Source: an uncultured Alphaproteobacteria bacterium (GTDB taxonomy: Bacteria; Pseudomonadota; Alphaproteobacteria; RF32; CAG-239). Taken from it: a stretch of DNA of 64,000 nucleotides. Both the position numbers and the translations under genes were made by a program. Below the pieces are notes generated by a model, which worked only from the letters and a program-made list of their open reading frames with translations, searched no databases and was not told the DNA's origin. The stretch is taken from assembly GCA_910576955.1 (NCBI GenBank), contig CAJTJB010000001.1, forward strand, positions 238,739-302,738, read 5' to 3'. Below, in pieces: positions 1-64,000 of the stretch. Positions within the stretch are counted from its first letter, which is position 1; each line of letters starts with the position of its first letter.

Positions 1-8894: not shown

Positions 8895-9359
8895 TTAAAC
8901 CCGTGCAAATTTCAGAGCATCCAGCGCCCCTTGTAAAATATAAGCTGCGGCGGAGGCATCAAGAACTTTGGCACGTTTCTTACGCGACAGGTCGACTTCT
9001 TTGATTAAAAAATTTTCCACCGCCGATGAAGACAGCCGTTCGTCCCACAAGAGAATCGGCAAGGCAAAATTTTCTGCCAACACGGCGGCAAATTTGCGGA
9101 CTTCGGCGGCAATTTCCCCTTCTGCGCCATTCATTTGCAACGGCAGCCCCATCACTATTGCCCCAACTTCTTTTTCGGCAATTACGTCCTTAAGCTCTGC
9201 CAAATCTTCCTTGAGGGCTCGGCGATAAAGGATTTTGTATGACGTTGCAATGGTACGCGATAAATCAGACACAGCCAACCCCATACGCTTTGAACCATAG
9301 TCTATCCCTAAAATGGCTTTGCGCGACGGTAATTGGCTTTTAAACTCGTTTATATTCAC
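8895..9359 (-). CDS. ruvX: Holliday-junction resolvase-like YqgF/RuvX
   Basis: 154 aa with ILGIDYGSKRMGLAVSD and an RNase H-like YqgF signature. Confidence 0.88.
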   Translation of the reverse strand: MNINEFKSQLPSRKAILGIDYGSKRMGLAVSDLSRTIATSYKILYRRALKEDLAELKDVIAEKEVGAIVMGLPLQMNGAEGEIAAEVRKFAAVLAENFALPILLWDERLSSSAVENFLIKEVDLSRKKRAKVLDASAAAYILQGALDALKFARV

Positions 9360-9477
9360 TTACAGCTCCTTTTCTTGTTATATAACATACAAAAAAATTG
9401 ATGTAAACACCGATTGTTAGGGGAAAGTAAAGATTTTTATTTTATGGTGGTTTATATTAAATTATTCGGGGTTACAG

Positions 9478-10752
9478 ATGATTAAAAAAATTTTGGCACT
9501 AACATTATGCTTTATGGCGCTTTCAAGCTCGGTTTGGGCTGCTGTCAAACCCTTGGAAGAGCAGCGCAAAGAATGGGATAAATGGTTAGATAATCTAAAA
9601 GAAGAAATGATTGACAAAGGCATTTCAAAAAAAACAATTAAACGCGCCTACAAAGACGATTATTTCCACGAAGTGAAAGAGGTGGTTATTCAAGATAAAA
9701 AACAGCCGGAATTTATGCTTACCTCGGATGTTTATCTCAACCGGCTTGTTAATAAAAATAAAGTTAAACTGGCACGCAAACACTATAAAGAGTTAAAGCC
9801 CAAATATAAGAAAATCAGCGCCACATATGGCGTACCGCTTAACTATCTGATTGCATTTTGGGCGGTTGAAACGCATTTCGGCTATAATAAAGGCAAATAC
9901 CACTTAATTGACGGGCTGACAAACTTAAGCTACAAAAATCGGCGTGCAGCTTTTTTCAAACGCGAACTCTACCACGTTTTACAGATTATGGATGAATATG
10001 ATTTAAGCGGCGACAAAATGATGGGCTCTTGGGCGGGCGCTATGGGGCATTTTCAATTTATGCCCTCAACATATAACGCTTATGCGGTTGATTATGACGG
10101 CGACGGCGTGGCGGATATTTGGGACAGCTTTGACGATGCGATTGCCTCGGCAGCTAATTACCTCTCCAAACTCGGTTGGAAAGCCGACGAACCTTGGGGG
10201 CAAGAAGTGCGGCTGCCTTGGAACTTTGATTATAAGCTTGCGGGTGCAAAAAAATATAAACCGGTTAAAGAGTGGCGTAAACTCGGGATTCTTGCAGCGG
10301 ACGGCAAAAAGCTGAAACTTCCGGCAGATGCGCCGGCGGCAATTATTTTGCCGGACGGACGGCGCGGACGGGCTTATATCACGTTAAGCAATTTCCGGCG
10401 GATTATGATTTGGAACAGGTCAACAAATTATGCGTTGGCAATTGTCCGGTTAGCAGATTACATTAACTCTGACAAAGCTTTCAAAGCCTTATCAGATAAG
10501 TATATTTATAAAATTTCGGACGAAGATATTTTGGCTGTGCAGCACTTTGCGAATCGTATTTTAAAAACAAAGCTTAAAGAAGACGGCAAGTACGGTTCAA
10601 AAACTGCCGAAGCGGTCAGAAAATTGCAGAAAAAATGGAAACTGCCGCAAGACGGCGTGCCCGATTATCTGCTAATCAGCAAAATCAAGAAATATAAATC
10701 GCGGGCAGACTTTATGCCGCCGCCACAACCCCAAAAGCCACGACGCATCTAA
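9478..10752 (+). CDS. Lytic murein transglycosylase (MltB family) with a C-terminal peptidoglycan-binding domain
   Basis: Signal peptide present. Core region AFWAVETHFG ... MGHFQFMPSTY is typical of MltB/Slt family 3. The C-terminal ...DGKYGSKTAEAVRKLQKKWKLPQDGVPD resembles the PG_binding_1 domain. Confidence 0.82.
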   Translation: MIKKILALTLCFMALSSSVWAAVKPLEEQRKEWDKWLDNLKEEMIDKGISKKTIKRAYKDDYFHEVKEVVIQDKKQPEFMLTSDVYLNRLVNKNKVKLARKHYKELKPKYKKISATYGVPLNYLIAFWAVETHFGYNKGKYHLIDGLTNLSYKNRRAAFFKRELYHVLQIMDEYDLSGDKMMGSWAGAMGHFQFMPSTYNAYAVDYDGDGVADIWDSFDDAIASAANYLSKLGWKADEPWGQEVRLPWNFDYKLAGAKKYKPVKEWRKLGILAADGKKLKLPADAPAAIILPDGRRGRAYITLSNFRRIMIWNRSTNYALAIVRLADYINSDKAFKALSDKYIYKISDEDILAVQHFANRILKTKLKEDGKYGSKTAEAVRKLQKKWKLPQDGVPDYLLISKIKKYKSRADFMPPPQPQKPRRI

Positions 10753-10753
10753 T

Positions 10754-12064
10754 TTAAGTAATTTTACGCAGGATTACAGGTTGGGGTTCGGGTGCGGTTT
10801 CTCTTATATCGACAGCATTTTGTATCTGCGCAGAAACTTCTTTGATTAGGCTTTCATCTTCGGCGTGAACATAGCATAAGGGCGTTTTGCTATCTACCTT
10901 ATCGCCAATTTGGCAAAATGAAGTGAAACCGGTGGTGTAATTGATTTTTTGCTCCGGCGTGGTGCGTCCGCCACCAAGCATAATCACGCCCAAGCCGATT
11001 TGTCTGGTATCCATTGCAAAAACATAGCCGGATTTGGGTGCGTATACCGGTTTGATATATCTTGCTTGAGGCTGCTTTTTCTCATAATCTGCGAGCAATG
11101 TTTTGTCTGCACCGAGAGCCGCTGCCATTTTTTCAAACTTTTCATATGCGGCACCGGAAGATATTGCTTTGCGCAACTGTTTTTCCGCAATGTCTTTTTC
11201 TTTTGCCAAACCGCAATTTATGAGCAACTCGGCACACAGGGCGATTGTGACTTCATCCAGACGCGAATCGGGCTTTTCGCCTTTTAAATATGCCAGAGCC
11301 TCCCTTACCTCCAGAGCATTACCGACGGTTGTTCCCAAAACGCTGCTCATATCAGTCAGCAGTGCCGACGTTTTAGTTCCCGCTCCGTTAGCAACATTGG
11401 CAATAGAGTGCGCCAATTCCGAAGCGCGCTCCATATTTTCCATAAACGCCCCGTTGCCACATTTGATGTCCATTACCAAATATTGTAATCCGGCGGCTAA
11501 TTTTTTAGAAAGAATCGAGGCAGTTATTAACGGAATTGATTCAACAGTGGCGCAGACATCGCGAATCGCATAGATTTTTTTATCTGCCGGCGCTAAATCT
11601 GCCGTCTGCCCGATGATGGCACATCCGACACTTTTAACCGCTTTCCGAAAAGTTTCCATATCCACATTGGTTTGATAACCGGCAAGCGAATCGAGTTTAT
11701 CCAGCGTGCCGCCGGTATGTCCCAGCCCCCTGCCCGCTATCATCGGCACACAAGCACCGCACGCAGCCAACATCGGCGCAAGCATCAAACTGACCTTATC
11801 GCCCACACCGCCGGTTGAGTGTTTATCCACCACTGGCGCTTCCATATCTTCCCAAGACAGCTTCTCGCCGGAATCGCGCATTGCCAATGTCAACGCAAGC
11901 GTTTCGCCTTTGCTTAAGCCGTTTAGAAAAACCGCCATTGTAAAAGAGGCTGCCTGCACATCGGCAATTTCGCCGGAGCAGATGCCTTTAATAAAAAACG
12001 ATATTTCCTCGTCGGTCAGTTTTCCGCGGCTGCGGGTTTTGCGAATTATCTCCTGTGGCAGCAT
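10754..12064 (-). CDS. deoA: Thymidine / pyrimidine-nucleoside phosphorylase
   Basis: 436 aa with a glycosyltransferase family-3 signature: SGRGLGHTGGTLDKLDS and KHSTGGVGDKVSLMLAPMLAACG. Confidence 0.9.
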   Translation of the reverse strand: MLPQEIIRKTRSRGKLTDEEISFFIKGICSGEIADVQAASFTMAVFLNGLSKGETLALTLAMRDSGEKLSWEDMEAPVVDKHSTGGVGDKVSLMLAPMLAACGACVPMIAGRGLGHTGGTLDKLDSLAGYQTNVDMETFRKAVKSVGCAIIGQTADLAPADKKIYAIRDVCATVESIPLITASILSKKLAAGLQYLVMDIKCGNGAFMENMERASELAHSIANVANGAGTKTSALLTDMSSVLGTTVGNALEVREALAYLKGEKPDSRLDEVTIALCAELLINCGLAKEKDIAEKQLRKAISSGAAYEKFEKMAAALGADKTLLADYEKKQPQARYIKPVYAPKSGYVFAMDTRQIGLGVIMLGGGRTTPEQKINYTTGFTSFCQIGDKVDSKTPLCYVHAEDESLIKEVSAQIQNAVDIRETAPEPQPVILRKIT

Positions 12065-12066
12065 AG

Positions 12067-12957
12067 CTATTCCTCCCCTGTAATAAACTCCGTTAAAAGA
12101 GCAGTTAAACGTGCCGAGGCTTTGTCTGCCTCCTCCAGTGTTTCCTGATGTGACGGGGTGTTATCTACAAGCCCTGCCGCATAATTGGTAATTACGGAAA
12201 TTCCCAATATTTCCATTGAGCAATGAGCGGCGGCAATCACCTCCGGCACGGTAGACATTCCGACCGCGTCCGCACCTAACCGCCCAAAAGCGCGAACCTC
12301 TGCCGAAGTTTCAAAATTTGGTCCGAGCACCATTAAATATACGCCTTCTGCCAGTTCCAGCTGTTGTTTTTGCGCTATTTCCCGGCATTTTTGCCGCAAT
12401 TTCGGCGTATAGGCATTGTTCATTGACGGAAAACGCGGACCGTAGTTATCGTCATTTTTACCGACAAGCGGATTTTTGCCGCTGAAATTGATATGGTCTT
12501 TGATTAACATCAGCGTTCCCGGGGGCAGTGTTGTTTGCAACGAACCGGCGGCATTGGTAACAATCAGCCTTTTAACGCCCAATTCTTTCAGGATGTGGAT
12601 AACTTTGGCTATAACGGACGGCTCATGCCCCTCATACAAGTGAAAACGCCCGTTGAGGCAAATAACCTCTTTATCGCCGATAAACCCGCGGATGAGTTCG
12701 CCTTTGTGCCCGGATACCGTACTTTGCGGAAAATCGGGAATATCTTTATAAGCAACGGCTGACTTATTTTTAAGCATTGCGGCAAAACCGCTCAAACCCG
12801 ACCCCAGAATTATTGCCGTATCGGGATTTTCCGACTTTAGTTTCTGTTTGATAAAATCTGCGGCTTTTTTAATCATGGGCGAGCTCCGTTGCTTTAAAAT
12901 TATACGGCAATAAGTCTTGCAGGCGGCAGGTTTTGCGGATTTCCGACGTGTCGGCAA
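12067..12957 (-). CDS. punA: Purine nucleoside phosphorylase (PNP-I / MTAP family)
   Basis: IILGSGLSGFA, VGMSTVPE and PNP family-1 motifs. The track start is an upstream TTG; the probable ATG (MIKKAADF) is near 12875 and overlaps the cdd stop, suggesting translational coupling. Confidence 0.85.
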   Translation of the reverse strand: MPTRRKSAKPAACKTYCRIILKQRSSPMIKKAADFIKQKLKSENPDTAIILGSGLSGFAAMLKNKSAVAYKDIPDFPQSTVSGHKGELIRGFIGDKEVICLNGRFHLYEGHEPSVIAKVIHILKELGVKRLIVTNAAGSLQTTLPPGTLMLIKDHINFSGKNPLVGKNDDNYGPRFPSMNNAYTPKLRQKCREIAQKQQLELAEGVYLMVLGPNFETSAEVRAFGRLGADAVGMSTVPEVIAAAHCSMEILGISVITNYAAGLVDNTPSHQETLEEADKASARLTALLTEFITGEE

Positions 12958-13276
12958 GGTATATTAACGTGTTATCGTCTGCAAATTCGGCAATCCTTTG
13001 CAAGCACGCCCCGCAGGGATAAACCAGTTCTTTCCCGTCAGAAACAACCAGCACGGCTTTTATTTTTCTTTCTCCGGCAGCTGCCATGGCTGATATAGCC
13101 CCCGCTTCGGCACAGACGCCGCACGGAAAAGACACGTTTTCCACATTGCACGAAGCATAAACATTTCCGCTTTCTGCCAACACTGCCGCACCGACAAAAT
13201 ATTCGGAATACGGGGCATACGCATTCAACCGCGCTTTTTTTGCCGATTCAAATAATATTTGTTTTATCTCCATCAA
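12869..13276 (-). CDS. cdd: Cytidine deaminase
   Basis: 135 aa with zinc-ligand motifs CGVCAEAGAI and PCGACLQ (CDA family). TTG start, then ATG. Confidence 0.9.
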   Translation of the reverse strand: MMEIKQILFESAKKARLNAYAPYSEYFVGAAVLAESGNVYASCNVENVSFPCGVCAEAGAISAMAAAGERKIKAVLVVSDGKELVYPCGACLQRIAEFADDNTLIYLADTSEIRKTCRLQDLLPYNFKATELAHD

Positions 13277-13394
13277 TATCTCCTTTTTTAAATAATTTTA
13301 TAAAAAAATGCGGATATTATCGTTTCGTTAATTTTTTATATTATACAATGATTAAAAAATTTAGCAAAGCTTATTTTGAAGTTAGGAGAAAATC

Positions 13395-16300
13395 GTGCTA
13401 AAAAAGGTTATTATAGGTATCATTTGTTTTATTTTGCTGGCCATTGCCGGTGCGGGCATATATATCTACACACTTGATTGGAATAAGCACAAAGCTCTTG
13501 TGGCACAAAGGCTTACCCAGATTACGGGTTTAAAATCCATCATTGACGGAAACCTTAAGGTTGAGATTTTTCCGGCTCCGAAAATTATGGCAAGCCGTGT
13601 TAAGTTTTATCCAAACAATAACAGTAAGACGCCGCTGGTGGTTATTAACCAAATTACGGCAAATCTTGAATTAGCCCCGTTGATTGACAATAAGTTCATT
13701 GTGCAGTCGATGATTTTGGAGCAACCGTCTGTTAATATTGAAATTTCCGAAAAAGGCGAGTTCAACTGGAAAGATGTGGGGCAAAACAGCCACAATAAAT
13801 CCGGTAACGTCGAGATGTCTTTTGACAACGTGCGCGTTAATAATGCGACAATTGCTTATGAAAACCTGAAAGACAAGAAAGAATATAACATTCCAAACAT
13901 TTCCGCAACGGTTAACGCCCCCTCTTTGCAAGGACCTTATAAAGTTGACGGCAAATTTATCCACAACAACAGCGAGATTAAATTTAAAGGCAATATTTCG
14001 CAAAACAATAAGACTTCTTTAAATATGGCGATTGAAAACGCCGTGACGGGCTCTAAACTTGCCATTGAAGGCTCAATCGGCAATAATTCCAGAGGAACGG
14101 TCAGCTTTGACACACGCAGCCTTACAGATGTTGTTAATGTTATATTCGGCGAAAATGCGCTTAATGACAATTACAAAGAGCCGATGTTTTTCTCTTTTCA
14201 ATACAACTATACCGCCAATATTGCCAAATTAGAGAATTTCACAACCAAGTACGGAAGAAACATCACCGGAAGCGGCAGCGTTTTGCTGAATTTGAGAAAT
14301 GAAAAAAGCGTTGTAGCCGAATTTAATATGGCTCAATTTAACCTTGATGTTTTGGAAACGATTGCACGCGACTATATCAAATTTTCGCAAAATGGCGGAA
14401 AACTGGCTGATACTGCCATTTTCCCATACTCTGTTTCGTTTAAGCTGCGTTCGCCGAGCGCTTTTTACAAAAATGCGGAGGCGCAAAACTTGAATTTCGG
14501 TTTCAATCTGAACAACGGGATTCTGGATATCAACAGTTTCGGAATTGTTATGCCGGGAGAAACTTCGTTCAGGACTGCCGGAAAGGTCAAACTGGATGAA
14601 AAGCTGCAATATATCTTCAACCAGTCAATTAAAAGCGAAGATTTCAGAACCTTTGCCTCCGTTTTCGGTATTGATTTGACCAAACAAACGGCTGAAGAAA
14701 ACAAAAAATCCGTGTTTAAACGGTTAGAAACAAATATCCAATTGAAAGGCAATTTGGATAGTTTTGAGATTTACGCGCCGAAAACGCTTATCGACTCTAC
14801 GACATTGGGCTTTAATATCCGCTATGCTTTGGACGAGGGCAAAAAAATCGTTAATGCCGATATTGCCGCTTCGAAAATCATTTTTGACAAATATTTGCAA
14901 ATCGTACCCGAAAAGCTGAAAAACAGCCCGCTTAAAGATAAATTTATTTATCAGCTTAACCTCATTCCATGGGATAATGATATGTTGACAACGGCGCAGA
15001 TTTCCATTGAAGATGCCGTTTATAACAAAATTCCGATGCAGGATATCGTGTTGCAATTTGTTAAAGAACAAGATAACTTTAACATTAGAAACCTTTCTTT
15101 CAAAAACATTGCAAGTGCGCAGTTAGAAATCAAAGCCGATATTGAGAAAGCTTTTACCGAACCGCAATTTAAGGAGTTATCCTATAATATTAAGTCCGCT
15201 AACCTGCCAATCTTAACCTCCTCTCTCGGATTAGATACGCACAATATGGGATTGTTTAAACGCAAAATATTTGCCTCCCAAGGTGCTTTGGCCGGAAACT
15301 TCAATGACTTCAGTTTGAGCTCTGTTCAGAAATTCGGCGATACGGAATTTTCATTTACCGGTTTGGTGGCAAACCCAGACAAGGCAAAAGTTGCCGTTAA
15401 CGGTGATTTAGAGCTGAAAACAAATAATTTTACCAACTTTGTTAGAGCCTTAAACCTTGACTATACGCCTAATATTCCGGTTACCGCCTTTTCTGCCAAC
15501 GGAAAGATTAAAGGCAATGCCGAAATCTTTGAATTTAGCGATATAAACGCTCTCTTGGGGGCAAACAAAATCAACGGCATTATCCGCTTTGATAACAGCG
15601 CGGACAAGCCCAGACTTAAGGCAGAACTTGATTTTGACAAATTTGATGCGACACGCTGGTTTAACCTTGATAAAAACAACACGGTTAAGTATGTTTCTGA
15701 AACTGCAGACTTTATTGTATTGCCAGCTTTCAGCGCTGATAAAATCGACTATTCGCCTTTAAATAAGGTTGATTTTGACATCAAAGCACATGCAAAATCC
15801 CTTATCTACGGCAATAATTCCTATCTTGCGACAAAGGCGGATATTAAGCTTAAGAAGGGCGTTTTGAATGTGGCTTCTTTTGAAACGCAAAGCGATACCA
15901 GCACCATCAGCGGCAATTTTGTACTTGATTCCAACAATACGCCGAAAGTAAAAGGAAAATATTATGTCGCCGGCATTAAAACACCCGATATGGGCGGAAA
16001 AATTTACCGTTTATCTTCCGGAAAACTTTCGGCTAACGGTACATTTGAATCCGATGCATCCTCGGTTAAGGATTTTGTTGACAACCTCAATTCTGCCGGT
16101 ACTTTCATGCTTACTGATACAGCAATGAAAGGGTGGGATTTAGACATTATTAAATTTGACATCGAACAGAGGAAAACTACTTCCGGCTTTGAAAAATTTG
16201 TGCGTAACAGCTTAACGAGCGGTGAAAGCCCCTTTGCTAAAATCGGCGGGAAATATAGCATTAAAGACGGCAACGTAAGCGCAGACAAAGCTTTATGGCA

Positions 16301-18599
16301 GTCACCGGTGGTTGATATGTATATGCAGTTAGGCATAAACCTGAAAGACAGTACGTTTAGTGCCGTTTGCGACACTATTTACCATAACGCCTCTTTCTCG
16401 GATGTTTTGAAATTTACTTTGGACGGCAAACTCTCCCAGCCGGAACTCAAACTTGATTTGAGCGATACGCTGTCGCGTATCAGCGAGAGCGAGAAACTTG
16501 CCAATGAGGCTATTATCCGGAGAGAACAAGAAAAGAACGAAAAATTAAAAAATAAAATTACTCTGGCAGAGAAAAACTTGGAAGATGCTTTAAAAGCCGT
16601 TTCGCAGGTATCTTTGAAAGCAGCGCAGTTTAAGCCGAAATCCGGTGACAGAGCCGTTATTAGAACATATGACGATATGATTCGGACGATTCAGGGCGCA
16701 CAGCAAAAGCTTGCCGGTCTGCAGGCAAAACTCGGAGCAACTTCGGATGAAAAAGCGCTTATGGATATTGATATGGAAATAAAATCCGAACTATCTAAAT
16801 TACAATTAGCACCTAAAACACTGGAAGACAACTATATTGTTGACGGCAAGTATGTTTATGACGAAATCTTTAACAAAATTGCCTGGCTGTATGATGCCGC
16901 TTCCAACAACGCCGGTTACTTTAATGAGCTTTCCGAGGCATATGTTAACCAAATTGCTTTAATGAAAAACGGCACAGAGCCGCTTTCTGAAGAAACTGAA
17001 AACTTATTGCTGAAAAGTATTCAAAAGGTTTCTGCGGATATGGAAAGAATAAGCAAGCTCCATACTAAAATGCGCGATGACTACCTCTTTATTGTGGATA
17101 CAACAAACATTGAGGCTATGCAAGACAATAACGAAATTGCAGAGCAAGCATTAAATACCATGCTTTCATATGCAAAATCCCTCAACAAAGATATTATCAG
17201 CAGCATTGAAGGCTTTATTTCCGCCCTTGGATTGGAAACCCGCGATTATAACGATTATATGGTTTCAATTCCGGAGAAAACCGAAGATATTGACTTAACA
17301 CGCCCGACAACGGCAACACCGGCAGACAAAGAGAAAACGGAGAAAAAAGCCGAGCCTGAAGCTAAAGTTGAAGAAAAAGCACAGGCATCAGCCTCTGCCC
17401 CGCAAACTGCAAGCGTTGCCGCAGAAAGCACGCCTGTTGTCGAAGCAGCGCCTGCTCCTGCGGAGATTGCCGTTTCAGAATCTGCTGATAATAAGTCGAC
17501 TGAAGATCCGGCTGATAAAAAAAAAATTGATGATAAATTAAGCCAGCTGCAAAACATTAAAAGCAATTTGTATGAGCTTATTAATAACTTCAGGGCAGAA
17601 CAACGGGCAAAAGAAGAGATAAAGACGGCAGCAAATGTCAATTCGGGAGGTTTGTCTTCGCTTTTATCAAACATCTTAACCCCCGAACCGAGCCCGGAAA
17701 CTCCTCAAGCCGTTGCCATTGAAGCCGATGACAGCGCAGAAAAGCCCGCTGAAATTGCCGCAGTTTCTCCGGCTCCGGTAAAACAAGATGAAGTTTCTGC
17801 CCTGCCTGTGGAAATTCAATTGGTGGAATCCGGTATTCCCACTGCCTCTTTAACTAAAGATGAAGAGGCTGCTATGACCGCAAGCCTTGACCTGATGCAA
17901 AAAACGCAAACCGCCTTAAATGACATTATTGCTCATGTTAAGGCCGAAGAAGAAAAAATGCAATCTCTTCGCATTGAAGAGCCGACACCGGTTGTTGTGG
18001 CGCAAAATACCGTTGCCCCTGTTGCCGAACCCGAAAAAATCAACATAAAAGACTATACCATTGCGCAACCTGAAACCAAATCAAACCTTAAACGCAATCC
18101 GGTTATTGCGCTTAATATCGGCAAAGAATTAACCTCTTCGGCGGCTAATGAATTTAACAATCTAAACAAAAGACCTGCCTCCAAATTTAAAAAAGCGCGT
18201 TACAATGATGTTATCAAAACCTTTGCCGGAAAGTCCAAAAGCAACCGTGCGATTATGGCGCAAAATATGTTGCCAAACCGAAAAGTTGAGTCCGCTGCAA
18301 CAGCATTACCGGTAATTACCGTGCATTCTGACAATCTGGAGCCGTCTTTTGACATCAGCTATTCCTCTGTTGAACCGGAAACAGCCAAAATTTCTTTTGC
18401 AGATAACAAATATGTTTTCGCAAGCAGTTTATCCCCTCTTGACAAAGCAAGCGGCGTTATCGGAAAAAGCGCGCTTGAAAACAAAGACATTCTGCCGCAA
18501 ACAACACGTTTGAACAAATATCTTTTTGCCGCCAATGACAATAATTTTGCCAAATTAAGCGGCGTTGCCGGTAAATATTCCTCGTTAGCTGTTAAATAA
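13395..18599 (+). CDS. AsmA-family (TamB/YhdP-like) inner-membrane-anchored protein. At 1734 aa it is unusually long, with a coiled-coil and an Ala/Pro/Glu/Lys low-complexity C-terminal half.
   Basis: N-terminal TM MLKKVIIGIICFILLAIAGAGIYIY is followed by AsmA-like beta-rich region. From about residue 1000 come heptad-like stretches (LANEAIIRREQEKNEKLKNKITLAEKNLEDALKAV) and low-complexity stretches (EKKAEPEAKVEEKAQASASAPQTASVAAESTPVVEAAPAPAE). GTG start. Confidence 0.7.
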   Translation: MLKKVIIGIICFILLAIAGAGIYIYTLDWNKHKALVAQRLTQITGLKSIIDGNLKVEIFPAPKIMASRVKFYPNNNSKTPLVVINQITANLELAPLIDNKFIVQSMILEQPSVNIEISEKGEFNWKDVGQNSHNKSGNVEMSFDNVRVNNATIAYENLKDKKEYNIPNISATVNAPSLQGPYKVDGKFIHNNSEIKFKGNISQNNKTSLNMAIENAVTGSKLAIEGSIGNNSRGTVSFDTRSLTDVVNVIFGENALNDNYKEPMFFSFQYNYTANIAKLENFTTKYGRNITGSGSVLLNLRNEKSVVAEFNMAQFNLDVLETIARDYIKFSQNGGKLADTAIFPYSVSFKLRSPSAFYKNAEAQNLNFGFNLNNGILDINSFGIVMPGETSFRTAGKVKLDEKLQYIFNQSIKSEDFRTFASVFGIDLTKQTAEENKKSVFKRLETNIQLKGNLDSFEIYAPKTLIDSTTLGFNIRYALDEGKKIVNADIAASKIIFDKYLQIVPEKLKNSPLKDKFIYQLNLIPWDNDMLTTAQISIEDAVYNKIPMQDIVLQFVKEQDNFNIRNLSFKNIASAQLEIKADIEKAFTEPQFKELSYNIKSANLPILTSSLGLDTHNMGLFKRKIFASQGALAGNFNDFSLSSVQKFGDTEFSFTGLVANPDKAKVAVNGDLELKTNNFTNFVRALNLDYTPNIPVTAFSANGKIKGNAEIFEFSDINALLGANKINGIIRFDNSADKPRLKAELDFDKFDATRWFNLDKNNTVKYVSETADFIVLPAFSADKIDYSPLNKVDFDIKAHAKSLIYGNNSYLATKADIKLKKGVLNVASFETQSDTSTISGNFVLDSNNTPKVKGKYYVAGIKTPDMGGKIYRLSSGKLSANGTFESDASSVKDFVDNLNSAGTFMLTDTAMKGWDLDIIKFDIEQRKTTSGFEKFVRNSLTSGESPFAKIGGKYSIKDGNVSADKALWQSPVVDMYMQLGINLKDSTFSAVCDTIYHNASFSDVLKFTLDGKLSQPELKLDLSDTLSRISESEKLANEAIIRREQEKNEKLKNKITLAEKNLEDALKAVSQVSLKAAQFKPKSGDRAVIRTYDDMIRTIQGAQQKLAGLQAKLGATSDEKALMDIDMEIKSELSKLQLAPKTLEDNYIVDGKYVYDEIFNKIAWLYDAASNNAGYFNELSEAYVNQIALMKNGTEPLSEETENLLLKSIQKVSADMERISKLHTKMRDDYLFIVDTTNIEAMQDNNEIAEQALNTMLSYAKSLNKDIISSIEGFISALGLETRDYNDYMVSIPEKTEDIDLTRPTTATPADKEKTEKKAEPEAKVEEKAQASASAPQTASVAAESTPVVEAAPAPAEIAVSESADNKSTEDPADKKKIDDKLSQLQNIKSNLYELINNFRAEQRAKEEIKTAANVNSGGLSSLLSNILTPEPSPETPQAVAIEADDSAEKPAEIAAVSPAPVKQDEVSALPVEIQLVESGIPTASLTKDEEAAMTASLDLMQKTQTALNDIIAHVKAEEEKMQSLRIEEPTPVVVAQNTVAPVAEPEKINIKDYTIAQPETKSNLKRNPVIALNIGKELTSSAANEFNNLNKRPASKFKKARYNDVIKTFAGKSKSNRAIMAQNMLPNRKVESAATALPVITVHSDNLEPSFDISYSSVEPETAKISFADNKYVFASSLSPLDKASGVIGKSALENKDILPQTTRLNKYLFAANDNNFAKLSGVAGKYSSLAVK

Positions 18600-18669
18600 T
18601 CATCTTTGGCATTGCTTAAATAAAGTTTGTCTTATAAACTGTTTTTATAATTGAAACAGGAGATTTATT

Positions 18670-19563
18670 ATGTTTGCCAGACCAGAAGTTGCCGTTTTGC
18701 CGGTGGCAGGGCTTTCAACCCGCAATTTGCCGGCAACAAAGGCTATGCATAAGGGCTTTTTATGCTTAAACAACCTACCGATTATCCAATATGCCGTTGA
18801 TGCGTGCGCGGAAGCAGGAGTTAAAGAAATTATCTTTATTTACAGCGATGACACCTCGCGGGCGATGTATGAAAACTATTTTTCCCCTAAAAAAGAGCTG
18901 GAAGAACGCCTGCTTCGGCAAGATAAGCTTGAACTTTGGGAAGCGCTGAAAAAAACCGTTCCCGCAGGTGTTAAATTCTCGTTTGCAAGGCAGAGCGAAC
19001 CGAAAGGAAACGGACACGCCGTGTTATGCGCCAAAGAGATTATCGGCAACAGAGATTTTATTGTGATGTGGGTGGATGATGTTTACGTTTGCCGCGGCAA
19101 AGGCATATTGTCCCAACTTTCCGAAGTTTACGAAAGGTGCGGCGGCATTATTGAAAACATTATCGAATTTCCGAAAGAGCAGCTTTCGAGATACGGCGTT
19201 TTGACCGGCGCAGTCAAAGAGGGAAATATCGTTTCGGCCTCGGGCGTTATCGAGAAGCCGAAAATAGAGCAAATCGAATCGCCCTATGCGAGTATGGGAC
19301 CGTATATTTTGCCTAATCTTATTTTAGATATTTTACCCGAGGTGCAAAAGGGCAGTAACGGTGAAATCAACCTAACCGATGCCATTAACCTTGCCGCTCA
19401 TCGCGGAACACCGCTTAAAGGCGTTTTGGCGGCAGCAGAACGCTATGACTGCGGCACAAATGAAGAACTGGCAAAATCAAATATTCGGCTTTCCATACGC
19501 GAAAATAAAGTCTTATACGAAGAGGCAGTCAGAACCGTTAAAGAACTCGACGGCGAGCTCTAG
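18670..19563 (+). CDS. galU: UTP--glucose-1-phosphate uridylyltransferase
   Basis: VAVLPVAGLSTRNLPATKAMHKGFL... matches the nucleotidyltransferase G-x-G-T-R motif and K-(L)P-ATKA signature of GalU. Confidence 0.8.
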   Translation: MFARPEVAVLPVAGLSTRNLPATKAMHKGFLCLNNLPIIQYAVDACAEAGVKEIIFIYSDDTSRAMYENYFSPKKELEERLLRQDKLELWEALKKTVPAGVKFSFARQSEPKGNGHAVLCAKEIIGNRDFIVMWVDDVYVCRGKGILSQLSEVYERCGGIIENIIEFPKEQLSRYGVLTGAVKEGNIVSASGVIEKPKIEQIESPYASMGPYILPNLILDILPEVQKGSNGEINLTDAINLAAHRGTPLKGVLAAAERYDCGTNEELAKSNIRLSIRENKVLYEEAVRTVKELDGEL

Positions 19564-20510
19564 AGCACCTGCTTTTGATTAAGGCGGAGCGTTTTTATGA
19601 CGCCAAACAGAAAATACAGCTCCAAAAAGCTTTTTTCTATCCGCTTTTTATTCAACACCGTCCGGAAAAAACTGCTGCATTCAAACAAGTTTTTATTGGT
19701 TTCGATGTTTACCAGAACTTCGTTATTAAAAAAGCTGAAAGTTATATTCGGATGATTTTCTTTGGCTTTTAACATGTATTCAAGCATCACGGTTGTGAGC
19801 AGATAACGCGCCTCGATTTGATCTTCGGCATATACCTCATAGGCTTTTTCAAATTCGGGCGATTCCAGCCCTACCCTTTGCAGATTTTTATAATGCGCCA
19901 GTTTATTCAGCCAGCCGCGGTCTTTGACAACGATGGTTTGTCCGCTGAATTTTTTATTCATTCGCGCGCTAAACAATATGCCTCCGCCTGTCTTATGTTT
20001 GACAACACGCGTTTGTCCGTTGGTCCGCTGATATTTTTTTTGATACAGCGCATATTCGCTTATTTTAACCGGTATATCATCGTATGTTCCCTCAAAACAA
20101 TCGTCCGTTTTAATCTCGTCATACGGTTTCATTATTTTAGAATATGACAGCGTTTCTTCGGATAGTTGTTTCCGGAAGGTATAATCGAATTTGCCGAAAA
20201 ATCCTGCTAACAAAGGAAGCAGGCTCTCTTTGCTTTGGCGATAGTAGAGGAACATCGGCAGGCTGGTTAACAGAACGGCAACGCACCCTATTATATTAAC
20301 GCCAACCGGTATATGGGTACTGCTTTCTGATATGATTAGGGAACTGATAATATATCCGAACCACCCGAGTGCAAATAACGAAATCAGATAAAACCGGAAC
20401 AACATTTTTTTGCGTTTTTGTTCCAGTTGTTGCAATTTCGGGAGAAGCGTTTGCGCATAATATATATCAAACTGCCGTTTTGCGGCATTAAGCTCCAAAT
20501 TGTCAGACAT
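19560..20510 (-). CDS. Hypothetical membrane protein (two N-terminal TM helices plus a soluble domain); DUF3137-like by resemblance
   Basis: 316 aa. AT-rich gene, 4-bp convergent overlap with galU, no recognisable catalytic motifs. Confidence 0.5.
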   Translation of the reverse strand: MSDNLELNAAKRQFDIYYAQTLLPKLQQLEQKRKKMLFRFYLISLFALGWFGYIISSLIISESSTHIPVGVNIIGCVAVLLTSLPMFLYYRQSKESLLPLLAGFFGKFDYTFRKQLSEETLSYSKIMKPYDEIKTDDCFEGTYDDIPVKISEYALYQKKYQRTNGQTRVVKHKTGGGILFSARMNKKFSGQTIVVKDRGWLNKLAHYKNLQRVGLESPEFEKAYEVYAEDQIEARYLLTTVMLEYMLKAKENHPNITFSFFNNEVLVNIETNKNLFECSSFFRTVLNKKRIEKSFLELYFLFGVIKTLRLNQKQVL

Positions 20511-20573
20511 TCCGGTTTTCCTTTGGCAAATTTTAATCTTTAGGTTTTATGATAATGCCAATATCTTAAATAT

Positions 20574-21821
20574 TTGTTTAACGGGGACTTTATGATTAAC
20601 GTTTTATGGGCAGGGATGTTTTTAATTGCTGCGGTTGCCGCCCTTATCCAGACTTTGCGGGGCGATACGGAAGCTTTTAATCTTATCATCCGAGCAATCT
20701 TTAAAAGCTCGCAGTCGGCGGTTGAAATTTCTCTCGGGCTTATCGGAATTTTGAGTTTTTGGCTCGGCATACTCAAACTGGTGGAGGAATCGGGCATTGC
20801 CGGTAAAATCTCGGAAAAATTGACTCCCTTATTTCGCGTGATAATGAAAGACATCCCCGAAAACAGCCCTGCCATTTCTACGGTAGTGCTGAATATGGCG
20901 GCAAACTTTTTGGGGTTAGACAATGCGGCAACGCCGACCGGACTTAAAGCGATGGAACAATTGCAAGAGCATAACCGGCAAAAAGATACGGCAAGCGATG
21001 CGCAAATTTTATTTATGATATTAAATTCCTCCGCGATTACGCTTATCCCGATTACGATTTTTATGTATCGGGCGCAGATGGGAGCAAGCCGACCGACGGA
21101 TGTGTTTATTCCGATTTTGCTGGCAACTTCGGTTTCTACGATGGCGGGCTTTATAAGTGTTGCCCTCAAACAGAAAATCCCTTTGGCAAACAAAATATTG
21201 TTAAAATGGTTGTTCGGATTTGGCATATTCATCTTTTTGCTTGCCGGCGGGTTTTATTTGATTGACAGTGAAAACAGGATGGTCGTATCAGCCCTGCTGG
21301 GAAATGCCTTGCTGTTTATGCTCATATGCGCGGTCATTGTCACCGCAGTTTATAAACGCGTGAAATGCTATGAGGCGTTTGTTGAGGGGGCAAAAGAAGG
21401 TTTTGGCGTGGCAATACGCATTCTCCCGTATTTGTTGGCAATGCTTGTTGCTATCGGCATTTTCAGGGCATCGGGAATTTTAGATATGTTCACCGATGGC
21501 ATTCGACAACTTTGCATCCGGTTTGGCGGAAGCGGACAATTTGTTGATGCGCTGCCGACAGCCCTGATGAAACCGCTTTCAGGCAGTGGAGCTCGGGCAA
21601 TGATGATTGAAACAATGCAGACGTACGGCGCTGACAGTTTTGCGGCATTTTGTGCCTCGGTTATTCAGGGCTCAACGGAAACGACCTTTTATGTCTTGAC
21701 GGTTTATTTCGGTGCGATTAATATTTCAAAAACACGGTATGCCCTGAAATATGCTTTATGGGCGGATTTTGCCGGTATTGTTGCGGCTATTGCCGTTTCG
21801 TACTTATTTTATATGCCATAG
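20574..21821 (+). CDS. Nucleoside-recognition-domain membrane protein (fused SpmA/SpmB-like transporter)
   Basis: 415 aa, polytopic, two-lobed and Gly-rich ([20 protein letters not shown] ... [20 protein letters not shown]), resembling the Gate / nucleoside recognition domain. Confidence 0.6.
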
Positions 21822-21831
21822 GAGAGATGCA

Positions 21832-22269
21832 ATGAAACTTTTGGTACAGCGCGTTTTAGAGGCTAGCGTTGAGGTGGAACACCGTATCACCGGACAAATC
21901 GGGCAAGGGCTGCTCGTGTTTCTCGGTGTGGAAAAAGGCGATACTGCCGCACAGGCGGATTATCTGGCTCAAAAACTCCTTAACCTGCGGATTTTTGAAG
22001 ACAGCGATGGTAAAATGAATTTATCTGTTGCGGATATTAAAGGCGGTTTATTGGTTATCTCGCAGTTTACGCTTGCCGCTGATACCACGCACGGCAACCG
22101 CCCCGGATTTTCTAATGCGGAAGAACCGGCAAAAGCGCAAGAAATGTATGACTACTTCAATACGATTTTGAAAAACAAAGGTTTTCCGCCGCAAAACGGG
22201 ATTTTTCAGGCAGAAATGAAAGTGCGGCTTATCAACGACGGACCGGCAACCTTTTGGCTTAGCCGCTAA
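21832..22269 (+). CDS. dtd: D-aminoacyl-tRNA deacylase
   Basis: [33 protein letters not shown] ... [17 protein letters not shown] is the canonical Dtd pattern. The ATG at 21832 follows GGAGAG; the track start at 21751 is an upstream extension overlapping the previous gene. Confidence 0.9.
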
Positions 22270-22271
22270 TT

Positions 22272-23171
22272 TTAATATTTAAGCAACGTATTCAATTTGC
22301 CTGCCATTGCCTCTAAAGCGTCTTCAAGCAATTTGGCCATCAGCTTTTGCGCGATGTCTTGTCTGTTTTGCTCTTCGGAAATGATGATATAACGGTTTTG
22401 CTGCTCGGTATCAACAACAATGCCGTTTGTTTTCTGCAGCTCTATTGCCACAGACATACTGTACCGGCTGTTTTTGCCATCAATCTTTTCCATTTTGGAC
22501 TGCAGCAGTTTGGGGACTATGAAATAATCTGCTAGTTCTTTGCTTTCGGTTACCAACACTTTGGGTTCAAAAGAAAGTTTTTGCGCTAATTTTGCCGTGT
22601 ATGCCGAAGTGGTTTCGTGATTATAGAACTCGACGTCTTTTATATATATAAGAGGTATTGCCCCGTCATCTTCTTCAATCGATTTAGGAAGAAGAGCGGT
22701 CACTTCCCGGGCTATTTTTTTGACATTTTGCACGGCAAACGTGTTTTCGGCTTTTTCCTGCCTTATCGCATCGGCTTTTTGCGTATCCAAATATCCGGAA
22801 AACTCCAGACATATCCTTTCTTCATCATCACGCACGGTGATGATTGACACGTCATTTAAGGCTTTGTCCGCAAGCTTATATGCCAAAACGCCATAGCTGT
22901 GGTCATCCAGACCGGATGCATTTTTTTGCATATACTCCGATGTTTTTACTGCCATAAAAGCTGCTTTGTCATAGGCTTCAAAACGCGTGTCGGAGGGGGA
23001 TTTTCCGGCAGCAACATTTTGGCAGACCGCTGACTTTACGGGCAACAAAAAACTGTCTGCCCGGACAGTGCTTACGAAACTTATAAGCACCACCCCGACA
23101 GACAGCTTAATCAGAGTTTTTATCATATACAGGTTAGTCCTGAACCTGTCTGATAATTTCAACCCACTCAT
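22272..23171 (-). CDS. Hypothetical secreted protein
   Basis: About 285-299 aa. The probable start MIKTLIKLSVGVVLISFVSTVRA is a signal peptide. Co-directional with the upstream lipoprotein gene. Confidence 0.55.
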   Translation of the reverse strand: MSGLKLSDRFRTNLYMIKTLIKLSVGVVLISFVSTVRADSFLLPVKSAVCQNVAAGKSPSDTRFEAYDKAAFMAVKTSEYMQKNASGLDDHSYGVLAYKLADKALNDVSIITVRDDEERICLEFSGYLDTQKADAIRQEKAENTFAVQNVKKIAREVTALLPKSIEEDDGAIPLIYIKDVEFYNHETTSAYTAKLAQKLSFEPKVLVTESKELADYFIVPKLLQSKMEKIDGKNSRYSMSVAIELQKTNGIVVDTEQQNRYIIISEEQNRQDIAQKLMAKLLEDALEAMAGKLNTLLKY

Positions 23172-24084
23172 TTACTTTCTGACCGTTTCTGTCAAGCAAA
23201 GACAATTTATATTGCAGGGCAGGCATAACATTATCAGATGTTACATACCAATCTGCCGATGTATCAATTACGAAATCTGCATCGTTGGCATTGTTTACAA
23301 CATCAAATGCTCTTGAACCATCAATAATTTCTTTTGTGATGCCTCTTAAGCGATGGCTGCCATACGGCAAATCAGAACTCATTAAACGCGTATCTTTTAA
23401 ATATACGGTTCGGCTTGCACCATTATCATAGACAGCTGCCGTATCCTGCAACATCCGGTTTGTGGCACGCGTGGCTACAACATCATAAGCTTCCGGCTTA
23501 TATTTGGCTGCAGCGGCTGCACTTACTTTTGCCGATGAAGAGTTCATGGCTACCACTTCGGAACGATACGGGTTTCTTTCAACCGTTACTTCAACCAAAT
23601 CTTCTGCCGCAGCAGGTGCAGGAGCTGCCGAAACCTGATTATATCCGGAATAACTTACTTCTTCTACCGGAACAATTTCTTCATGTGTGGTTACAACAGG
23701 TTCGCAAACAGGTTTGCCGCAGGGCTCTTCCAACGTGGTGGTGGTGGTAATAATTTTTTTAGTGGTTGTGACTTTGGGCTGCGGCGCAGGCATCGGTTGG
23801 CAACCGCAAGACTGCATACACGGCGCCTGATAGCACGGCATCGGCTGAACTTCCGCACAGGGGCAGTCATATACTGGTGTCGGTGCCGGAATGTAAACCG
23901 GTTCCTGTTTTACAACAACCGGAGCTGCTACCGGTGCTGCAACAGGTTCGGGTTCAACAACCGGAGCCGGCTCAACATATGTCTGGTCATCAAACATAAC
24001 AACATCGACTTCTTCCCACTGGTTTTCATCGCATGCACAAGCAGCTAACAGACCGCAGGCTACTACACTTAAAACTTTTTTCAT
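23134..24084 (-). CDS. Lipoprotein with a Pro/Cys-rich linker and a C-terminal globular domain (LpoB/LPP20-like resemblance, uncertain)
   Basis: Lipobox MKKVLSVVACGLLAAC. Pro/Val repeats (PAPVVEPEPVAAPVAAPVVV) and a Cys/Pro cluster (CPCAEVQPMPCYQAPCMQSCGCQPMPAPQP) precede the C-terminal domain. Confidence 0.6.
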   Translation of the reverse strand: MKKVLSVVACGLLAACACDENQWEEVDVVMFDDQTYVEPAPVVEPEPVAAPVAAPVVVKQEPVYIPAPTPVYDCPCAEVQPMPCYQAPCMQSCGCQPMPAPQPKVTTTKKIITTTTTLEEPCGKPVCEPVVTTHEEIVPVEEVSYSGYNQVSAAPAPAAAEDLVEVTVERNPYRSEVVAMNSSSAKVSAAAAAKYKPEAYDVVATRATNRMLQDTAAVYDNGASRTVYLKDTRLMSSDLPYGSHRLRGITKEIIDGSRAFDVVNNANDADFVIDTSADWYVTSDNVMPALQYKLSLLDRNGQKVNEWVEIIRQVQD

Positions 24085-24213
24085 AGGGCTTCTCCTAATT
24101 AAATCTATTTATTGTTTATTTTACTTTTAGAACAAAGCAATTAAAATTTTCTTAAGTTTTTAATTTACAATTCATTTTTTTTGTGATAGCCGATAATTGT
24201 TTACGGAGGATTT

Positions 24214-24657
24214 ATGATTATCACATTTGCAACACTTATATTTGCTTTTTTATTCCTCTTCAAGGGGGTACAGAAAAATACTTTTTTTATATTTTATGCC
24301 CTTTTGATGATTGGCGCGGCGTTTTATTGTGAAAATTATTTAGGCTGGCGGGTTCGCTTGTTCGGCAAAACCGCGTTTATGTTGTTTTTGTTATTTCATT
24401 TTCCGTTCATTAACCTTTTTACATTTTTGGCTTATGGCAGAGATAAACACTGCGCGAAATGCGGCGAATGGCGTATTCCGGAGGTGCAGCTGCATACTTT
24501 AGAATTATTAGGCGGCACTATCGGTGCTCTTGCCGGTCAAAAAATTTTTCACCATAAAAACAAGAAAAAAACATATATGGCAACCTTTTGGGCCGCCACG
24601 CTGTTACAGCTCGGACTTATATATTATATTGCCAAAGCTTTCGGCTTTATAGGGTAA
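24214..24657 (+). CDS. Small membrane protein, DUF1294-like
   Basis: 147 aa, 3-4 TM helices, with a CAKCGEWRIPE motif. Confidence 0.5.
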   Translation: MIITFATLIFAFLFLFKGVQKNTFFIFYALLMIGAAFYCENYLGWRVRLFGKTAFMLFLLFHFPFINLFTFLAYGRDKHCAKCGEWRIPEVQLHTLELLGGTIGALAGQKIFHHKNKKKTYMATFWAATLLQLGLIYYIAKAFGFIG

Positions 24658-25212
24658 TCACATAACCATAGCTTCGGCATATAATGCCTGCATCGGTGAA
24701 ATGTTTTGGCGCATTACGGCATTAAATATCGGATAAACCCGCTCGCATTCCATTATTGACAATTCTATGATTTTGCTGATTTTAGAGGTAAACAACTCTT
24801 CAGTATCCTGCAAAATAAGCGAGTGCTTGAAAATCGGCATTTTCTGCTCGCTCCAATAGGAAAAATGCCCAAGCCAGAGGTTTTCATTCAAAAGAGCCAG
24901 CAATTCAAACATTTTGCCACGGTCAACCGCTGCGGTTTCCATATTTAAAAGACACGAAATATGCAGACAGCGCATATGCTCTTCGTAAGCAAAAAAGACC
25001 AGCATATTATCCCACTTGCCCAAAACCTCGGCTACCAGCTCGTTATCTTTGCGGCGATCAAACGAAATATTGTCGCGAACAAAAATATTTTCGATGGTAT
25101 CAATAGGATTATACATATCCTGTTCTAATGCTAAATTCATTATTGCTTTACCTTTTTTAAGCCAAATTTTCAGTTCGCTTTTATTTTTGCAACACGCAGC
25201 GATTTTTAACAA
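24658..25212 (-). CDS. YbjN-like (putative sensory transduction regulator / T3SS-chaperone-like fold) protein
   Basis: 160-184 aa, acidic, of YbjN domain size and pattern. The probable start is the internal MNLALEQDMYNPIDTIENIF. Confidence 0.4.
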   Translation of the reverse strand: MLKIAACCKNKSELKIWLKKGKAIMNLALEQDMYNPIDTIENIFVRDNISFDRRKDNELVAEVLGKWDNMLVFFAYEEHMRCLHISCLLNMETAAVDRGKMFELLALLNENLWLGHFSYWSEQKMPIFKHSLILQDTEELFTSKISKIIELSIMECERVYPIFNAVMRQNISPMQALYAEAMVM

Positions 25213-25389
25213 TCAGATTATGTAGTTTTCCACTTATTTAAGAAAAAAGTAACCTTTTCTATTTTTGTAAATTTCGCAAATTCAATATGTTAAAAAATAA
25301 AAAGAAAAAATCCTATTTTTTATGTGGATTATATTTTTTTGTTAAGATAAATTTAAGCTGTTTTGAGCGGCAACCTATGGAGAGATTAG

Positions 25390-26184
25390 ATGTATTTTGA
25401 TTTTCCGGATATTTCACCCGTTATTTTTTCTATCGGTCCTTTTGCGCTGCGTTGGTATGCGATGGCGTATCTGGCAGGAATCGTTATTGCGTGGTTATTA
25501 ACAAGCCGCAACATCAAAAAATACAATCTCGGTATTTCCACAGAACAGTTAGACGATTTAGTTTTTTACACAACGCTCGGCATTATTTTGGGCGGACGGC
25601 TCGGCTATGTGATTTGCTATGGCGACGGCTATTTTTGGCATTATCCCGCCGAGATTTTTGCCGTGTGGCACGGCGGTATGTCTTTTCACGGCGGCATAAC
25701 CGGCGTTATCATTGCCCTTTATTGTTTTGCGCACAAATATAAATTTTCCTATCTGAAAATTACGGATTTGGTTGCTTTGCATGTTCCTATCGGCATATTT
25801 TTAGGCAGGCTTGCCAACTTTGTGAACGGCGAGCTCTGGGGGCGGATTACGACCGTGCCGTGGGCGGTTAAATTTCCGGACGGAGGATATTTGCCGCGGC
25901 ATCCGTCGCAGCTTTATGAGGCTATGACCGAGGGTGTGTTGATGTTTATCATTCTTAACCTTTTGTGGCGCAAAGAATTTGTGCGCAGCCATACCGGCAT
26001 CATTTCTGCCGTTTTCCTGATTATTTACGGCTTATCACGGATTTCAATGGAATTTTTCCGCGAGCCGGACCGCCAAATCGGATATATTGCCGGCTCTGTA
26101 ACTATGGGGCAGATTTTATCGCTGCCGTTTCTCATTTTGGGCATATACATTCTGCACCGCAGCCTAAAGAAAAGGGAAGATTAA
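25390..26184 (+). CDS. lgt: Prolipoprotein diacylglyceryl transferase
   Basis: 264 aa with the Lgt signature ...GGRLGYV...HGGMSFHGG...FLGRLANFVNGELWGR...HPSQLYEA. Confidence 0.92.
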   Translation: MYFDFPDISPVIFSIGPFALRWYAMAYLAGIVIAWLLTSRNIKKYNLGISTEQLDDLVFYTTLGIILGGRLGYVICYGDGYFWHYPAEIFAVWHGGMSFHGGITGVIIALYCFAHKYKFSYLKITDLVALHVPIGIFLGRLANFVNGELWGRITTVPWAVKFPDGGYLPRHPSQLYEAMTEGVLMFIILNLLWRKEFVRSHTGIISAVFLIIYGLSRISMEFFREPDRQIGYIAGSVTMGQILSLPFLILGIYILHRSLKKRED

Positions 26185-27356
26185 GCTTTAATCGTGATAT
26201 TGCGCGTAAATTTGCAGGCTTTTTGCAGATTTTCTTCCGCACGTTCCAAAACTGCGACGGCATTGCTGTCACTGCGTTTCTTTTCGCTGACACATTGCGA
26301 CACCGTTAGCTGCAGATGATTGTTTTCATTAAAAATAAAAACCGACTTTACGAGCGAGCGGCGAATATCTTCGGCCTTTTCAAAGCACTCCGAGGCATTA
26401 AAATTTAAAAACGTGAGAATAAAGGAATCGCCTTTATAATTATATATATGCACATCCGGACTGACTTTGTTTATCCGGTTGATAAACATTTTTTTCAGCA
26501 TCACCATTTTATGACTGCCGAAACGTTTTAACAAACGCTCGTAATCGTCAATATACATCAGGGATATGCTGTATTTCAGGGGATATTTCCTTTCTGCTTC
26601 ATAAGAATATGCATTGTATCCGGCAATATCCAACTCTTCATCCTTAAATCTTATATATGAGAGATAACTTATTACCGAAACGAGTTCCACCGCCGCCGCT
26701 GCCAATAAAAATAAATTAAACGCAAACAGATTGTCTGACTGCAACACGCCGATAAAAACCATAACAGCAGAGAAAAAGGCGGCGGCGCTTAATATCTTTC
26801 CTTTTTTGACATAACAAACCAGCAGGGCAAAAATTGATATAAGCGATAAATAAAACGCCGGATAATTCAACATTCCGATATGTTTATAGAAATAATAAGA
26901 ATCGGCATTCAAATTCGGATTTTGCGTTTTTTCGATTATGGCAGTTTCTATAAATAAGAAAATATAAAACCAGCTCCAATGCCGATGCTTTCCATATTTA
27001 CGGAACAGCATATACGCCAGCACAAGGTTTGGCAGGAGCAGTATGCACCATATGTTATAACCGGCAGAAAAGATATAGTCTTCACCATAGAGGTAGCGTT
27101 GCGAACTGATAACGATATAGCTTATATAAATCACGGAAACAGACGCCGTTACGGACATTACACGAAAAAATGCCGATATCAAAAAAGAGAGGGCAACGGC
27201 TGAAATAAACAGTGTATGGATTGTCCGGTAGGCGCTTTCCGAAAACTCGGAAACGGCAAAAAAATATACCAAAAACATTCCCGCCAGAAACTCCGGCAGC
27301 AAAGAATTTTTACCAAACTGAAAAATCTTTTCCGGTTCAAACCCTGCTTTTATCAC
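26181..27356 (-). CDS. Polytopic membrane protein with a C-terminal degenerate GGDEF-like domain
   Basis: About 7 N-terminal TM helices. The C-terminus has ...SISLMYIDDYERL...YNYKGDSFILTF..., a diguanylate-cyclase fold with KGDSF in place of GG(D/E)EF. Confidence 0.5.
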   Translation of the reverse strand: MIKAGFEPEKIFQFGKNSLLPEFLAGMFLVYFFAVSEFSESAYRTIHTLFISAVALSFLISAFFRVMSVTASVSVIYISYIVISSQRYLYGEDYIFSAGYNIWCILLLPNLVLAYMLFRKYGKHRHWSWFYIFLFIETAIIEKTQNPNLNADSYYFYKHIGMLNYPAFYLSLISIFALLVCYVKKGKILSAAAFFSAVMVFIGVLQSDNLFAFNLFLLAAAAVELVSVISYLSYIRFKDEELDIAGYNAYSYEAERKYPLKYSISLMYIDDYERLLKRFGSHKMVMLKKMFINRINKVSPDVHIYNYKGDSFILTFLNFNASECFEKAEDIRRSLVKSVFIFNENNHLQLTVSQCVSEKKRSDSNAVAVLERAEENLQKACKFTRNITIKA

Positions 27357-27407
27357 TATACGCTCCGCAAATTTGCCTTATTTGCGCCGTATTATAATGC
27401 ATAAAAG

Positions 27408-28532
27408 TTAAATTTTATTTACACATTTAAGGATTGAACTGTCGCCATACGAATAAAAACGATATTTTTCTTTGATGGCGTGAGCATATGCCGCTTTCAT
27501 CCGCTCGGTGCCGGCTATCGCGCAAATCAACATAAAGAGGGTCGATTTCGGAAGATGAAAATTCGTGATAATATAATCAATGACTTTAAATTTATATCCG
27601 GGCGTAATAAAAATCGCGGTTTCACCGTTAAACGGGTGCAATGTACCGTTTTCATCAGCGGCGCTTTCCAGCAGGCGCACGGATGTTGTGCCGACGGCAA
27701 TAACGCGGCGTCCCTCTTTTTTGGCCTGATTGATAATATCGCAGGACTCTTTAGTAATAATTCCGTATTCGGCGTGCATTTTATGGTCTTCAGTATTATC
27801 CGTTTTAACCGGCAGAAACGTCCCTGCCCCGACATGCAGCGTCAGAAAAACCTTAGTAACGCCCTTTTCCTCTATTCTTTTTAAAACATCATCGGTAAAA
27901 TGCAGTCCGGCGGTCGGCGCGGCAACAGCCCCTTCGTATTTGGCATAAACCGTCTGGTAATTTTCTTTGTCATTATATTTATTCCATATTCCGGCGACAG
28001 GCTTTTCCCGCTTAATATATGGCGGAAGAGGCATTAAGCCGTAAGTTTCAAGCATTTTTGCCAGAGTATCCACTGCGCAGAGAAATTCCAGAAGTACACC
28101 GTCTTCCCCGCGTTTTTCAAGCACGCGCGCTTTGAAAGCAGATTCTTCGGGCGAAATTTCGGAAGTATAAAAAGTGACAATATCTTCGGGGTGCAGGCGT
28201 TTGGAATTTTTAATAAAAGCCCACCAAGACAGCCCATTTTCAGGGTGGTAAAGCGTTACTTCCACCTCTGCCTCGCCGCGTTTGCCGTATAATCGCGCCG
28301 GAATGACTTTTGTATTATTAAAGACTAAAACATCGCCCTGTTGCAACATATCCGGCAAATCATAAAAATGGCGGTCTTTTATGATATTTTCTTCCGTTAA
28401 ATCAAGCAGTTTTGAAGAATCCCGCGGAGTCGCAGGCTCTTTGGCAATCAAATCCTTATCCAGCTCAAAATCAAATAAATCTACGCGCATATTGTCCTCT
28501 TTATTGCTATATTTGCGGTTTTTATAATACAA
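27408..28532 (-). CDS. queA: S-adenosylmethionine:tRNA ribosyltransferase-isomerase
   Basis: MRVDLFDFELDKDLIAKEPATPRDSSKLL matches the QueA N-terminus, and the C-terminus has GTTSVRLLES. The probable ATG is near 28490; the track start is an upstream extension. Confidence 0.9.
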   Translation of the reverse strand: MYYKNRKYSNKEDNMRVDLFDFELDKDLIAKEPATPRDSSKLLDLTEENIIKDRHFYDLPDMLQQGDVLVFNNTKVIPARLYGKRGEAEVEVTLYHPENGLSWWAFIKNSKRLHPEDIVTFYTSEISPEESAFKARVLEKRGEDGVLLEFLCAVDTLAKMLETYGLMPLPPYIKREKPVAGIWNKYNDKENYQTVYAKYEGAVAAPTAGLHFTDDVLKRIEEKGVTKVFLTLHVGAGTFLPVKTDNTEDHKMHAEYGIITKESCDIINQAKKEGRRVIAVGTTSVRLLESAADENGTLHPFNGETAIFITPGYKFKVIDYIITNFHLPKSTLFMLICAIAGTERMKAAYAHAIKEKYRFYSYGDSSILKCVNKI

Positions 28533-28619
28533 TGACTTTAATTTCGCAATGTTTTTTTATTATCTTGCGCCAATTTTGACAATATTTTAAAAAATATTTA
28601 AAATCGACAAAATTTTCTA

Positions 28620-28648
28620 TTGAAATTATTGATTTCTTATTGTATAAT
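28620..28648 (+). promoter_or_regulatory. Near-consensus sigma70 promoter upstream of the repeat-protein gene
   Basis: TTGAAA (28620-28625), 17-nt spacer, TATAAT (28643-28648), in an AT-rich intergenic region. Confidence 0.6.
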
Positions 28649-28662
28649 GCCTTTAAATTTAA

Positions 28663-31224
28663 GTGTTTTCAATCGTTTTTTTAGGAGAAAAAACCGTGGT
28701 TAGCCGCAGAAAAGTGAAAAAAGCCGAAAAGATGCAACGCAAAAATCAAGGCATGACGCTTGAGGAAGCATACAAGATTCTTGACACTGCGCCCTCCCTT
28801 GTCAGCAACAGCGTTTACGAAGAAGCTTTAAAAGTGATGGAACGTGAAGATGCCGGATTTGCTGCTGAAATCAGAGCCTTTAATGAAGCCAAAGCTAAAG
28901 AAGATGCCCTCCGCGTTGCTTATGAAATTGCGGGCGGCTACAAAACCAATGTCATCAGTAAAAAGCGTTTTGAAAATGCAATAAAACTCGTAACGGCTGA
29001 TGATCCGGAATTTGCCAGAACATTGCAAGCCCTTTCCGAAAACGGTATGAGTTTTAAAGATGCTGACAGCGAACATCTTGCACAAGCCGAACAAACAGTG
29101 ATACAAAATGCGCAACTTCTTGAAAAAGAATATCGCAACAGTGAGCAGTTAAAACAAGAGGTCTTTACGGACGATGTTCGCGAATTGATGAACAATACCG
29201 TTGTTGAGGGCGTTTCTCAAGAAGATGCGGAACAAATCATTTTTGTAACCGGTCAGCAAGATGCCCTTCAGGAAATTGCGGAACGTGCTGATTTAGAAAA
29301 TGTTTCCGACGATGAAAAACACCAGATTGTGGTGGATACGCTTCAAGATGCCGTCAGAGGCAATTTGCTTCGTAGCCGTGCGGAAAATACGCCGTTGCGC
29401 GATGCCGTAAATTCTTCGAAAAAAGTTAAAGTTTCTTCTAACTCTGTTTTCAGCGCTTTCAAACAAGCCGCACAGCGTGCAAACGCTTATTTAAAAGACT
29501 TGGGCAGAAGAGGATGGAAAAAAGCTGCCGCTTTATTTAACAGGGCTAAAACTTTTGTTTGCGAGCACCCGAAGACAACTTTGGCTTCCACAGCGTTTAT
29601 TCTGGCGGCAAGTTCTTTGGTTGTCGGTTACTCTGACAAAGATTCGCATAAAAACCAAGATCAAATGCCCACGGAGCAGAAAACCGTTGTTTTGAATGAC
29701 ACGACAAAAACATCGGCGGCGATTGTTTCCGACACAATCCGTTCAGACAGCATTCCGGTTTTGGAGGTTGCTCCAGTTGCACAATCCGCCGTTGCTGATA
29801 CAACCCGCACTACTACCCTTAAATCGGTTACCCAAAACGCAACAAAAGCAACCGTTAAAAAAGGTGCAACAGTAAACGCCGTTAAAGCAAGTGCGATTGA
29901 AGATAATTTTGAGATTGTTGCAAAAGCCGACACAGCAGCTGTTGAAGATGATTTTGAGATTGTTACAAAGGCTGATACAGCAGCTGTTGAAGATGATTTC
30001 GAGATTGTTACAAAGGCTGGCAAAGCAGCTGTGGAAGATGATTTCGAGATTGTTGCAACAGCGGATGATTTCGAAATTACGACAGACAATCCGACAGTAC
30101 AAGCTGACAGCATTGTAAATAAAGTTGTTTTAGACCACGATTCCATTCCGGCGGGCACACCGTCTGCAATGTATACTGCCGAACGCGGCGGCGTGGATGG
30201 ATCCGGCTTATCTTCAGACGCTCTGAAAAAAGACCAAAAATGGTATGACAATACTTTTTATAAAGGGGCATATCAAGATTTTGTTGAGTTGCTTCGTAAA
30301 GATGAAAACCTTTATCTCTTTAATAAAGGAAACGTCGGCGAAGGCGTTACTCCGGAGATTTTGCTGCATAAACATGCTGCACAGGCAAGATGGGGAAATG
30401 ACAAATATGGCGAATTTGCAACAACAATTACTGCTATGAACCAGTTTTTAAACGGTTGCGTAGAACAGCTTGATGTTACAAAGGCCGAACAGATTAAAGC
30501 CGTTATGGACAGAGTAAACACAGACGGAACTATTGATGGCGTTGTCGGCAAACAAAATGTTCGCAATCTTTCCATTAAATACAACGGTTGCGGCGAAACC
30601 ATGACATATGACGCTACTTATTCGGCAGATCCGGTCAGACCGACAAATCCGTCAGGCGAGAAATATCAGAGATTGTATATGATGTCTGATACTATTCGCA
30701 GAAAAGCAGAGCCCATAACCGTGACATACGAATATTCAACGCAGCTCCCGCAACAGCAGGTTCAAATCAGCGTTGCCGAATATCGCGGAAACCACGAAAA
30801 GGGACAAGGCTTAACCGATGGCAAGAAAATCAGAGACCTGTCGGCAGATGTTGTTGATTCGTTATCTGTTACAGACAGACAAATTGCATCTTACCAATCA
30901 GAGCAATCTGTTGACCAGCAAGCTCCAAACGGCAACATCAACGAGTTGAAAGGAAACTTTGCTTCCGGCGAGGGCTTAAATGCCGGCGTGGTGGTTGATA
31001 CGCATAAAGAGGTATCCGTATCCGTAAATGACAGGCAGATTAACTCTAATCAGGAAGACAATTTTGAAATCGTAACCGCAGACAAGCGTTCTCATGCCAA
31101 CACTCCGGGTAAAGCCAAGAAAGGCGGTGTTAAGAAGAAAAGCAAAAAACAAATCGAACAAGAAGCGTTAGATATGGCGCGAGCAGATTATTTCCGTATA
31201 AGAATGCAATCTTCTAATAACTGA
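28663..31224 (+). CDS. Large hypothetical protein (about 840 aa) with one internal hydrophobic segment and tandem acidic EDDFEIV(A/T)KA(D/G)TAAV repeats; effector-like
   Basis: No N-terminal signal peptide. An alternative GTG start at 28696 lies 7 nt after AGGAG. One TM-like stretch (TLASTAFILAASSLVVGYS) is present. A 45-bp tandem repeat array lies at 29900-30085, and a further EDNFEIV occurs near 31060. It has its own promoter and terminator. Confidence 0.75.
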   Translation: MFSIVFLGEKTVVSRRKVKKAEKMQRKNQGMTLEEAYKILDTAPSLVSNSVYEEALKVMEREDAGFAAEIRAFNEAKAKEDALRVAYEIAGGYKTNVISKKRFENAIKLVTADDPEFARTLQALSENGMSFKDADSEHLAQAEQTVIQNAQLLEKEYRNSEQLKQEVFTDDVRELMNNTVVEGVSQEDAEQIIFVTGQQDALQEIAERADLENVSDDEKHQIVVDTLQDAVRGNLLRSRAENTPLRDAVNSSKKVKVSSNSVFSAFKQAAQRANAYLKDLGRRGWKKAAALFNRAKTFVCEHPKTTLASTAFILAASSLVVGYSDKDSHKNQDQMPTEQKTVVLNDTTKTSAAIVSDTIRSDSIPVLEVAPVAQSAVADTTRTTTLKSVTQNATKATVKKGATVNAVKASAIEDNFEIVAKADTAAVEDDFEIVTKADTAAVEDDFEIVTKAGKAAVEDDFEIVATADDFEITTDNPTVQADSIVNKVVLDHDSIPAGTPSAMYTAERGGVDGSGLSSDALKKDQKWYDNTFYKGAYQDFVELLRKDENLYLFNKGNVGEGVTPEILLHKHAAQARWGNDKYGEFATTITAMNQFLNGCVEQLDVTKAEQIKAVMDRVNTDGTIDGVVGKQNVRNLSIKYNGCGETMTYDATYSADPVRPTNPSGEKYQRLYMMSDTIRRKAEPITVTYEYSTQLPQQQVQISVAEYRGNHEKGQGLTDGKKIRDLSADVVDSLSVTDRQIASYQSEQSVDQQAPNGNINELKGNFASGEGLNAGVVVDTHKEVSVSVNDRQINSNQEDNFEIVTADKRSHANTPGKAKKGGVKKKSKKQIEQEALDMARADYFRIRMQSSNN
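29900..30085 (+). repeat. Imperfect 45-bp tandem repeat, about 4.1 copies, in-frame and coding
   Basis: Units gaagat(a/g)at tt(t/c)gagattgtt(g/a)caaa(a/g)gc(c/t)g(a/g)cacagcagctgtt encode (A)VEDDFEIVTKADTAAV. The last copy is truncated (DDFEITT). Confidence 0.85.
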
Positions 31225-31229
31225 CAGTT

Positions 31230-31264
31230 ATCCCGCCTGAAAATCAGGCGGGATTTTCTTTTTT
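31230..31264 (+). terminator. Intrinsic terminator after the repeat-protein gene
   Basis: Stem ATCCCGCCTGA, loop AAA, stem TCAGGCGGGAT, then TTTCTTTTTT. Confidence 0.8.
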
Positions 31265-31322
31265 AAACCTCTTTTTCTTGGGGATAACTTTCCCCAACCT
31301 GACAAGAGTATATAAAATTTAG

Positions 31323-32426
<1,104 letters not shown>

Positions 32427-32520
32427 TAGTTTAGCTCTCCCCGTCGTTTTATTGACGCAAGTTACTGTGTTGCGTTGATATTAGCGGCGGGGATTGTTTT
32501 TTATTTAAGGAATACTAAAA

Positions 32521-33732
32521 ATGACAGAATATAAAACAATTAAAGATTTGGGCGATTTGAACGGCAAAGTTGTTATGCTGCGCGCTGACTTGAACGTGCC
32601 CATGGATGAAAATTTTAATGTGACTAACACCGCGCGTATTGACCGCACGGTTCCGACTATTAAAACTTTGATGGACAAAGGCGCTAAAGTTGTGGTTATT
32701 TCTCACTTCGGACGTCCGGAAGGCAAAGGCGATATGAAAAACTCGCTGTCGCACATCGTTAAAGATTTGGAAAAAGCTTTGGGCAAGCACGTTGTATTTG
32801 TGGATGACTGCATCGGCGAAAAGGTTGAAAATGCAGTTAAAAATATGAAAGCAGACGAAGTTTTGCTGCTGGAAAACCTGCGCTTTTACAACGAAGAGAA
32901 AAAAGGCGATGAAGGTTTTGCCAAAGAATTGGTTAAACCTGCGGATGTTTATGTTTCCGACGCATTTTCTACTGCGCACCGCGCACACGCCTCTATGGTT
33001 GCGGCGGCAAAATTGCTCCCGTCTGCGATGGGTTTGCTGATGGAAGAAGAAGTTAACGCACTTTCTACCGGTTTGAACAATCCGGTTCGTCCGTTAATTG
33101 CTATTGTCGGCGGCTCTAAAGTTTCCACAAAATTGGACCTGTTAAACAATTTGGTTAAAAAGGTTGATAAGCTGGTTATTTCCGGCGGTATGGCACATAC
33201 GTTTATGAAAGCCAGCGGCATTGACACCATCAACGAGGCAAACTCTTTGGTGCAGATGGATATGCTGGACACTGCCAAAGAAATTATGGCAACAGCAAAA
33301 GCAAACAATTGCGAAATCGTTTTGCCGGTTGATGTGGTTGTTTCTAAAGAATTTAAGCCGATGGCAGAGCATAAGACCGTTGCTCTTGCAGATATTCCGG
33401 CAGAAGGCTGGAGCTTGTTGGATGTGGGCGAAAAGACGATTGCCGCTATCAATGCCAAGCTTGATGAATGCAAAACTTTGGTTTGGAACGGACCTTTGGG
33501 CGTGTTTGAAATGAAGCCGTTTGACAATGCAACCAACAAAGTAGCTCAACACGCGGCAGAATTAACCCAAGCCGGCAAGCTGACTTCTGTTGCCGGTGGC
33601 GGTGACACTGTTTCCGCACTGGAGAATGCGGGCGTTGCCAATAAATTTACATATATCTCCACCGCTGGCGGCGCTTTCCTTGAATGGATGGAAGGCAAAG
33701 AGCTTCCGGGTGTTGCGGTTATGAAAAAATAA
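32521..33732 (+). CDS. pgk: Phosphoglycerate kinase
   Basis: 403 aa with RADLNVP, ISHFGRPEG and GGGDT motifs. Immediately downstream of gap (conserved gap-pgk order). Confidence 0.95.
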   Translation: MTEYKTIKDLGDLNGKVVMLRADLNVPMDENFNVTNTARIDRTVPTIKTLMDKGAKVVVISHFGRPEGKGDMKNSLSHIVKDLEKALGKHVVFVDDCIGEKVENAVKNMKADEVLLLENLRFYNEEKKGDEGFAKELVKPADVYVSDAFSTAHRAHASMVAAAKLLPSAMGLLMEEEVNALSTGLNNPVRPLIAIVGGSKVSTKLDLLNNLVKKVDKLVISGGMAHTFMKASGIDTINEANSLVQMDMLDTAKEIMATAKANNCEIVLPVDVVVSKEFKPMAEHKTVALADIPAEGWSLLDVGEKTIAAINAKLDECKTLVWNGPLGVFEMKPFDNATNKVAQHAAELTQAGKLTSVAGGGDTVSALENAGVANKFTYISTAGGAFLEWMEGKELPGVAVMKK

Positions 33733-33750
33733 CTTCAATATATTTAAATA

Positions 33751-33783
33751 GCGAGAGGGTGCAAAAGCGCCCTCTTTTTTTGT
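33751..33783 (+). terminator. Intrinsic terminator after pgk
   Basis: Stem GCGAGAGGGTGC, loop AAAA, stem GCGCCCTC, then T8. Confidence 0.75.
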
Positions 33784-34128
33784 TTGCCATTATAAGCAAG
33801 GGATAACCGCTATTTTTGAGGCGGAAAAATATTATTATCTTAAAAAATTATTTGATAATGCAGAAAATCAATGAAAAGAATCAGCGAGATTCAAAAGGAA
33901 CGTTCTCAAATTATTAATGACTTCATTGAAACATTAGGAGGCAATCCTTAACTTTACTAAAACGGCTTGTAACAAAGTCGTTTTTTGTTTTCCATTACCA
34001 TAGTTATATTTTGAAATATTATGTTATATAAAAAGTTATATAAATTTATTGTTTATTAAGATTTCCCCCTATACACTTCGGTTATAACACAACGTGTTAT
34101 ATTTTGTAACTAAACAGAGGAGGCTATT

Positions 34129-34890
34129 ATGACCTACAAAACTATGTTATTAACCACAGCTGCAGTTTTATTTGCTTCACAGGCGATGGCGGCGGATTTG
34201 ACCAATCCGTTTTATGTGCCGAATGAAGGACAGCTTGTTTCGACCACAAATGCCGGATATTACAGAGCTAAAGCGAAACACGATGCTGGCGTTCTTGAAG
34301 GATATTACGCAGCGGAAACATTGGAATACGGTCTTAATAATAATTTCAGCATTAACGGCACATTAGCCAATATGTTTGATACGCAGGGCGTATATAACAA
34401 CGACCACAACTTCGCTTATCAGCTTGGGGCGAAATACAATACACGCAATGATAATGTTTTGCTGCAAGCAAGTGTTAATTATGCAACACTTGACCCGCAG
34501 TCGTTTGTCGGGCGCGCCGCATCTAATAAATGGTACAAACGTTTGGATGGCGAAGTTAAGCTCGGGTATGATATGGGCAACGGGCTGACCCCGTACGCAT
34601 CATACGCTTTCGGCAGTGAAATTGATGCGGCAGACAGAGAATTGACACAATCCGCATCTGTCGGCGTTCATAAATATGCCGGCAAATATGCACTTGATTT
34701 GGCAGTTCGGTATGACTTTGTTACTGATGGCAAAAACACCAATGAATGGTGGGCAGATGCCGCGGTTGACTACTACCTGAAAGATAATGTAGCATTGGGC
34801 GTTTACGGTTCGTACTTTCTGGACGGTTCGTACAGCAAAAACGTTGACTACGCATACGATGCGGGGCTGCGTTTAAAAGTGTTATTCTAA
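34129..34890 (+). CDS. Small outer-membrane beta-barrel protein (OmpW/OmpA-like porin family)
   Basis: Signal peptide MTYKTMLLTTAAVLFASQAMA. Alternating hydrophobic/aromatic beta-strand pattern with a C-terminal ...LRLKVLF (terminal Phe). Confidence 0.65.
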   Translation: MTYKTMLLTTAAVLFASQAMAADLTNPFYVPNEGQLVSTTNAGYYRAKAKHDAGVLEGYYAAETLEYGLNNNFSINGTLANMFDTQGVYNNDHNFAYQLGAKYNTRNDNVLLQASVNYATLDPQSFVGRAASNKWYKRLDGEVKLGYDMGNGLTPYASYAFGSEIDAADRELTQSASVGVHKYAGKYALDLAVRYDFVTDGKNTNEWWADAAVDYYLKDNVALGVYGSYFLDGSYSKNVDYAYDAGLRLKVLF

Positions 34891-34911
34891 AAAAATACAC
34901 ACACCGTTGTT

Positions 34912-34940
34912 GAGCGAGAGGGCTTTACAGCCCTCTTTTT
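34912..34940 (+). terminator. Intrinsic terminator after the OMP gene
   Basis: Stem GAGAGGGCT, loop TTAC, stem AGCCCTCT, then TTTTTG. It shares the GCGAGAGGG...CCCTCTTTTT core with the pgk terminator. Confidence 0.7.
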
Positions 34941-35103
34941 GTTGCTATCGGCAAAATTTCAGGGTATCAACTTTCTAGATTATATCAGAATTTCCGATAA
35001 ACGCGTTTTAATCAACACCCTTTTTCCTTATCATTGCAAAATATTTAATTCTCTGATATATAGCAAGGTATTACATGGTTATTATGAGATAAGGAGAAAA
35101 ACT

Positions 35104-36669
35104 ATGGGAAAAACTGCAATCATTATCGGCGCAGGGCCGGCAGGGCTTACGGCAGCTTATGAGCTGCTAAACCGGTCTGATATTACCCCGATTATTTTAG
35201 AAGAAAATGACTTTGTAGGCGGTATCAGCGCTACGCTTGACTATAAAAACAATAAAATTGATATGGGCGGGCACAGATTTTTTTCAAAGTCCGAACGGGT
35301 GATGAACTGGTGGCTGGATATTTTGCCGCTGCAGGGCAAGCCCTCAAAAGACGACATCATTTTGAAAAGGGAAGTTGAGTTATCCAAACTTAAAGGTGCG
35401 CCCGATCCCGAAAAAACAGACAGGGTTATGCTTAAAAGGAATCGGCTCTCACGCATTTATTACCTCAAAACATTTTTCAGCTATCCGGTCAGCCTGAATA
35501 TGGAAACAATTAAAGGACTCGGATTGTGGCGGATGTTTAAAATCGGCTGCTCGTATATGAAAGCGCTGGCGTTTCCGATTAAAAACGAAAAATCTTTGCA
35601 AGATTTTATGATTAACCGTTTCGGAAAAGAGCTTTATCTGACCTTTTTCAAAGACTATACGGAGAAGCTGTGGGGTATCGACTGCGATAAAATTTCCGCC
35701 GAATGGGGGGCGCAGAGAATTAAGGGGATTTCCATCTTAAAAGTCTTAAAGCAGATGGCTCAAAACCTCACCGGAAAGAAAGGCGGCGCGGTTGAAACCA
35801 GTTTTATTGAGAGCTTTTTCTACCCAAAGTATGGTCCGGGGCATATGTGGCAAAGCGTTGCCGAAGAAGTACGGAAAAAAGGCGGCAAAATTATTTTTGG
35901 GCAGAAAGTGACGGGGATTACCCGCAAAAACTTTAAGATTTCTGCCGTTGAAACCACGGATAAAAACGGCAAAACGACGGTTTATGAGGGGGATATATTC
36001 ATCTCGACAATGCCGGTTAAAGACTTAATCGAATCGATGAATAACGTTCCGCACGAGATTAAAAAAGTTGCGGGCGGATTAATGTATCGCGATTTCAGAG
36101 TGGTGGGCGTGCTTTTGGACAAGCTTAAGCTTAAAAACACCACCGCGATTAAAACGATTAACAACATTGTGCCGGATACTTGGATTTATGTGCAGGAGCG
36201 AGAAGTTAAGCTTGGGCGGATTCAGGTGTTTAACAACTGGAGTCCGTATTTGGTCAATGACTTCCAAAACACTGTTTGGATTGGTTTAGAATATTTTTGC
36301 AACGAGCAAGATAACATCTGGACTGATGACGACAAAACGTTTATCAAATTTGCCGTGGAAGAGGCTGACAAAATCGGTATTTTTGATAAAAAAGACGTGT
36401 TGGATGCGTATACCGCCCGTGTTAAAAAAGCATATCCGGCATATTTCGGCACATATGACCGTTTTGATGAGATTAAGCGGTTTGTTGATAAATTCAGCAA
36501 CCTTTATCTGGTTGGCAGAAACGGTATGCATCGCTATAACAATATGGATCACTCCACTTTGGCAGCGATGAAAGCGGTTGACTGCATTTTGGGCGAATGC
36601 AAAGACAAAAACGAGATTTGGTCGGTCAACACCGAATCGGATTATCACGAAGAAAAACAGGCAAACTGA
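35104..36669 (+). CDS. NAD(P)/FAD-dependent oxidoreductase (amine-oxidase / protoporphyrinogen-oxidase-like Rossmann family); substrate unknown
   Basis: [21 protein letters not shown] is a GxGxxG dinucleotide-binding motif directly after an AAGGAG ribosome-binding site. About 521 aa. The track start at 34939 is an upstream extension. Confidence 0.7.
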
Positions 36670-36671
36670 TT

Positions 36672-38126
36672 ATGCGCAAATTTATAGAGCAGCAGTTATT
36701 TGAATTTGATACTTCGGCATTGGTGCGGATTTTGAAGATTCTTTCAGCTGCTGCTTTGTTGGTGATATTATATGCGTTTGTGTTCTCGGGCTTTCAGGTT
36801 GTGGATGAATTTGAGCACCTGCACGCTGCTTGGCTGGTGAGCATCGGGAAAGTACCGTATGCGGATTTTTTTGAGCACCATAATCCGCTGTTGTGGTATT
36901 TGAGCGCACCGATTGTCAGTGCGTTTTATGATAATGTCAGCATCTTCTATGTGATGCGCGGCATAAGCTTTCTCTGCTCGGCACTGACTGTTTGGTACAT
37001 ATATCGAATCGCAATGTTTTTCGAGAGCCGCGCTGGTGCGTGGCTTGCTGTGGCGCTGACGCTTTGCAACATTATCACCGTTTATAATTTTTCGCAATTT
37101 CGACCAGATAATTATATGAACCTTTGCTTTATTATCGGGGTTTATTACTGGTTTTGTTATTTACGGTCGAATCGGACCTTGGATTTAATATATTCATTTT
37201 TGGCATTTACGTTTTCAGCGCTTTTTTTGCAAAAAATATCCCTTTTGCTCATCGGGGTTGAAGGAATTATGCTGTTTCTTATTTATAAAAAGAAAATGCC
37301 ACTCAAAGCTGCAACGCTTGCTGCATTGCCTGCAATCGGCGTGATGTTTTTGTTTATCGGCTTTATATATTCCCAAGGTGCGCTGTTAGAATATATCGAG
37401 CTCAATATCAACTTTAACCAAGCGATGGTGAGTTATTTTGAGCGTGGCGCGTTTTGGTATCGGAATTATTATTTCAGCCTTTACGGGGGAGCACTTATTG
37501 CCGCGATATATTTGTTTAATAAAGAAAATATGTATTATAAAATATTGGCGGCAATTTATGTGATGGAATTTATAATGCGCGGATTTTATTTTGCACCGCA
37601 CCCAAACTATTACACCTTGTTGACAATGCTTGCGGCATTGGTGCTTTCTACCATTACCAAGCGGATTATGCCCGGGCATAAGATAATTTGCATTGTCGGC
37701 GTTTTCGGTCTGTTTTTGTATCTGGGAAGTATTTTTAACCAAACGGACAGCACTTCCGCTCGGCATAACAGTTATAACCATTACAAACTTGCGGAATATG
37801 TCCATGAAAACTCCGATAAAACCGATTTGCTGATGAATGGATATGACAAGAACTTCAATATTTACCGGCGCGATGTCAGCTATTATTGGTTCGGGCTTGA
37901 TATGCTGCTGCCAGTAATGGAAAAGGAATATGGGACAAACAATAAAATTGATGTTAACGCTTTGGTTTTGCAAAACCGTCCGAAATTTATCTATACGAAA
38001 GATTATGTAGATTTACAAGCATTGCGAACATACGGCGAGCGCAAATATTCGCAGAAATTCATTCCGGAAATTATCAACACGCTTTACCGACCGACACCCT
38101 TTGAAAATCTGGTTGTTTTAAAATAA
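36672..38126 (+). CDS. GT-C fold membrane glycosyltransferase (ArnT/PMT, GT39/83-like)
   Basis: About 11 TM helices. The first loop has ...DEFEHLHAAWLVSIGKVPYADFFEHHNPLLWYL, resembling the DE...KPPL motif of the ArnT/PMT family. The ATG at 36672 is 2 nt after the oxidoreductase stop (TGAttATG coupling). Confidence 0.6.
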   Translation: MRKFIEQQLFEFDTSALVRILKILSAAALLVILYAFVFSGFQVVDEFEHLHAAWLVSIGKVPYADFFEHHNPLLWYLSAPIVSAFYDNVSIFYVMRGISFLCSALTVWYIYRIAMFFESRAGAWLAVALTLCNIITVYNFSQFRPDNYMNLCFIIGVYYWFCYLRSNRTLDLIYSFLAFTFSALFLQKISLLLIGVEGIMLFLIYKKKMPLKAATLAALPAIGVMFLFIGFIYSQGALLEYIELNINFNQAMVSYFERGAFWYRNYYFSLYGGALIAAIYLFNKENMYYKILAAIYVMEFIMRGFYFAPHPNYYTLLTMLAALVLSTITKRIMPGHKIICIVGVFGLFLYLGSIFNQTDSTSARHNSYNHYKLAEYVHENSDKTDLLMNGYDKNFNIYRRDVSYYWFGLDMLLPVMEKEYGTNNKIDVNALVLQNRPKFIYTKDYVDLQALRTYGERKYSQKFIPEIINTLYRPTPFENLVVLK

Positions 38127-38184
38127 TTTATGTTTTTTTAATGTTTTTTTGTTATTCTTTATACATTAGAAATTTGGGATTTTA

Positions 38185-38844
38185 TTGATGCGGAAACTGT
38201 TTAGAATTATTTGTTTTTGCTTGTTGGGATTGGCAAAACTCGCTGTTGCCGACGAGGTTGCCGTGAGCAGTACGGACGCCCGCGACTGGACAAACAGCAA
38301 AGGAAAGGAACTGTTGCAAACGCTGGCAGAACCTGATTTGATTGTCAAATATTCAAAGCTTGACAAGATGATGACGGAATATGTGAATCTCGACTATGTT
38401 GCAAAATTTGTTATCGGGAAATACGGCAAAATTATGACACCCGAGCAAAAAGAACGTTATCGAGGGCTGTTTCAGCGCTATGTTTTGAGCTTGTATAAAC
38501 AATTTAATCTCAATATTGAAGAGGGAAGCATTAAATTTTCAATAGACAGCGTAACCGAACACCCGCGATTTACAACTGTCCAATGTACGGTTGACCCGGG
38601 GGATGTTTTGAAAAATATCAAAATTGAGAAAATTCCGGTCAAATTTAAGCTGATACGCGGCGTCAGCGATACTATCCAAGCCGTGGATCTGGAAATCTCC
38701 GAGGTCAGCATGGTGATTGAATACCGCAAGCGCTTTTATCAGATGATTAAAGAAGAGGAAGAGGATATCAACTGGTTTTTAGACCGTTTTGATGACAAAG
38801 TCCGAGCCAATGAGAAAGCCTTTTTGCAAAAAGCCGAGATTTAA
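38185..38844 (+). CDS. MlaC/Ttg2D-like periplasmic phospholipid-binding protein
   Basis: Signal peptide, then ...LDKMMTEYVNLDYVAKFVIGKYGKIMTPEQKERYRGLFQRYVLSLY, a MlaC family-like pattern. 219 aa. Confidence 0.55.
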   Translation: MMRKLFRIICFCLLGLAKLAVADEVAVSSTDARDWTNSKGKELLQTLAEPDLIVKYSKLDKMMTEYVNLDYVAKFVIGKYGKIMTPEQKERYRGLFQRYVLSLYKQFNLNIEEGSIKFSIDSVTEHPRFTTVQCTVDPGDVLKNIKIEKIPVKFKLIRGVSDTIQAVDLEISEVSMVIEYRKRFYQMIKEEEEDINWFLDRFDDKVRANEKAFLQKAEI

Positions 38845-38963
38845 CATCCGGCTTTTTTGTTTTAGTTTGCTGAAAATTTTAAAAATGCGTTGTAATTTTT
38901 TTTCAGTATGGTAACTTATGTATAATTTTAGAATCGGTAATTTAAGGCATAAGGATAAGAACG

Positions 38964-41441
38964 ATGGTTGCTAACGCCAGATATAACGGAAAGAACAGTT
39001 TTGAAGAATGGAAAAAAGACTGGGAACTGGAAGAACGGTACAATTTTAAGAAAATTGAAGAAAAATGGCAGAAAATCTGGGATGAAGAAAAAGCCTATAA
39101 AGTAGAAATTGACCACGATAAAGAAAAGTTTTATGCGTTGGTTGAATTCCCCTACCCTTCCGGAGCAGGCTTACACGTCGGACACCCGCGCTCATACACG
39201 GCACTTGATGTGATTGCCCGCAAAAAAAGAATGGAAGGCTTTAATGTTTTGTACCCGATGGGGTTTGATGCTTTCGGGCTACCAGCAGAGAACTATGCCG
39301 TTAAGACCGGTATTCATCCGGCAGTTTCCACCAAAGCCAACATTGAGAACTTTACGCGCCAGCTCAAAGCCATCGGGCTTTCTTTTGACTGGGACAGATG
39401 TTTTAATACCTGCGATCCCGAATATTATAAATGGACGCAATGGATGTTTTTAAAGTTCTTTGAAAAGGGGCTGGCCTATAAATCGAAAATTGCAATTAAC
39501 TGGTGCCCAGCCTGCAAGGTCGGATTAGCGAACGAAGAAGTTGTTAACGGGCATTGCGAGCGATGCGGCGCGGAAGTGGTGCGCAAAGACAAAGAGCAAT
39601 GGATGATTGCCATCACCAAATATGCCGACCGCTTAATTGACGATTTGAAAGACGTGGACTTTATTGACAGAGTGAAATCACAACAAATTAACTGGATCGG
39701 GCGTTCGGAAGGCGCAGAGCTTGATTTTGAAATTACGGACAATGACGGCGTATCTTTGGGCAAGAAACTCCGCGTGTTTACCACCCGTCCGGATACGGCT
39801 TTCGGCGTGACTTATATGGTTATGGCGCCGGAACATCAGTATGTTGAAGAATTTAAAGACCGCTTCGCAAACAATGCGGAAATTCAAAAATATGTTGCGG
39901 AAGCAGCCAAAAAATCTGACCTGCAGAGAACGGCGGACGATTCCAAAACCGGTGTGGAATTAAAAGGTATCAAAGCGAAAAATCCGTTTAACGGCAAGCT
40001 TATTCCGATTTTTATTTCCGATTATGTTTTGACCGGATACGGCACGGGAGCAATTATGGCAGTTCCGGCGCATGACCAACGCGACTATGATTTCGCAAAA
40101 GTATTTGACCTGCCGATTATTCAGGTGTTGGAAGGCGGAGATATTTCCGAAAAGGCATTTGAAGAAGACGGACCGCACATTAATTCAGATTTTCTTAACG
40201 GAATGGGCAAAGATGACGGTATTAAAGCAGCTATCGCCTTTGCAAAAGAAAAAGGTATCGGCGAGGCGAAAATCAATTTCAAACTGCGTGACTGGGTTTT
40301 CTCCCGCCAGCGTTATTGGGGTGAGCCGATTCCGATGGTTTATTGCGAACATTGCGGCTGGCAGCCGATTCCGGAAAGCGAATTGCCGCTGACGTTACCG
40401 CAAATTTCCGACTTTTTGCCGAATGACGAGGGCGACTCTCCGCTTGCCAAAGCGACAGACTGGGTTAACACCACTTGTCCGAAATGCGGCGGAAAAGCAC
40501 GAAGAGAAACCGACGTTATGCCGAACTGGGCCGGGTCTTCGTGGTATTTCTTGAGATATTGCGATCCGCATAATGATAAAGAATTCGCCTCTAAAGAAGC
40601 GCTTGACTACTGGATGAACGTGGATTGGTATAACGGCGGTATGGAGCACACGACTCTCCACCTGCTCTATTCCCGTTTTTGGCATAAGTTTTTGCACGAC
40701 TGCGGCTGCGTTCCGACATCCGAACCTTATAACAAACGCACGTCACACGGTATGATTTTGGCGGAAAATGGCGAGAAGATGTCTAAATCTCGCGGTAATG
40801 TGGTTAATCCGGATGATGTGATTGACGCATACGGCGCAGACGCTTTCAGAATGTATGAAATGTTTATCGGACCGTTTGACCAAGTGGCGATGTGGTCTGA
40901 TGAAAGCCTGAACGGCGTACACCGTTTTGTAAATAAAATTTTTGCCCTGTTCGGCAAGGTAACGGCAGTTGCTCCGACAGGAAAAGACTTGCAGGTTATG
41001 CATAAATGCATTTTGGATGTCAGCGAGCGTATCGACCAGATGAAGTTTAATACTGCTGTTTCTTCGTTAATGACCTATGTCAATTACCTTGCAGGCAGAC
41101 CGGAAGTTTCCGAAGATTTGTATGTCACTTTGCTGAAACTGGTAGCACCGTTTGCTCCGCATTTGGCAGAAGAAATGTGGGCAAGGCTTGGCAACATGAC
41201 GCTTATTGCCAAAGAAAGCTGGCCGAAAGGCAACCCCGAGCTCGCCAAAGACAATACGGTGACGATTGCCGTACAGATTAACGGAAAAATGCGCGGCACA
41301 ATTGAAACCGAGCGCGATATGGATAAAGACAAAGTTATCGAAATGGCGAAGTCTTTGGAAAATGTTGCCAAGCAGTTGACCGAGGCAGAACCGAAAAAAG
41401 TAATTGTTGTACCAAATAGGATTGTAAACATTGTTTTATAG
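38964..41441 (+). CDS. leuS: Leucyl-tRNA synthetase
   Basis: 825 aa with HVGHPRSYTALDVIARKKRMEGFNV (HIGH) and KMSKSRGN (KMSKS). Confidence 0.95.
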   Translation: MVANARYNGKNSFEEWKKDWELEERYNFKKIEEKWQKIWDEEKAYKVEIDHDKEKFYALVEFPYPSGAGLHVGHPRSYTALDVIARKKRMEGFNVLYPMGFDAFGLPAENYAVKTGIHPAVSTKANIENFTRQLKAIGLSFDWDRCFNTCDPEYYKWTQWMFLKFFEKGLAYKSKIAINWCPACKVGLANEEVVNGHCERCGAEVVRKDKEQWMIAITKYADRLIDDLKDVDFIDRVKSQQINWIGRSEGAELDFEITDNDGVSLGKKLRVFTTRPDTAFGVTYMVMAPEHQYVEEFKDRFANNAEIQKYVAEAAKKSDLQRTADDSKTGVELKGIKAKNPFNGKLIPIFISDYVLTGYGTGAIMAVPAHDQRDYDFAKVFDLPIIQVLEGGDISEKAFEEDGPHINSDFLNGMGKDDGIKAAIAFAKEKGIGEAKINFKLRDWVFSRQRYWGEPIPMVYCEHCGWQPIPESELPLTLPQISDFLPNDEGDSPLAKATDWVNTTCPKCGGKARRETDVMPNWAGSSWYFLRYCDPHNDKEFASKEALDYWMNVDWYNGGMEHTTLHLLYSRFWHKFLHDCGCVPTSEPYNKRTSHGMILAENGEKMSKSRGNVVNPDDVIDAYGADAFRMYEMFIGPFDQVAMWSDESLNGVHRFVNKIFALFGKVTAVAPTGKDLQVMHKCILDVSERIDQMKFNTAVSSLMTYVNYLAGRPEVSEDLYVTLLKLVAPFAPHLAEEMWARLGNMTLIAKESWPKGNPELAKDNTVTIAVQINGKMRGTIETERDMDKDKVIEMAKSLENVAKQLTEAEPKKVIVVPNRIVNIVL

Positions 41442-41994
41442 TAAAAAAAATATAGCTCTTGCAGCGCTGATTGCCTTGATTGCCGGATGCGGATTTGAAC
41501 CGCTTTATGTGGAAAAAAAGACCTCCGGCGAGTGGTATTATGATAACGAATTTGACACGGGCATTATTGAAGAAATGGCAAGTGTTAAGGTCGAGCTTAT
41601 CCAAGACCGAATCGGGCAGCTTATCCGTAATGATTTGCTGGATAAATTAAGCCCGAAAGGACAGCCTGCACATCCTAAATATTATCTGAAAATTACAGGT
41701 ATCAAAAAGCGGGAAATTGATCAGGCGCTGCGCAATGATATTACCGCCACCCGTAAGAAAGTCATTTATACGGTCACTTATGTCCTGAAAAACAATGAAC
41801 ATAAAAATTTAATCAGCGGAAACAGTGTTGCATATTTGGGGTATGATATTTTGCGCGATCCGTATTCAACGACATTTGCACAAAAGAAAATTGAGAAAAA
41901 TGCGGCAAAAATTATTGCCAATGATATTTCGCTGCGGTTAGGCGCTTATTTCCACTCACTGCAGACAAAAAGGGGCAATCCGGATGAATATTAA
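41431..41994 (+). CDS. lptE: LPS-assembly lipoprotein LptE
   Basis: Lipobox LIAGCGFEPLY, 187 aa, located between leuS and holA as in other proteobacteria. Confidence 0.75.
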   Translation: MFYSKKNIALAALIALIAGCGFEPLYVEKKTSGEWYYDNEFDTGIIEEMASVKVELIQDRIGQLIRNDLLDKLSPKGQPAHPKYYLKITGIKKREIDQALRNDITATRKKVIYTVTYVLKNNEHKNLISGNSVAYLGYDILRDPYSTTFAQKKIEKNAAKIIANDISLRLGAYFHSLQTKRGNPDEY

Positions 41995-43009
41995 GCCGGA
42001 ACAAGTTGAAAATATTGTTAAGTCTTTACCGCAAACTCTTCGCGGCGTGGTGATTTACGGCAGCAATGAGGGTATGATTGCGACACTTTCGCAACAGTTC
42101 ATTAAGGCGATATCACAAGATATTTACGATGCGTTTCACGTTAGTTATTTGGAGATGGCAGATATTGCTTCGGATATCGGCGCGTTATACGCGGAATTTA
42201 ATGCCCAATCCTTAATGGGCGGGCGGCGCGTGGTAGTGATTAAAGAGGCGACCAACCTTTTAACCAAGCCTTTAAGAGAGCTGCTGGCCTCAAGCTCTTC
42301 AGACAGCCTGCTCGTGATGACATCCTCTTCGCTTAAGACCAAAGATTCCCTTGCGGTGATGGCAAAAGACGAGGCGGATTTTTATGGCATCGGCTGCTAT
42401 GATGACCGTGACGAAGATATAACGGCCTTTGCCTCAAAATTTATGGCAAAAAACGGCATTAACATTGATAACAATGCTTTTCAATTGCTGTGTTCGCGGT
42501 TATCAAATGACCGCAAAATCAGCGCAAACGAACTTGATAAGCTTGTTACCTATATGGGGGAAAATAAAAATATCGGCATTAATGACGTTTTAACGGTTAT
42601 CAGCGATACATCCGCTTCTTCGCAAGAGGATTTGAGCTATTATATTGCACAAGGAATGACAGACAAAGCTCTGGCATCCTATAACCGTTTGGTATTTGAG
42701 GGAGAAAATCCGGTTTCGATTGTTCGCACCGTCAGTTATCATTTTATGAAACTGCTTGAGTGTGCGATAAAGATGGAAAAAGGGGAAACGGCTGACAAAG
42801 TCGTTTTCGGATTGCGCCCTCCCTTGATGTTTTTCCGCAAAAACGCTTTTTTAAACCAATTGCGGATATGGAACAGAAACCGGATTTTAAGCGCGCTATC
42901 CCTTTTGTATCAAACAGAAAGAGAATGCAAAACAACAGATTTCCCTGCTGAACAGGCTGTCAGTTTTGCACTTATGAGAATTGCTAACGGAGTGAAGAGA
43001 TTTAGATAA
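41984..43009 (+). CDS. holA: DNA polymerase III delta subunit
   Basis: 341 aa at the conserved leuS-lptE-holA position. Typical HolA length and helical architecture. Confidence 0.75.
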   Translation: MNIKPEQVENIVKSLPQTLRGVVIYGSNEGMIATLSQQFIKAISQDIYDAFHVSYLEMADIASDIGALYAEFNAQSLMGGRRVVVIKEATNLLTKPLRELLASSSSDSLLVMTSSSLKTKDSLAVMAKDEADFYGIGCYDDRDEDITAFASKFMAKNGINIDNNAFQLLCSRLSNDRKISANELDKLVTYMGENKNIGINDVLTVISDTSASSQEDLSYYIAQGMTDKALASYNRLVFEGENPVSIVRTVSYHFMKLLECAIKMEKGETADKVVFGLRPPLMFFRKNAFLNQLRIWNRNRILSALSLLYQTERECKTTDFPAEQAVSFALMRIANGVKRFR

Positions 43010-43590
43010 TGTTTAAATTTAATAACAAACGTTCCCGCGGTGGGTTTGGCGGTGATGCACAAATAAAGTTTTTTCTTGATTATATAAAGGCTTTTCCGGA
43101 AGAATGCCCGAATATATTAAGAGTAATCAAAGCAAGGTTGACAACAAAAGACCATGATGATGCGCATATCGGCGATTTTTGCGCAATTATAGAGGGGATT
43201 TTGCTGCAGCAAAATGAGTATTGTCGGGAGATATTTGAATTGGTACAAATTATTTATGCCAAATACCGCAGAACTCCCTTATCTTTACTTATCCGCATTA
43301 TTAATAAAGATGGCAGATGCGCGCAGAAATCTTTTGAAATGTTGATACAATGGCTGAAAGTCAATTGCTGGAGCGAGGGAAAACTTACCCATCTGTATCA
43401 ATATCTTACGAAATTATCGGAATTGCATCCGGAATATTGCAACGAGATTTTCAGAGTTGCGAGTTATGCCGTTTTGCGGTTAGAAAACGATTCTTATTCT
43501 ATGGACGAAGCGAAAAAACTGTTTAACAACTTATCTGCGCTATCGCCGGAACTTAAAAAAACAATCAAATCGTTTCTGACCGAGATATAA
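43009..43590 (+). CDS. Hypothetical cytoplasmic protein (193 aa), start overlapping the holA stop
   Basis: Helical and Cys-containing, with no recognisable motif. It sits where nadD follows holA in E. coli. Confidence 0.5.
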   Translation: MFKFNNKRSRGGFGGDAQIKFFLDYIKAFPEECPNILRVIKARLTTKDHDDAHIGDFCAIIEGILLQQNEYCREIFELVQIIYAKYRRTPLSLLIRIINKDGRCAQKSFEMLIQWLKVNCWSEGKLTHLYQYLTKLSELHPEYCNEIFRVASYAVLRLENDSYSMDEAKKLFNNLSALSPELKKTIKSFLTEI

Positions 43591-43595
43591 AAAAT

Positions 43596-43625
43596 AAAAA
43601 CCGCTAAAAAGCGGTTTTTATTTTG
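43596..43625. terminator. Bidirectional intrinsic terminator between the hypothetical gene and clpX
   Basis: AAAAACCGCT, AAAA, AGCGGTTTTT: a symmetric hairpin flanked by an A-run and a T-run. Confidence 0.8.
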
Positions 43626-43628
43626 GAA

Positions 43629-44882
43629 CTACGCGCTCTTTTTATGCCGCTTGCGGACATAGGTGGGCGCTTTGCCCTCATTTATCACACCGGCGTCAAC
43701 GATAATTTCCGTTACATCTTTTTTATCCGGAATATCATACATCAGCTCAAGCAAGTTCTCTTCCATTATTGCCCGCAAACCACGCGCACCGGTCTTACGC
43801 TCAATAGCTTTTTTAGCAATTGCAATCAGCGCATCATCCGTTATTGTCAGATTGACTTCTTCCATATCAAACAAAGTTTTGTATTGTTTGATAATGGCGT
43901 TTTTCGGCTCTGTTAAAACTTTTATCAACGCTTGTTCATTTAAATCATCCAATGTTGCAATGACAGGTAAGCGTCCGACAAATTCAGGAATAAGCCCGTA
44001 TTTTAACAAATCTTCCGGCTGAACCTGCTTATAAATCTCGCCCAAACTTTTTTCTTCCGCATCTTTTATCTGCGCGCCGAAACCGATGGACGTTTCTTCA
44101 CCACGACGACCGATAATTTTTTCAAGCCCGGCAAAAGCCCCGCCGCAGATAAAGAGAATGTTTGTCGTATCAACGTGCAAAAACTCTTGCTGCGGGTGTT
44201 TTCTTCCCCCTTGCGGCGGAATATTCGCAACTGTTCCTTCAATAATTTTCAACAACGCCTGCTGAACGCCTTCGCCCGATACATCACGCGTGATAGACGG
44301 ACCATCGGTTTTGCGGGTAATTTTATCAATCTCATCAATATAAACTATACCGCGTTCAGCCTTTTCAATATCATAATTTGCAGCCTGTACCAATTTTAAT
44401 ACGATGTTTTCGACGTCTTCTCCAACGTATCCGGCTTCTGTTAAGGTAGTAGCATCGGCAATTGCAAAAGGTACATCCAAAACTTTCGCCAAAGTCTGCG
44501 CCAACAACGTTTTACCCGAACCCGTCGACCCGATTAAAATCACATTTGATTTGGAAATTTCCACATCCGGATTGTTACGTTTGTTATTTAAGCGCTTGTA
44601 ATGGTTATATACTGCCACAGACAATACTTTTTTGGCGTATTCCTGCCCAATAACATATTGATCCAAAAATTCTTTGATTTTTGACGGGGTCGGCAGGTGT
44701 TCGTGGATTTCGCCGGCTTCGGCTTGGCGTTCCTCTTTGACCTCTTGCGAAACAATATTGATGCAGACATCAATGCACTCGTCGCAGATATATACGCCGC
44801 GTCCGGCTATCAGCTTTTTAACTTCGTTTTGGCTTTTGCCGCAGAAAGAACAATGTAAAACTTTATCTTCCGTATCACTCAT
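43629..44882 (-). CDS. clpX: ATP-dependent Clp protease ATP-binding subunit ClpX
   Basis: N-terminal zinc finger [17 protein letters not shown]...CDECI, Walker A GSTGSGKT, and the IGF-loop region. Confidence 0.97.
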
Positions 44883-44891
44883 ATTTTTATC

Positions 44892-45518
44892 CTATTTTAT
44901 TACTTCCAAACGATTTTTTACGATGTGGTCAATCAAACCGAATTCTTTGGCTTCTTCAGGATTCATAAAATTATCTCTGTCCATCGCCTTTTCAATTACG
45001 GAAAGTTTGTTGCCGGTATTCTCGGCATAAATTTTATTCAGGCGTTTTCTTAAATCCAATATTTCGCGAGCCTGAATCTCAATATCTGATGCCATACCGC
45101 GCGCGCCGCCCGAGGGCTGGTGAATCATAATACGGGAATTCGGCAGAGAAAATCTCTTTCCTTTTGTGCCGCCGGCCAACAAAAATGACCCCATGGAGCA
45201 AGCCTGCCCGATACAAAGCGTGGCAACATCGCAGGATATATATTTCATCGTATCATACATAGCCAAACCGGATGTGACAACACCGCCAGGAGAATTGATG
45301 TATAAGAAAATATCTTTTTTAGGATTTTCCGACTCCAAAAACAAGAGCTGCGCGCATACGAGCGATGACACTTCGTCGTTAACTTCTCCGGTTAAGAAAA
45401 TAATGCGTTCTTTCAATAAACGAGAAAAAATATCAAACGAGCGCTCGCCTCTTGAGGTTTGTTCAATCACCATCGGGACAAGCGTGTTGTCATAAACTTC
45501 CAATGCACTTTTATTCAT
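44892..45518 (-). CDS. clpP: ATP-dependent Clp protease proteolytic subunit ClpP
   Basis: [10 protein letters not shown]...[14 protein letters not shown] (active-site Ser) ...MIHQPSGG (His). Confidence 0.97.
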
Positions 45519-45625
45519 TTGTGTTAAATCCTTAAATTTAAATTATTTTACTTTCACCATATTAGAAGCCATTTATTCAATAAATGGTAAACAAATATAA
45601 AAATTTTATCTTTTTTTCGGTTATG

Positions 45626-46360
45626 TTATTCGCGGGTGCTCTTAATGTTATTCCCCATATAAGACAAATCATACCGCGTGATGGTTATGCCGAACGGATT
45701 TATTAAACCCAGCCTTTTATCTTCGTATTTTTCAGCATTAAAGTTCATACGCAATGTGGCTATCCAACGGCTGATCAGCGGTTCAATATATTCCGGACCG
45801 GTATCTATGGTTTCAAACCGAACCTGCCAGAAATCAAATGACACGGGATATATCATATTTATCTTTACCTTACGCCGGATATTCTTTTTTTGCAACGACT
45901 CAAAATATGGCAGTTCAGTTTGTTGAAAATCACGATAAACCTCTGTTGAAGACGCCAGATTCACAAACCCGTTTTCATTGTAACGGCTCATCATTTCATC
46001 ATAGTCTTCACCGATTGTATAACGCTGCTCAACATATTTTGCCATCAGGCTCTCGGTTACCAAATCGCCTGCATATGCCCGAGTTTCCGCTGGCTGCATT
46101 ATTGATATTTGATAACGGTCATAATCTATCTGCAACGGTATCACCCTAACTTTTCGCTGCGGAATCAGGAGTGTCAACGTGCCGGCAAGAACCATATTTA
46201 AGCACAAACTGATTACCGAAATTACCACGAAAAAGCGGGAGGTCCATAAAAAGCGCCTTTCGGGAAATGCGCGAACGTCTACTTTTTCTGGATAATAGCC
46301 GAGCTCATCTTTTTGGGCTTTTTCCTTATATTTGAACAGAGTATAAAATAAATCAAACAT
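45626..46360 (-). CDS. VirB8-like (type IV secretion VirB8 / TrbF / DotI-like) bitopic inner-membrane protein; orphan
   Basis: Short cytoplasmic N-terminus, one TM (FFVVISVISLCLNMVLAGTLTLL), then a VirB8-like periplasmic domain: LIPQRKVRVIPLQIDYDRYQISIMQP ... LMAKYVEQRYTIGEDYDEMMSRYNENGFVNLAS ... ITITRYDL. Compare A. tumefaciens VirB8 LTPLKTVEPYTLLVDRQTG ... FLVQYIIAREGYDFDTLQSDYRKVAL ... VSRYRRD. Confidence 0.5.
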   Translation of the reverse strand: MFDLFYTLFKYKEKAQKDELGYYPEKVDVRAFPERRFLWTSRFFVVISVISLCLNMVLAGTLTLLIPQRKVRVIPLQIDYDRYQISIMQPAETRAYAGDLVTESLMAKYVEQRYTIGEDYDEMMSRYNENGFVNLASSTEVYRDFQQTELPYFESLQKKNIRRKVKINMIYPVSFDFWQVRFETIDTGPEYIEPLISRWIATLRMNFNAEKYEDKRLGLINPFGITITRYDLSYMGNNIKSTRE

Positions 46361-46493
46361 CTTCTCACCGTTCTTGAAATTCCATATTATCTCTATTTTA
46401 CATGAAAGTTGTATAAAATCAAATAAAATACTATCAATTAAAAAATTTTTAGTGTAAATGTTTATTTGAACAATAATGTTTGAGGGAAAACTA

Positions 46494-48347
46494 ATGAAGA
46501 AACTTGTTTGTTTTATGGGAGCTGTTGCCGGTTTTGTGGGCGCTTGCTCTACTACTGCGCCGGAAGTTACCGTTGAGGCGCCAGCTATGTCCGCCTATTA
46601 TTCCGACTGGGACAGAGCTGTCAGAGCCGATGTTGATATGCAGAATATGTATATCGGCACGCCGTCGAAAATCACAAAACCTGTTGATATGTATATGGCA
46701 ATGGCTTTAGCTTTGAAATATAATTACACAAGAAGGCTGGCCAGCTATAAAGAAAGTCTGGGCGCAGATAATATTTCTTTGGCAGCGCTGCCGACCATGG
46801 CTGAAAATCTGGGGTATGAAAACAGCACGAATTCCGATGCAGTTCCGGCTGATTTGAAAGTTTCTTGGAATCTTTTAGACTTATCCGCACTTCAGTATCA
46901 GAACACGGCGGCTTCTCCCGAAACAGCTGCTCAAGAGCAAACACGCAAAGTTATCAATAACATCATGCTGGAAACGCGTTCTTTGTATTGGAAAGCTTTA
47001 GCTGCGCAGCGGCTTATTCCGGTTATTGATGACATGAACGAGTATCTGGTTCGCGTTGTGGATGAGATTAACGCTCGTTCAAATGAGATGGCTAAAGCAG
47101 GCAAAAATCCCTCAACGACTCTGCTTGTAAAAAAGAGAACTTATCTTGAAAACATCAAAAAATTAGCTGATTTGAGAAAGAAATTTGACACAGCTCAAAC
47201 CGAATTTGCCGGTTTGCTGGGGTTATATCCTTCCGCAGAAATCAAATTAGCCGGGGCGGAATACGGCAATTTCCCAATTCCGTCGCTGCGAGCTAAAATT
47301 CAGCAATTAGAATGGCTTGCATTAACGAATCGCCCTGAACTGCGCGCATTTGATTTGGGAACATCCAAAGACGAGCTGCAGCTTGTGATTAAAGATTTTG
47401 ACAGCGTTAACAACAGTGATTATCGCCAAGACCCCAACTATTATAACAGAAAATGGGCAAAAGATTCGAATGCGCTGTCTATGACTGTTTTTGAAGAAGC
47501 TACTGATAATAATGACTTGACTTATAATTCATTAGCACGGCAGAGAATGGCGCACATTGTGCTTAATCAGGTTTATCTGGCATGGGCTATGTATCAGTCT
47601 GCCGTGGAAGATTATTACCTGAATATGGGCGTGGCGACAACGTCTGAAGATATTGCCGAAGATATTACCAACAAAGAAGGCGCAAACAAAGCTATCAGCC
47701 ATTTAGAATCGGCTCGCGCCATTATTGACGAGGCAAACGCTTTCTTATCTTATATAGACGTTCAGGAAGCAATCGGCAGATTATATGCCAGTATCGGGTT
47801 AGATGCTGTTCCGGCATCTATGCTTAAAGATACTCCGTCTGTTATCGCCGTACAAATCAGAGAATCGCTTGACAATTGGAGCAACGGTATCTTCTCGGCT
47901 GATGTTAAAGGCGCTTTGGCGACATCTTCCGGACAGAAACCTCCGGCAGATATTTCATCTGCGGCATTAGTTCCAAATGTTGTTGTCGGGACCGGATCTG
48001 ATGTTAACATTAAAATTCCGGATGAAGTTTTCCAAAAAGTAAATTGGGAAGGAAATTATACAACTGTTGCCGGCTCGTTAGATGATGCGGGGTTGCCTGC
48101 TTGGTTGAAATATGATGACAAAACTCACACCTTTACCGGGCATCCGACGATGGAAGACGAAGGAGATTATCGCATTAAAGTGTATGCTTTAGATAATTCC
48201 GGCAACAGCGCGGTGCTTGGCTTTACGATTACCGTAAATAATGTTTATATTCAAACGATGGAATATAAAGGGCTGACCGGTTACAGACGTGCTAAAGTAT
48301 ATCATAAATGCACACCGGGAACGCCTTGTGCAAAAAATGATATATAA
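46494..48347 (+). CDS. Lipoprotein combining an OMF/TolC-like (NodT-type) helical region with a C-terminal cadherin-like / putative Ig domain
   Basis: Lipobox AVAGFVGAC. The OMF-like region has LDLSALQYQNTAA...LYWKALAAQRLIPV...WLALTNRPELRAFDLG. The C-terminus has VNIKIPDEVFQKVNWEGNYTTVAGSLDDAGLPAWLKYDDKTHTFTGHPTMEDEGDYRIKVYALDNSGNSAVLGFTITVNN (dystroglycan-type cadherin-like motif). The track start at 46476 is an upstream extension. Confidence 0.55.
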   Translation: MKKLVCFMGAVAGFVGACSTTAPEVTVEAPAMSAYYSDWDRAVRADVDMQNMYIGTPSKITKPVDMYMAMALALKYNYTRRLASYKESLGADNISLAALPTMAENLGYENSTNSDAVPADLKVSWNLLDLSALQYQNTAASPETAAQEQTRKVINNIMLETRSLYWKALAAQRLIPVIDDMNEYLVRVVDEINARSNEMAKAGKNPSTTLLVKKRTYLENIKKLADLRKKFDTAQTEFAGLLGLYPSAEIKLAGAEYGNFPIPSLRAKIQQLEWLALTNRPELRAFDLGTSKDELQLVIKDFDSVNNSDYRQDPNYYNRKWAKDSNALSMTVFEEATDNNDLTYNSLARQRMAHIVLNQVYLAWAMYQSAVEDYYLNMGVATTSEDIAEDITNKEGANKAISHLESARAIIDEANAFLSYIDVQEAIGRLYASIGLDAVPASMLKDTPSVIAVQIRESLDNWSNGIFSADVKGALATSSGQKPPADISSAALVPNVVVGTGSDVNIKIPDEVFQKVNWEGNYTTVAGSLDDAGLPAWLKYDDKTHTFTGHPTMEDEGDYRIKVYALDNSGNSAVLGFTITVNNVYIQTMEYKGLTGYRRAKVYHKCTPGTPCAKNDI

Positions 48348-48358
48348 AGGACGGTCAG

Positions 48359-49909
48359 GTGTTTGACTATATAGAAAAGCATCCTATCGTTTTTACTATC
48401 TTAATATGCTTGCTGTTATTTTTAACAGCAGGCATATTTTATAATGCGGTGCCGATAAGCGATTTTCAGGCATCCTATCTGATTTTTGCGGGGATTTTGG
48501 CTTCATGTACGGATGGTTACAATAAGCGAATCGGAATTATTTTGGCAACGCTTTTCCTTTTTCTGTTGTTTCTAACGGCAGATGCCCGCAGCAGCATTTA
48601 TCTTATCGGCGAATACGGAATTTTATCATTATTTACGTTTCTCAACAAATCCCGTTCGAATATTTTTATATTTGCAATAACAGCGGCGGCGTTTTTATTG
48701 CATTTGCATTATATACAATATACGCCTGTAAATATCCGACAGCATGATATAAATGGCATTATGCTGTATATGAAACAGATTACGCAAAACGGTCTGAATA
48801 TTTTACAATTTGACCCGTGGCATATGTATTATCTGTTTCACCAACCGCTGCATTTTATCTTTGCCGGCTATTTATTATCTTTGGAATTATATTTGTGGAA
48901 CTCCAACGCCTTGGCTTTAGAGGGAGTGCAATATTTGTCTTTGTTATATGTGACGCTCACCACCATTACGGCAGCCGCTATTTTCAAAGAACTTCATATT
49001 GTGGGGAAACCATTTTATGCCTTGTTGCTATTGTTTGCATTTAACCCGACGCTTACGCTGTTTTCCGGATATCTTTCCGATGATGCTCCGGCGGTTTTTT
49101 GGAGCGTTTGCGTTGTCTATTTTATTATCAGATGGTACAAGGCGGAGCGGGCAAAAGATATTGTTTTTGCGGCGGTTTGTTTTGGTTTCGGGGTGCTGAC
49201 AAAATTATCCGTTTTAATGATGGTGCCGGCTGTCTGTTTTATTTTTGCGTACAAGTTATTTTTCACGCTGTCCGACAGGCAAAAAACTTTGCAGCAAATA
49301 AGCTGTTTTATTATTGTTGCCGTACCGCTTGCGCTGCTATGGATTATACGCAACCATATTTTATTTGATATGCAATTTTTCAATATTCCCGACACATCTC
49401 CTGCGGGACAGAATTTTAAATATCTGACTTTAACGGAGCGAATCGGTGACTTTTCAATGTTTTCTTATCCGTTTCTTGATGCGCCCAAAGTTAATGACGC
49501 CAATATCTTCCTTGCACTGATTAAGACAGAACTGTTCGGCGAATGGGATTTCAGCATTGCGAATCATTTTGTTTATTTGCCGGCACTGATACTTTATGTT
49601 CTGAATATTTCAATTAAGTTTTTGGCATTTGCCGGATGCCTTTCAGGGGTAAAAAATTCAACCATTGAGCATCCGTTTGAGGGAATGTTTGCTATTCTTT
49701 ATTTAACAATTTGGCTTTACGCTTTAAAGTATGCGCTTGATTATCCTTATATTTGTTCAACCGATTTCAGATTGTTTGCACAACTTATGTTGCCTGAAGC
49801 TATTTTACTTTTTGCGGCTTGTCCAAAGATAATGAAAAACGCCGCATTTCCGGCACTTTCCATATCATATGCGGCGTTAAGCTGTTTCATTTATCTGTTC
49901 GGAATCTAA
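48359..49909 (+). CDS. Polytopic membrane protein, second GT-C-like (ArnT/PMT-like) glycosyltransferase candidate
   Basis: 516 aa with 12 or more TM helices. An early loop (HDINGIMLYMKQI...FDPWHMYYLFHQPLHFIF) resembles the D-x...xPPL loop of GT-C enzymes. A GYLSDDAP loop is also present. GTG start. Confidence 0.45.
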   Translation: MFDYIEKHPIVFTILICLLLFLTAGIFYNAVPISDFQASYLIFAGILASCTDGYNKRIGIILATLFLFLLFLTADARSSIYLIGEYGILSLFTFLNKSRSNIFIFAITAAAFLLHLHYIQYTPVNIRQHDINGIMLYMKQITQNGLNILQFDPWHMYYLFHQPLHFIFAGYLLSLELYLWNSNALALEGVQYLSLLYVTLTTITAAAIFKELHIVGKPFYALLLLFAFNPTLTLFSGYLSDDAPAVFWSVCVVYFIIRWYKAERAKDIVFAAVCFGFGVLTKLSVLMMVPAVCFIFAYKLFFTLSDRQKTLQQISCFIIVAVPLALLWIIRNHILFDMQFFNIPDTSPAGQNFKYLTLTERIGDFSMFSYPFLDAPKVNDANIFLALIKTELFGEWDFSIANHFVYLPALILYVLNISIKFLAFAGCLSGVKNSTIEHPFEGMFAILYLTIWLYALKYALDYPYICSTDFRLFAQLMLPEAILLFAACPKIMKNAAFPALSISYAALSCFIYLFGI

Positions 49910-50673
49910 TCGCGGCGCAACCCTTTGATTTCCGCCTCGATAGCATCTGACAAATCGTCATTGCCGCTTTCGGTTTCCTTTTTTAATTCCGTATCTGCTG
50001 TTTCTTCCTGCATTTTGGTAAAGAGCAACAGGTTTTCCGGTTCTTCGCCTTCTTCAATTTCGCTCACATATGAGGTTGATGTTTCGGAGATATAGGCGGG
50101 CGTTTCCCGAATATCCTTTTCAATATCCCTATCTTCATTTATGAACTCTTTAATGCGGATAACCTGCTCTTTTTCCGGTGCAGCTTGTTCACCGGCTGTT
50201 TCCTCTTTAGCAACGTTTTTACCGGAAATAACATCCTTTGCAGGCAAATTGTCGCGTTGTTTTAGTTCTTCTTCCGTCAGTAATTTGGCGGCTTCCACTT
50301 CAGCATCTATGCATTCAAGCAGCCACACGTCATAAATGGGGTGCTCAATCGCATTTATTCCGGGAGTTGAAGACAACATCCATCCGCGGAAAATATTATA
50401 TTCATCCTCGCCGAAACTTTTATCTGCCACATCAACAAACGCAAAATTTTCGGGCGTTTCTTCCGCCGGACGTTTTTTGCACGCACGCAACACCAGCGAA
50501 AAATCGCCAAAACTTATTTTGGAATTAACCGGCACGGTGATTTTATTGACGCGCCCCGTCACCTTATCCATTGCCTGCATTAACGCTGCATTTGTCGGAA
50601 TTTCTGCCGCCAGTGCGGGTGCACACATTAAACAGCAAAGCGCTGCCGTATATTTCAGCTTATTTTTCATCAT
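49906..50673 (-). CDS. Secreted DUF2155-like protein with a long acidic C-terminal tail
   Basis: Signal peptide MMKNKLKYTAALCCLMCAPALA; core VTGRVNKITVPVNSKISFGDFSLVLRACKKRPAEETPENFAFVDV; then an E/D-rich tail. Last gene of the mce-mce operon. Confidence 0.5.
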   Translation of the reverse strand: MMKNKLKYTAALCCLMCAPALAAEIPTNAALMQAMDKVTGRVNKITVPVNSKISFGDFSLVLRACKKRPAEETPENFAFVDVADKSFGEDEYNIFRGWMLSSTPGINAIEHPIYDVWLLECIDAEVEAAKLLTEEELKQRDNLPAKDVISGKNVAKEETAGEQAAPEKEQVIRIKEFINEDRDIEKDIRETPAYISETSTSYVSEIEEGEEPENLLLFTKMQEETADTELKKETESGNDDLSDAIEAEIKGLRRD

Positions 50674-51187
50674 TGTTTGTCACCATAAAGATAATTTCAC
50701 CCACCATATCTTCTAAAGATTTGGCATCTTTCGTATTTGTCGCCGTTGAACCAGCAGCCATTTTTTCTTTTGCTTTTCCCGGTTCAATCTTAACATATTT
50801 ATCGCCCATCAGCCCGTCGCCGGCAATCATTATCTGACTGTCTACGGGTAACGAAATCTGCGGCATTATGCTTAATTTAACATCTACCATATAATCCAGC
50901 GGGTTTACGCTTTGAGATACGACAGTTCCAACTTTGATGCCGTTTATTCGCACGTCTGCGCCCGTATTTAACCCGCCCACTTTTAAAAAGCGGCTGTTTA
51001 TCTCATAACCTTTTACCACCTGCAAATCCGACACGCGGTATGCAAACATCATAAACAGGGCTGCGACGGCTAACACGACCAGCCCCATAATTGTTTCCAC
51101 CGGCTTTTTATTCATTGTCTTCTCCTTTATCTTCTGCCTTGTTTGACCGGGCTTGTTTTCCCTTGCCCATTGCCACAATGCGTTCAA
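50660..51187 (-). CDS. MlaD-like single-MCE-domain protein, paralog 2
   Basis: Probable start MNKKPVETIMGLVVLAVAALFMMF near 51115 (N-terminal TM), with MCE-domain pattern ...GYEINSRFLKVGGLNTGADVRINGIKVGTVVSQSVN... Confidence 0.75.
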   Translation of the reverse strand: MNALWQWARENKPGQTRQKIKEKTMNKKPVETIMGLVVLAVAALFMMFAYRVSDLQVVKGYEINSRFLKVGGLNTGADVRINGIKVGTVVSQSVNPLDYMVDVKLSIMPQISLPVDSQIMIAGDGLMGDKYVKIEPGKAKEKMAAGSTATNTKDAKSLEDMVGEIIFMVTNNDEK

Positions 51188-51623
51188 GCAATTCTTCTAA
51201 TACGAGGGCATCCTGCGTATAGCTGATGCTGCCTTTATCCGGAATATAATCTTCTGACCCGCCGACTTCTATTTCAACATATTTGCCGCCTATCAGCCCG
51301 AAGCTGACAATCGAAGCGCTGCTGTCATCCGGTATGCGGTAACGGCTGCTGATGTTTAAGGTCAGGCGAGAATTAAAATTTTCATCAAGTTCGGCTTTTG
51401 AGACACGCCCGATATTTACGCCCGAAAGACGGACGGCATCTCCAACATTCAAACCGTCCGTGCGGCCAAAACTTGCGTATATGTCATATGTATCGCCGAT
51501 GCCTCGATTTTTGATTGAGGCATTATGCGAAATGGTTACGAACACAACAATCAGGACAACGGCAAGAGCCATTATTCCGGTGCGAATCGACTTTTCTTCC
51601 TCAATAGAATATTTTTCCTGCAA
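51108..51623 (-). CDS. MlaD-like single-MCE-domain protein, paralog 1
   Basis: N-terminal TM GIMALAVVLIVVFVTI, with MCE-domain pattern YDIYASFGRTDGLNVGDAVRLSGVNIGRVSKAELD. Confidence 0.75.
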   Translation of the reverse strand: MQEKYSIEEEKSIRTGIMALAVVLIVVFVTISHNASIKNRGIGDTYDIYASFGRTDGLNVGDAVRLSGVNIGRVSKAELDENFNSRLTLNISSRYRIPDDSSASIVSFGLIGGKYVEIEVGGSEDYIPDKGSISYTQDALVLEELLERIVAMGKGKQARSNKAEDKGEDNE

Positions 51624-51777
51624 AATCTTGCTCCGTTATATTTTATTATAAACACTTTGTTTATAGAATATAAATAATTTTTTGTCACCTATGTTTTGAT
51701 TTATTCCGCCAAATTGTGAAAATTTTAAACATTTTCCGTTATATATGCTTTATAGCTTTTTGTTTATAGGGTAGATT

Positions 51778-52497
51778 ATGATTAATATTCAACATATTTC
51801 CAAAGAATATGGCGGCAAAATAGTTTTAAATAACCTTAATCTCACTTTACGCCGCGGCGAGGTTGCGGCATTGGTGGGGGAGAACGGTGCCGGGAAATCA
51901 ACGCTTATGCGCATTATGTGCGGATATGTGGCTCCGTCTGAAGGCAATGTATCTATATTCGGCAATGACATCCGTGAGCAAAGAATAAAAGCCTTGCAGC
52001 ATATCGGATATGTTCCTGAAATCTCAAATTTATACGGTGATATGATTGTTTATGATTTTCTAAAATGGATTGCCGAGCTGCACGCCGTTAAAAATGCCGA
52101 CGCCGCCATTCTTGATGCTGCAGAAAAAATACATATTACGGAAACCTTTTCACAAAAGATTGAAACCCTTTCCAAAGGATATAAAAAACGGGTGGAGATT
52201 GCCTCGGCAATTTTGCATAATCCGGATATTCTTATTCTAGACGAGCCGACAGACGGACTCGACCCTAACCAAAAAAGAGATTTGCGTAAGTTTATGAAAC
52301 AATATGCCCACAAGAATATTGTTTTGCTCTCAACGCATGTTTTGGAAGACACAAAAGACGCGGACAGAATTATCATGCTGGCCGATGGGAAAATCATAAA
52401 AGATACCAGCATCGCCGAATTTAAAAAAATATCTAAAAGCAGAGATCTCGGCGAAGCTTTTCACTTGTTAACCGAACAGGCGAAGGAGGAAGAATGA
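51778..52497 (+). CDS. ABC transporter ATP-binding protein
   Basis: Walker A GENGAGKST, signature LSKGYKKR, Walker B ILILDEPT. Confidence 0.9.
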   Translation: MINIQHISKEYGGKIVLNNLNLTLRRGEVAALVGENGAGKSTLMRIMCGYVAPSEGNVSIFGNDIREQRIKALQHIGYVPEISNLYGDMIVYDFLKWIAELHAVKNADAAILDAAEKIHITETFSQKIETLSKGYKKRVEIASAILHNPDILILDEPTDGLDPNQKRDLRKFMKQYAHKNIVLLSTHVLEDTKDADRIIMLADGKIIKDTSIAEFKKISKSRDLGEAFHLLTEQAKEEE

Positions 52498-54836
52498 AAC
52501 AATTTCTTGTGCAGTTTAAAAAAGATTTTGCCGCTTATTTCAGCGGCGTTAACGCGTATCTGATTATCTTTGCCTATTATCTGCTGTCTTTTTTTTCCGC
52601 ACTTTATTTGGGCGATTATTTTGTGCGCGAAACGGATGTTATGAATGCCTATTTTGTGATGCAGCCGCTGGTTTTGGTTTTGATTATTCCCGCTGTTACC
52701 ATGCGCACTTGGGCAGATGAAATCAAGAGCGGCACAATTGAACTCTTATTAACCCAGCCTATCAGCCATACGGTTTTGGCATTGTCAAAATTCTGCGCTG
52801 CTTTTGCTTTCTTTTTGGTGCTGATTTTATGCTCTGTTCCTTTCTTGTTTATTTCCGGCATCTTGTCTTTTTTGGATTGGGGGATGGTTATTTCCGCATA
52901 TCTCGGCTTGATTTTTTCGGGGGCATTGTTTACTGCCGCAGGCTGTTTGATTTCCTCTTGCTGCCGCAGCGTTATTACCAGTTTTGTATGTACCGTTTTT
53001 GTATTATTTTTTATATTGCAGCTTGATTTTTCGGCATCCGGCACATGTCTGCCGGTTAACGCGTTCGGCTTTGGCTATCATTATCGCGCTTTTTTAAGCG
53101 GCGCTTTGTTATGGGGTAATTCAGCATATTTCATTCTAGCAACACTTTTGCTGCTTTGGCTAAATGTGGTTATGCTAACGCAGCGTTCCGACACTTCGGC
53201 AAACGGAAAGCGTTTGTTTCGTTATTTTTCCGTTTTATTATTTGTGATATTCTTTTCCGGCAATTTAAGCGCTTTTTTGTTTTCTGACACTATTGCAGAC
53301 TTTACAGACAATAAGATGTATACTTTAACGGAGAAAAACCGGAATTTTTTGCATTCTTTAGACAAACGAATCGACATCACCCTATATGAGGCAAAAAGCA
53401 AACGTGAAGACGGAAGCTCGCGTTATGCTTCATATGCCGCCTATATCGAACGCTTTTTACAGCAAATCCAAAAATATTCATTCGGGGCTGTCCGTTATTC
53501 TGTTATCCGTGTTGAGCCGTTCAGCGCTTTAGAACGTCGGCTTATCAGGGACAATATCCCCTATGAAGAAGATAATTTCGGCAATAAAAGCTTTATGGCG
53601 ATGGATGTTTCCGACAATAGCGGCAACATGTTGCAAATTAACGCCTTGGAAAGCTTGAGGCAAAATTTGTTAGAAACGGACATTATGCGCCTTATCCGGA
53701 TGTTTGGCAAAGAAAAGAAATCTGTCGCACTGTATGTTTCTTCCGATGAGCTAAACGAAATGCAAGGTTTTTATAATTTTTTAAACGAATTTTATAATGT
53801 GGATTTTATCCATTCGGATACGCAATTTATACCCAATACCTACGATGCCGTTATATTAATTAACCCCACAGAATTATCTTATGGGTTTCTGCCGGCACTT
53901 GACCAGTATATCTTAAATGGCGGAAACGTGGTTATGTTCCATGAGCCCTCCCTCTTGGGACATGGCGACAACTCTGACTTATCAGATTTTCTCAACACTT
54001 ACGGCATTAAACCGCTTGCAAATTTCGATATTGCCGACGGCAGTTCCCCAATACGTCCGGCAATGCCGTATAAAGCCGAAGACCGAGATGATATTCGTGT
54101 GGTGATGACGAACGAAGCCGGCGAGGTTCAAACCCGTCCCAGCCGTTTATTCGCCTCAATGCCTATATTGGTTTCAGACAATAAAAACATCGGTGTTTTG
54201 ACCAAAGGGAAATTTGAAACACACTATCGGGAGTTTGCTGAAAATAGAGCCGGCTTTTTATCCGAATCTTCACAAAGCGGGCAGTTCTTTTTCTTTTATG
54301 ACAGCGACATCTTAAAAGACTACCTGTATGCGGCAGATGAATCTAAAGGGGCGGGATTTTACCAAATTGTTTCATTTGCCGACAATCAATTATTTTATTT
54401 GCAGCTTATTGACAAGGCGACCCATAACGGGATTGAAACCGAACTTAATTACCCCCATTATTCGATGAATTTAGCCGGTATCAGCACTTTTATCCTCAAA
54501 GCCCAACAGAAAAACTATCAAGAAATGCTTGACACACTGCAAACTAAAATCAACTCCCTTAAAAAAGCTTTAGATTTTGCGGATACATCTTCGGTGAGAA
54601 ATCTCGGAACCCGACATAAGCTGACATTAGACTTGGAAGAGGCAGAGGATGCGCTTAACGAAACCAAAAAGCTTATTATTGCCGATTATCATTCGGCTAT
54701 TGCCGGTTTGACCATTGGTATCCTTTTAGTCATTCCTTGCTTTTTACTTGGTATCTTATGCCTCGCTTTATACATTTTCCGTAAACACAAAAGGTGCAAA
54801 ATCAGGAGGTTAATATCTGATGAAATTACACATTAA
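52494..54836 (+). CDS. Fused ABC-2 type permease and GldG-like (ABC_transp_aux) auxiliary protein
   Basis: The N-terminal 240 aa carry 6 TM helices (ABC-2 permease-like). An extra TM is followed by a roughly 450-aa soluble domain with a C-terminal TM anchor (IAGLTIGILLVIPCFLLGILCLALYIF), the topology of GldG. A 4-bp overlap with the ATPase gene. Confidence 0.6.
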   Translation: MKQFLVQFKKDFAAYFSGVNAYLIIFAYYLLSFFSALYLGDYFVRETDVMNAYFVMQPLVLVLIIPAVTMRTWADEIKSGTIELLLTQPISHTVLALSKFCAAFAFFLVLILCSVPFLFISGILSFLDWGMVISAYLGLIFSGALFTAAGCLISSCCRSVITSFVCTVFVLFFILQLDFSASGTCLPVNAFGFGYHYRAFLSGALLWGNSAYFILATLLLLWLNVVMLTQRSDTSANGKRLFRYFSVLLFVIFFSGNLSAFLFSDTIADFTDNKMYTLTEKNRNFLHSLDKRIDITLYEAKSKREDGSSRYASYAAYIERFLQQIQKYSFGAVRYSVIRVEPFSALERRLIRDNIPYEEDNFGNKSFMAMDVSDNSGNMLQINALESLRQNLLETDIMRLIRMFGKEKKSVALYVSSDELNEMQGFYNFLNEFYNVDFIHSDTQFIPNTYDAVILINPTELSYGFLPALDQYILNGGNVVMFHEPSLLGHGDNSDLSDFLNTYGIKPLANFDIADGSSPIRPAMPYKAEDRDDIRVVMTNEAGEVQTRPSRLFASMPILVSDNKNIGVLTKGKFETHYREFAENRAGFLSESSQSGQFFFFYDSDILKDYLYAADESKGAGFYQIVSFADNQLFYLQLIDKATHNGIETELNYPHYSMNLAGISTFILKAQQKNYQEMLDTLQTKINSLKKALDFADTSSVRNLGTRHKLTLDLEEAEDALNETKKLIIADYHSAIAGLTIGILLVIPCFLLGILCLALYIFRKHKRCKIRRLISDEITH

Positions 54837-55764
54837 AGTTGCTTTCTTTATAGCGTGCTTAACTCTTCCGCTGCTTGGTTTCGGTCTTTATCAAAACGCT
54901 AAAACATTTTATACTATGTCGCGCGGCAATTATTTTTTTGCACACAGCCGCAATAATCTGCAACTCAAAACAATCGTTATTGACTTTGGCAATGACAATA
55001 AAATTACTATTGAAGAAAATAACGGCTTATGGCGCGTTAAAGAAGCAGACGATTACTTTGCCTCCTTTGCACAAACCGGCTCTTTATTGAAATTTATTTC
55101 CGATACAGTTGTATACAGGGCAGATAAACTTAATGAAAATGATATTAAGGAACACCTTGAAAAAACAATTAAAATTATTTGCAAAGATACTAAAGGCAAT
55201 GTTTTAGAAAGTGCGGCTTTTGCCCCGAAAAAAGACAATAACCGTTATCAATATGCTTTGCTTAACGACAATTCTTTTTTATATCAGCTTAAGGGAAATT
55301 TTGCCCCATCTTCAGTATTGATGGATTGGGTACAAATGCCATTGCTGAATATCTATGAGGACAGCATTAAAAGAATCGAAACAAACACATTTGCCGTATA
55401 CCGCCATTTCTCGGACGAACGTTTGAAATCGGTTGAAAATAATGAACTGGCTCTCTATATCGGGCAGCTTATAAATAATTTCCGATATTTAAATGCTGAA
55501 GACATCAAACACATTACGCATTTTAATCCTGCCTTGTTCAAAAAAGTGAAACGTTATGATATTACCCTCTTTAACGGAATGATTTATGATTTGGAAGTCT
55601 ACAACAAAGACAATGAATACTGGTTGCGCATTCGCCTTAACCACGAATTGACAGCTCCGCTTGCAACAAAGAGGCAAATTAAAGAACGGCAGATTTTATA
55701 TGACGGCTGGTTCTTTAAAATCAATAAAGACAAGGGATATGTTATTTCCAGCTTTTCGCTGTAA
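54820..55764 (+). CDS. DUF4340-like protein (frequent partner of GldG-type ABC systems)
   Basis: 314 aa with an N-terminal TM/signal anchor, overlapping the preceding gene. The ATPase / permease-GldG / DUF4340 order is conserved. Confidence 0.5.
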   Translation: MKLHIKVAFFIACLTLPLLGFGLYQNAKTFYTMSRGNYFFAHSRNNLQLKTIVIDFGNDNKITIEENNGLWRVKEADDYFASFAQTGSLLKFISDTVVYRADKLNENDIKEHLEKTIKIICKDTKGNVLESAAFAPKKDNNRYQYALLNDNSFLYQLKGNFAPSSVLMDWVQMPLLNIYEDSIKRIETNTFAVYRHFSDERLKSVENNELALYIGQLINNFRYLNAEDIKHITHFNPALFKKVKRYDITLFNGMIYDLEVYNKDNEYWLRIRLNHELTAPLATKRQIKERQILYDGWFFKINKDKGYVISSFSL

Positions 55765-55770
55765 ACATTA

Positions 55771-55796
55771 AAGCCGGCATTCTCTGCCGGCTTTTT
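55771..55796. terminator. Bidirectional intrinsic terminator between the DUF4340 gene and ettA
   Basis: AAGCCGGCA, TTCTC, TGCCGGCTT, then TTTT. Confidence 0.75.
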
Positions 55797-55799
55797 AGC

Positions 55800-57479
55800 T
55801 TATCGTTCCAACTTTTTATATTTGACGCGATGCGGGCGGCACGCCTCTTCGCCCAAACGACGGATTTTGTCTTTTTCGTAGTCTTCAAAATTGCCCTCAA
55901 ACCACTCTACATGCCCTTCGTCTTCATAGGCTAAAATATGCGTTGCCAAGCGGTCTAAAAACCATCTGTCGTGCGAAGTTACCAACACGCAGCCGGGATA
56001 ATTCATTATGCCTTCTTCCAGTGAACGCAGCGTATCAACATCCAAGTCATTGGTCGGCTCATCAAGCAGAATCACGTTTGCGCCTTTTTTAAGCATTTTC
56101 GCCAAATGCACGCGATTGCGTTCGCCACCTGAAAGCTGCCCGATTTTCTTTTGTTGGTCTGTGCCTTTGAAATTAAACTGTCCGACATAAGCGCGGGACG
56201 GCATTTGTTTTTTGCCAAGTTCTATGATATCCAAACCATCGGAAATTTCTTCCCAAATGGTTTTATCCGCACGCAGTTCGTCACGGCTTTGGTCAACATA
56301 GCCTAAATCCACCGTGTCGCCCATTACAATCTCTCCCGAATCGGGCTTTTCCTGTCCTGTTATCATCTTAAACAACGTGGTTTTTCCGGCTCCGTTCGGA
56401 CCGATTATGCCGACAATCGCCCCTTTCGGAATCTTGAACGACAAGTTATCAATCAAAACGCGTTCGCCAAAGGCTTTGGAAATATTTTTAGCCTCTATTA
56501 CCATATCGCCCAGACGCTCGGTCATCGGGATATTGATATACGCCTGCGTGATTTGCTCTTTAGAAGACTCTGCCAACAGCTCTTCATATGCATTGATACG
56601 CGCTTTAGATTTTGCCTGACGGGCTTTCGGATTTTTGCGTATCCACTCCAATTCGTTGGCAAGCGTTTTTTGGCGGGCATTTTCTTCTCTGGCTTCCTGC
56701 TCTATGCGCTTTTGCTTTTGCTCAAGCCAAGATGTGTAATTGCCCTCATATGGAATCCCCTGCCCGCGATCAAGCTCGAGAATCCATCCGGTGACGTTAT
56801 CAAGGAAATAACGGTCGTGCGTTACCATAACTACCGTTCCTTTATATTCACGCAAGTGATGTTCCAGCCACGCAACCGACTCGGCGTCCAGATGGTTGGT
56901 CGGTTCATCCAAAAGCAGCATATCGGGTTTGGAAAGCAGCAAACGGCACAATGCAACGCGCCTTTTCTCTCCGCCGGATAATTTGGTTACATCGGCATCT
57001 GCGGGCGGGCAGCGCAATGCATCCATTGCAATCTGCACGGCACGTTCAATATCCCATCCGTTTGCGGCATCGATTTTTTCCTGCAGCGCTGCTTGTTCTT
57101 CAATTAACGCATTCATTTCATCATCGCTCATCGGCTCGGCAAACTTCATTGATACTTCTTCAAAACGCTTTAACAAAGCTACGGTTTCGCCCAAGCCGTC
57201 CATCACATTTTCCATTACGTTCTTTGCCGGGTCTAGTTTAGGCTCTTGCTCCAGATAACCGACTTTGACGCCATCCGCCGCCCAGGCTTCGCCGTTAAAT
57301 TCTTTATCCACACCGGCCATAATTTTTAACAATGTCGATTTACCGGCGCCGTTGACACCCAGCACACCTATTTTTGCCCCCGGAAAAAAGGATAGGCTGA
57401 TATTTTTGAAAAGCTCTTTCCCGCCGGGAAAAACTTTGCTTAAGTTTTGCATTACATAGATATATTGATATGATGCCAT
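55800..57479 (-). CDS. ettA: ABC-F family translation factor EttA (energy-dependent translational throttle)
   Basis: 559 aa with two ABC cassettes (GVNGAGKST / GPNGAGKTT; [11 protein letters not shown] / [11 protein letters not shown]) and a linker typical of EttA/YjjK. Confidence 0.88.
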
Positions 57480-57497
57480 TTTTCTTTTCCTTTACTT

Positions 57498-58040
57498 TTA
57501 GCGATATTGCGATTTCAGTTCTTCTTCGCGGATTTTTTTAAATATCCCCTCTTTTTGCGCCTGCCGCTTTTTCTTTTCCTGCAATTTATCATAATATGCA
57601 TTCAAGCGACTCCGCTCATCATCTTTGCGGTTATATAAAAGTCGAGGGTCATATTCCTGACGCGGCTTGATGACTTTGCCGTCAGGCATTTTGATTTTGC
57701 CGTTTTTATATAACGCGGCCTTAAAGATTTTTTGCCGGTCAAAACGGGCATTAACCTCTTCACACCCCAGCAGCCCCTCGCGGCGCTTATTCATATAGGC
57801 GCGCGCTTTGGCAGAGTTATAGGCATACATTCCCTCCGCCTGTTCTTTATCCGAACGGGCAGAACTGACCAGATATGCTCTGGCAACCAATTCAAAAGAG
57901 GGGTAACGCGATGCACCACAGGCCAATCCCTCGCCCGAAACATATCCGAGCGTTCTGACATCTTCCAGATAGTTATTTGCTGCAATTGCCTGACAAATAA
58001 CTAAAAATAAAGCTATAAATAGGCTTACTACAAATTTCAT
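57498..58040 (-). CDS. Hypothetical secreted protein (180 aa) with a basic C-terminal tail
   Basis: Signal peptide MKFVVSLFIALFLVICQAIA, two Cys, and a K/R/E-rich C-terminus. Confidence 0.45.
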   Translation of the reverse strand: MKFVVSLFIALFLVICQAIAANNYLEDVRTLGYVSGEGLACGASRYPSFELVARAYLVSSARSDKEQAEGMYAYNSAKARAYMNKRREGLLGCEEVNARFDRQKIFKAALYKNGKIKMPDGKVIKPRQEYDPRLLYNRKDDERSRLNAYYDKLQEKKKRQAQKEGIFKKIREEELKSQYR

Positions 58041-58116
58041 TTCTTCTCTCTTTGGCTTTTTTGTTGACGTTGGCGATTATAACTGCAAATAAATCGATTT
58101 CAAGCTAAAAAATCAA

Positions 58117-58145
58117 TTGACAAATTAAAACAAGTAACGTATATT
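58117..58145 (+). promoter_or_regulatory. Near-consensus sigma70 promoter for rpmJ
   Basis: TTGACA (58117-58122), 17-nt spacer, TATATT (58140-58145). Confidence 0.55.
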
Positions 58146-58177
58146 GCGCTCAAACTTTTGTGTAAGGAAAAAGAAAA

Positions 58178-58303
58178 ATGAAAATATATAGCTCTTTAAA
58201 GTCTAAAAAAGCGCGCGTTAGAGGTTGTAAGCTTGTTCGCCGCAGAGGGCGTCTTTATGTTATTAACAAAAGAGAGCCTAAATACAAGGCTCGTCAAGGT
58301 TAA
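58178..58303 (+). CDS. rpmJ: 50S ribosomal protein L36, zinc-less (YkgO-like) type. Below the 60-aa ORF-track cutoff.
   Basis: Encodes [41 protein letters not shown] (41 aa). Compare E. coli YkgO [53 protein letters not shown] ribosome-binding site precedes it. Confidence 0.85.
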
Positions 58304-58321
58304 TCCGGACGTTTGGATTTT

Positions 58322-58349
58322 TTTAAATCGGGCAGTTGCCCGATTTTTT
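58322..58349. terminator. Bidirectional intrinsic terminator between rpmJ and acpS
   Basis: ATCGGGCA, GT, TGCCCGAT, then T7; an A-run precedes it on the other strand. Confidence 0.8.
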
Positions 58350-58354
58350 TATGC

Positions 58355-58759
58355 TTAAACCTTTTCTATAACGGCAACTGCATTGGCATATGCCCGCTCG
58401 TTTGATAGGGTCAGATATATTTTAAATTCCTGCCCGCCGGCAATTTCATAGGCGCGGGACAATGCTTTATTATATAAAACTATTTCCGGTTTGCCGTGAG
58501 AATCGTGTTGAATTTCGATATCTTTTAAGGTTATGCCGTTTCTAAAGCCCGTTCCCAACGCTTTTGCCGCGGCTTCCTTGGCGGCAAAACGGGTGGCAGC
58601 GGCAACTATCAATTCCTCATAATTCCGGCAGTTGCGTTTTTGCAATATTTCCGTTATTTCGACGGTGGTAAAATATTTGCGCATAAAATGCCGCAAAAAC
58701 GACTCGCCTTTATCAAAGCGGGAAATTTCGACAATATCACATCCCAGTCCGAGAATCAT
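58355..58759 (-). CDS. acpS: Holo-[acyl-carrier-protein] synthase
   Basis: MILGLGCDIVEISRF...GKPE matches the 4-phosphopantetheinyl transferase AcpS pattern. 134 aa. Confidence 0.9.
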   Translation of the reverse strand: MILGLGCDIVEISRFDKGESFLRHFMRKYFTTVEITEILQKRNCRNYEELIVAAATRFAAKEAAAKALGTGFRNGITLKDIEIQHDSHGKPEIVLYNKALSRAYEIAGGQEFKIYLTLSNERAYANAVAVIEKV

Positions 58760-59273
58760 TGGTTTTATCTCCGTTATCCGTTTTTTTGCTTAAAACCCGC
58801 GTTATCAGATGCGAACACAACAGCCATACCGCGATGTAAAAAGGTATGCACCCGATAAGCATCGGGTAGAATACAGGCCAAATATCGCTTAAAAATGTGC
58901 TAAAGTCAAGCGTTATCACCGTATGAAACAGCTCGCCGAACAGTGCTTTGAAATTAACAGGCAGGTGCGGCGCATCGTGACCAAGCAAAAAATGCCCCGT
59001 GTGTAAGGTTGCATACCATATTAACGGGAACGTCCACGGATTACCGGCGATTGTGCCTAATGTGGCGGCAATGCCGTTTTGTTTTGTGATTTTCGCCACC
59101 GTTAACGATAGTAATATATGGAATCCGACAAACGGCGTAAACGACATGGCAACGCCGGTTGCAAACCCTTTGGCTATGCTTTGCGGCGTTCCTTTTAGCG
59201 AATCGAGTTTTTCGATTGTTTTTTGATATATTTTCCGTAGTTCAAGTCCCGTTTTGTTTATCAGGGACATCAA
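58737..59273 (-). CDS. DUF2062-family membrane protein
   Basis: 178 aa with 3-4 TM helices, a common arrangement between spoT and acpS in alphaproteobacteria. Confidence 0.5.
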   Translation of the reverse strand: MMSLINKTGLELRKIYQKTIEKLDSLKGTPQSIAKGFATGVAMSFTPFVGFHILLSLTVAKITKQNGIAATLGTIAGNPWTFPLIWYATLHTGHFLLGHDAPHLPVNFKALFGELFHTVITLDFSTFLSDIWPVFYPMLIGCIPFYIAVWLLCSHLITRVLSKKTDNGDKTNDSRTGM

Positions 59274-59278
59274 ACCTC

Positions 59279-64000: not shown

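Follow-up and report, generated by a model that had tools for sequence, protein, structure and literature searches.

An AsmA-like groove protein of gut and rumen Alphaproteobacteria with an additional C-terminal module, a candidate device for outer-membrane engagement

Introduction

To our knowledge, the mode of outer-membrane (OM) engagement of all characterised AsmA-like proteins is set by the C-terminal region, and only three docking solutions are known for such bridges (TamA, YnbE and the YhdP helices). YhdP uses hydrophobic helices, YdbH its last strand together with the lipoprotein YnbE, and TamB its last strands together with TamA. [quoted passage not shown] In Escherichia coli and Pseudomonas aeruginosa, YhdP is an inner-membrane (IM)-anchored β-groove of at least ~1000 residues that is proposed to bridge the envelope for phospholipids, and its post-groove helical elements are modular and functionally essential (PMC10592960, PMC12447247). 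The C-terminal β-strands of TamB dock in their OM partner, within the TamA barrel's lumen (PMC12800296), and in the YdbH-YnbE-YdbL system the groove's C-terminal end requires a further element for reaching or engaging the OM (PMC11126948, PMC12447247), with YdbH of P. aeruginosa comprising 855 aa (PMC12447247). Modular OM engagement through the C-terminus has precedent (PMC10592960, PMC12447247, PMC12800296).

Here, we describe an AsmA-like protein encoded in a 64-kb stretch of DNA (hereafter the window) from an uncultured gut alphaproteobacterium, in which a complete groove is followed by a long C-terminal module. Nucleotide positions are those of the window and all features lie on the forward (+) strand.

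Results

An intact gene encoding a complete AsmA-like unit

The gene (13395..18599) encodes 1734 aa plus a stop codon and, as read from the sequence, begins with a GTG start codon, 5 nt 5' of which lies a Shine-Dalgarno sequence, AGGAGA (13384..13389). Independent assemblies yielded 43 contigs with the identical 1734-aa protein (P0001), and at the species level one uninterrupted open reading frame (ORF) was present in 27 of 29 loci. Both of the remaining loci (L013 and L016) are MAGs frameshifted within the linker described below, and their tails are still free of stops over 445 and 512 codons. These two loci are what can be cited for the explanation that a gene of its own encodes the C-terminal half and was joined through frameshift or mis-assembly, a possibility the earlier note had raised against its own reading, or that this half reflects non-functional drift. 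Against it stand the recurrence of the intact ORF, the stop-free tails of the frameshifted loci themselves, and a C-terminal half in which a helical bundle is locked in length with invariant residues and a terminal motif is locked in position. An artefact of this kind is refuted for practical purposes, its residual probability being negligible.

Residues 1-1021 amount to an AsmA-like protein complete in itself, with a transmembrane (TM) anchor, an AsmA N-terminal domain and a 52-strand β-groove. The anchor (aa 2-26, 13398..13472) is a helix in the AF2 model and the sole TM-like hydrophobic segment of the protein (family median KD19 of 2.56), whilst the Pfam AsmA domain (PF05170) matched aa 3-208 (13401..14018; E 1.1e-21, 77.7 bits, cut-off 29.8). 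The repeating β-groove, or β-taco, covers aa 47-1021 (13533..16457; 52 strands, AF2 mean pLDDT 87), and its strands showed period-2 amphipathicity (z = 6.4), with faces that are 62% versus 29% hydrophobic. At 4.8 Å per strand, the upper bound on groove length is ~250 Å. Foldseek returned LPD-3/BLTP1 (9cap_A, E 2.6e-13) as the top solved-structure match for this body, followed by ApoB100, LptD and TamB chains.

Profile alignment (hhalign) of residues 2-1022 with ordinary AsmA/YhdP-like proteins (P0060-P0064, 1038-1265 aa, each above the Pfam AsmA cut-off) extended over 987 columns with a probability of 100% (E 1.3e-53), the aligned length of the groove being that of the 1040-1265-aa relatives without the extension. 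The groove closes with the motif GKLSQP (aa 1011-1016, 16425..16442), of which G1011 and P1016 are invariant and whose G.L..P pattern also occurs in P0060-P0064 and E. coli YhdP. Ordinary AsmA-like proteins, complete in themselves, match this body along its full length, so that the C-terminal part has been added to it and does not stand in for a domain that was lost. The earlier note was right to see a 1734-aa AsmA-family protein with an N-terminal TM segment and without a DUF490-type region, and also to describe the C-terminal part as helical and low-complexity; the last ~710 residues are helical and low-complexity or disordered. Its suggestion that the extension takes the place of the usual C-terminal region or groove end does not survive the presence of GKLSQP and the 987-column alignment, and the β-rich region, which it had placed up to residue ~980, ends at residue 1021 in the AF2 model. 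Taken from sequence and model, these results support the assignment of the protein as a divergent AsmA-family, putatively periplasm-spanning lipid-groove protein.

A three-part C-terminal module

The remaining 713 aa comprise a rigid helical bundle, a linker and a basic terminal module. The bundle (aa 1022-1300, 16458..17294) was modelled by AF2 with a pLDDT of 85-94 as five helices (aa 1023-1078, 1086-1115, 1119-1191, 1199-1234 and 1239-1278) of 56, 30, 73, 36 and 40 residues, the 56- and 73-residue helices being ~84 and 110 Å long if straight. At about 279 aa, its length is almost fixed across 57 orthologs (273-280 aa, SD 1.1), and nine residues, forming a polar and aromatic cluster, are invariant (K1141, E1144, N1146, K1161, W1164, N1172, Y1175, R1227 and Y1230). 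Although the earlier note had proposed a heptad coiled coil from residue ~1000, the hydrophobic period of these helices is ~3.6 rather than 3.5, and aa 1023-1278 are therefore better described as an amphipathic helical bundle than as a canonical heptad coiled coil. Helices in the C-terminal part are long and 20-38% charged, the bundle is predicted to be soluble, and a fold search with it retrieved generic helix-bundle matches only.

A low-complexity, net-acidic linker, predicted to be disordered, follows (aa 1301-1563, 17295..18083; pLDDT < 50), low in entropy, most of all at aa 1301-1350, and rich in A, E, T, K and P. Where the earlier note had seen a single low-complexity tract of at least 150 residues, we find a disordered zone of ~260 residues broken by two isolated helices. 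H6 (aa 1378-1413, 17526..17633; AF2 pLDDT ~60) has a hydrophobic period of 3.4 and is followed, just past its coordinates, by a conserved 'GLS..L' island at aa 1419-1424; H7 (aa 1488-1526, 17856..17972; AF2 pLDDT ~70) carries a conserved 'KTK.A...I' island. Linker length varies widely among orthologs (153-375 aa, SD 54), and its net charge is negative in 45 of 57.

The terminal module (aa 1564-1734, 18084..18596) has a net charge of +11 and is net positive in 47/57 orthologs, with a length of ~170 aa (119-203 aa). Near its start lies a conserved island, LKRNPVIALNIGK (aa 1565-1577, 18087..18125; consensus lK.NPViAlnIGk), in which P1569 and A1572 are invariant. Conservation within the tail is highest in a tandem motif of the form Y[VLI]F-x(10-13)-G-x-x-G-K, which the earlier note overlooked and which is present in 2-5 copies at fixed distances from the C-terminus. 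Here, unit 1 is YVFASSLSPLDKASGVIGK (aa 1673-1691, 18411..18467), at -62 from the C-terminus, and unit 2 is YLFAANDNNFAKLSGVAGK (aa 1709-1727, 18519..18575), at -26, after which the protein ends in YSSLAVK-stop; Y1709, F1711, G1723 and L1731 are invariant in this last region. The motif occupied both the -62 and -26 positions in 49 of 59 family members, compared with three matches in all bodies combined. Because pLDDT is below 50 over the entire terminal module, a β-hairpin nature of the repeats is a guess. The motif is not required throughout the wider lineage, since it is absent from one syntenic ortholog (P0087), whose Pro/Glu/Lys tail is shorter. The C-terminal residue is lysine in 36 of 57 family members and phenylalanine in one.

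Searches of Pfam and NCBIfam with the whole protein and with pieces 209-1000, 1001-1310 and 1311-1734 returned only the N-terminal AsmA match, the rest being coiled-coil noise (E > 0.01). The Pfam models for DUF490/TamB, AsmA_2 and YhdP (PF13116) gave no match to the whole protein at E <= 1, nor did DUF490 match the pieces at E <= 10. A profile of the C-terminal half retrieved nucleoporin coiled-coil noise only (E ~0.04) from PDB sequences, and only members and fragments of its own family from 1.84 billion representative proteins; a literature search found no description of an AsmA body joined to such a module. By these comparisons, the C-terminal module matches no family described in Pfam, NCBIfam or the PDB and is specific to this lineage. 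Orthologs of the same architecture do exist, as the earlier note had allowed, and a few bear the automatic name 'AsmA family protein', but the module itself belongs to no database family or published description that we found. Judged by sequence conservation, it is real and under selection, since the bundle is length-locked, residues are invariant, the motif is locked in position and charge polarity is conserved.

Distribution and gene neighbourhood

All ~57 full-length orthologs were found in MAGs of gut and rumen Alphaproteobacteria. Two proteins initially listed as tail-only (L009 and L029) were rejected as such, both being divergent full-length orthologs, and short matches considered as independent small terminal-motif proteins (P0076-P0096) proved to be contig-edge or mis-started fragments.

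Gene order around the AsmA-like gene was the same in all loci, with PNP and thymidine phosphorylase upstream and, directly downstream, a GalU-like nucleotidyltransferase (18670..19563; Pfam NTP_transferase); galU was the top NCBIfam match for the latter, below cut-off. The gap between the AsmA-like and galU-like genes measures 70 nt and holds no terminator-like site, one such site lying at 19569-19587. This gives a weak hint that the two genes are possibly co-transcribed, the promoter and terminator scans having shown no excess over shuffled expectation. A lytic transglycosylase with a peptidoglycan (PG)-binding domain is a conserved near neighbour. Since the genes kept in synteny make up an entire block with core housekeeping roles, their order is uninformative about function. 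The AsmA-like protein diverges faster than its neighbours (40-50% versus 70-85% identity), the tail being its fastest-evolving part.

Neither an Omp85/POTRA gene, among the annotated ORFs of the window or the flanks of the 29 syntenic loci, nor a small-lipoprotein gene, in the window or the syntenic loci, was detected, and no neighbouring partner gene for the C-terminal module was found at the locus.

Comparison with known systems

Ordinary alphaproteobacterial AsmA/YhdP-like proteins (P0060-P0064; PF05170 with weak YhdP PF13116 or DUF748) are homologous over the whole body and have in common with the present protein the TM anchor, the AsmA N-terminal domain and the G.L..P motif. After the groove, they likewise continue with a helix, then a linker rich in Pro/Ala, and finally a short terminal motif. 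However, their post-groove tail spans ~60-110 aa, against 713 aa here, and has neither the five-helix bundle nor terminal repeats of the Y[VLI]F…G..GK type. The profile of the C-terminal half recovered none of these proteins from the 1.84 billion representatives. It is plausible, from sequence, that such a short tail was the ancestor of the present one.

Resemblance to YhdP lies in the long, IM-anchored β-groove and a visibly common end-of-groove G-P-L-D-x-P motif, although the alignment is not significant (hhalign against the single E. coli sequence, E 0.15). [quoted passage not shown] TamB has the superfamily fold in common with the body (Foldseek chains 9xdc_B and 9xdd_B, E ~0.01), but a DUF490 (PF04357) match and an adjoining tamA are both lacking here, and hhalign against the single E. 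coli TamB sequence was not significant (E 0.39). E. coli TamB ends in …YQFEF, an aromatic β-signal, whereas the present family mostly ends in lysine. Compared with the 855-aa YdbH of P. aeruginosa, the body here is much longer; the extra element, a separate protein in the YdbH system, is here in cis, and no genes for the OM lipoprotein YnbE or for YdbL lie beside the AsmA-like gene. Among eukaryotic BLTPs (BLTP1/LPD-3, VPS13 and ATG2), LPD-3/BLTP1 provides the top structural match for the body, but the group shows no sequence homology to the C-terminal module.

Discussion

Because all of the known OM-engagement devices are missing, the add-on is most likely an alternative OM engagement module. 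We lean, with modest confidence, towards reading the protein as an IM-anchored, envelope-spanning phospholipid bridge of the AsmA/YhdP type that would engage the OM in this way, a proposal built on the structural model and on analogy with the systems above. The helical bundle, placed where the groove comes nearest to the OM, would act as a partner-binding head, and the flexible linker as a tether allowing the terminal repeats to reach the OM or an OM-proximal partner. The repeats themselves may bind this partner and fold on binding, probably (though this is a guess) as β-hairpins, and the partner would be encoded elsewhere in the genome. Docking at the lateral gate of an Omp85 protein in the canonical manner is argued against by the lysine terminus of the family in place of an aromatic β-signal. 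A bolder and rather doubtful version is that the protein represents a fourth mode of OM engagement, in which a soluble helical head at the groove exit and a disordered tether are combined with repeats that, on binding, fold as β-hairpins into a barrel or lipoprotein of the OM whose gene is unlinked. If so, assembly of the bridge would be reversible or regulated rather than constitutive.

Three other functions for the extension were weighed. It could lengthen the bridge or set the inter-membrane distance where the periplasm is wider, a form of the spacer or ruler idea of the earlier note, and the part of that idea that stands is the invariant length of a bundle containing two helices of up to ~110 Å. 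The linker, being variable in length and predicted to be disordered, cannot set a distance, and the β-groove already matches, over its full length, relatives lacking the extension, its 52 strands being comparable to known periplasm-spanning bridges (PMC10592960). In the model, moreover, the helices form an antiparallel bundle, which would add at most one helix length and not their sum, and we regard a distance-setting function as unlikely. It is also distinctly unlikely, in our view, that the basic terminal module folds back onto PG or another periplasmic machine and so fixes the bridge to the cell wall. The prevalence of net basic terminal modules is compatible with such an attachment, Ala/Pro-rich hinges are a usual trait of periplasmic linkers, and the lytic transglycosylase with its PG-binding domain is conserved nearby; yet LysM, OmpA_C, SPOR and PG_binding domains were not detected at E <= 10, and the synteny to which the transglycosylase belongs is that of a housekeeping block.

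The rapid evolution of the tail, with its indels, low complexity and varying repeat copy number, invites the further idea that it passes through an OM barrel to the cell surface and diversifies there under host or phage selection. We know of no route by which an AsmA-like protein anchored in the IM could export its C-terminus, the terminal motif shows conservation and not diversification, and the terminus lacks an aromatic, β-signal-like residue, so that surface display appears very improbable even with the precedent of TamB, whose C-terminal strands lie within the TamA barrel lumen (PMC12800296).

How bridges dock to the OM and deliver lipid is the central open question for AsmA-like transport. 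A clade of gut and rumen Alphaproteobacteria that retains the full groove without the known docking devices allows the modularity of the C-terminus to be studied as a natural experiment. The hosts are uncultured, which is a practical limit, but YdbH or YhdP could be given the module by grafting, in the way that the C-terminus of YhdP has already been used in P. aeruginosa, and the terminal motif provides a handle for finding the OM partner.

The AsmA-like gene and its probable lipid-bridge body

The AsmA-like gene (13395..18599, + strand) is a single ORF of 1734 codons, with a GTG start and the Shine-Dalgarno sequence AGGAGA five bases ahead of it. The identical 1734-aa protein is encoded on 43 contigs (NCBI, ENA and Logan assemblies), the gene is one unbroken ORF in 27 of 29 species-level loci, and full-length relatives (n = 57) span 1595–1860 aa at 37–72% identity. 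The earlier note had allowed for a frameshift or mis-assembly concealing a separate C-terminal gene; the identical protein copies and intact loci rule out an assembly artefact, and artefact as an account of the architecture is effectively excluded. In two MAGs (loci L013, ~9699–9799, and L016, ~9367–9449) a frameshift within the low-complexity linker splits the gene, the tail past it being stop-free in the new frame (445 and 512 codons). Either the repetitive stretch was missequenced or the gene is truly split there; the frameshifts explain why relatives P0039 and P0042 appear short.

Pfam assigned only an N-terminal AsmA domain (aa 3–208, 77.7 bits, cut-off 29.8). The AlphaFold2 model of the body (aa 1–1021), with a 35-sequence alignment as input, was confident (mean pLDDT 87) and placed a transmembrane helix (aa 2–26) ahead of 52 strands (aa 47–1021) that make up an unbroken, repeating β-groove. 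Among solved structures the best match was LPD-3/BLTP1, a bridge-like lipid-transfer protein (E 2.6e-13); ApoB100, LptD and TamB chains came next. Groove strands showed period-2 amphipathicity (z = 6.4 versus within-strand shuffles), one face being 62% hydrophobic and 8% charged and the other, polar face 29% and 33%. Profile-profile alignment with ordinary alphaproteobacterial AsmA/YhdP-like proteins of 1038–1265 aa, the decisive result, extended over residues 2–1022 and 987 columns at a probability of 100% and E 1.3e-53, and the end-of-groove motif G.L..P, common to ordinary relatives, occurs as GKLSQP (1011–1016). Since this alignment runs end to end, the body is an already complete AsmA-like protein, and the extension an addition rather than a replacement for a lost domain. 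The AsmA-family identity first suggested is thus borne out by domain match, groove model and profile alignment, and the protein is, with good support, very probably an AsmA-like lipid bridge.

The C-terminal extension

Immediately beyond the groove, five long helices (56, 30, 73, 36 and 40 residues; aa 1023–1278; AlphaFold2, pLDDT 85–94) form a soluble helical bundle. The helices are amphipathic with a period of ~3.6 (z 2–5.6) and 20–38% charged, and none in the bundle is transmembrane-like. The architecture described in the earlier note is confirmed in part: its boundaries shift, the groove ending at 1021, and the helices are not a canonical heptad coiled coil. Bundle length is 273–280 aa in 57/57 orthologs (SD 1.1), and K1141, E1144, N1146, K1161, W1164, N1172, Y1175, R1227 and Y1230 are invariant; fixed length together with invariant residues points more to a binding surface than to a passive spacer.

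The linker that follows (aa 1301–1563) is low-complexity (A/E/T/K/P-rich), predicted disordered and interrupted by two isolated helices (aa 1378–1413 and 1488–1526; periods 3.4–3.5); it ranges from 153 to 375 aa and is net acidic in 45/57 orthologs. The terminal module (aa 1564–1734), net basic in 47/57, carries the conserved islands LK.NPVIALNIGK and GFK.KK and, at the extreme C-terminus, two tandem Y[VLI]F-x(10-13)-G-x-x-G-K units, located at -62 and -26 from the C-terminus in 49/59 members; the pattern has only three matches across all bodies together. Copy number varies between lineages (2–5; family fragments P0082, P0092, P0085 and P0088), and fragments of other members show 3–5 units. 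P0082 carries three near-identical, recently duplicated units, PEPVEPKYVFEPSA.P.SFSGHSVKRINANKF.

Neither Pfam nor NCBIfam matched the C-terminal module, and PDB sequence profiles returned coiled-coil noise only. When 1.84 billion representative proteins were searched in full with a HMMER profile, 45 matched, all members or fragments of the family described here plus the syntenic ortholog P0087, which keeps the bundle and has a shorter Pro/Glu/Lys tail lacking the terminal motif. No description of this architecture was found in the literature; the module is an undescribed, lineage-restricted addition to an AsmA-like bridge. Ordinary AsmA-like relatives stop 60–110 residues past the groove, and this stretch comprises a short helix, a linker rich in Pro and Ala, and a small amphipathic motif at the terminus, which makes the giant tail look like a 7–10-fold elaboration of an ancestral short tail. 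A conserved mid-tail island, 'f.GLS..L' (17646–17678; aa 1418–1428, GGLSSLLSNIL), resembles by eye the C-terminal ends of the ordinary relatives P0060–P0062 (…SLLNNLLQGGGQ, …ALQGLLGGQ and …SLLKGVFGGEKK), and may mark the ancestral terminus, with everything beyond it a later accretion.

Gene neighbourhood

Every related locus lies in a MAG of uncultured Alphaproteobacteria from the gut of humans, mice or ruminants. Gene order is fixed (lytic transglycosylase, thymidine phosphorylase, PNP, AsmA-like gene, galU-like gene, DUF3137 and onward), even in the divergent sister lineage to which P0087 belongs, and the window is core chromosome (IleRS, LeuRS, ClpX, SpoT, GAPDH, PGK, Lgt and Dtd). With 40–50% identity against 70–85% for its neighbours, the AsmA-like protein is the faster-evolving one. 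Among the annotated ORFs of the window there is no Omp85/TamA-type gene, small lipoprotein operon partner or second AsmA-like gene. No terminator-like site was found between the AsmA-like and galU-like genes and one lies directly after galU, which hints at co-transcription, in promoter and terminator scans that do not exceed chance.

Several further genes were recorded. A predicted 316-aa lipoprotein (23134–24084, - strand; lipobox MKKVLSVVACGLLAAC) has a Pro/Val/Ala-rich and Cys-rich linker, a globular C-terminal part and no family match; it and the adjoining 299-aa signal-peptide protein (22272–23171) are kept in all syntenic loci. Two paralogs of ~210 aa (7247–7888 and 8260–8886, both - strand) share an N-terminus of prepilin type (…GRSMIEMLGVLA[IV]V[GA]ILSV…), and their C-termini are Cys-rich and finish in …[AV]L[ED]FD; they are weakly conserved (32–38%) in some related loci, with no match for 8260–8886 in Pfam or for 7247–7888 in NCBIfam. 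Plus-strand 20574–21821 encodes a membrane protein of 415 aa that has nucleoside-recognition 'Gate' domains; the 230-aa ORF at 20540–21232 (-) is most likely a shadow of this real gene, and the overlap accounts for its seeming conservation. A large uncharacterised protein of 853 aa (28663–31224, +) is encoded among housekeeping genes; neither Pfam nor NCBIfam matched it at E <= 0.001, nor did a 415-aa ORF (62086–63333, -) match either database. At 46476–48347 (+), a 623-aa protein shows an unusual pairing: a weak OEP/TolC-like outer-membrane efflux match and, towards the C-terminus, a He_PIG Ig-like domain.

Possible roles of the extension

AsmA-like proteins are inner-membrane-anchored grooves that move glycerophospholipids to the outer membrane, which they engage through a modular C-terminal region; YdbH relies on pairing between its last strand and the lipoprotein YnbE. 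YhdP measures ~250 Å against a periplasm of 210–240 Å (PMC10592960), and its two hydrophobic C-terminal helices, grafted onto YdbH, make YdbH independent of YnbE (PMC12447247). The last strand of TamB pairs with TamA β1, four strands lying within the TamA barrel (PMC12800296). The present protein has no DUF490 or YhdP Pfam match and no adjacent partner gene. Unlike E. coli YhdP it lacks a hydrophobic helix (maximum 19-residue hydropathy of the C-terminal half, family median 0.86 versus 1.99), and unlike TamB (…YQFEF) it does not end in an aromatic β-signal, 36/57 members having K as their final residue.

The earlier proposal of a spacer or ruler-like extension that could tune the spanning distance fits the invariant bundle only, and is unlikely, being contradicted by a variable, disordered linker and a groove already of full length. 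Peptidoglycan or other periplasmic anchoring through the basic terminus is possible but rather improbable, there being no recognisable peptidoglycan-binding domain. Surface display would account for the fast evolution and repeat variation of the tail, but with no known export route and a terminal motif that is itself conserved, we regard it as very improbable. Because none of the YhdP, YdbH or TamB devices was found, we consider on balance that the extension is an alternative module for outer-membrane engagement. The bundle would form a 'head' at the groove exit and the linker a flexible tether, while the terminal repeats would fold upon binding a partner encoded elsewhere, a docking role that we infer for the tail. 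The finding comes from uncultured hosts and speaks to the question of how AsmA-like bridges connect to the outer membrane.

Follow-up and report, generated by a model that had tools for sequence, protein, structure and literature searches.

The outer-membrane factors (OMFs) of the TolC/NodT group have as partners an inner-membrane pump and a membrane-fusion protein, whose genes are often nearby, and each OMF protomer contributes four amphipathic beta-strands to a 12-stranded outer-membrane barrel. VirB8 belongs to the type IV secretion systems (T4SSs). In the R388 system, VirB4 is bound by the tails of VirB8, whose periplasmic domains build the arches (PMC9259494). The rvh system of the Rickettsiales is encoded in scattered loci and has a duplicated VirB8 (PMC4676284).

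Here we compare these systems with a locus found in a 64-kb stretch of DNA, referred to below as the window. Within one group of uncultured Alphaproteobacteria from the gut, the gene for a VirB8-family inner-membrane protein (VirB8L) is always back-to-back with the gene for a TolC-family lipoprotein carrying an Ig-like domain (OMF-Ig). No description of this pairing was found in the literature searched. An earlier note on this DNA had drawn attention to these two genes and to a third, GT-C-like gene, and all three open reading frames are present (Table 1).

Table 1. Features of the VirB8L/OMF-Ig locus, in window coordinates.
Feature	Coordinates	Strand	Basis or remark
VirB8L gene, 244 aa	45626..46360	-	PF04335, PDB profile matches, AF2 and Foldseek, invariant columns
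VirB8L cytoplasmic N-terminal tail (predicted), residues 1-42	46235..46360	-	Alignment
VirB8L single transmembrane helix (predicted), residues 43-66	46163..46234	-	Hydrophobic stretch within AF2 helix 34-68; alignment
Conserved intergenic core TATTTTACATGAAAGTTGTATAAAATCAAATAAAATACTAT, ~41 nt	46394..46434	.	Reaches ~46458 within clade 1
OMF-Ig lipoprotein gene, 617 aa	46494..48347	+	ORF opens at 46476; real start Met7
Mature lipoprotein: highly conserved N-terminal segment, residues 33-89 (AYYSDWDRAVRADVDMQNMY...KYNYTRRLASY)	46590..46760	+	
OMF core, two structural repeats (residues ~66-245, 269-466)	46689..47891	+	
C-terminal dystroglycan-type cadherin-like/He_PIG Ig domain, residues 494-584	47973..48245	+	
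Conserved C-terminal tail	48246..48344	+	Invariant C606 and C612
GT-C/PMT-like polytopic glycosyltransferase (marginal assignment)	48359..49909	+	12 bp downstream of lipoprotein gene

The VirB8-family protein

The 244 aa protein had been called VirB8-like, and this call is borne out by profile and by fold. It scored 70.3 bits against Pfam VirB8, PF04335 (cutoff 23.2), over profile positions 18-210 of 213, and a profile of its family matched the solved structures of VirB8, TrwG and TraE in the PDB with E values of 1e-9 to 1e-3. The AF2 model (pLDDT 76) has a helix at residues 34-68 followed by an alpha+beta domain. Foldseek matched it to the VirB8 proteins of Brucella, Bartonella and Agrobacterium with TMt values of 0.80-0.85, reaching 0.85 for Brucella VirB8 4akz. 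In the alignment N221, P222 and G224 of the NPxG motif (N221-P222-x-G224) are invariant. As modelled, VirB8L is a bitopic inner-membrane protein: a cytoplasmic tail leads into one transmembrane helix, and the VirB8 domain, which is NTF2-like, lies in the periplasm. Its most conserved part is the tail, with a mean pairwise identity of 84.9% versus 53.6% for the NTF2-like domain and with the motif FKYKEK..LGxYPExVxVxAxPERRxLWTSR.

Beyond its own group, the nearest relatives of VirB8L are the VirB8s of conjugative T4SS operons. Its identity is 36% with the VirB8 from a complete virB/virD4 operon (P0396/L113) and 29% with that of the T4SS on an Erythrobacter conjugative plasmid. The core of the tail motif, (G)xYP..PERRYLW, recurs in the P0396/L113 protein, a VirB8 from a canonical virB operon, while the Erythrobacter plasmid protein has the shorter GxYP..PERR part only, LW not being conserved. 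These sequence relationships indicate that VirB8L descends from a VirB8 of the conjugative T4SSs of Alphaproteobacteria. Three members of the wider VirB8L family (L109, L114 and L115) stand alone among housekeeping genes without an outer-membrane partner; therefore the family does not in general require such a partner.

The TolC-family lipoprotein

The length of about 617 aa given previously for the lipoprotein agrees with a start at Met7, and all homologues begin with MKK and have an invariant lipobox cysteine, Cys18 (L-[AGST]-[AGS]-C). The signal peptide and lipobox are followed by a two-repeat helical tunnel of the TolC/NodT type, then by an Ig domain and last by a tail with the pattern Cys-x5-Cys, in which C606 and C612 probably form a disulfide loop. 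Residues 33-89 have the highest mean pairwise identity of any region of the protein, 83.8%.

The sequence match to known OMFs is borderline. Pfam OEP gave 22.9 bits, barely above its cutoff of 22 and for a single repeat, and matched 11 of 31 family members at E<=0.01; TIGR01844, whose cutoff is 225, gave 22 bits, and PDB sequence searches returned no OMF matches. Long helices at residues 142-201/208-241 and 341-395/400-434, seen in secondary structure and fold matches, cover both repeats and show the two-repeat fold with long antiparallel tunnel helices. OMF-Ig is assigned to the TolC family by its fold and the borderline OEP match. It had been suggested that the Ig domain takes the place of the second OMF repeat; this is ruled out as both repeats are present, and the Ig domain is therefore appended after a complete two-repeat OMF. 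The Ig domain itself is clear by profile and fold, scoring 41.9 bits with He_PIG (PF05345). With TolC topology of the protein, this domain would lie in the periplasm, and it has been lost from the lipoprotein of the L012 lineage. The candidate beta-hairpins (residues ~90-131 and ~293-340) are short and polar with pLDDT <50; strands S2 and S5 show the usual alternation and strands S1 and S4 are short and polar. No HlyD/MFP gene and no RND, ABC or MFS pump gene adjoins OMF-Ig in any locus, VirB8L being its sole conserved neighbour; genes for such partners may lie at other places in the genome.

Conservation of the gene pair

VirB8L and OMF-Ig are strictly retained as a pair while both flanks change. 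They are divergent neighbours in 18 of 18 genome loci and in every metagenome locus with upstream DNA (~95 loci with both sides readable, giving 58 distinct intergenic sequences), and look-ups starting from the OMF returned an adjacent VirB8L every time. The adjacency is kept in clades of 38-44% (VirB8L) and 41-51% (OMF) identity. At least 8 arrangements of the flanks occur, and the pairs of the distant clades have NrdD, PepM3, DUF2207 or unrelated ORFs beside them, with both sides unlike the window.

The GT-C gene is missing at L012, L017 and every clade-2 locus. Being lineage-specific, it lies outside the VirB8L/OMF-Ig unit and is a clade-specific passenger or add-on. Its product gave 25.7 bits with PMT (cutoff 22.7), 23.6 bits with PMT_2, under the cutoff of 26.1, and weak NCBIfam matches to Leptospira GT families, and the GT-C/PMT assignment is marginal. 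The three-gene envelope or secretion module proposed in the earlier note thus survives as two linked genes, VirB8L and OMF-Ig, which are divergent neighbours in every readable locus and have a conserved intergenic core, but the GT-C gene is missing from part of the related loci.

The dN/dS ratio is 0.06 for VirB8L, 0.05 for OMF-Ig and 0.15 for the GT-C gene, and there is strong purifying selection on both members of the pair. Within clade 1 the identity of OMF-Ig (70-89%) is close to that of lptE and holA. The flanks are housekeeping genes, the local GC is ~0.41-0.42 versus 0.426 for the window, and no integrase or relaxase was seen near the pair in the window or in related loci. VirB8 genes usually come on conjugative elements and the nearest annotated relative of VirB8L is plasmid-borne, as would be expected if the two genes were chance neighbours or decayed remnants of a mobile element, with a degenerating T4SS gene beside an unrelated accessory lipoprotein. 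We consider this most improbable given intact ORFs, dN/dS of ~0.05, conserved regulatory DNA and a pair that all the related genomes found possess, set among housekeeping genes at host GC and lacking a neighbouring integrase or relaxase. The earlier option of unrelated accessory genes likewise does not fit a pair that sits in the core housekeeping chromosome, has local GC and evolves at a slow rate like that of lptE and holA.

In the intergenic core, columns conserved at >=90% run on for up to 39 positions; the longest such run is 8 in the virB8L CDS and 1-13 in the four intergenic regions taken as controls. The core is conserved in clade 2 also, even though synonymous sites are saturated (dS >1). 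It occurs once in the window, and a 20-nt sub-pattern matches 56 of 117 loci, in a single copy each, which sits between VirB8L and OMF-Ig wherever both genes are present. There was no Rfam match to the core. It contains overlapping divergent promoter-like hexamers and is probably an overlapping back-to-back sigma70-type promoter pair or an operator common to both genes. The conservation at dS >1 and the hexamers suggest that VirB8L and OMF-Ig are co-regulated via this core.

Shared regulation could by itself account for a conserved divergent pair. The TolC-type protein, as a general exit duct, and the VirB8 paralogue, whether repurposed or T4SS-related, would then act independently, their adjacency being kept because overlapping back-to-back promoters are hard to separate. 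The core does resemble two overlapping divergent promoters, OMFs typically serve several inner-membrane pumps encoded elsewhere and VirB8L relatives are able to stand alone. However, the adjacency has outlasted the rearrangement of the flanks down to ~40% identity, which is unusual for unrelated functions, and both genes are under similarly strong constraint. The Ig domain, the ultra-conserved N-terminal segment and the Cys-loop tail also point to a dedicated partner rather than to a generic duct, and we regard shared regulation as the sole link as distinctly unlikely.

Search for other T4SS genes

A Pfam scan of 42 window ORFs (41 of the 56 ORFs of >=150 aa and the ORF at 50238-50528) gave no further T4SS genes. 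Nothing was found in the 64-kb window by tblastn with 23 T4SS-cluster proteins, comprising VirB2/3/4/5/6/9/10/11/D4 and unannotated cluster ORFs from three alphaproteobacterial loci, and no T4SS genes were found within ±10 kb of 115 related loci (1.6 Mb in total). In these searches neither the window nor the related loci showed the co-encoded VirB4-type ATPase, VirB9/VirB10, VirB6 and VirB11/VirD4 of a T4SS as a system. The earlier statement that the window has no other T4SS genes is confirmed, and the description of VirB8L as an orphan holds locally, that is for the window and ±10 kb of the related loci.

VirB8L may instead be a working subunit of a T4SS whose other genes (VirB4, VirB9, VirB10 and so on) are elsewhere in the genome, as in rvh, with the TolC-like lipoprotein either an added T4SS-associated outer-membrane component or merely co-regulated with VirB8L. 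The tail of VirB8L is its most conserved part and has the same motif as T4SS-embedded VirB8s, and it is the tails of R388 VirB8 that bind VirB4 (PMC9259494). A T4SS resembling rvh is encoded in gut alphaproteobacterial MAGs, at a locus (L110) with the order VirB8, small lipoprotein, VirB8, VirB9, VirB10, VirB11. Related MAGs have several further orphan VirB8 paralogues and tandem duplicates, for which the scattered and duplicated VirB8 of the Rickettsiales is a precedent (PMC4676284). Against this, no other T4SS gene was found in the 64-kb window or the 1.6 Mb of related loci. The L110 system has its own VirB7/9/10 outer-membrane core so a TolC-type channel is not needed, its VirB8s are just 23-28% identical to VirB8L and do not have the LGxYP part of the motif, and its GC is 0.386 versus 0.426 for the window so that the lineage may differ. 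A scattered T4SS is an explanation to be taken seriously but an unlikely one.

Discussion

The reading that we prefer, with a probability of about 50%, is that VirB8L and OMF-Ig form a co-regulated, T4SS-derived chromosomal two-gene envelope module, maintained by purifying selection, with the GT-C gene as an add-on. The two genes are kept across several lineages of uncultured gut Alphaproteobacteria. VirB8L would sit in the inner membrane and oligomerise via its periplasmic NTF2-like domain, by analogy with VirB8 in T4SS arches, and the OMF-Ig lipoprotein would form a trimeric TolC-like tunnel anchored in the outer membrane, a putative open channel. The periplasmic end of OMF-Ig, its Ig domains or its conserved N-terminal segment may dock onto VirB8L, and the two together would make a periplasm-spanning assembly serving either as conduit or as tether. 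With its extremely conserved cytoplasmic tail, VirB8L could bind a cytoplasmic or inner-membrane partner, which by analogy with R388 might be a VirB4-type ATPase if the genome has one.

Counting against a two-protein module are the short, polar and poorly modelled OMF hairpins, the loss of the Ig domain in L012 and the lone VirB8L relatives. VirB8L keeps a T4SS-type tail and so may still depend on T4SS parts elsewhere, in which case the module would be a piece of a larger system. A bolder version of the two-gene module, which we put forward tentatively and with the odds against it, is that VirB8L and OMF-Ig make up an envelope-spanning apparatus of their own, not described before, in which a VirB8-type inner-membrane scaffold exapted from a conjugative T4SS docks a TolC-type tunnel through the Ig domain or the N-terminal segment. 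If true, this apparatus would need neither a membrane-fusion protein nor the canonical T4SS outer-membrane core (VirB7/9/10), and would be either a hybrid of type IV and TolC-dependent export or a new inner-to-outer-membrane tether.

Comparison with known systems

The Ig domain of OMF-Ig resembles the dystroglycan-type cadherin-like (He_PIG/CADG) Ig domains of surface proteins, with matches in sequence and fold to dystroglycan Ig-like domains and SraP cadherin-like modules, but it follows an OMF as a C-terminal fusion. This C-terminus is periplasmic in TolC-type topology, so the Ig domain here would not be part of an extracellular adhesin. With the TolC/NodT OMFs of efflux and type I secretion (OprM, CusC, CmeC, MtrE), OMF-Ig shares the N-terminal lipobox of the NodT subfamily and a borderline OEP match. 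It differs from them in its added dystroglycan-type Ig domain and Cys-loop tail, its ultra-conserved N-terminal extension, its short, polar and poorly modelled barrel hairpins and the lack of an adjacent membrane-fusion protein or RND/ABC/MFS pump, its conserved partner being a VirB8-family protein.

Like RvhB8-I/II of the Rickettsiales, VirB8L is an alphaproteobacterial VirB8 paralogue that is multiplied and lies away from other vir genes, and L110 of related gut MAGs has the rvh-like order VirB8, small lipoprotein, VirB8, VirB9. RvhB8-II adjoins RvhB9-II and RvhB7, whereas VirB8L adjoins an OMF, and the tails of the rvh paralogues are highly divergent (PMC4676284), whereas that of VirB8L is its most conserved region. 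With VirB8/TrwG/TraE of the P-type (VirB/D4-like) T4SSs, VirB8L has in common its predicted bitopic topology, NTF2-like fold, NPxG motif and juxtamembrane ERRxLW tail motif. Unlike these proteins, it is not encoded with VirB4, VirB9, VirB10, VirB11 or VirD4, conservation is far higher in its tail than in its periplasmic domain, and its gene, in the core chromosome, always has that of a TolC-family lipoprotein as its partner.

Conservation of the gene pair

Across 18 species-level genomes the entire neighbourhood of virB8L, the gene for a VirB8-like inner-membrane protein, and of the facing gene for a TolC/NodT-type lipoprotein with an Ig domain (OMF-Ig) was found to be syntenic. Taken by itself such synteny proves little and it is the more distant relatives that are informative. 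Distant homologues of VirB8L (35-44% identity) and of OMF-Ig (41-51%) were again encoded by divergent neighbours, the narrower scan for distant loci returning only relatives of at least 38% identity. Both flanks of the pair in these distant relatives (clade 2) were unlike those of the window, and at least eight arrangements were seen, with NrdD, a ∼1000-aa ORF or other genes on the OMF-Ig side and peptidase M3, DUF2207, a second VirB8L copy or other genes on the VirB8L side. The pairing was recovered by look-up from either protein. The earlier note had raised the possibility of a linked module, and for these two genes the co-occurrence was borne out: the OMF-Ig gene was present, despite the changed flanks, in all ∼95 loci with DNA upstream of virB8L (58 distinct intergenic sequences). 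Tandem second VirB8L copies, ∼30% identical to the window VirB8L and directly downstream of the copy facing OMF-Ig, were observed in some clade-2 lineages (L087:5821-7358, L108:50-1594 and L112:7197-8807).

Values of dN/dS, limited to the closest pairs as synonymous sites are saturated beyond them (dS was ∼1.3-1.5, saturated, already between the two closest genomes), were 0.06 for VirB8L, 0.05 for OMF-Ig, 0.15 for the neighbouring glycosyltransferase GT-C and 0.01-0.03 for clpPX, holA and lptE. The virB8L and OMF-Ig genes are under strong purifying selection, and the GC content of the region is that of the neighbouring chromosome. That the two genes are adjacent by chance, or survive as a decaying remnant of a mobile element, is in effect excluded.

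Features of the window discussed in the text
Feature	Position	Strand	Remarks
virB8L ORF	45626-46360	minus	intact; 244 aa
OMF-Ig lipoprotein ORF	start codon (MKK) at 46494	plus	intact; 617 aa; start common to every homologue
Dystroglycan-type Ig domain of OMF-Ig	47973-48245
GT-C ORF (PMT-like)	48359-49909	plus	intact; 516 aa; begins 12 bp past OMF-Ig gene
Intergenic core	46394-46434		reaches ∼46458 in clade 1
virB8L/clpP-clpX spacer	45519-45625		107 bp
Two adjacent MlaD paralogues	50660-51623
DUF2155	49906-50673
MlaC	38185-38844
AsmA/TamB-like	13395-18599		1734 aa
LptE	41431-41994
Second GT-C gene	36597-38126		PMT_2, 35.6 bits
ORF after holA	43009-43590		193 aa
tRNA-Cys(ACA) call	23877-23974		98 nt

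The shared intergenic core

The spacer between virB8L and the OMF-Ig gene is 115-135 nt long and contains a core that is near-invariant across clade 1, the close relatives sharing the gene surroundings of the window, and recognisable in clade 2. The longest run of columns conserved to at least 90% was 39 in the core, compared with 1-13 in four other intergenic regions taken from these loci as controls and 8 in the virB8L coding sequence. The core occurs once in the window, and a 20-nt sub-pattern of it matched 56 of 117 loci, in single copy each and between both genes wherever both were present. It is AT-rich and carries overlapping sigma70-like hexamers on both strands, and therefore it is read as promoter/operator DNA, predicted to form back-to-back promoters or an operator driving both genes. 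An RNA element was considered, but Rfam gave no match. A CtrA box (TTAA-N7-TTAA) in the clade-2 intergenic DNA was discarded because clade 1 has not conserved it and because it shares nucleotides with the Shine-Dalgarno sequence of virB8L. The second rival to a joint function belongs here, namely that the linkage of VirB8L and OMF-Ig is purely regulatory.

Overall, the analysis establishes the virB8L and OMF-Ig genes as a conserved, selected and putatively co-regulated two-gene module, which combines a VirB8-type protein of the inner membrane with a TolC-type lipoprotein anchored in the outer membrane.

The GT-C gene and the surroundings of the pair

The GT-C gene was considered as a third member of the module, and this does not hold. 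It is confined to clade 1 and is absent from loci L012 and L017 and from every clade-2 locus; in L012 the Ig domain of OMF-Ig has been lost as well. In the window, the dystroglycan-type Ig domain is followed by the PMT-family GT-C gene. Animal dystroglycan is O-mannosylated by PMT-family enzymes. Speculatively, glycosylation in clade 1 could be directed at the Ser/Pro-rich linker (KKPPVDxSS) that precedes the Ig domain. The window has a second GT-C gene, situated 8 kb upstream of these genes.

The three-gene region is flanked by clpP-clpX and holA-lptE-leuS on one side and by DUF2155, two mlaD paralogues and an ABC system on the other. The window has many envelope-lipid genes (LptE, MlaC, the two MlaD paralogues, DUF2155 and the AsmA/TamB-like protein). 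These were considered as a functional clue to the pair, which is unsupported as clade-2 pairs sit in unrelated contexts. virB8L shares its strand with clpP-clpX, which lie downstream of it, and no terminator-like site was predicted in the spacer. Co-transcription of virB8L with clpPX may occur in clade 1; in clade 2 this link is missing. For the ORF after holA no matching family was found; it was detected in four related loci only (L001, L002, L029 and L048), where it is variable (28-73% identity). The tRNA-Cys with the unusual anticodon ACA called by ARAGORN lies within a 316-aa ORF of the opposite strand and is probably a false positive. The nearest genomes are MAGs of uncultured gut Alphaproteobacteria from human, mouse and ruminant hosts, labelled by their depositors as Acetobacter sp., Rhodospirillales, Rickettsiales or just Alphaproteobacteria.

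VirB8L and its relatives

The assignment of the 244-aa protein to VirB8 in the earlier note is upheld. It scored 70.3 bits against the Pfam VirB8 profile (cutoff 23.2), covering almost the entire profile, and its family profile retrieved the solved structures of VirB8, TrwG and TraE. The AF2 model (pLDDT 76) consists of an N-terminal tail, a long helix that includes the TM segment, and a domain of NTF2-like fold, which superposed on Brucella VirB8 with a TMt of 0.85. The NPxG motif is invariant in the family alignment. The best-conserved part is the cytoplasmic tail, residues 1-42, with a mean pairwise identity of 84.9% versus 53.6% for the periplasmic domain.

VirB8L proved to be one of a large subfamily, for which an exhaustive profile search gave 69 clusters at E<1e-30 and 355 clusters at E<1e-10. 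Many members of the subfamily have (L)GxYP...(P)ERRYLW(T)xR as a common tail motif. The genomic contexts of the members differ. One relative, P0396, 36% identical to VirB8L, lies in a complete virB2-B11/virD4 operon of a 67%-GC genome, and the best annotated relative (29% identity) is a VirB8 that an Erythrobacter plasmid encodes as part of a conjugative T4SS. Both of these T4SS proteins carry the tail motif. Judged by its relatives, VirB8L is a chromosomal descendant of a conjugative-T4SS VirB8. Another member, P0436, belongs to a T4SS on a gut alphaproteobacterial MAG contig (L110:8888-20747) with the order VirB8, a 63-aa VirB7-like lipoprotein, another VirB8, a SPOR-domain VirB9, a beta-flower/RHS repeat protein of 1267 aa, VirB10 (1412 aa, with beta-flower repeats) and VirB11. 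The duplicated VirB8s around a small lipoprotein are reminiscent of the Rickettsiales rvh system.

In the main rival reading VirB8L would continue to work for a T4SS whose other genes lie elsewhere in the genome, for which the scattered Rickettsiales rvh system is a precedent (PMC4676284). Against this, and as the earlier note had remarked for the window, no other T4SS gene was found among the ORFs scanned in the 64 kb, which are housekeeping and envelope genes (e.g. ileS-like, SLT, AsmA-like, lgt, gap, pgk, MlaC, spoT and gcrA), nor in 1.6 Mb of related loci.

Lone paralogues of the family were observed amid housekeeping genes (L109:10001-10741, L114:8001-8744 and L115:6635-7483), two of the three coming after SfsA, peptidase M24 and RadC, and one of these two being that of 'Acetobacter sp. 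CAG:977'. VirB8-type genes standing as orphans seem to be common in such Alphaproteobacteria. In a marine alphaproteobacterial MAG (L111:3733-10912), the 303-aa P0305, with the same tail motif, follows Wza-like Poly_export/SLBB and YjbH genes, a single instance of what is possibly another pairing of a VirB8-like with an outer-membrane export protein. Three or four successive VirB8-like stretches were seen in P0313, P0322 and P0382 (402-621 aa); multi-domain VirB8 repeat proteins are unusual among Gram-negative-type sequences.

The OMF-Ig lipoprotein

The lipobox Cys18 is invariant and the N-terminal segment, residues 33-89, is very conserved (83.8% identity). Two sets of long helices, typical of the two OMF repeats, are followed by a linker, a He_PIG/dystroglycan-type Ig domain and a tail in which two cysteines are invariant. 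At the sequence level the OMF family is thinly supported, the OEP match reaching 22.9 bits (cutoff 22) with 11 of 31 family members matching. The presumed membrane-barrel segments are short and in part polar, and confidence in the model is low there. The earlier note took the Ig domain to stand in place of the second OMF repeat; as both sets of helices are present, the Ig domain is an addition to a complete two-repeat OMF.

Proposed function and comparison with known systems

Under the joint-function reading, the most economical mechanism is that contact between VirB8L and OMF-Ig in the periplasm would create or stabilise an assembly spanning the envelope, and that the VirB8L tail would engage a cytoplasmic partner. 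In the R388 structure VirB4 is bound by the VirB8 tails, and the arches are made of VirB8 periplasmic domains (PMC9259494). The module is core and slow-evolving in widespread uncultured gut Alphaproteobacteria of humans and animals and is therefore probably important to their envelope biology.

A full-text literature search for the VirB8-TolC combination found nothing relevant, searches on the pairing or on the genomics of the lineage gave nothing useful, and a 2025 T4SS nomenclature review makes no mention of TolC or of orphan VirB8. Each domain is already known; no description of VirB8 combined with a TolC-family lipoprotein bearing a periplasmic dystroglycan-type Ig domain was found in the literature searched. 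VirB8 and TolC are textbook components of two different export machines. If VirB8L and OMF-Ig form one complex, then a T4SS scaffold protein would be re-usable as the coupling between a TolC-type duct and an assembly in the inner membrane, and the pair would be a new small model of how trans-envelope machines are built.

Follow-up and report, generated by a model that had tools for sequence, protein, structure and literature searches.

The movement of phospholipids between membranes in alphaproteobacteria, a group that includes relatives of the mitochondrial ancestor, is poorly understood. The type-I MCE genes of alphaproteobacteria have a gene for NDUFA12 upstream of them and not ABC genes (Isom et al., 2017, PMC5561183), and it has been clear since 2017 that the short alphaproteobacterial MlaD is not encoded together with any ABC transporter (PMC5561183). 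An NDUFA12-mlaD-DUF2155 operon has been reported for Thioclava (PMC9226611), and Caulobacter has an MpcD-like protein as well as a separate protein that resembles the MlaD of E. coli (PMC12436622). The DUF2155 family comprises more than 3,600 sequence clusters, and the papers found to mention it give no function for it. No description of tandem short MlaD paralogs was found in the literature. Here we describe a locus in a 64,000-nucleotide stretch of alphaproteobacterial DNA (the window), in which two tandem mlaD-type genes, mlaD1 and mlaD2, are followed by a gene for a DUF2155 protein. This locus is probably the gut and rumen lineage's version of an ancient alphaproteobacterial (NDUFA12)-mlaD1-mlaD2-DUF2155 operon encoding an Mla-type lipid machine, for which the ABC module encoded next to it would not be the motor.

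Gene structure and encoded proteins

The three genes form a tight operon, as the preliminary description of this DNA had held, and genes called independently on public contigs have products of the sizes listed in Table 1. The TTG start of mlaD1 has GGAG 6 nucleotides before it. For mlaD2 the ATG at position 51115, which likewise has GGAG ahead of it, is favoured, and the alternative TTG start of the open reading frame 50660–51187, giving 175 aa, was rejected as over-extended. The start of mlaD2 overlaps the stop of mlaD1 by 8 bp (ATGAATAA), which narrows the previously suggested 4–8 bp to its upper value. The 4 bp reported earlier for the overlap of mlaD2 with the DUF2155 gene has to be corrected to 14 bp (11 bp if the second ATG is used), since an overlap of 4 bp is found at the other end of the DUF2155 gene, where it converges with a PMT-like gene.

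Table 1. Positions of the genes and other features of the locus within the window.
Feature	Position	Strand	Description
mlaD1	51108..51623	minus	171-aa single-MCE protein, TTG start, Pfam PF02470
MlaD1 transmembrane helix	51531–51587	minus	aa 13–31
MlaD1 MCE domain	51261–51491	minus	aa 45–121
mlaD2	50660..51115	minus	151-aa single-MCE protein, ATG start, Pfam PF02470
MlaD2 transmembrane helix	51044–51100	minus	aa 6–24
MlaD2 MCE domain	50777–51013	minus	about aa 35–113
DUF2155 protein gene	49906..50673	minus	255 aa, Pfam PF09923
DUF2155 signal peptide	50608–50673	minus	aa 1–22
DUF2155 domain	50311–50586	minus	aa 30–121
DUF2155 acidic tail	49909–50298	minus	aa 126–255
Promoter-like block upstream of mlaD1	51660..51688	minus	spacer alignment, conservation only
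PMT-like gene	48359–49909		convergent with the DUF2155 gene
mlaC	38185..38844	+	Pfam PF05494, 218–219 aa, outside the operon

The spacer that mlaD1 shares with a divergent ABC ATPase gene, which begins at position 51778, is 154 bp long, as had been stated. It contains a block (GTGACA, 17 nucleotides, TATAAA) that is kept in gut-lineage spacers as TTGATGACAAAA...TAT..ATA in an alignment of 25 orthologous intergenic regions; this conservation suggests a promoter-like role. A generic promoter scan returned 7 sites where 5.0 were expected, which is not above chance, and picked a different site (51674–51645), and generic scanning for promoters and terminators did not exceed the shuffled expectation. 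Comparison of the spacer and the operon with Rfam gave no match at an E-value of 0.1 or lower.

The two MlaD proteins score above the PF02470 gathering cut-off of 25.1 bits (E 4e-19 and 69.0 bits for mlaD1; E 2e-17 and 63.8 bits for mlaD2, taken as the open reading frame 50660–51187), and each has one hydrophobic helix (19-residue windows with Kyte-Doolittle values of 2.56 and 2.36, respectively), in agreement with their earlier description as single-MCE proteins with an N-terminal transmembrane segment. Their scores for the MlaD equivalog TIGR04430 (128.0 bits for mlaD1 and 123.9 bits for mlaD2) lie narrowly below its cut-off of 135, and hence they are MlaD-family proteins and not certified equivalogs. 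Residues 13–152 of MlaD1 match the MlaD of P. aeruginosa (PDB 7CH8) with an E-value of 1e-23. As read from alignment only, both paralogs keep the pore-loop pair GL(I/M)G.KY, their GLIGGKY and GLMGDKY aligning with GLLGEQY of E. coli, and both keep the C-terminal amphipathic helix of E. coli MlaD.

The DUF2155 domain (PF09923, E 2e-28, 99 bits against a gathering cut-off of 27) carries all of the invariant motifs of the family (viz. DK, EETPE, GW, H..YD.W, and two cysteines, C65 and C121). Its predicted fold is a beta-sandwich, with AF2 pLDDT values above 90 in the domain, of 53–71 for residues 161–240 and of about 90 in the last helix; no solved structural relative of this beta-sandwich was found. 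The signal peptide is of the Sec type, with a cleavage site (A-L-A|A) placed by inspection after residue 22. The preliminary description of a secreted protein with a highly acidic C-terminus stands as regards the signal peptide and the acidic tail, but the acidity is not extreme, residues 136–255 containing 34 D/E vs. 17 K/R (net -17). The tail, which is mostly of low confidence and has a conserved helix (residues 239–254) at its end, is an extension that is specific to the lineage and varies in length: the residues following the domain number 130 here, compared with a median of 16 elsewhere. On the preferred reading, the DUF2155 protein has acquired this variable, acidic and largely disordered tail, with its conserved terminal helix, in the present lineage. 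A seeming MlaD-DUF2155 fusion (P0260; 264 aa, domain at aa 149–253) proved to be a lipoprotein signal and an acidic linker joined to DUF2155. Since the DUF2155 gene is translationally coupled to mlaD2, its product, secreted and probably disulfide-bonded, would most likely serve an MCE ring in the periplasm, either as an accessory subunit or as a partner.

Conservation of the cassette and of the two MlaD paralogs

Our comparison set comprises 80 related genome loci, and the counts for the gut and rumen lineage refer to the 27 loci for which 2.6 kb or more of upstream DNA is available. Conservation of the gene order in relatives had been put forward as a check on the operon, and the order mlaD1-type, mlaD2-type, DUF2155 is kept in all 27 of these loci and in 21 of the 45 distant alphaproteobacterial loci, the remainder of which have the mlaD2 type alone (19) or neither type (5). 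Wherever a gene for MlaD1 is present, it immediately precedes that for MlaD2 and belongs to one operon with it. The called genes of the cultured species Caenispirillum salinarum, with their Pfam labels, read NDUFA12-MlaD(184)-MlaD(151)-DUF2155(141). The conserved unit is the mlaD1-mlaD2-DUF2155 cassette, which is old and widespread in alphaproteobacteria.

The gene for NDUFA12 lies just upstream in 41 of the 45 distant loci and adjoins the cassette in none of the 27 gut-lineage loci. Its frequent presence, together with a fusion of MCE and NDUFA12 in Trichoplax (PMC5561183), could be taken to tie the cassette to respiratory complex I in place of envelope lipid transport. We regard this reading as highly improbable, since in the gut lineage the cassette is complete although NDUFA12 does not adjoin it, so that its function does not depend on this neighbour, and since the lipid-pore features of the solved MlaD are kept in both paralogs.

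The paralogs are 29% identical to each other in this locus. In a neighbour-joining (NJ) tree, 50 of the 51 upstream MlaD copies, mlaD1 among them, form one pure clade (at least 45 of the 51 copies stay pure in 86% of 300 bootstrap replicates), and mlaD2 falls into the other group, which is made up of all 52 downstream copies and the 22 singletons. Identity averages 41% among upstream copies and 47.5% among downstream and singleton copies; across the two groups it averages 30%. As the upstream MlaDs form their own clade and are only about 30% identical to the downstream copies, the duplication is ancient. The product of mlaD2 is the ortholog of the MlaD that alphaproteobacteria usually have as a single copy ahead of DUF2155.

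MlaD1 and MlaD2, as inner-membrane-anchored single-MCE subunits, would most likely build the periplasmic MCE ring, probably a mixed one, of an Mla-type machine for phospholipid trafficking. A hetero-oligomeric ring of the two proteins is plausible, and the idea of a hetero-hexamer is compatible with their being ancient, separately conserved paralogs; the second paralog, directly upstream in about half of the relatives that were sampled, likewise argues for a mixed ring. A stronger form of this proposal is tentative and less likely than not: that the ring is obligately hetero-oligomeric (e.g., 3+3) and the first of its kind in a proteobacterium, with DUF2155 as its hitherto unrecognised periplasmic subunit or cap, the whole being an alphaproteobacteria-wide lipid-transport module encoded apart from its ABC motor. 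The acidic tail and terminal helix of this lineage would then form a flexible link to some other part of the envelope. It is also possible, if doubtful, that MlaD1 and MlaD2 form separate homo-hexamers with distinct jobs, one working, for example, with MlaFE and MlaC and the other with DUF2155 or another partner. The constant position of MlaD1 directly upstream of MlaD2, the coupling of their translation by the 8-bp overlap in this lineage, a tight tandem arrangement that is typical of subunits of one complex, and the precedent of the mycobacterial Mce1A-F hetero-hexamer (PDB 8FED) all speak against such a division, whereas the solved proteobacterial MlaD rings in the PDB are all homo-hexamers, the 19 distant loci in which the mlaD2 type stands alone by DUF2155 indicate that MlaD2 does not depend strictly on MlaD1, and at about 30% identity the interfaces could have diverged.

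The adjacent ABC module and the probable Mla partners

The divergent module beside the cassette consists of an ABC ATPase gene, a gene in which GldF and GldG parts are fused, encoding in one protein of 780 aa an ABC-2 permease and a GldG-like ABC_transp_aux domain, and a DUF4340-like gene. Its scores fall short of the Gld equivalog cut-offs (GldA 205 vs. 402.6, GldF 101 vs. 288.5 and GldG 31 vs. 389.9 bits). The Pfam families ABC_tran, ABC_transp_aux and DUF7088 are matched above threshold and ABC2_membrane_2 is just missed (25.6 vs. 27.2 bits). The module belongs to a broad, uncharacterised family of ABC-2 plus auxiliary proteins and does not comprise true Gld orthologs.

The preliminary description had considered a pairing of the MCE proteins with this module. 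Such a pairing would have MlaD1 and MlaD2 dock onto the GldA ATPase and the GldF-GldG permease as a non-Mla ABC/MCE hybrid that is co-regulated through the 154-bp spacer, and as MlaE and the ABC-2-type permeases have distantly related folds, docking onto GldF-GldG is not structurally absurd. The divergent adjacency is found in 25 of the 27 gut-lineage loci, with the length and sequence blocks of the spacer conserved, and MlaFE was not found in the DNA searched. However, the cassette is older and more widely distributed than the adjacency, for the module is beside it in none of the 45 distant loci and two gut-lineage loci have the cassette without it, one (L018) with PlsY-DprA-TopA upstream and the other (L025) with a methyltransferase and a histidine kinase there. 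Moreover, the adjacency is part of a synteny block of 30 kb in the lineage (mlaC, ClpXP, VirB8, a He_PIG protein, the cassette and the ABC module), and because the whole region is one such block, the conserved adjacency carries little functional weight. The three genes of the module also form a complete set by themselves, which includes a large periplasmic domain of GldG-like type and a DUF4340 partner, and mlaC is present. We consider a hybrid of this kind unlikely; the module looks like a lineage-specific neighbour of the cassette and not its partner. The GldA/GldF-GldG/DUF4340 module would accordingly be a syntenic neighbour only, with a promoter-like block of its own, and recognising the apparent GldG-type link as a synteny effect avoids a misleading follow-up.

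The mlaC gene, which the preliminary description had overlooked, lies 11 kb from the cassette in the same window (PF05494, E 7e-19). Its product matches the solved E. coli MlaC directly but weakly (E 8e-5), and it is conserved across the lineage with 53–100% identity; several of the longest contigs with an mlaC homolog agree in length with those that carry DUF2155 homologs. Its context (amine oxidase, PMT_2, MlaC, LeuRS, LptE, HolA) is syntenic in all relatives and not beside mlaFE. The presence of mlaC in the window points to an ordinary Mla-type shuttle pathway, in which MlaC would be a trans partner of the MlaD ring.

The statement that no MlaE-type permease accompanies the MCE genes agrees with our searches: Pfam detected neither MlaE nor MlaF across the window and its flanks (upstream about 6 kb, downstream about 10 kb), a look-up for positions 28663–31224 returned no record, and an E. 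coli MlaE probe (100% identical to chain G of PDB 6XBD) had no match among the open reading frames of the window or in 87 loci.

In an Mla-type machine, the preferred reading, lipid would pass between the ring and MlaC as the carrier in the periplasm, and an MlaFE-type ABC module with genes at another place in the genome would supply the energy. Its constant position downstream makes DUF2155 a promising candidate for an Mla component that is still missing. Confirmation of a mixed ring and of the partnership with DUF2155 would extend the Mla paradigm; otherwise the locus is an ordinary conserved operon.

Comparison with known systems

The MlaDs resemble those of the E. coli and P. aeruginosa MlaFEDCB-MlaA pathway (6XBD, 7CH8) in having a single MCE domain, an N-terminal transmembrane helix, a hydrophobic pore loop and a C-terminal helix, and an MlaC homolog is present in the window. 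Unlike that pathway, the locus has two paralogous mlaD genes in place of one, mlaF, mlaE and mlaB are neither in the operon nor nearby, a DUF2155 gene follows mlaD, and mlaC is distant, whereas there it lies downstream of mlaD.

The likeness to the gliding-motility ABC transporter GldA/GldF/GldG of Flavobacterium concerns the neighbouring genes only, in which the gene for an ABC ATPase likewise comes before that for an ABC-2 permease carrying the GldG-like ABC_transp_aux domain. The differences are scores far below the equivalog cut-offs, the fusion of GldF with GldG and the DUF4340-like gene that follows them.

The chimeric Mla-Pqi system Mpc of Brucella abortus (MpcEFDA) is, like the present one, an alphaproteobacterial MCE system (PMC12436622). 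Its MpcD is a protein of 331 aa with a long helical C-terminus, encoded with MpcE/MpcF and a PqiC-like lipoprotein in a bacterium without MlaC, whereas the MlaDs described here are short, have no Mla-type ABC genes beside them and occur with MlaC; they belong to the class of the E. coli-MlaD-like protein of Caulobacter.

With mycobacterial Mce1 (Mce1A-F and YrbE1A/B, PDB 8FED) the locus shares tandem paralogous MCE genes in one operon, and that complex is a precedent for a mixed MCE ring. The similarity to the Mce1 proteins is weak (E 3e-8 and worse), and the locus differs in having two genes and not six, in encoding proteins of 151–171 aa without the long helical needle, and in having no YrbE/MlaE genes adjacent.

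The NDUFA12-mlaD-DUF2155 neighbourhood (PMC5561183; Thioclava electrotropha, PMC9226611) has in common with the locus the mlaD-DUF2155 pair and the lack of adjacent ABC Mla genes. The papers searched contain no description of the MlaD1 paralog, which also occurs in 21 of the 45 distant loci. The present locus is distinguished by the absence of NDUFA12, by the additional upstream MlaD1 and by the acidic DUF2155 tail of 130 aa, and its MlaD2 is the ortholog of the mlaD product of that neighbourhood.

The mlaD1-mlaD2-DUF2155 cassette and its products

The best-supported reading of the mlaD1-mlaD2-DUF2155 gene trio (the cassette) is that an ancient operon of the alphaproteobacteria is present here in its local version, and the feature is an alphaproteobacterial-type Mla/MCE system encoded separately from any genes for an ABC transporter. 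The three-gene feature of the preliminary description is real and was correctly described apart from small corrections, and its product lengths are also found in independent gene calls on public contigs. Reading of the sequence gives an 8-bp overlap of mlaD1 and mlaD2 (ATGAATAA) and an overlap of mlaD2 with the DUF2155 gene that is 14 bp long (11 bp counted from the second ATG), not 4 bp as described; the 4-bp overlap is that of the stops of the DUF2155 gene and the convergent PMT-like gene.

Features of the cassette, the neighbouring ABC module and other genes of the window
Feature	Position	Strand	Remarks
ORF, no family assignment on record	13395-18599	+	1734 aa
Trio partners of mlaC	34939-36669, 36597-38126		
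mlaC homolog	38185-38844	+	PF05494, E 7e-19; 11 kb from cassette
VirB8-family gene	45626-46360	-	PF04335, E 3e-19
He_PIG protein gene	46476-48347	+	623 aa
PMT-like membrane glycosyltransferase gene	48359-49909	+	516 aa; follows He_PIG protein gene
DUF2155 gene	49906-50673	-	255 aa
mlaD2	50660-51115	-	151 aa; ATG start, GGAG before
mlaD1	51108-51623	-	171 aa; TTG start, six nt past GGAG
Spacer, GTGACA	51688-51683		mlaD1-facing block; 17 nt to TATAAA
Spacer, TATAAA	51665-51660		mlaD1-facing block
ABC ATPase gene	51778-52497	+	divergent from cassette across 154-bp spacer
GldF-like ABC-2 permease fused to GldG-like ABC_transp_aux domain	52494-54836	+	780 aa; after ATPase gene
DUF4340-like gene			314 aa; third in ABC module
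GcrA gene	63465-63953		just inside downstream end

Both MlaD proteins match the Pfam family MlaD (PF02470; E 4e-19 for MlaD1, 2e-17 for MlaD2) and have one N-terminal hydrophobic helix each, in agreement with the two single-MCE proteins with an N-terminal TM described previously. Their scores with the NCBIfam MlaD equivalog model (128 and 124 bits, respectively) are slightly below its 135-bit cut-off, and MlaD1 matches the solved P. aeruginosa MlaD (7CH8) across aa 13-152 (E 1e-23). Alignment to E. coli MlaD shows that both proteins retain the hydrophobic pore-loop pair (GLIGGKY and GLMGDKY vs. GLLGEQY in E. coli) and a C-terminal amphipathic helix.

The third protein is, as claimed, secreted and acidic-tailed: a Sec-type signal peptide (A-L-A/A, cut after residue 22, by inspection) precedes the DUF2155 domain (PF09923, E 2e-28, aa 30-121), and its final 120 residues contain 34 D/E vs. 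17 K/R. For this domain 3,632 representative clusters were retrieved at 50% identity; a typical family member is 125-160 aa long with a median of 16 residues past the domain, and in the gut lineage the tails are 45-313 aa long (median 143, 26% D/E) and finish in close relatives with a conserved helix motif, DDLSxAIDAEIKxL. In a distant homolog from another lineage (P0260, 264 aa), an acidic low-complexity region lies before the domain, behind a lipoprotein-type signal (LSGC); therefore, acidic disordered extensions have been added to the DUF2155 domain more than once, and at either end. The invariant columns of a 96-sequence alignment include D36, K37, T39, R41, C65, E71-E72-x-P74-E75, R96-G97-W98, S102, P104, H111, D115, W117, and C121, of which C65 and C121 suggest a periplasmic disulfide. 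The invariant polar residues (viz. S102, H111, D115, the EETPE motif E71-E75, and the Cys pair C65 and C121) are unusually many for a 90-aa sandwich, which may be a sign that the domain has a specific ligand or catalytic site and does not serve only as a scaffold.

Gene order in relatives and the two MlaD paralogs

An alignment built from diverse DUF2155 members was used to scan one genome per GTDB species and yielded 80 loci, in which ORFs were called and then searched with the proteins of the window. The window is part of a metagenomic contig of 212 kb (ENA ERZ17808227, contig ERR3199605_50), and the nearest relatives are MAGs from the human gut and the rumen that bear the labels 'Alphaproteobacteria bacterium', 'Acetobacter sp.', and 'Proteobacteria bacterium CAG:495'. 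In each of the 27 loci of this lineage whose upstream DNA covers 2.6 kb or more, the order is mlaD1 type, mlaD2 type, DUF2155, and the same order is kept in 21 of 45 distant alphaproteobacterial loci (Rhodospirillales, Magnetovibrio, Defluviicoccus, SAR116, and others); a further 19 have the mlaD2 type alone, and five have no MlaD gene within 3 kb. The NDUFA12 gene (PF05071) is directly upstream in 41/45 distant loci, and a methyltransferase is sometimes interposed ahead of DUF2155 in the distant set. In the cultured Caenispirillum salinarum, called genes and Pfam labels give NDUFA12-MlaD(184)-MlaD(151)-DUF2155(141), then aat, accC, accB, and aroQ. NDUFA12 precedes the cassette in 0/27 gut/rumen loci, a possible sign that complex I has been lost from these anaerobe-associated genomes.

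MlaD1 and MlaD2 share 29% identity. In a neighbor-joining (NJ) tree of 126 MlaD ORFs from these loci (including 51 upstream, 52 downstream, and 22 singleton copies), 50/51 upstream copies group in a clade with no downstream or singleton member, and the 52 downstream and 22 singleton copies are all placed on the opposite side of the tree. A pure upstream clade of at least 45/51 copies was recovered in 86% of 300 bootstrap replicates, and one of at least 50 copies in 57%. Upstream copies are on average 41% identical among themselves and downstream and singleton copies 47.5%, whereas the mean between the two groups is 30%. The tree and these identities identify MlaD2 as the ortholog of the usual alphaproteobacterial MlaD preceding DUF2155, and MlaD1 as a distinct, anciently duplicated partner that is kept or lost by lineage.

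The neighbouring ABC module and further genes around the cassette

The 154-bp spacer shared with the divergent ABC ATPase gene, as described earlier, is real, and it was proposed that the MCE proteins pair with the adjacent GldG-type ABC system. The GldA/GldFG/DUF4340 module adjoins the cassette in 25/27 gut-lineage loci and in 0/45 distant loci, and two gut-lineage members keep an intact cassette without it in unrelated neighbourhoods, with PlsY-DprA-TopA upstream in L018 and a methyltransferase and histidine kinase upstream in L025. In the gut lineage this whole region forms one synteny block (mlaC, LeuRS, LptE, HolA, ClpXP, VirB8, He_PIG outer-membrane protein, PMT-like gene, cassette, ABC module), and therefore conserved adjacency within the lineage says little about function. 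The comparative data lend no support to the proposed pairing, which we regard as very unlikely; it retains a small weight because mlaFE was not located in the window or the flanks covered. All three genes of the module are far under the cut-offs of the Gld equivalog models. The GldF-like/GldG-like fusion is present in the window and its closest relatives, and more distant members of the lineage have two separate genes, for products about 243 aa and about 635 aa long (loci listed with this observation: L012, L017, L020, L021, L023, L024, L026, L028, L029, L031, L032, L034, and L035).

The spacer is 140-160 bp long across the lineage. Its two conserved blocks, TTGATGACAAAA...TAT..ATA facing mlaD1 and a TTTAAATTTTAACAAT-type block that could be a promoter facing the ABC operon, look from their conservation like two back-to-back promoters, not one shared operator. 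A generic promoter scan was not above chance, and no Rfam family matches the region.

The reported lack of an MlaE-type permease beside the cassette is upheld: Pfam annotation shows no MlaE or MlaF in the window, about 6 kb upstream or about 10 kb downstream of it, and an MlaE probe gave the same answer for the window. The probe, E. coli MlaE (100% identical to PDB 6XBD chain G), still picks up mycobacterial YrbE (E 6e-15), and it matched no ORF of the window or of 87 fetched loci. The mlaC homolog, overlooked previously, matches the solved E. coli MlaC weakly in direct comparison. It ends a lineage-conserved trio (FAD amine-oxidase-family gene, PMT_2 (ArnT-like) glycosyltransferase, mlaC) that is followed by leuS-lptE-holA. 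An amine-oxidase-type enzyme paired with an MlaC-like protein may be a parallel to HpnE and HpnM, which are encoded in hopanoid clusters.

Among the surrounding genes, the lone VirB8-family gene lies beside clpP-clpX at a position conserved across the lineage, with no further type IV secretion gene seen nearby. The 623-aa protein has a weak TolC/OEP-like region and a He_PIG Ig-like domain, and its gene and the PMT-like gene are kept beside the cassette in close relatives. A BigA-like autotransporter (1849 aa; L002, 4370-9919) is encoded just before the window, and LptB, LptC/LptA, and KdsD homologs just past its downstream end. The GcrA gene marks the organism as an alphaproteobacterium.

Proposed role and relation to known MCE systems

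The cassette would supply a phospholipid trafficking system of the Mla type with its inner-membrane MCE ring and with a conserved periplasmic partner, DUF2155; this system would act together with MlaC and an MlaFE-type motor whose genes lie elsewhere. The literature searched holds no description of a second, separately conserved MlaD paralog or its fixed upstream position, nor of DUF2155 as a constant downstream partner or its lineage-specific acidic tail. What makes this locus worth pursuing is the paralog pair and DUF2155, both open to testing, rather than the ABC module next to them.

A mixed MlaD1/MlaD2 ring is plausible because of the tight operon linkage and, in the gut lineage, translational coupling, and mycobacterial Mce1A-F (PDB 8FED) provides a precedent; counting against a need for such a ring, the 19 distant relatives with MlaD2 alone manage without it. 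In earlier work, NDUFA12, not ABC genes, was found upstream of alphaproteobacterial type-I MCE genes (PMC5561183), Thioclava has an NDUFA12-mlaD-DUF2155 operon in which mlaD and DUF2155 are non-essential (PMC9226611), and Caulobacter reportedly carries an MpcD-like protein as well as a separate one that is E. coli-MlaD-like (PMC12436622).
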